Shown: positions 1 to 20,000, counted from the first letter of the stretch. The stretch: 20,000 nucleotides of DNA from an uncultured virus (IMG/VR IMGVR_UViG_3300025057_000006) (IMGVR_UViG_3300025057_000006); one strand, 5' to 3'. Program-made: numbers and translations. Notes: generated by a model from the letters alone, not told the origin.

Positions 1-64
1 ATTTAGTTTAGCAACCATTGACGGTTTTGTATATTGCGTATAGTTTAACAGCTAAAATCAGCGA

Positions 65-421
65 ATGAAAAATAGTGATTTACCGGACTTTCCTTGCACT
101 GGTTGCAGCCAATGTTGCAAACACATTGGTAAAGTACTCAACAGTAATTTCGATCCCAGCACACCAATTGGAGCATTGGTCAAAGAATTTCCATATAAAC
201 CAAACGAGAATGGCGATTGTGAAATGTTGGTTGACGGCAAGTGTTCTGTCTACGAAAACAGACCCATGTTGTGCAATATTAAAAAAATGACTGAGGTTTT
301 TTACAGCGACGACCCCATAGGTCATTACATTGATTGTGCCTATGTTTGCAATGCGTTAATTAAATACGCAGGACTTGCCCCTGGATATATGATTAACATT
401 GAAGAATTAGAAAAATTGTAG
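65..421 (+). CDS. YkgJ-family (CxxCxxCC) putative zinc/Fe-S cluster protein
   Basis: FPCTGCSQCC near the N-terminus, then C-x6-C-SVYENRP-x2-C, the pattern of the YkgJ/flagellin N-methylase-like family. Confidence 0.8.
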   Translation: MKNSDLPDFPCTGCSQCCKHIGKVLNSNFDPSTPIGALVKEFPYKPNENGDCEMLVDGKCSVYENRPMLCNIKKMTEVFYSDDPIGHYIDCAYVCNALIKYAGLAPGYMINIEELEKL

Positions 422-425
422 CATC

Positions 426-521
426 ATGGACAATTTTGAATATGCAATTGCCTCAATCCTTGGCGCTATGCTAGTAGTAGTTTCCCTAGACCTTTACATT
501 TTTATTCACACTTTTAAATGA
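426..521 (+). CDS. small hydrophobic protein (31 aa), not in ORF track
   Basis: Hand translation MDNFEYAIASILGAMLVVVSLDLYIFIHTFK; one TM-like segment; fills the gap; ATGA overlap with the next gene at 518-521. Confidence 0.55.
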   Translation: MDNFEYAIASILGAMLVVVSLDLYIFIHTFK

Positions 522-760
522 ACAAGTTTGTGTTGACGATTCAGGGTTACGCCAGCTGTTTTGGTTGGATTTTTTCTGAAATCTGGAAAGCAATTTTGGA
601 AAAATCCCCAGATTTAAAATTTTGGAAACCTCCAACTCACCCCGACGACTTCCTTTGGTATGCCGAGAGGGTTAATGGTAGGTTGGCAATGCTTGTACTC
701 ACCTTTATCCTTGCTTCGAAGTACATTAATTTAATTTATTCTGCTCATCATGTCCACTAA
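518..760 (+). CDS. hli: high-light-inducible protein (HLIP)-like
   Basis: WYAERVNGRLAML followed by a hydrophobic helix matches the chlorophyll-binding ExxNGRxAM motif of HLIPs. Confidence 0.75.
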   Translation: MNKFVLTIQGYASCFGWIFSEIWKAILEKSPDLKFWKPPTHPDDFLWYAERVNGRLAMLVLTFILASKYINLIYSAHHVH

Positions 761-911
761 TTTAACGAGGTTTTATTACGATATCGACGAAGATTGCCGC
801 ACTGGTTGCCTGAACGGCAAAGCTTTTGACGATATTGAAACAATAGAAGCTGATGCTTTTGAGGAAGAGTTAAAATCCAAAGACATTGAGTATTTGCGAA
901 TTGATTTGTAA
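750..911 (+). CDS. small acidic hypothetical protein (53 aa), not in ORF track
   Basis: Hand translation MSTNLTRFYYDIDEDCRTGCLNGKAFDDIETIEADAFEEELKSKDIEYLRIDL; TAATG coupling to the gene at 911. Confidence 0.65.
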   Translation: MSTNLTRFYYDIDEDCRTGCLNGKAFDDIETIEADAFEEELKSKDIEYLRIDL

Positions 912-1645
912 TGTCACAACCAATTGAAATGATTGGCACCATGATCCTCAATGGTGCTGATGATTTACTTCAGCAATTTACCTCAATTGATTATCCAGTT
1001 AAACGTTATTTTATTCTTGATAATTCGCAAGGCGATCCAGAAGTTTTAAAGGCAATTAATAGTTTGCCTAAAAGTGGCGACAAATACATACAAGAAATAA
1101 AAGTCGTCCACAATGTTACAAATGTGGGTTTTTCTGGATCAGTCAACCAGATTATCAAACAAAACATTGACTGCCCATATTGGTGCATCATGTCTGTTGA
1201 TTGGCATCCAAAACCAAACCAACTAAAAAAATTAGCAAAACGTTTGGAGAGTCCTTTTATTGGTATCCTTTGTGACGAAACACAAAATGGATACTCTTCT
1301 ATGGTGTTTACCCCAGAGCTTTTATATGAAGTTGGTTATCTAGATGAAAACTTTTTCCCTGCTTATTACGAAGATAACGACCATCGTTATCGAATGGAAT
1401 TAGCTGATTTGGAATGGGAGTATGTACCTTTGAAATATAACCATAAGGTTAGCTCAACACTTAAAAGTAGAAATGATTTTCAAAAGAAAAACCAAAAAAC
1501 TTTTTCAGAAAATGGACGTTATTACATAGCCAAGTGGGGAGGACTTCCTGGACAAGAGCAGTATGAGACACCATTTAACATGGACTTGCCTATTGATTAT
1601 TGGCTGTATGATCCTGTACGTAGCCAACGCCAACGATGGACTTAA
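911..1645 (+). CDS. glycosyltransferase, GT2/GT-A-like
   Basis: YFILDNS, NVGFSGSVN and VGYLDENFFPAYYEDND are typical GT2 segments; lies next to nucleotide-sugar genes. Confidence 0.8.
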   Translation: MSQPIEMIGTMILNGADDLLQQFTSIDYPVKRYFILDNSQGDPEVLKAINSLPKSGDKYIQEIKVVHNVTNVGFSGSVNQIIKQNIDCPYWCIMSVDWHPKPNQLKKLAKRLESPFIGILCDETQNGYSSMVFTPELLYEVGYLDENFFPAYYEDNDHRYRMELADLEWEYVPLKYNHKVSSTLKSRNDFQKKNQKTFSENGRYYIAKWGGLPGQEQYETPFNMDLPIDYWLYDPVRSQRQRWT

Positions 1646-2502
1646 GTCTGTACGGAGGAACCGGAATTATTGGGTCATATTTCCGCGAATTATTTCCATC
1701 GCTTTTAATACCAAGGGATCAACTAAATCCTGAAAGTAAGCGTGTCCTGTACCTAATTAGTACAACGGACAATGCTACATTCAAAGAAAATCCCCTTATT
1801 GATGTCAATACAAATTTAGTTGAGTTAATGCGTCGGCTCGATGCATGTCGCGAAGCCGGTGTTAAGGAATTTAATTTTGTTAGCAGTTGGTTTGTGTATG
1901 GACCAAACTACCGGCAACCTCATGAGTATGTCGACTGCAAGCCCCGTGGTTTTTATTCGATTACTAAGTACACTGCCGAGCAGCTGGTCAAGGAATACTG
2001 CGAAGAATTTGGTATTGGTTATCGCATTCTCAGGTTAGGCAATGTGTACGGAGGGCCTGACCCTGGTACGAACAAACGCAATGCACTGCATTTTTTAATC
2101 AGTCGCCTGAAGAAAAAGGAGTCTGTCCGTGTTTTTAACTACATTACACGAGACTTTATTCACATTTTAGATGCGTGTCGTGCCATGGCCCTTGTTGGTG
2201 GGCTTGGCGAATTGAATGCTACGTACAATATTGGCACAGGCAAAGCAACAGAATTATTCAAGGCAGTTGATTATGCCAATGAATTACTTGGAAATCCTGC
2301 ATCAATCTTTCGTGTAGACCCTCCGAGTAACTACAATCAAGCCATACGTTTTAGCCTTGATTGTGGACTGTTGAACAATCTTGGTTTTGAACCTATATTT
2401 AATGTCTATCAAGGGTTAGAAGATCTATGTCTACATCGAAAGTTTTGTACTCCGGACCGTACTTTGATGGAGAAGAAATTAAAGCAGCAATCAAAACCCT
2501 AG
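1636..2502 (+). CDS. NAD-dependent epimerase/dehydratase (extended SDR)
   Basis: GGTGIIG Rossmann motif, SSWFVYG, catalytic YSITK (YxxxK), RLGNVYG, RDFIHILD. Confidence 0.9.
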   Translation: MDLSLYGGTGIIGSYFRELFPSLLIPRDQLNPESKRVLYLISTTDNATFKENPLIDVNTNLVELMRRLDACREAGVKEFNFVSSWFVYGPNYRQPHEYVDCKPRGFYSITKYTAEQLVKEYCEEFGIGYRILRLGNVYGGPDPGTNKRNALHFLISRLKKKESVRVFNYITRDFIHILDACRAMALVGGLGELNATYNIGTGKATELFKAVDYANELLGNPASIFRVDPPSNYNQAIRFSLDCGLLNNLGFEPIFNVYQGLEDLCLHRKFCTPDRTLMEKKLKQQSKP

Positions 2503-3683
2503 AAGAAGGTAAGTGGTTTCCAGCTGGCAGACAGGTTGATCGATTTGAGCGTGCGTTTTCCAAACAATTTGGATTCGAGTCATCGTTAATGGTGAACAGC
2601 GGCAGTTCCGCAAACTTGGTAATGATCGCTGCCCTGAAGAAATATTTTGAATGGCCGGATGGCGCCGAGATTATTGTCAGTGTTGTTGGCTTTCCAACTA
2701 CAATTAATCCCATCATTCAAAATGGTTTGACCCCCAAGTTTGTCGACATCACCTGGGACGACCTAAACTGGGACCTCTCGCAAGTAGAAGATGCCATCAC
2801 GGATAAAACAGTTGCAGTTTTTAGTAGCCCTGTTTTGGGTAATTGTTACGACCTGGATCGTCTACTCGATATCTGTGAAAGGCATTCACTGAAGTACATT
2901 GCAGATAATTGTGATTCCCTTGGCTCCAAGTGGGAGGGCGAGTATCTGACCGAGCATGCTGTAGCAGCTTCTTGTTCTTTTTATCCAGCGCACCACATCA
3001 CCACACTTGAGGGTGGCATGGTGTCTTCTAATTTACCTGGATTAACCACATTGGCAAGGCAGTTTGCCTGGTGGGGACGCGATTGTTATTGCGTAGGGGA
3101 ATGCAACATGTTGGCTAATGGCTCATGCGGCAAACGCTTTGATACATGGCTTCCAGATTATGATGTTGTTGTAGATCATAAATATGTATTTAGTCAAATT
3201 GGCTACAACTTAAAGCCCCTTGATTTACAAGGCGCTGTTGGTCTAGTGCAGCTAGAAAAGTTTAATGAAATCCACACAATTCGGCGTCTTAACTATCAAA
3301 CAATTGTAAATTATTTTCAGGATTATCCACTTGAATTAAGAATTATTGGTGAAAAACTTCAAGCTGAAACATCTTGGTTTGGCGTCCCAATTGTTTGCGA
3401 CAATCCAAAAGTCAAGCAAGCACTTCAACAGCATTTGGAAACAAATGGTGTGCAGACGCGTAATTATTTTGCTGGTAATTTATTACTCCATCCAGCTTAC
3501 GCTCATCTTGGCAACGCCAAAGATTATCCAAATGCTTACGATGTACTCAAGCGAGTCTTCTTCTTGGGTACATCTCCAGCTCTTACATATGATGACCTTT
3601 GTTATGTAGGGGAAACCATACATTCTTTTGCAGCAAATACACCAATTGCATGTGATGGTTATTCTTGGCGCTTTAGTTTATAG
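2427..3683 (+). CDS. rfbH: DegT/DnrJ-superfamily enzyme of the RfbH/DdhC type (CDP-4-keto-6-deoxyglucose 3-dehydrase-like)
   Basis: VNSGSSANL, DNCDSLGS, SFYPAHHITTLEGG (His in place of the Schiff-base Lys) and WGRDCYC-x-Cys cluster typical of the [2Fe-2S] E1 dehydrase. Confidence 0.85.
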   Translation: MSTSKVLYSGPYFDGEEIKAAIKTLEEGKWFPAGRQVDRFERAFSKQFGFESSLMVNSGSSANLVMIAALKKYFEWPDGAEIIVSVVGFPTTINPIIQNGLTPKFVDITWDDLNWDLSQVEDAITDKTVAVFSSPVLGNCYDLDRLLDICERHSLKYIADNCDSLGSKWEGEYLTEHAVAASCSFYPAHHITTLEGGMVSSNLPGLTTLARQFAWWGRDCYCVGECNMLANGSCGKRFDTWLPDYDVVVDHKYVFSQIGYNLKPLDLQGAVGLVQLEKFNEIHTIRRLNYQTIVNYFQDYPLELRIIGEKLQAETSWFGVPIVCDNPKVKQALQQHLETNGVQTRNYFAGNLLLHPAYAHLGNAKDYPNAYDVLKRVFFLGTSPALTYDDLCYVGETIHSFAANTPIACDGYSWRFSL

Positions 3684-3752
3684 TTAATTAAGACGTTAAG
3701 TAAACACATGTTATTAATTGGCCCTATAGTTAGAAAACCCAAGGAATCTGAA

Positions 3753-3965
3753 ATGTCTCTTTCCACCCAGGTAAAAGAATCTCTCGAGCAAGCAGCAAGT
3801 TGTTTGCGTGATGCGCTTGCATTTTCTGCACGTATTGAACACCCTCTAACTATCAATACAATTTCTGATATTTTGTGCCGACTTGAATCTCTGGAGCATG
3901 TCGACGAATTGATGTCGCAGTTTGGAGGAAAGAATGAAGGAACGTCGCGGCCCAACAGAGGATGA
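3753..3965 (+). CDS. hypothetical phage protein
   Basis: ORF track gives 3708; ATG 3753 preferred because AAGGA lies at 3741-3745. MSLSTQVKESLEQA...LRDALAFSAR resembles a conserved cyanophage hypothetical (from memory). Confidence 0.65.
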   Translation: MSLSTQVKESLEQAASCLRDALAFSARIEHPLTINTISDILCRLESLEHVDELMSQFGGKNEGTSRPNRG

Positions 3966-4101
3966 ACGCCTCGAAAAATACTTTGAAGATTTAAGGCGTT
4001 GGTTTCCAAACCCACCTGCTAATTGGCGTGAAAACGCTAAACCATGTAGGTGGGCTAAAATATTAAAAGAACGAAATAATAATCCTGATGCCACAGGATG
4101 A
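3934..4101 (+). CDS. small hypothetical protein (55 aa), not in ORF track
   Basis: Hand translation MKERRGPTEDERLEKYFEDLRRWFPNPPANWRENAKPCRWAKILKERNNNPDATG; GGAGGA just upstream; fills the gap. Confidence 0.6.
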   Translation: MKERRGPTEDERLEKYFEDLRRWFPNPPANWRENAKPCRWAKILKERNNNPDATG

Positions 4102-4372
4102 TAGTAAATATTCCAAGCCAGAGTTACGCGAGAGCATTAAAGATCGCGTGATGGCTGGTTCTAAGGGCGGTAAGCCAGGCCAGTGGAGCGCACGCAAGGC
4201 TCAGCTTGTTGCACAAGAATATGAGAAAGCAGGTGGGGGATATAAGGGTGGGAAGGGAGAAAAGCAGAAGTCTCTGGAGAAGTGGGGCAAAGAGAAGTGG
4301 ATGACCAAGGATGAATATGAAAAACGCGGTAAGGCTAAAGCTGCTGCCAAAAAGTACAAGGAGAGTAAGTGA
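4088..4372 (+). CDS. DUF5872-like protein, N-terminal half
   Basis: KYSKPELRESIKDRVMAGSKGGKPGQWSARKAQLVAQEYEKAGGGY is the recognisable DUF5872 signature. Confidence 0.8.
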   Translation: MPQDDSKYSKPELRESIKDRVMAGSKGGKPGQWSARKAQLVAQEYEKAGGGYKGGKGEKQKSLEKWGKEKWMTKDEYEKRGKAKAAAKKYKESK

Positions 4373-5277
4373 TGGAATTATTTCAACGGTTTTTAAATCA
4401 GGTTAATCAAGGTTATGGCCAGGTAGATAAGAATGTTTTTGGAGGATTTCTTCCTGGTGGAGCAGCAAGCCCAGCTTCTCCGATTAAAAAGAAAATACAA
4501 CAACAAACAGCAGTAACTGCCAAGACTCTTGCTGGTGGTTTAATGAATCAATTGCCAGACCGTGTTAATCTTTTTGGTCGTTATGTTACAGGAATTGGCA
4601 ATACTAATTTACAACTTGATCCTTCTACTTTAAGTGGTTTAAGAGCCGCTGCATCCCCTGATCCAATGGCAAGGGGGATGGTTCCAAACCCTTTTAAAGT
4701 TCCCGAGGAAATTTTAGTTGGGTTAGAAAGACAGCTTGAAACAGGAGATCAACGAAATTTAAACAGTCCGTTAGGAGACGAATTAAAACAAGTTGTTGCA
4801 GAAGGCAGAAAAAATAGAACAGCACCTGATTTTGTTTTAGGACCTGTCCCAGCTTATGGACCAGGACTTCCCAGGTCAGGCGCTTACCGACCGTATCAAA
4901 ATCAAAGTATTGGGAAAGAGGTGACAAATACATTAGGATCTTTTAATGCGGAAGTCGTTCCTGGAAAATCAATTCGTTTTATAGATCAATATGACATGAC
5001 CAATCCTGCGGAAGACCCTGATCTTGTATCAGGTAAATTTCAACCAATCAAAGCAATAGAAGAAATACAAAGCATTTGGAACCCAACAAAAGGTAGTTTA
5101 AATCGAAGCATTCCTCAATTTGCAAAAGATGAATTAGGTCAAGGAAAATATGGCGATATTCAAACAAGTTCGTCGTCTTCAACCGCTAGCCCTGCAACTG
5201 CAATTGGAAGAGCGTTACTTTATGCGATGCCCTGGAAACCAACTCCATATTCAGTAGATGTAACAGTTCCTTATTAA
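4372..5277 (+). CDS. hypothetical Gly/Pro/Gln-rich protein (~301 aa)
   Basis: Long ORF; ATG 4372 overlaps the upstream TGA (track start GTG 4369); no recognisable motif. Confidence 0.75.
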   Translation: MELFQRFLNQVNQGYGQVDKNVFGGFLPGGAASPASPIKKKIQQQTAVTAKTLAGGLMNQLPDRVNLFGRYVTGIGNTNLQLDPSTLSGLRAAASPDPMARGMVPNPFKVPEEILVGLERQLETGDQRNLNSPLGDELKQVVAEGRKNRTAPDFVLGPVPAYGPGLPRSGAYRPYQNQSIGKEVTNTLGSFNAEVVPGKSIRFIDQYDMTNPAEDPDLVSGKFQPIKAIEEIQSIWNPTKGSLNRSIPQFAKDELGQGKYGDIQTSSSSSTASPATAIGRALLYAMPWKPTPYSVDVTVPY

Positions 5278-5279
5278 CC

Positions 5280-5483
5280 ATGGCAGACAAGGCTATACAA
5301 AAGGGATATACCAAGCGTTACCTACCCGAAAAAGCTTGGGCCTCACTGTCAAAAGAAGAACGGCAGGAGACTGATCAAAAGAAAAGAACTGGTAGCCGCG
5401 AAGGTAAACAGTTCGTAGCAAACACTGAGAAGGCAAAGAAAGCAGGACGTGCTGCACGCCGTTATCGAGACAGTAAATCCTGA
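5280..5483 (+). CDS. basic protein resembling the C-terminal half of DUF5872-containing proteins
   Basis: TKRYLPEKAWASLSKEERQETDQKKRTGSREGKQFVANTEKAK resembles the segment that follows the DUF5872 core in full-length members (from memory). Confidence 0.7.
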   Translation: MADKAIQKGYTKRYLPEKAWASLSKEERQETDQKKRTGSREGKQFVANTEKAKKAGRAARRYRDSKS

Positions 5484-5492
5484 TATGCTGAC

Positions 5493-5611
5493 ACGTGGAG
5501 CAATACCGCTCTAGGGGTAATAGTCGAAACCCCTTCCACGTTACAAATACGTAGTGCTCACAAGAGCGCGGAAGGAAGCTATGATCCCGGCATGATACAC
5601 CGGGATTTTTT
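5493..5611 (+). ncRNA. candidate structured leader RNA or sRNA
   Basis: Three-way junction ACGUGG/CCACGU, AGC/GCU, AGGGGU/ACCCCU; hairpin GUGCUC-ACAA-GAGCGC; terminal hairpin plus U-run; extended -10-like TGaTATGCT at 5481-5489. Confidence 0.5.
5584..5611 (+). terminator. intrinsic terminator-like hairpin
   Basis: ATCCCGG-catgataca-CCGGGAT followed by a T run; directly abuts GTG 5612. Confidence 0.65.
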
Positions 5612-6286
5612 GTGACTACGCTTGTTGCCAACGTACCGCCTACCAAAGTTTGGGTCAGACGTGAGTACTTACGCGACTTGCGTGACGGCCATGGGGAATA
5701 CACACCTGGTTATTGGGTCACCTGTAAGTCACTTACTGGGCGTGCTTTGTACTTCGAGACCTATCTCACTGAGTACGGCGCACTGTATGACAAACTCCCC
5801 ATCAGTGCATTCCTTGCTTGGGATCCCGACCACCCTGACAAACCACAAGCACCCACACCAGACCTGGAGTTAACCGACCTGCAGTTCTGGAATGGATTCG
5901 ATCATGGTCTGACGATCATCGAAAAGAATCTGATCTTTAACATGCAGTTCCAAGTTATGACACGCACGCAAGGTGTGATGACGGGCACATACTTATTTAC
6001 AATTGACAACTATCATCCACATAGGAACGAACCGGACTTTTACTTTGCGGAATTTCCTGACGAGCACAAGTCGCACAACATTGTGGTTTTGGACAACGGT
6101 CAAATTGGCGCTTATCCCAACAATCGTTGTCGAATGGTTGATCCATCGCTCACCAACCATGAGTTAAAGACGCCAGACTTTAAGGTATCAACTCAATACT
6201 TTGATGTTGAGCACGCCCCCAAGTGGGGTCGCCTTGGTGAATGTGATGATTATTTTTGGAAGACTCCAAATGAAAGTGTAGAATAG
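5612..6286 (+). CDS. conserved hypothetical phage protein
   Basis: 224-aa ORF with GTG start; ANVPP-x3-WVRREYL, YLFTID, EHKSHN and GQIGAYPNNR resemble a widespread aquatic-phage family of unknown function. Confidence 0.8.
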   Translation: MTTLVANVPPTKVWVRREYLRDLRDGHGEYTPGYWVTCKSLTGRALYFETYLTEYGALYDKLPISAFLAWDPDHPDKPQAPTPDLELTDLQFWNGFDHGLTIIEKNLIFNMQFQVMTRTQGVMTGTYLFTIDNYHPHRNEPDFYFAEFPDEHKSHNIVVLDNGQIGAYPNNRCRMVDPSLTNHELKTPDFKVSTQYFDVEHAPKWGRLGECDDYFWKTPNESVE

Positions 6287-6291
6287 ATAAG

Positions 6292-6374
6292 ATAGAGGTG
6301 CAGTCCCTGTCTGGATACGCCTGGTTAACTCACAGCCCGATTGTCGGTACGCCAGTCACACTGCATCCATCTAT
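6292..6374 (+). ncRNA. candidate structured RNA 1 of the RNA cassette
   Basis: Ends pair (AUAGA-GGUGCAGU with ACUGCAUC-ca-UCUAU); internal CCGA-UUG-UCGG hairpin; TAGAAT -10-like box at 6279-6284. Confidence 0.45.
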
Positions 6375-6375
6375 A

Positions 6376-6445
6376 CGGTCGGTAGTCTATTGGTAAGGAC
6401 AGGCAGACAATGCACGGAAAGCTGGTTCGATTCCAGTACGACCGA
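6376..6445 (+). tRNA. tRNA-like element / pseudo-tRNA with aberrant anticodon arm
   Basis: Acceptor CGGUCG/CGACCG plus A; U8A9; D arm GUCU-AUUGGUAA-GGAC; T arm GCUGG-UUCGAUU-CCAGU; only 20 nt between D and T arms, folding as GCA-GACAA-UGC. Confidence 0.7.
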
Positions 6446-6446
6446 T

Positions 6447-6533
6447 AGGGTACGACAAGGAACGTCGTATTAAACGAAGAGTCCCCTCGGCTGCATCGTA
6501 GATGATCGTAGGCAGACACTCTCGCCCTCCCTT
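6447..6533 (+). ncRNA. candidate structured RNA 2 of the RNA cassette
   Basis: Hairpin UACGAC-AAGGAAC-GUCGUA, linker UUAAAC, stems AGAGU/ACUCU, CUGC/GCAG, CAUC/GAUG, closing AGGG/CCCU. Confidence 0.45.
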
Positions 6534-6534
6534 C

Positions 6535-6608
6535 CGGGGATTAGCGCAGTTTGGTAGCGCATCTGCTTTGGGAGCAGAGGGTCGCAGGTTCAAATCCTGC
6601 ATCTCCGA
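6535..6608 (+). tRNA. trnP: tRNA-Pro (UGG)
   Basis: Full cloverleaf: CGGGGAU/AUCUCCG, D stem GCGC/GCGC, anticodon arm UCUGC-UUUGGGA-GCAGA, T arm GCAGG-UUCAAAU-CCUGC, discriminator A; CCA not encoded. Confidence 0.97.
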
Positions 6609-6661
6609 TATCAACAATTTCAATAAAAGCGTTATATTAATTGCACGAATAAAAACTATGA

Positions 6662-6916
6662 ATGCCCTGGAGAGATTCCAAGGAACGCATCAATAAGAAT
6701 CGACAGAAGCTTCTGGAGTACAAGAAAACTCTGCAGTGCGAGAAGTGTGGGTTGGATGATCACCGTGTTTTAGAATTTCACCACGTAAGTGACAAGGATA
6801 ACAATATTTCATCCATGGTGAACCACGGCTATGCCTGGAGCAGAGTGGAGGATGAGATCAGTAAATGTATTCCGTTATGTTGCAACTGCCACAGGCTTGA
6901 GCACTGGGTTAATTAA
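6662..6916 (+). CDS. small HNH endonuclease-like protein
   Basis: CEKC ... LEFHH ... LCCNCHRLEH is a zinc-bound HNH pattern. Confidence 0.8.
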   Translation: MPWRDSKERINKNRQKLLEYKKTLQCEKCGLDDHRVLEFHHVSDKDNNISSMVNHGYAWSRVEDEISKCIPLCCNCHRLEHWVN

Positions 6917-9339
6917 CGGAAGAATAATCCACCCGCTTCTGTAAGGCCTAGCTCAGGAAAGCGTACTTCACCAAAGGGAGTGGGGAATTTCCACCTGGAA
7001 CCACGACGACGAGCAGCTTCCGCTCTAAGCAACTGCGGATTTGCGCTTGGACCTTGCGCGTTATATGCCTCAGGACTTTGTTGACGTTCTATAGATTGTT
7101 GTCGTGTAGATGGTTTAGCACTTCCACCTAATTGAGAAACAACAGCAACAGGATTCGCAACGCGTAAAGCACCAGCTGCTACCGGAAGAACAGCAGCAGT
7201 TGTCGCAGGCGCTAAACGTTGAGCGAGTCCAGCACCTGCCCCGACTACTGGAGCAGCCGCTGTCCCAATTGCATATTCAGTAGCAACTTGACGAGCTGCT
7301 TTACCTGCATCACCTTGTTCAATAGCTTGCCTGAAAGCTGGATCAAACAATGGAACAGAGCCTGCAAGGTCTGTTGTTGTGTTAAAACCGGTTCGGATTG
7401 CTTGCGTAATGTTTGGCAGAGCTTTATTGTATGCTTCGATTTGTTTTGCCTTAGCGGCCACATCAGTTAATACTTCTCTCGGATCTATGCCTGCACCTTT
7501 AAATACGTTAGTAGTAAAGTTAACAGGATCTAAATTAGCTTGCGATCCCAAGTTTGGAGGATTTAAGTACATTCTTCCTGTTTGACTTAAGTCCAATGGA
7601 GCAGCAGCCGTAACCCCGCGCATTCCAGGTTGAGCACCACGCGCTGTAGTAAATGCTTCACCAAGAGTTGTTTTAAGGTTTATATCATCTTTTATTTCTT
7701 CAAAGAAATTTGGATTGTTGTAAGGTGATATCAATCTATTGCCCACGTCACTAACTGCTACAGTAACAGGCGCAATGGTACGTGGATAAGGTCTACGTGG
7801 TTCAGGTCCAAGGGTGTCTTCTAAAACATCGCGTGTTGTACGACCACCAATAGCTTTATCCCCTAATAAAGCTTGATACACACGCAAATCTCTTTGGAAT
7901 TCAGGGGACTCTACTTCAATTCCTTGGGCTTTAAGACTGTTAATTGTTTCAGGTAAATAACCTACTTTGCTTATTTCTTTTAAAGCATCCGCTTTGGCCT
8001 CCCATTGTTTAGGTGCCTCCCTTAAAGCAACTTGCTCTGGTGTATTAAAAAATTGCTCTTCTTTTTCAATTGCAGCTTTAAGAGCAGGTGTTGCTTGGTT
8101 AATTTTATTTTGTAGTTCTTGGAAGTATAGACCTTGATCAACTGTAGGAACTAAGGGTGCATTCATTAAAGATAGTGAGTTTCCATAAGGAATGCCACCT
8201 TTGCTGTATCCACCGGCAATTCTCTGTGTGGTTACACGAGGAGGATTGAGATTGGACCATGTTTCAGGATTATTGCCCATGAATTCATCAAGGGCTTGAT
8301 TGCGTTTGGTAAAAGCTTCACGCGTGAGCGCATCGTCCCATTCAACAGAACCTCCACGTTTAAATGCATTCCAGTTTTGATTTACTTGATCATAAAACTC
8401 TTGACCTCTTTGGGCCATAGTGTTGAATTCTTCTTGGCTAATAGGAGGACTCAAGAAAGATTCAACTCTGTTTTGATCACGGAACAACGAACTTCCTTGT
8501 GCAGCACCACGTTGTTGAACAAGAGTTCTACCAGCCATTCTTGCTTGTTGACGTGCAGCATCCAACGCCTTATCGTAAGCTTGAGCAGGATTCAAATCAT
8601 CAAGCCACTCCAATTGTTGAGTTAATCCTTTAAGGCCAATACGATTTGTCCCTAATGGAGTTGCACCAACATTTTCTGCAATTGTAATTAGCTCTTCTCC
8701 GCGCAACGTATTACCAACATTGGCAAAATCATGCATGGCATCATGCAAAATTAGTTCATTTCCATATGGTTGATATGTTTGCGGATTTTTTACTTGAGCT
8801 TGTCCTGGTTTTTGTCCTGGAAAATATTGATCTAAAAATCTTTGAGCCCGTTCGTAAACAGTTTCTGTGTCTCTGATATCAACAGGTGCTCCTGTAAAGT
8901 CAAACTCTTTACCAAACGGTGAGGCTGTTGGTGCATAGTCTGTATCTTGTAAATTAAGTACAGGAACACGTTTAGGATATAGTTCTTTAAAGTCAGTAAC
9001 AGGTAAATCACTAGTTGGACCCTGGGGATATACTATGTCAATCCTAGGTTGACCAGGCACTGAATAATTTGGGAAAGCAATAGGTGCATTTCGTGTTGGA
9101 AAACCTGGGCTTAATAGTCCAGCCGGACCTCTATTTGCATAGTTTTCTGCTGCAAGTTGACTTGCTTTTTCAGCAGAAAACTGTGTAGCTTGTTGTGTTA
9201 ATTGTTGTTGTTTTGCAGCTTCAAATTGAGCAGCGCGATCATATAAACTTTGCAGTTCACCTGCCAAAGGTTGACCAGTTTTAGCTGCGTTAAGAATTGC
9301 AGCGTTTAGTTTTACGCGTTCCGCAGGAGTTAATTCCAT
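6913..9339 (-). CDS. large hypothetical protein (~808 aa), Ala/Gln/Pro-rich, possibly virion-associated
   Basis: Long uninterrupted ORF; ATG 9339 overlaps the TGA of the Dps-like gene (track start TTG 9342); contains HDAMH-x11-E. Confidence 0.8.
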   Translation of the reverse strand: MELTPAERVKLNAAILNAAKTGQPLAGELQSLYDRAAQFEAAKQQQLTQQATQFSAEKASQLAAENYANRGPAGLLSPGFPTRNAPIAFPNYSVPGQPRIDIVYPQGPTSDLPVTDFKELYPKRVPVLNLQDTDYAPTASPFGKEFDFTGAPVDIRDTETVYERAQRFLDQYFPGQKPGQAQVKNPQTYQPYGNELILHDAMHDFANVGNTLRGEELITIAENVGATPLGTNRIGLKGLTQQLEWLDDLNPAQAYDKALDAARQQARMAGRTLVQQRGAAQGSSLFRDQNRVESFLSPPISQEEFNTMAQRGQEFYDQVNQNWNAFKRGGSVEWDDALTREAFTKRNQALDEFMGNNPETWSNLNPPRVTTQRIAGGYSKGGIPYGNSLSLMNAPLVPTVDQGLYFQELQNKINQATPALKAAIEKEEQFFNTPEQVALREAPKQWEAKADALKEISKVGYLPETINSLKAQGIEVESPEFQRDLRVYQALLGDKAIGGRTTRDVLEDTLGPEPRRPYPRTIAPVTVAVSDVGNRLISPYNNPNFFEEIKDDINLKTTLGEAFTTARGAQPGMRGVTAAAPLDLSQTGRMYLNPPNLGSQANLDPVNFTTNVFKGAGIDPREVLTDVAAKAKQIEAYNKALPNITQAIRTGFNTTTDLAGSVPLFDPAFRQAIEQGDAGKAARQVATEYAIGTAAAPVVGAGAGLAQRLAPATTAAVLPVAAGALRVANPVAVVSQLGGSAKPSTRQQSIERQQSPEAYNAQGPSANPQLLRAEAARRRGSRWKFPTPFGEVRFPELGLTEAGGLFFR

Positions 9340-9902
9340 CAACCATTCCGCAGTGTAGCCTTAATAAACCAAGCAGCTTTAAAGGCTTCACCACAGAGGT
9401 CAGCCATGTAGTTCTGGATATCAATGGCACCCACCTTGGCAGCAATGGGCTCCAGTTTTTTGGTTTTCATACCCAGCTCTTCAAGGTTCTTGTAGTACAC
9501 CGCGAGCATATCGGTGCCCTTGTAGCTGGTAACGTGTTGGATCACAGGGCCAGCATCAGCCAGCCCCCTGGCGCACATGGGCATCAAGTAGTCCATGCTG
9601 CGGATAAACTCACCCAATGTATCGAACTGTTCCAGATGAGCTTCGTATTGGTCTTTAAGGAACCCGTGCACACCGAGGAAGTTACCCCCCTCGTAGTTCA
9701 GGTGAATGAGATGGGCCTGTGTCTGAAGTTCCTTGAGGTAGGAACAAAGGGAGATGCACTGTTGGATGAACCCACCAACGTCACCACCTTTTGATTTGCT
9801 CGGAGCCTTGGGTTTAGCTTGAGGCTCTGGTGCCACCCCAGTATTGAGTGGTTCCACCCCCATTTGGGGTGGTTGTTGCGTCTGAAGACCAGAAGTATAC
9901 AT
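9339..9902 (-). CDS. dps: Dps/ferritin-like protein
   Basis: QAHLIHLNYEGGNFLGVHGFLKDQYEAHLEQFDTLGEFIR matches the Dps HWNxxGxxFxxxH...D-xxx-E ferroxidase pattern; Pro/Lys-rich N-terminal tail. Confidence 0.8.
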   Translation of the reverse strand: MYTSGLQTQQPPQMGVEPLNTGVAPEPQAKPKAPSKSKGGDVGGFIQQCISLCSYLKELQTQAHLIHLNYEGGNFLGVHGFLKDQYEAHLEQFDTLGEFIRSMDYLMPMCARGLADAGPVIQHVTSYKGTDMLAVYYKNLEELGMKTKKLEPIAAKVGAIDIQNYMADLCGEAFKAAWFIKATLRNG

Positions 9903-10031
9903 AGCTTTTAATCAGTAATTCTAGTTTATCAAAGAGAAATTTCTTCCCAATCAATTGATGCATAGACATCATCACCTGCGACCTTTTATTACCAACACCC
10001 AAGATGCTTGCAGCGGTTGGAATAACAGCTG

Positions 10032-10259
10032 TTAATTATTATTCTTTATTATCTCACTCTTCCATCTTGCACGTAGGTGACCATAATCCCGTGGCTCTGT
10101 TACTGGGACATTAGTTGCGCCACAAATATCACAGGTTCCTTCATGGTATGTAGCACAGTGGTGAGGAGGACCAATATATGTTCCACGTTTGTACCATCCA
10201 CCATAAGTTTCTCCGCAAGTGTGACAGATGTAATCAGGATATGGAGGTTCTTTAGTCAT
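10032..10259 (-). CDS. small hypothetical zinc-finger-like protein
   Basis: Two CxxC pairs (CHTC, CDIC); 4-nt overlap with the upstream gene. Confidence 0.7.
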   Translation of the reverse strand: MTKEPPYPDYICHTCGETYGGWYKRGTYIGPPHHCATYHEGTCDICGATNVPVTEPRDYGHLRARWKSEIIKNNN

Positions 10260-10579
10260 TGATCTTGGTTGTGATTGCCAAAGCGCAACATGTCAACAAG
10301 TTCTTTTGCTTTTAAATATTCTTTTTCATGCTGTTGCATATTTTCAAATGCAGCTTTATAAAAAGCTTTATACATTTCTTTACCAGAGATTTCTGTACAA
10401 AACTCTGCAATTGTGTCCTCGAAATGTTCTTGTACTCTTTCTTTCATTTTTTCTTTAGCTGTTTTGATTTCGGATTCAAATACAATAGGGTTTTTTCGGT
10501 ACCAATCTTGCCATTCTTGGATGACTTCCATTGGGCGATCAATGTCAACAAAGTCCATGATGTTGTAAAAGCGCACCAT
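10256..10579 (-). CDS. hypothetical protein
   Basis: Fits the packed - strand gene run; start uncertain (several Met). Confidence 0.65.
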   Translation of the reverse strand: MVRFYNIMDFVDIDRPMEVIQEWQDWYRKNPIVFESEIKTAKEKMKERVQEHFEDTIAEFCTEISGKEMYKAFYKAAFENMQQHEKEYLKAKELVDMLRFGNHNQDQ

Positions 10580-10622
10580 TAGTATGATGCGCCAAAAGTC
10601 AGTTGTCTATTTATTGTAAAGC

Positions 10623-10919
10623 TTAAGAAACACTAACAGCTTCTTTAATAGATTGTTCTTGTTGTTCTTGAAACAATTTGGCAGCTTCTACCATTTCAAA
10701 GTATTTGTCACGAGCAAAAGGACCTGCTTCGTTCATGCAGAATGCCTGCCACAAACCTGTATACAAACCGTTGTTTCGACCAGAGCATTGATACATATGC
10801 TCCATAAAATCAGCTTTGCGTTGTTCAGATTGTACATTCCAGTTTTGCAGTTGCTCTTTGAGCCAAGGGGTATCAAAAGCACCTGCGGTATTGAGTTTTT
10901 TTGCGAGGTCGTCAGTCAT
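10623..10919 (-). CDS. hypothetical protein
   Basis: Track start 10952; ATG 10919 (MTDDLAKK) overlaps the upstream gene end and is preferred. Confidence 0.7.
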   Translation of the reverse strand: MTDDLAKKLNTAGAFDTPWLKEQLQNWNVQSEQRKADFMEHMYQCSGRNNGLYTGLWQAFCMNEAGPFARDKYFEMVEAAKLFQEQQEQSIKEAVSVS

Positions 10920-11106
10920 CAAACTGGATCGAAGTACAACTGGTAAAGACACCGGTCACGTGACCGAGTTCAAATAATAAATCATCTAGATCGTCCTGGA
11001 GCGCCACTGCAATTTCATCTGCAGTTTTGCCGCCAAAGGAGTTGTATTCAAGTTCAAGATCTACCGCAAAAGATACGGTGAGCTTTGGTACGTAAACAGG
11101 TTCCAT
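10912..11106 (-). CDS. small acidic hypothetical protein
   Basis: 64-aa ORF with AAGGA just upstream; fits the gene run. Confidence 0.65.
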   Translation of the reverse strand: MEPVYVPKLTVSFAVDLELEYNSFGGKTADEIAVALQDDLDDLLFELGHVTGVFTSCTSIQFDD

Positions 11107-11141
11107 TCCTTGTTGTAAGGGTGCAATTACTGTAGCAGTAA

Positions 11142-11405
11142 TTAGTTGCCAAGTAATCTTTCTAAGGAATGTGCCTGATGTTCTTGGTAGTAACCAAGAC
11201 GTTGTTGGATGACGTTGTAATAATTAATGGCAGCGTCAACCATTTCTTCCGCATCCATGGAGGAGGCAAGGTTTTCATTAGCAAGCATGGCTGCTGTCAA
11301 GATGACAACACCATGTTCCATTTTGGAGCCAATGGTCGCGGAAAGGGGAGTGCCATCGTTGGTGAACCCAGCAATTAATTTATTTAAAATGGGATCACCG
11401 CCCAT
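11142..11405 (-). CDS. hypothetical protein
   Basis: 87 aa; AAGGAG Shine-Dalgarno upstream; TACAAT box at 11428-11433. Confidence 0.75.
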   Translation of the reverse strand: MGGDPILNKLIAGFTNDGTPLSATIGSKMEHGVVILTAAMLANENLASSMDAEEMVDAAINYYNVIQQRLGYYQEHQAHSLERLLGN

Positions 11406-11441
11406 GACACTCCTTGCGATATTTACTTATTGTATTCCAAT

Positions 11442-11849
11442 TTATTTACCCGCTTTGGCCAGATAATACCAGTAGGCATTGGTAGCGTTTTGATGAAAAC
11501 GTTTACCCAATAGAAGTTTAAGCTTCTTTTGTTCCAACTCATCAACACGTCCTTCGTTATAGGGAAGGATTTCACCGTGATCTTTGAGCATTTCCATCTC
11601 AAGATCATTCATTTCAATTTGTAAATCGAAATCTTTTACTGCGTGTTGATGGCAGTTCATCTTGATACGTGCATCTTCTGCATCAGCAGGAGCATCAATC
11701 TTCTGGTAGAAGCTCTCCTGGATACTCGGATGTTTCCAGTTCCATTCGGGGTTCTGCGTAGATGCGTTTGGATCGGGCACTGTATTCTTGAGTGACTTTG
11801 ACTCCAGTCGGTAGTTGTTGACCGTTTTGATAGGCGCTGCGTATGGCAT
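11442..11849 (-). CDS. hypothetical protein (start uncertain; overlaps Gp157 gene)
   Basis: The C-terminal ~95 aa look like a real helical protein and fill 11442-11695; frame is open to 12095; candidate ATGs at 11849 and 11660. Confidence 0.55.
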   Translation of the reverse strand: MPYAAPIKTVNNYRLESKSLKNTVPDPNASTQNPEWNWKHPSIQESFYQKIDAPADAEDARIKMNCHQHAVKDFDLQIEMNDLEMEMLKDHGEILPYNEGRVDELEQKKLKLLLGKRFHQNATNAYWYYLAKAGK

Positions 11850-12396
11850 CAATGTTTGGGAGGATTTTTGTTTTAGTGGAAGGTTCTGTTCTATCAGATA
11901 GAACTTCTCCTGACATTGAACGTAACACAACTCGTTTGGTTGTGGTGACTTCTTCTGCAACGCAATAAAGTTCTCTTTCTTTAGTGTGCCAAAACTCTGG
12001 GTCCGAGGAGATCTCGATTGTAAGCTCTTTCTTTTTAACAAGGGTGAACTGGTAATTGCGACCGGTGATCTTATTCGAATCCTGTGGCAGGACACGACGC
12101 AGATAACTTAGCAGGTTTTTGAGCGATCGCAGCTGGGATTCATGGTGACGCTTGGCTTGCACAATGAGATCGTTTTCTTTTTTGATGCGTTCGAGCGCAT
12201 CTTCATGCGACGCCATTGCGTAATAGATACGATCAATTTTTTCTGACCGTAAGTTGGCGCAAGTTTCAAGCTCTGCTTTAGCCAGTTCCTGGGATTCAGG
12301 AGTGAGAAGAGGGAGAGACTGCTCGAGAGCAGCATAGTGTTTGTATAAATCAAAGACGTTTAGTTTACCAAGTTTTGTTTGAGTAATTTGTGACAT
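11695..12396 (-). CDS. Siphovirus Gp157-family protein
   Basis: N-terminal coiled coil (EKIDRIYY...IKKE...LKNLLSYL), KITGRNYQFTL and C-terminal PNIDAIRSAYQNGQQLPTGVKV are typical Gp157 architecture. Confidence 0.75.
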   Translation of the reverse strand: MSQITQTKLGKLNVFDLYKHYAALEQSLPLLTPESQELAKAELETCANLRSEKIDRIYYAMASHEDALERIKKENDLIVQAKRHHESQLRSLKNLLSYLRRVLPQDSNKITGRNYQFTLVKKKELTIEISSDPEFWHTKERELYCVAEEVTTTKRVVLRSMSGEVLSDRTEPSTKTKILPNIDAIRSAYQNGQQLPTGVKVTQEYSARSKRIYAEPRMELETSEYPGELLPED

Positions 12397-12399
12397 GGT

Positions 12400-12513
12400 T
12401 TAATTGAATTGAGATTGAATTTTGTTGAGCATGTAGGTCAGCAGCATACCTGCCGCTGCCCAAAGAAGATCTTTCATCACCGGAAGAACGGTGGCAAGCA
12501 AGGTTTCGAACAT
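12400..12513 (-). CDS. small membrane protein (37 aa), not in ORF track
   Basis: Hand translation MFETLLATVLPVMKDLLWAAAGMLLTYMLNKIQSQFN; TTCAACTTCAACTC leader; stop 3 nt before the Gp157 ATG. Confidence 0.65.
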   Translation of the reverse strand: MFETLLATVLPVMKDLLWAAAGMLLTYMLNKIQSQFN

Positions 12514-12532
12514 GAGTTGAAGTTGAAGTGTG

Positions 12533-12560
12533 TGGTCAGTTTTACGTCATGACCAGGACG
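12533..12560 (-). promoter_or_regulatory. repeated pseudoknot motif, copy A
   Basis: CGUC-CUGGUCAU-GACG-UAAAAC-UGACCA; P1 CGUC/GACG, P2 UGGUCA/UGACCA. Confidence 0.7.
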
Positions 12561-12585
12561 GCAACCCTGCAGGGTTTGTGCTTGG

Positions 12586-12966
12586 TTAGTCTACCAGGCC
12601 TGACAAGCCCTTGTTTTTTGCCTCAAGTGATTCAGCAAAGTAATCGGTAAGCCCATCGACCTTGGCACTGAGAGACTGGACCTCTGCCATGAGTTCCTCT
12701 CTGGTAGGAGAGATAGCAAAGATGTCAGCCGTAGCTTCTTTCAAAGCCTCAGGGTTATTTGCTTTTTGGTAACGCCGGCAGTCGTCATTGGTTGTGTACA
12801 CAGCTTCCTGGTACATATCCAAGACAGTTTTAAAGTCAATGTTACCGACACCTTCTGTAGTCAAGATGTTGCAAGTGTCAAGGTAAAGCTTGGCAGCAAA
12901 CCGTACGTTCTTATGGAAGAACTCAGTGTACTGCTCAGAAGAAAGGCCGTAAGAATCAATCGACAT
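12586..12966 (-). CDS. hypothetical protein
   Basis: Track start 12996; ATG 12966 (MSIDSYGL) overlaps the upstream gene end and is preferred. Confidence 0.7.
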   Translation of the reverse strand: MSIDSYGLSSEQYTEFFHKNVRFAAKLYLDTCNILTTEGVGNIDFKTVLDMYQEAVYTTNDDCRRYQKANNPEALKEATADIFAISPTREELMAEVQSLSAKVDGLTDYFAESLEAKNKGLSGLVD

Positions 12967-13153
12967 CGCACTGAAGAGCGTTGTAAAGTGCATCAATCAT
13001 AAAGGTCTTTTGACCTTCTTCACCAAGGGATGTCCAGTATTCCAAATCTGGATCTGTTTCATCCCAATTGATGTGAATGGTCATGCTGCCATCTTCTTCA
13101 TCAATACATTCAATCTTGAGCTTTTCGATCCAACTCAGATTCAACATGGCCAA
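12956..13153 (-). CDS. small acidic hypothetical protein
   Basis: 65-aa ORF in the packed run; start uncertain. Confidence 0.6.
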   Translation of the reverse strand: MAMLNLSWIEKLKIECIDEEDGSMTIHINWDETDPDLEYWTSLGEEGQKTFMIDALYNALQCDVD

Positions 13154-13319
13154 TAAGAACGTTGATTGCGTAGTCTTCTTGGTGCATTTTAAGGTCAGCA
13201 GCTAGCTTGACAAGTTCCCAGTGGGTATCTTCTGGGATGTCAAGTTCGTAGCGAAGGTGACCGATCTTCATGGGTTGCGTTGCAAGTTGGCGTGCGTATT
13301 CAAGAATGTCGTCAGTCAT
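13110..13319 (-). CDS. small hypothetical protein
   Basis: 69 aa; ATGA overlap with the upstream gene. Confidence 0.65.
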   Translation of the reverse strand: MTDDILEYARQLATQPMKIGHLRYELDIPEDTHWELVKLAADLKMHQEDYAINVLIGHVESELDRKAQD

Positions 13320-14257
13320 TTCTTAATAGCCGATTTGAGCTGAGGAAGTGAAGTACCTGGGAAAGGTGTGTAACCAGCCTCCATCATATTGAAAAACAAA
13401 TCCCATGCATCATGTTGTGTAAAAACTTCTTTTGGTTTGTACGTACGCCAATGAGTAAGAGGGGCCTGGGCTCCTGACTTGGTGTGCAACAAAACAAAAC
13501 GACCATTACTTGTATGGTCAGTCGGAGGAGCATACCACCAAGCAACACACTTGTCAGGTGTACCACTAGGGCTAGCATTCCTTACTTCAGTTCGTTTGCA
13601 AAGAAGCTCGCGATATTTGGCAAACCAAGTCAGATGGATGCACCATGGTCTAAACCCCTGGACTTCTTCCTGGAAAGTAGATAAGTTGTTGAGTTGACGC
13701 TGAAACGACCCACACGAGCATGTAGGTTCGCTAGACACCGGCTCTTGTTCGGCAGAGTCATCCAATTCACGATCAAGATTAATCGCCCGATTTGGAAGCC
13801 GCATCCCGTCCGGTGCAACCAAATGCCCAATGTCCGTTTGGTCAGATTGGAGGAGGGCTGTAACTTTTGCTGGGTCGGATACGTGTATAAACTTATCTGC
13901 CCAGTGGTTTTGGAGTTGTGCATTTGAGGTTAAATGTCCGAGTGCGTGTGAGTAGTTCCAGCCCTTAAACAGTATGTAAGCATTGTTATGCCATACACTA
14001 GGGCCACGATAATTAGGGCCAAGATACGAAAAGAAATCTTTGAGACGATGGGTATAAGAACTGTATGCAGTTTTAATTAAGTCCCGTGAATAAGTTTGCT
14101 CAGTACCATCGCGACGCACCACGATGCAATTGTCATCTCGCAAATAAATCCCAGTGATTTCGGAGTCATCAAAATCTTGATAAGCACGGGTTATGTTAGT
14201 ACGTGTGTAAATACAAGCTTGTGCAGCGTTGAGTTCAAGTTGAGTTTGCGTATTCAT
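13316..14257 (-). CDS. SWIM zinc-finger domain protein
   Basis: CSCGSF ... WCIHL gives the CxC-xn-CxH SWIM pattern. Confidence 0.7.
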   Translation of the reverse strand: MNTQTQLELNAAQACIYTRTNITRAYQDFDDSEITGIYLRDDNCIVVRRDGTEQTYSRDLIKTAYSSYTHRLKDFFSYLGPNYRGPSVWHNNAYILFKGWNYSHALGHLTSNAQLQNHWADKFIHVSDPAKVTALLQSDQTDIGHLVAPDGMRLPNRAINLDRELDDSAEQEPVSSEPTCSCGSFQRQLNNLSTFQEEVQGFRPWCIHLTWFAKYRELLCKRTEVRNASPSGTPDKCVAWWYAPPTDHTSNGRFVLLHTKSGAQAPLTHWRTYKPKEVFTQHDAWDLFFNMMEAGYTPFPGTSLPQLKSAIKK

Positions 14258-14269
14258 GATTGATTTGAG

Positions 14270-14461
14270 TTAGTGGTTTTTGAAATAGTCTGCTTGTAAC
14301 CGCTCCTCTTTGGCACGGTTATAAGCATGTTTGCCCATGCGGTAAGCACCAAGCATAACGGCAGCCCAGGCCACCGGTGTCGCAATGGTAGCAGCAAAGG
14401 CACCAGCAATCAAGGCAGTAGCACCAGCCGTTTTAATTGCGGCTTTTTCTTCAGGTTTCAT
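14270..14461 (-). CDS. small membrane-associated hypothetical protein
   Basis: Ala-rich hydrophobic segment; ATG 14461 (MKPEEK) preferred to track start 14479. Confidence 0.65.
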   Translation of the reverse strand: MKPEEKAAIKTAGATALIAGAFAATIATPVAWAAVMLGAYRMGKHAYNRAKEERLQADYFKNH

Positions 14462-14543
14462 GTGCTGAATTCTTAACACAAATGGAAAGTTTTGTTCAAG
14501 ATCAAAACGTTAAGTAAAATAGTTTGTAACAACTTAATACTTT

Positions 14544-14810
14544 ATGGAAGAAATTAAGTACGTTCCATTGACTCAGTTTCAAATTGAACCAACACTTGAT
14601 GATAAGTTCTGGCTAGAAAAAGTTAAAAGATCAATAGAAGAATGTAATTCAGTAAGTACATTGAAAGAAATGGCGACCTTGCTTGCGCAGATCGCCACAA
14701 ATCGTCAAGGTGTGATTAGGGGATTGATTCAAGACATGTTCATCTTCAACAATGTTGCAGTCGAACCAGATGCTGTAAACAATCCCCAGGTTCCTGGGTT
14801 AGAAGGATAG
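14544..14810 (+). CDS. hypothetical protein (lone + strand gene)
   Basis: 88-aa ORF filling the gap; TAAAAT box at 14515-14520. Confidence 0.7.
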   Translation: MEEIKYVPLTQFQIEPTLDDKFWLEKVKRSIEECNSVSTLKEMATLLAQIATNRQGVIRGLIQDMFIFNNVAVEPDAVNNPQVPGLEG

Positions 14811-15899
14811 ATCTTCTCCTGTCATTTCATCACGAGCAGGCAATGCTTTTACATCTACTGCGTCTGAAGTACGAGAGACGGGAAGAATCTCAACACCTTC
14901 TTTAATTCCATAGGCACCACCAAGGCGTTGTGCATCTTGGCGGGAGTGTTGATTGATGTAATCATCAAACATTTCCTGCATCTTCCAGGTTGATTCACGA
15001 TCTTCATCGGGAATGCTGAGGCGATTAAGAGATTCAATCGCTTCATCCTGAGAACTGTAGTCAGGAATTTCAAAGGATTCAATAGCGCAGATTTCTACGT
15101 TATTGGCGCCACGCATTTCGTTGGCAAGTACAGGAGCAAACACTGTCGTAGCATAAAACTTTTCATTGAATGCCAGAGGAACCTCAGAGTCCAGAGCTTT
15201 GCTTAAGCACTTAGACATTTCCTTTTCGTACAGCTTTACCTTATCGGATACGTCTGTACCGTTAAGACCCTTAAGTGTTAACACCATAGGAATTTTGTGG
15301 GCACGCTTATTGTCCTGGGTCAGAATGTAGACCAGGTATTTAGTGCGCACACTGTACTTACGTTTGTACATCTCACCTTTGCTATTGGCAAGATCAGATG
15401 CAACCTTGTCATTATCAAAAAGTTCTTTGACTTCTGGGTGCTCAAACGTTCCAATTGTTTGGCGCATTCCAGTAGTTTCTTCTACCATCAAGGGAGAACG
15501 CAACAAGATCTGAACACGAGGTTCAATAAAGTTGAGTCCTTCTTCAACTGAAGTATTGGGAGCCATGCCGAATGTTTGCTTGTAGCCCCAGATAACTGAA
15601 CCTTTTTGAAACTGATCTTCAGTTGCAGTCCATCCACAGGAATCGAGGTCTGATTTACGGATAAACCATCCTCGGACTTTTGATTTGTTGAGGGGTTGAA
15701 TTGTGACAAGGTTTTGATAACCAGAAACAAATTCTTTGGATTGGAACATCTTAAAAGAGTCCAGTCCCCTGGTAGCCAAGGCTGATGTTTTTTTGGTAGT
15801 CATTTTCTTAAGAAGTTTCGGAGAAGGGGCAGAGGTTGTTTCAGCTTCGAGTTCATCCATCCAGGATTCACTCATCATGTCAGTTGGAGTAACAGGCAT
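14799..15899 (-). CDS. hypothetical protein in replication module (tentatively DUF5895-like)
   Basis: 366-aa ORF two genes downstream of ssb; family resemblance is from memory only. Confidence 0.7.
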   Translation of the reverse strand: MPVTPTDMMSESWMDELEAETTSAPSPKLLKKMTTKKTSALATRGLDSFKMFQSKEFVSGYQNLVTIQPLNKSKVRGWFIRKSDLDSCGWTATEDQFQKGSVIWGYKQTFGMAPNTSVEEGLNFIEPRVQILLRSPLMVEETTGMRQTIGTFEHPEVKELFDNDKVASDLANSKGEMYKRKYSVRTKYLVYILTQDNKRAHKIPMVLTLKGLNGTDVSDKVKLYEKEMSKCLSKALDSEVPLAFNEKFYATTVFAPVLANEMRGANNVEICAIESFEIPDYSSQDEAIESLNRLSIPDEDRESTWKMQEMFDDYINQHSRQDAQRLGGAYGIKEGVEILPVSRTSDAVDVKALPARDEMTGEDLSF

Positions 15900-15920
15900 G
15901 GTTTGTTCGTAGTTAGAGCC

Positions 15921-15948
15921 AGGCCTTTTAACGTCTTACCAGAGGACG
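15921..15948 (-). promoter_or_regulatory. repeated pseudoknot motif, copy B (weakened P2)
   Basis: CGUC-CUCUGGUAA-GACG-UUAAAA-GGCCU; P1 intact, P2 only GGU/GCC. Confidence 0.55.
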
Positions 15949-15953
15949 GGAAA

Positions 15954-16208
15954 TCACTCTACATCGTTGAGTTCATCTTGCTGTAGCTCAAGAAACACTT
16001 CTTTATTGGAATTGTAAAGCTCAAGGTATTGCTTCGAAATTTCATTCATCCGTTCAATGATGTTCAGTTCAAGATGACCAATACCACGTAGGAATTGAAT
16101 CATCTCATCAACAATTTCATCTGTCCCAATTGCTTGGAACTGATGCAACACTTTACGTTTACCATCCTCAAAGAGGAGTGTGAACTGGTCTTCAGCTTGA
16201 GTTGACAT
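15954..16208 (-). CDS. hypothetical protein
   Basis: 84 aa; TGATG coupling to ssb. Confidence 0.7.
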   Translation of the reverse strand: MSTQAEDQFTLLFEDGKRKVLHQFQAIGTDEIVDEMIQFLRGIGHLELNIIERMNEISKQYLELYNSNKEVFLELQQDELNDVE

Positions 16209-17020
16209 CAGAATGGTTCCTCGTCTAGTTCAGGTGCAACGCCATATTGGCCAGGGAGGTCAGGAAGACCACCACCAGAAGTAACATTCCAAGGATCAGT
16301 AGAAACTTGATTTGATGTACCACTATTCCAAAGGGGCTGAACTTCTTGTTCAATACTTACTGTTGTTTGTGGTTCGATAGGTTTGGCCTCATTAACTGTT
16401 GTTTTAGGAGCCAGCGTCATTTTATTGAGCTGGATTTTTGTTTGAGATTTGCGTTCACCATTTGAATCAGACCACGCATCAGTAACAAGACGACCGCGAA
16501 TAGTAATACCAACACCTTTGCGAGTCATATTGGCAAGTAACTCAGCATTGTTCAATCGATCTGTTGCATTGTTCATTGCAAAGAAGTTGAACAGGTCAGC
16601 TTGGTTCTTGCCTGTTGTTACTGAAATTGTTTGATTGCAGATCATTAAACCTGATTCTGTTGTGCGAAATACCCGTGGATCATTGAGATCTAAATTTTTC
16701 ACACAACGACCAGTCAAGATCACATCATTGAAATGTGGAAACTGATCACTAGCAGGCGCGACATTACCGCCATGCAATGAATGAGTGCGTGTATCTAAAT
16801 CGTGTCGCAGTGTTGATCCGTGTAAATAAATGTGTGCACCTTTTGGCGCTTTAGCAAAACGCTCTGCATTCTTGCCATAAAGATTGAGTTCGATGTGAGT
16901 TGGGGCTTTATTACCAACAGCAGGTAATGCAATCATGCATCGCATTGCTGTCGAAGTTTCCGATATAAAAACTTCTCTTGGTTGTTCAAGTGTTTGAGCG
17001 TAGGCACAGACAAAGTTCAT
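16208..17020 (-). CDS. ssb: single-stranded DNA-binding protein with two tandem OB-fold-like domains
   Basis: Second half NDVILTGR...KGVGITIRGRLVTDAWSDSNGERKSQTKI is canonical SSB; first half repeats the pattern (LYGKNAE...KGAHIYLHG); acidic tail ELDEEPF. Confidence 0.85.
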   Translation of the reverse strand: MNFVCAYAQTLEQPREVFISETSTAMRCMIALPAVGNKAPTHIELNLYGKNAERFAKAPKGAHIYLHGSTLRHDLDTRTHSLHGGNVAPASDQFPHFNDVILTGRCVKNLDLNDPRVFRTTESGLMICNQTISVTTGKNQADLFNFFAMNNATDRLNNAELLANMTRKGVGITIRGRLVTDAWSDSNGERKSQTKIQLNKMTLAPKTTVNEAKPIEPQTTVSIEQEVQPLWNSGTSNQVSTDPWNVTSGGGLPDLPGQYGVAPELDEEPF

Positions 17021-17041
17021 GTTGTGTAAAGCAAGGTGGTA

Positions 17042-17069
17042 AGGCAGTTTAACGTCATACCTGAGGACG
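17042..17069 (-). promoter_or_regulatory. repeated pseudoknot motif, copy C
   Basis: CGUC-CUCAGGUAU-GACG-UUAAAC-UGCCU; P2 AGGUA/UGCCU. Confidence 0.7.
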
Positions 17070-17074
17070 GGCGA

Positions 17075-18934
17075 TCAGTGAGTATCGTACCAGGTTCGGC
17101 CAACTTTGGCATCCCCTTCAATGCCGCACTGAAACCCAAAAAATTCCTGAGCTTGCGGGAAAGCTTTTAATGCGCTATCTTTCACCAGCTCCACGTGTTG
17201 CGGTTTGCAACTAAGCTGGATTTCGTCATGGATCATGGCGTGTTGAACCCAGTCAACCCCATAAACAAGACCAGTTTCTTCAACGTTTTGATGCAGATTA
17301 ATTACAACTTGCTTCATGATGATTGCACCAGCTGATTGCAACAAAACATTTAGTGCTTTGAAATCAGATCGACAATAAAGAATTCTTTTGTCTAATCCAT
17401 ACAAACAATTGTTTTTAGTAAGATTCTTATTTAATTTTTCCCGCAGTTCTCTCAATGCTGGCACACCATCCATGAATGAATCGATTGCAGTTCTTCCTAG
17501 TTTGCGCAGAACAAATTCATCTTTTTCATTCGGATCAATAATAGTACCGGCTTTAACTGCACCACATCCATACAACATTCCATATAACAAACGCTTACTA
17601 ATATCTCTGGTGGCCACGCCAAACTGTTGTCGGTTGTATTCGTGAATGTCAACCGTATCATCAGTCACCAAAGCAGCGTATTCTCCGTTGTCCCAGAGGG
17701 CAAGGTATCCAGCAAGGCAACGTAGTTCAAGTGCTTTAGCGTCAACACCAATGAGGTTCCACCCGTTAACAGCAGAGAACAAACTTCTGCATTCTTTTCC
17801 ATAGGGTGAGTAAGCTGCTGGGACTTGACCCATATTTGGATTGCGGTGTGAACAGCGCCCAGTAATGCAACCGTTAGTAGTAACATCACCGTGGATACAA
17901 CCAGTGTCATTGTTGTAAAGATTACGCCAAGAGTTGTTGCCTTCTGAAAGCTGACCAAGACGTTTCTTGACCAGCATGTATTCAGCTAAAGGTTTTGCTT
18001 CTGGATAGGGCAGTTGTTCTATAACTTCATCATTAAGAATTGGATTTCCTTTTTCAGTTGTCTTTTCAGGTGTCCATCCATACTTGTTTTTGAGTCGATC
18101 AACGATTTGATCACGAGATCCAGGATTGAATTCTTCATAACTAACTTTGGTGAATGGCTGGCCTTTGACATAACCTCTTTTAGCATTGTTTACTTTTGGA
18201 ATAAATACAGTTTCATGCTTAATAGGAGGAAATACTTCCTTTAATTTGTTTTCAAGTTCTGTTTGTTTTGTTCGTAGATCATCCATGAGATCAAGAGCTG
18301 CATCCATATCAAAAGGAAAACCCGATCTAACTTGTCTATTAATTGCCAACGCAAAGTCGTGCTCCAATTTAAGAGCTGGTTGCGGATAGTTTTGAACACT
18401 GATGTGTTCCCAAAGTTTTGTCGTGACTGCAACGTCTTGTTTGCAGTATTCCAACATCTCTTCAGAATATTGGGAGAAGTCTTTGAAGTCGATCTTATGA
18501 TCGGCCAGTCTCCATCCCCAAGCCTTAAGTGATGCGGATCCACGGTTCTTCGCTGGAACCTGCGGATATTGTTCCGTGTCAAGGTCATAGAGTTTCTCCT
18601 TAGGCCAGATCAATCGTGTGCAGATAAGAGTGTCAATGATTTGTGCATTGCTTTTGAAGTCATGTAACTTCTCAAGCACAGGGCAATCGTAGAAGATGAT
18701 GTTATGACCAATTAAAACATCAGCGGTTGCCAGATGAGCAAGAGCATCAGCAATGCAATCAGGCCCGTAAGAAAAAGTTTGTTTGGTTGCAATGTCATGG
18801 ATAACAATGCAGTAAATTTTTGTAACTTTGTCATAAAGGCCGTCGCTTTCAAGGTCAAAGATTAAGTACTTATCATTTGCGGAAACGGGACTCATCTTGA
18901 ATTGAGAGTTCTTTACAGGCAAGGTCTTCGTCAT
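17075..18934 (-). CDS. polA: family A DNA polymerase, T7-type (3'-5' exonuclease plus polymerase)
   Basis: ExoI FDLESDG, ExoII GHNIIFYD, ExoIII YCKQD, motif A DAKALELR, motif B RDISKRLLYGMLYG, motif C IHDEIQ; true start may be ATG 18895. Confidence 0.95.
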   Translation of the reverse strand: MTKTLPVKNSQFKMSPVSANDKYLIFDLESDGLYDKVTKIYCIVIHDIATKQTFSYGPDCIADALAHLATADVLIGHNIIFYDCPVLEKLHDFKSNAQIIDTLICTRLIWPKEKLYDLDTEQYPQVPAKNRGSASLKAWGWRLADHKIDFKDFSQYSEEMLEYCKQDVAVTTKLWEHISVQNYPQPALKLEHDFALAINRQVRSGFPFDMDAALDLMDDLRTKQTELENKLKEVFPPIKHETVFIPKVNNAKRGYVKGQPFTKVSYEEFNPGSRDQIVDRLKNKYGWTPEKTTEKGNPILNDEVIEQLPYPEAKPLAEYMLVKKRLGQLSEGNNSWRNLYNNDTGCIHGDVTTNGCITGRCSHRNPNMGQVPAAYSPYGKECRSLFSAVNGWNLIGVDAKALELRCLAGYLALWDNGEYAALVTDDTVDIHEYNRQQFGVATRDISKRLLYGMLYGCGAVKAGTIIDPNEKDEFVLRKLGRTAIDSFMDGVPALRELREKLNKNLTKNNCLYGLDKRILYCRSDFKALNVLLQSAGAIIMKQVVINLHQNVEETGLVYGVDWVQHAMIHDEIQLSCKPQHVELVKDSALKAFPQAQEFFGFQCGIEGDAKVGRTWYDTH

Positions 18935-19106
18935 TGCTGTTGATCCACGTCAAGATTTGTTGTGCACCCGCACGATACGGATGAGAAAAAATCTTGTTTA
19001 AAGCTACATCAGAGTCTAGTGGAATCAATTCAAATTTATTTGTTTCGTTGTTGGCAGTAATGGCATGTGGTGTGCCCCACCGCCAACAAGCAATGACGTA
19101 ACTCAT
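18873..19106 (-). CDS. hypothetical protein
   Basis: 77-aa ORF between GP88 and polA; 3' end overlaps the polA start. Confidence 0.65.
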   Translation of the reverse strand: MSYVIACWRWGTPHAITANNETNKFELIPLDSDVALNKIFSHPYRAGAQQILTWINSNDEDLACKELSIQDESRFRK

Positions 19107-19152
19107 GGATCAAATGAAAGACAGACAGATGTTATCTGATTTCATTTGATCC
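19107..19152. repeat. 13-bp perfect inverted repeat (hairpin)
   Basis: GGATCAAATGAAA (19107-19119) and TTTCATTTGATCC (19140-19152), inner CAGAT/ATCTG. Confidence 0.8.
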
Positions 19153-19168
19153 GCAAGTGTCTACAGAA

Positions 19169-19933
19169 TTATTTCTTGTTTGATTTGCCGTATCCAACAA
19201 ATCCACCTTCTTTCTTACGTTGAGATATTGCTTGACTTGCTTCGCTGCCAGCACGTTGTGATCCATGAACTAGCAATGCAAATGGCTTATTACCAAGACA
19301 ATGGCTGTCGTCATGGTCAATTTCAAGACCAAGCTTTGCGGCTTGATCTTCTGTGTAAACAACGTGAGCAACCCTGGTAAATACGTTTGAATACTTATCG
19401 ATCAGGTAGTCGAGCGTTCCCCCGTGAGATGCAGTGAGATAAAAGTTGGATGGGATCATGTCGCGCAAGTTGTACCACATTCCTAATGATTTTGTAAATG
19501 CATAGAACTTCTGTTGTGGCCTGCTTTGGGCCACCATGATCCAAGCCTTCATGTAGTTCTCAGTCCAGAAGTCACCTGATTCATGGATACGAATCAGTTC
19601 TTTAGGCGGTTGCATCAGGAGTGACAGGTCGATCAAGTCGCGCAACAACACAGCTTGGTTCCCATTCATGTGGATGGTTTCACGCAGTAAATCCCAGTTG
19701 TACCAACGTGCTTCCCGCACTGCAGGACGTGTCTCTGCCATAGCAGCAAAGCAACGGAAGTCACGTTCTGCTGTCACACCTGTGTACTGAGGCAAGTCAG
19801 TGATCTGACCAGTAGTGCGATCAGCAAAGGTTTTGCACACACCAGCATGTGGGCAGGCATACCCAGCAGGCAGGTTAAAGATCAAACGATTCTTGAGCTT
19901 GCCGTTGCCAGTGGAAAACTTGAGGAGTTTCAT
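19169..19933 (-). CDS. phage GP88-family protein
   Basis: GNGKL, FNLPAGYACPHAGVC, CFA, RIHESGDFW and FYAFTKS match the Gene product 88 family pattern. Confidence 0.75.
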   Translation of the reverse strand: MKLLKFSTGNGKLKNRLIFNLPAGYACPHAGVCKTFADRTTGQITDLPQYTGVTAERDFRCFAAMAETRPAVREARWYNWDLLRETIHMNGNQAVLLRDLIDLSLLMQPPKELIRIHESGDFWTENYMKAWIMVAQSRPQQKFYAFTKSLGMWYNLRDMIPSNFYLTASHGGTLDYLIDKYSNVFTRVAHVVYTEDQAAKLGLEIDHDDSHCLGNKPFALLVHGSQRAGSEASQAISQRKKEGGFVGYGKSNKK

Positions 19934-19962
19934 GAGTTGAATTGAATGATAAGAAAAACTAA

Positions 19963-19990
19963 TCAGCAGTTTAAGGACATACTGAGGTCC
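19963..19990 (-). promoter_or_regulatory. repeated pseudoknot motif, copy D
   Basis: GGAC-CUCAGUAU-GUCC-UUAAAC-UGCUGA; P1 GGAC/GUCC (compensatory relative to A-C), P2 UCAGUA/UGCUGA. Confidence 0.7.
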
Positions 19991-20000
19991 AGTGTTACAG

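Follow-up and report, generated by a model that had tools for sequence, protein, structure and literature searches.

A stretch of 20,000 nt from an uncultured virus (IMG/VR IMGVR_UViG_3300025057_000006), hereafter the window, contains four short intergenic elements of common layout, one of them immediately upstream of an SSB gene. This raises the question of what these elements are as RNA, and what they would do for the genes that follow them. The initial annotation read them as H-type pseudoknots forming a phage-encoded regulon of DNA-metabolism genes, in which they would act as protein-binding operator, small riboswitch, processing signal or 5′-exonuclease block.

Four elements in the window

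A read-out of the window sequence gave four elements, A to D, all on the minus strand, with the coordinates and letters that the initial annotation had reported. This had also recognized that P1 covaries at two pairs (CGUC/GACG in A, B and C; GGAC/GUCC in D) and that P2 spans 6 bp in A and D, 5 bp in C and only 3 bp in B, both of which hold. The elements and their flanks are as follows.

12563–12576, minus strand: palindrome AACCCUGCAGGGUU, 14 nt, a 5-bp hairpin with a UGCA loop, upstream of copy A
12533–12560, minus strand: copy A; P1 12560–12557 with 12548–12545, CGUC/GACG
12556, minus strand: L1 of copy A, a single C
12555–12550 with 12538–12533, minus strand: P2 of copy A, UGGUCA/UGACCA, 6 bp
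12549, minus strand: junction U of copy A
12544–12539, minus strand: L3 of copy A, UAAAAC
12514–12532, minus strand: leader of copy A, 19 nt, G-free and unstructured, to the ATG (12513) of a 37-aa ORF
12396–11695, minus strand: Gp157-like gene, downstream of the 37-aa ORF
15949–15956, minus strand: UGA of an 84-aa ORF (15956–15954) and 5-nt spacer, then P1 of copy B
15921–15948, minus strand: copy B, degenerate; P1 CGUC/GACG intact, 9-nt loop
Within copy B, minus strand: L3 and first tail base, UUAAAA-G, versus UUAAAC-U elsewhere
Within copy B, minus strand: remaining P2, GGU/GCC, 3 bp
15900–15920, minus strand: leader of copy B, 21 nt, to the start of the DUF5895 gene (15899)
17070–17077, minus strand: polA stop UGA (17077–17075) and 5-nt spacer, then P1 of copy C
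17042–17069, minus strand: copy C; P1 17069–17066 with 17056–17053, CGUC/GACG; 9-nt loop
17062–17058 with 17046–17042, minus strand: P2 of copy C, AGGUA/UGCCU, 5 bp, one U.G pair
17052–17047, minus strand: L3 of copy C, UUAAAC
17021–17041, minus strand: leader of copy C, 21 nt, to the SSB start codon (17020)
19963–19990, minus strand: copy D; P1 GGAC/GUCC, both sides of pairs 1 and 3 differing
19985–19980 with 19968–19963, minus strand: P2 of copy D, UCAGUA/UGCUGA, 6 bp; L3 UUAAAC
19934–19962, minus strand: leader of copy D, 29 nt, to the start of a GP88-family gene (19933)

Two fixed patterns taken from the window copies themselves, GWCCT-N5-WGWCNTWAAA and GWCCT-N6-WGWCNTWAAA, match twice apiece in the window, versus a chance mean of 0.00 for both (200 dinucleotide shuffles each). 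A covariance model (R1) was seeded with 94 motif instances, and copies A and D fit it partly by construction because both are among the seeds; its bit scores were 41.5 for copy A (E 6.6e-9), 37.1 for D and 35.4 for C. Copy B scored at the level of noise (8.9 bits, E 1.2 with filters off), because UUAAAC-U is there altered to UUAAAA-G: its hairpin is intact but the loop-tail helix is gone, and covariance searches, including a scan of the genome contig, did not recover this copy at E ≤ 1. On that contig (G000), which ends short of copy D, only copies A and C reached E ≤ 1. The GGAC/GUCC P1 of copy D also occurs in instances L012, L027, L028, L029 and L030.

The distance from element end to ATG, first put at about 20–30 nt, is 19, 21, 21 and 29 nt for A to D, and all leaders are G-free or G-poor. 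A domain search of the downstream genes bore out the names GP88, DNA_pol_A and SSB and assigned the 366-aa ORF to DUF5895, and it gave a sub-threshold Sipho_Gp157 match. The AACCCUGCAGGGUU hairpin starts 9 nt past a stop codon (12588–12586) and ends 2 nt before copy A; hairpins or terminator-like structures likewise lie just 5′ of the motif in Javan407, phiEF-1.1 and S-CRM01. Upstream folds of −6 kcal/mol or lower were found in 31 % of the instances versus 19 % of the controls.

Structure and conservation of the motif

The motif is a compact 28-nt H-type RNA pseudoknot on the mRNA strand, with covariation in both helices, as had been proposed from the four window copies. It consists of a 4-bp P1 (NGUC/GACN), an L1 of one C, a P2 of 5–6 Watson-Crick pairs between the loop and the sequence that follows UUAAAC, and UUAAAC itself as L3, with consensus letters GUC-C...A[U/A]-GAC-N-UUAAAC-U. 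In 129 unique matches to a pattern leaving P2 and the outer P1 pair unconstrained, at least five contiguous P2 pairs form in 94, where permuting the tails leaves about 30, and a standard outer P1 pair is present in 113 (CG 60, UA 20, AU 17, UG 11, GC 3, GU 2). In a second set, of 112 distinct matches to a model without P1 encoded as pairs, P1 is 98 % paired; its pair 3 is U-A in 102 and A-U in 10, the switch being compensated in 10/10 cases, while the G-C pair is present in 112/112, the loop-closing C-G in 111/112 and the A-U pair between loop and spacer in 110/112. All four window copies have the GUC/GAC-core hairpin and the loop-closing C-G, with A-U at pair 3 in D. The first five P2 positions of the wide set hold 73 G.U versus 19 A.C cells, which fixes the sense strand and agrees with the bias to the mRNA strand seen in the window.

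Among the 94 seeds, loop position 1 is always C and position 2 is U in 91, paired with the end of P2; loops are of 8–9 nt and end in A (94/94) followed by U or A. The spacer has AAA in 94/94, C in 93/94 and U in 94/94 seeds, AAA and C being partly fixed by the search pattern and U having been left free; copy B, where A replaces the C and G the U, departs from this consensus. No Rfam family, preQ1-I and ribozymes included, matches the motif even at E ≤ 10 on 81 nt. It is well supported that the motif represents, whatever its function, an abundant and unnamed structured RNA family missing from Rfam; the initial annotation, which recognized no named family, was right in this respect, but the motif does have a named relative, coremin (PMC6546385, PMC10520033), to which we return below.

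Distribution and gene context

Eight copies are present in Synechococcus phage S-EIVl, the closest relative in culture, and a narrow-pattern search of IMG/VR gave numerous matches, at least as many as those listed. Cultured carriers are phages of Staphylococcus, Streptococcus, Lactobacillus, Geobacillus, Mycobacterium, Arthrobacter, several cyanobacteria, Paracoccus and Vibrio, and include Autographiviridae, T4-like phages and siphophages; each of the five cultured phages scanned whole has a single copy. In a non-exhaustive host survey by BLAST with three P2 variants as queries, the hosts were mostly Firmicutes, Actinobacteria and cyanobacteria, with one alphaproteobacterium, among the 60, 3 and 23 matches listed. 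An identical query found no match in 5,426 complete E. coli genomes, and a lineage of Vibrio phages (27 records) has a well-formed copy.

Placement is tightly defined with respect to the neighbouring genes. In 72 instances, a spacer of 5 nt between upstream stop and P1 is both modal and minimal: among the 56 with an upstream ORF it is exactly 5 nt in 25 and shorter in none, and the other 16 have no upstream ORF within 60 nt. The end of P2 lies 20–29 nt from the start codon in 38/72, and start codons are found 19–60 nt 3′ of the motif, in unstructured RNA. The 32 nt 3′ of P2 have a median of −0.8 kcal/mol versus −2.85 in a downstream control (54 % at −1 or above), and G is depleted there (123 instances). 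This placement, together with the unstructured downstream RNA, fits protection of the downstream unit.

The downstream units are varied. The next gene codes for a head scaffolding protein in 7 of 42 ORFs scanned, that is, 7 of the 13 with a named function, and Javan407 adds one further case; scaffold or capsid genes, SSB genes and tRNAs recur in this position in various phages, alongside HNH and methyltransferase genes. SSB is preceded by the motif in the window (one of four copies) and in S-EIVl, and the T4-like cyanophage S-CRM01 has a copy 5′ of gp32, with a loop-tail helix of 3 bp by eye. The motif precedes tRNAs by 2 nt in Molivia, 4 nt in the L010 family, 5 nt in L090 and 11 nt in L058, and in NMeng1 a tRNA-like feature is annotated a few nt 3′ of it. 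U-rich tracts follow P2 in AT-rich phages, although most copies lack a U tract. A private regulon of DNA-metabolism genes is not supported, since the motif is found in a wide range of phages, once in each of the five cultured genomes scanned whole, and before scaffold and capsid genes and tRNAs.

Relation to coremin and possible functions

Coremin, or xrRNA_C (GUCCGAAGACGUUAAACUAC), is a 20-nt RNA that resists Xrn1 in RNA viruses of plants and fungi; beny- and cucumoviruses have it, as do many further eukaryotic RNA viruses (Dilweg et al. 2019, PMC6546385; 2023, PMC10520033). The 94 seeds agree with the published 20-nt motif at a mean of 0.82 of the mapped columns. Both RNAs have the hp1 GUC/GAC core with its loop-closing C-G, a loop that starts with C and ends in A-D, and the spacer (G)UUAAACU, whose essential A15–A17, C18 and U19 in coremin are conserved in the phage seeds; the pseudoknot pair proposed for coremin between a loop A and a spacer U corresponds to the invariant A-U pair of the phage knot. 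Both are intergenic or in UTRs and at times multicopy, and natural variation in the phages tracks the mutational tolerance of coremin (with AAA-C-U, the first loop C and the C-G that closes the loop retained; compare PMC6546385). Judged from these letters, the motif is a phage variant of the coremin fold, with putative exoribonuclease resistance.

There are also clear differences. The phage knot belongs to dsDNA phages, and its loop of 8–9 nt has U at position 2, where coremin (YGAD or YGNNAD) has a fixed G. Unlike coremin, it has a loop-tail helix of 5–6 canonical, covarying pairs; within this P2 lies the equivalent of coremin A20, essential in BNYVV, which is A in 7/94 and G in 84/94 seeds. 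Finally, it lacks hp2, P2 being followed by unstructured RNA, whereas hp2 directly after the spacer is needed for Xrn1 resistance of coremin, Watson-Crick variant included (PMC10321173). This variant, xrRNA_WCC, resembles the phage knot in having canonical loop-spacer pairs on a coremin scaffold, and its frameshift pseudoknot functions without hp2, although Xrn1 resistance still needs it; it came from a randomized screen and two viral candidates, its loop is of 4 nt and its S2 very short (Dilweg et al. 2023, PMC10321173), while the phage knot is natural and abundant, with a long S2. The BLAST searches described in PMC10520033 concern RNA viruses only, and the strings "phage" and "bacteri" are absent from the main text of PMC6546385, PMC10520033 and PMC10321173. 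Literature searches on xrRNA or exoribonuclease resistance in phages or with RNase J, plus a search for the sequence string, found no report of the motif in phages. To our knowledge, exoribonuclease-resistant RNAs have so far come from eukaryotic RNA viruses.

Building on structure, conservation, placement and the likeness to coremin, we infer, tentatively, that the knot acts as a mechanical roadblock that halts 5′-to-3′ decay and stabilizes the downstream message; the 5′-exonuclease block, one of the options first listed, is thereby the reading we favour. Each element would be transcribed within a leftward polycistronic message and fold into the 28-nt knot, with L3 UUAAAC placed in the P1 minor groove. 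After an endonucleolytic cut upstream, a 5′-to-3′ exoribonuclease, in most hosts concerned RNase J, would degrade the message up to the knot and stop, leaving a stable downstream RNA with the knot at its 5′ end and about 20–30 nt of unstructured leader past it open to ribosome binding. The knot would be packed as near its neighbours as ribosome footprints permit: with spacers of at least 5 nt after the stop and mostly some 20 nt or more before the start, neither a terminating nor an initiating ribosome should unwind it. The downstream unit would gain a higher level of expression, uncoupled from its neighbours, the beneficiaries being GP88-polA, SSB and the Gp157 module in the window, and scaffold plus capsid, SSB/gp32 and tRNAs in other phages. 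RNase J is present in the Firmicutes, Actinobacteria, cyanobacteria and alphaproteobacterial host groups. Coremin stops Xrn1 one nucleotide 5′ of hp1 (PMC10520033, PMC10321173), and a flaviviral xrRNA, of another fold, also halts bacterial RNase J1 (PMC5760640).

Several observations weaken the decay roadblock: a search of sequencing runs turned up none recorded as RNA that contains the locus; coremin needs hp2, while the phage knot is followed by unstructured RNA; loop position 2 is U where coremin requires G; and a 5′ stabilizer 2–11 nt before a tRNA has no obvious use. The Vibrio phage lineage has a copy although Vibrio is not known to have RNase J. Lastly, the tight 5-nt spacing after stops could mean a function on terminating ribosomes.

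In that case the knot, at the mRNA entrance of the ribosome terminating upstream, would serve as a roadblock or insulator against sliding and re-initiation, or modulate termination or recoding, which we regard as rather unlikely. Its spacing is that of frameshift and readthrough pseudoknots, and next to copy C the SSB ATG lies in the reading frame of the polA UGA, without an intervening stop. Scanning ribosomes are blocked by coremin, which also induces −1 frameshifting at 22 %, and in E. coli it served successfully in a frameshift screen (PMC10520033, PMC10321173); its authors point out the likeness of coremin-type knots to luteovirid frameshift pseudoknots (PMC10321173). Those of the BWYV type resemble the phage knot in size (about 28 nt), H-type topology and shortness of L1, and in having a junction base and an A-rich L3 that lies over an S1 rich in G-C, but the BWYV knot fails to stall Xrn1 (PMC10321173), and the phage knot stands after stop codons, not in overlapping ORFs, with slippery heptamers near only 6 of 123 instances. 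Moreover, the 16 instances devoid of a close upstream ORF, the in-frame UAA within the copy B loop and the loss of the polA-SSB frame link in S-EIVl, where a small ORF intervenes, argue against a ribosomal role, and the minimal spacing is equally well explained if the genome is compact and the knot has to stay folded.

The T4 gene 32 leader has a 5′ pseudoknot, after which unstructured RNA extends to the start codon. By analogy, a phage protein such as SSB could nucleate on the knot and spread along the leader, repressing several replication genes together. The same arrangement is present here, with the motif 5′ of SSB or gp32 in the window, S-EIVl and S-CRM01, and the T4/T2 knot, likened here by description, is also H-type, has an L1 of one nucleotide and lies where an unstructured SSB leader begins. 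However, gp32 binding defines the latter, whereas the phage knot also serves non-SSB genes and tRNAs, and SSB follows only one of the four window copies. A private protein partner is unlikely because the conserved letters are common to phages with unrelated SSBs, to scaffold and tRNA contexts and to the five single-copy genomes, and we consider such an operator unlikely as a whole.

Cleavage at or near the knot by a universal host enzyme, for example RNase P acting on a mimic of the tRNA acceptor arm, or self-cleavage, could split the polycistron, and the distances of 2–11 nt to tRNA genes, similar to spacing in tRNA arrays, and the tRNA-like annotation in NMeng1 would suit such punctuation. 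The strand order of the knot is presumably that of the TYMV acceptor-arm pseudoknot. The intergenic position also recalls the RNase III sites of T7, which, with the 5′ mRNA stabilizers of Bacillus, are short intercistronic structures setting differential mRNA stability; these are simple hairpins or RBSs that depend on one host enzyme, in contrast to a knot that spans host phyla. No conserved CCA or T-loop-like element was found 3′ of P2 in the 94-seed columns, nor did any Rfam ribozyme family match, so that a processing signal appears quite unlikely.

A promoter or terminator element of duplex DNA is very improbable. The near-invariant, −10-like TAAACT across L3 and P2, a BPROM promoter annotated over the motif in phage B166, the terminator-like position after stops and the U-rich tracts of AT-rich phages would favour it, but compensatory helix changes and the excess of G.U over A.C are meaningless in duplex DNA. 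Further, of the two hexamers that a sigma-70 promoter has 16–18 bp apart, the 94-seed columns show no conserved −35, the carriers use different RNA polymerases (Autographiviridae, T4-like phages, siphophages), and most copies have no U tract, several being already preceded by a terminator-like hairpin. The small riboswitch of the initial annotation is hardly credible and has no support, as an expression platform is missing and the gene contexts are unrelated: the knot has the size, H-type topology, A-rich L3 and conserved helix-junction bases of the smallest aptamers such as preQ1-I (RF00522), but no Rfam match, no SD in P2 or otherwise sequestered, start codons 19–60 nt away, and SSB, scaffold, tRNA, HNH and methyltransferase units with no common metabolism or ligand-linked genes.

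Returning to the exonuclease roadblock, its full form is possible but doubtful: phages of many bacterial phyla would use a minimal, hp2-less Watson-Crick coremin fold to stall RNase J, and possibly other 5′-3′ translocating machines, and so set differential stability within operons, making this the first natural xrRNA of prokaryotic viruses. If the knot works like coremin, it would be a natural and portable 28-nt 5′ protector in bacterial RNA decay, would account for the over-production of scaffold and capsid from single late operons, and would be a striking case of a very small RNA fold reused across kingdoms or reached by convergence. One RNA solution would then be common to dsDNA phages and to the RNA viruses of plants and fungi; it would offer a handy part for transcript stabilization in Gram-positive and cyanobacterial engineering and would perhaps weaken host defences in which RNase J is recruited to degrade RNA.

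The four copies and their genomic setting

The IMG/VR phage record is 51.3 kb long, with a CheckV completeness of 65%, and the window takes up its right-hand part, positions 1-19768 corresponding to G000:C1:31536-51303 (G000 being the contig of this phage); the last 232 bases (19769-20000), including copy D, extend past the end of that contig. The record from which the window derives must be longer or circularised. Re-reading of the sequence reproduced the four minus-strand elements of the initial annotation, both in coordinates and in letters, which lie among these genes:

19990-19963, minus strand: pseudoknot copy D
19933-19169, leftward arm: GP88-family protein
18934-17075, leftward arm: family-A DNA polymerase (polA)
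17069-17042, minus strand: pseudoknot copy C
17020-16208, leftward arm: SSB
15948-15921, minus strand: pseudoknot copy B
15899-14799, leftward arm: DUF5895 protein
12560-12533, minus strand: pseudoknot copy A
12396-11695, leftward arm: Gp157-like protein (weak match)

Elsewhere, the plus strand carries auxiliary genes (911-3683 and 5612-6286) for a family-2 glycosyltransferase, a NAD-dependent sugar epimerase, a DegT-type aminotransferase and a protein of the PHROG 'ferredoxin' family, and there is a Dps/ferritin-like gene on the minus strand (9339-9902). An 808-aa ORF (6913-9339, minus strand), the largest gene of the window left unexplained, matched neither Pfam nor PHROG families at the thresholds applied. 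A lone 88-aa ORF (14544-14810, plus strand) lies within the leftward arm and shares 12 nt with the end of the DUF5895 gene; in Synechococcus phage S-EIVl, too, a CDS at the corresponding position is on the opposite strand.

The knot spans 28 nt and comprises a 4-bp hairpin stem, P1 (NGUC/GACN), a first loop, L1, of a single C, the linker L3 (UUAAAC), and a loop-tail helix, P2, of 5-6 bp (U-NNNN-A with U-NNNN-A), followed by one junction base (U or A). In the phage motif, AAA-C-U, the C-G pair closing the loop and the first C of the loop are conserved, and the first two bases of the spacer vary or take insertions (copy A and phages Labelle, Molivia, Mwe-JY13 and Edson). In Vibrio phage D456 g1 (locus L153, ca. 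1495-1530), P1 reads UCUC/GAGA, with C-G replacing G-C at the second pair. ViennaRNA, which cannot draw pseudoknots, folds just one of the two helices, P1 or P2, with an energy of only -2.2 to -5.6 kcal/mol; that both helices are conserved speaks for a pseudoknot.

Two fixed-length patterns covering copies A to D, both derived from these copies themselves, gave 2+2 matches in the window versus 0.00 expected (200 shuffles each). With the covariance model described below, copies A, D, C and B scored 41.5, 37.1, 35.4 and 8.9 bits, respectively, A and D being among the model's own 94 seeds. A model scan of G000 recovered only copies A and C, and a pattern scan also recovered B, with no further convincing copy. 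Copy B is at noise level because UUAAAC-U is changed to UUAAAA-G and only three loop-tail pairs are left, as had been annotated. Since the knot is kept at the orthologous position ahead of the DUF5895 gene in relatives (e.g., S-EIVl 29137-29176), copy B looks like a decayed copy.

Covariation and distribution among phages

The nearest cultured phage is S-EIVl (71% identity over 54% of the region), and the window SSB identified only two close relatives. The S-EIVl genome contains six copies by regular expression and, scanned whole, eight by covariance model. These eight share the strand of the leftward early/replication arm (record 25.9-43.0 kb), and the structural arm has none. A scan of IMG/VR with GTCCT-N5-6-W-GAC-N-TTAAAC identified at least 131 stretches. 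This pattern did not fix the base that precedes GUC, the base that follows GAC or the letters of loop and tail, so that the test of pairing on its matches is unbiased: at least five contiguous loop-tail pairs occurred in 94 of the 129 unique matches listed, versus around 30 when tails were permuted among matches, and the outer P1 pair was standard in 113 of the 129, with six types represented. The remaining 16 are probably chance matches. In this set there were 73 G.U versus 19 A.C cells, which bears out the annotated preference of G-U pairs for the mRNA strand and indicates that the gene-sense strand is the one that folds.

A generic pseudoknot scanner with free P1 sequence gave ca. 1.2 chance matches per shuffled 20 kb, and a covariance model was used instead; it was built from an alignment of 94 instances filtered for pairing, and therefore a biased set, with P2 as the sole modelled helix. 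A search of 95 sources with this model produced 117 matches, 112 of them distinct. Although not modelled as pairs, P1 was 98% paired among the distinct matches, its third pair being U-A in 102, A-U in 10 and unpaired in none. Both-sided changes were seen in five of the six P2 pairs, none of 500 column shuffles reached the observed covariation score, and the paired fraction dropped to 14-54% in slid registers. The covariation proposed from four copies thus held in the larger set.

Blast comparisons of three natural knot variants with 50,697 phage records revealed matches in cultured phages: those of Staphylococcus (83 records), Vibrio (27 near-identical records), Streptococcus, Lactobacillus, Geobacillus (D6E), Bacillus, Moorella, Mycobacterium, Arthrobacter, Synechococcus, Microcystis, Nostoc, Acaryochloris and Paracoccus, and gut phages. 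Phages of Escherichia, Salmonella, Klebsiella and Pseudomonas were not among the matches listed (60, 3 and 23 rows), and the commonest variant matched none of 5,426 complete E. coli genomes, a weak negative from a single query. The host range of the knot-bearing phages largely coincides with RNase J. In five genomes of cultured phages, the covariance model found exactly one copy per genome. Bacterial genomes amounting to 596 Gb contained only seven matches to a pattern specifying 20 bases, each of them in a contig of a metagenome-assembled genome (six with at least five contiguous P2 pairs and one with a bulged C); the motif is therefore essentially viral.

Relation to coremin RNAs

A comparison with Rfam 15 by cmscan (E ≤ 10), as suggested in the initial annotation, yielded only chance matches (sbrA, GlsR19, EF0408_EF0409 and Plastid-ndhJ) for window positions 12300-20000 and 17010-17090, and the knot family is absent from it. 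Pistol, HDV-like and theta ribozymes were discarded: the strand order differs, there are no further conserved helices and no Rfam match was obtained.

A full-text literature search for motif strings led to coremin (xrRNA_C), an Xrn1-resistant RNA of plant and fungal RNA viruses. According to its descriptions, coremin consists of a 3-bp hairpin (GUC/GAC) whose loop reads YGAD, followed by a conserved 10-nt spacer and a second hairpin; it stops Xrn1 one nucleotide 5′ of the first hairpin, and a pseudoknot between loop and spacer has been proposed (PMC6546385, PMC10520033, PMC10321173). When columns are mapped onto each other, the 94 phage seeds reach a mean agreement of 0.82 with the 20-nt coremin motif, several agreeing columns being fixed by the search pattern, which left free the loop A, the outer P1 pair and the U that follows AAAC. 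The seeds depart from coremin at loop position 2, at the D position and at A20. Variation among the natural phage copies also parallels the mutational tolerance published for coremin, and the second-pair covariation of phage D456 g1 is known from betaflexiviruses, as described in a coremin paper. However, the phage loop is 8-9 nt long with U at position 2, its loop-tail helix is long and canonical, and it lacks the second hairpin, which, according to the published descriptions, coremin needs for Xrn1 resistance. For these reasons the phage knot is, judging from its sequence, a variant of the coremin kind and not a strict member. The coremin papers searched RNA viruses only, and phages and bacteria are absent from their main text; we found no description of the phage knot in the literature searched, which comprised few subscription journals and, of the coremin papers, the main text, so an earlier mention is possible.

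Placement between genes and possible function

Placement was examined in 72 unique instances with 400-nt flanks, a pairing-filtered set with many S-EIV1-like members. An upstream ORF of at least 60 codons was missing within 60 nt in 16 of the 72; in the other 56, the distance from its stop codon to P1 was never below 5 nt and was exactly 5 nt in 25, as it is from the UGA preceding copies B and C. Copy A is situated 25 nt past its stop codon, behind a small hairpin, the perfect 14-nt palindrome AACCCTGCAGGGTT (12563-12576, minus strand; 5 bp and a 4-nt loop), which begins 9 nt past the stop codon of a 135-aa ORF and ends 2 nt 5′ of the knot. The next start codon followed the end of P2 at a distance of 20-29 nt in 38 of the 72 instances and of fewer than 15 nt in four. 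The 20 nt 3′ of P2 are poor in G (2-16% per position), and the 32 nt 3′ of P2 fold with a median of -0.8 kcal/mol, versus -2.85 kcal/mol in a downstream control. The helicase site of the ribosome is ca. 11 nt away from the first base in the P site, and a 30S subunit at initiation covers ca. 20 nt 5′ of the start codon; with the observed spacing, the knot would therefore sit just outside both terminating and initiating ribosomes.

A differently folded xrRNA also stops bacterial RNase J1 (PMC5760640). The phage knot may likewise block 5′-3′ decay directionally and would then stabilise the downstream RNA. Of the 24 runs listed for window positions 12400-19700, none is recorded as RNA. This is, tentatively, the best-supported mechanism, because the likeness to coremin, the stop of RNase J1, the placement and the host range point to it together; against it stand the Vibrio lineage, the copies next to tRNAs and the lack of a second hairpin.

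A ribosome-directed role has a small chance. Coremin blocks scanning ribosomes and stimulates -1 frameshifting (PMC6546385, PMC10520033, PMC10321173). The UGA of polA shares its reading frame with the SSB start codon 57 nt further on, uninterrupted by any stop (17020-17077, minus strand), and readthrough across copy C would give a PolA-SSB fusion. This frame link is not kept in S-EIVl, which has a small ORF between the two genes, and is therefore probably a coincidence.

A gene-32-like operator, proposed for the SSB-linked copies, has a similarly small chance. The knot precedes the SSB gene in the window and in S-EIVl, and in the T4-like cyanophage S-CRM01 (L158 1501-1558) it is ca. 30 nt 5′ of gp32, with a P2 that looks weak (3 bp); T4 has its own, different leader pseudoknot at that position. 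Other copies precede other genes: the knot lies between the portal/minor-head genes and the scaffold and major capsid genes in S. aureus phage B166, Lactobacillus phage phiEF-1.1, phage D6E and Streptococcus phage Javan407. A PHROG scan of 42 downstream ORFs (38 hand-picked from 89 unique ones, leaving out evident orthologues of window genes and most cut ORFs, and four from cultured phages) assigned seven to head scaffolding (two PHROG families), six to other named functions and seven to families of unknown function, and 22 had no match.

An RNase-P-type or other processing signal is a slim prospect, to be set beside the knots of several unrelated phage lineages whose ends are 2-11 nt from a downstream tRNA gene. 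Arthrobacter phage Molivia (L144 1992-2034) shows the SSB stop codon, 6 nt, the knot, 2 nt and a tRNA; the distance is 4-5 nt to tRNA-Asn in loci L010, L054, L062 and L090, and 11 nt to tRNA-Arg in L058. Locus L036 was grouped with L010, L054 and L062 among these loci. A DNA promoter or terminator is unlikely: neither the compensatory changes in P1 and P2 nor the G.U excess would matter in duplex DNA. Hairpins precede the knot in Javan407 and phiEF-1.1 (terminator-like) and in S-CRM01, similarly to copy A. Least likely is a riboswitch: no Rfam match was obtained, and the scaffold, SSB and tRNA units that follow the knot have no metabolic pathway in common.

For the directional decay block, the genes that follow the knot bear on function: it is placed before units needing high or independent expression, whose RNA it would stabilise.
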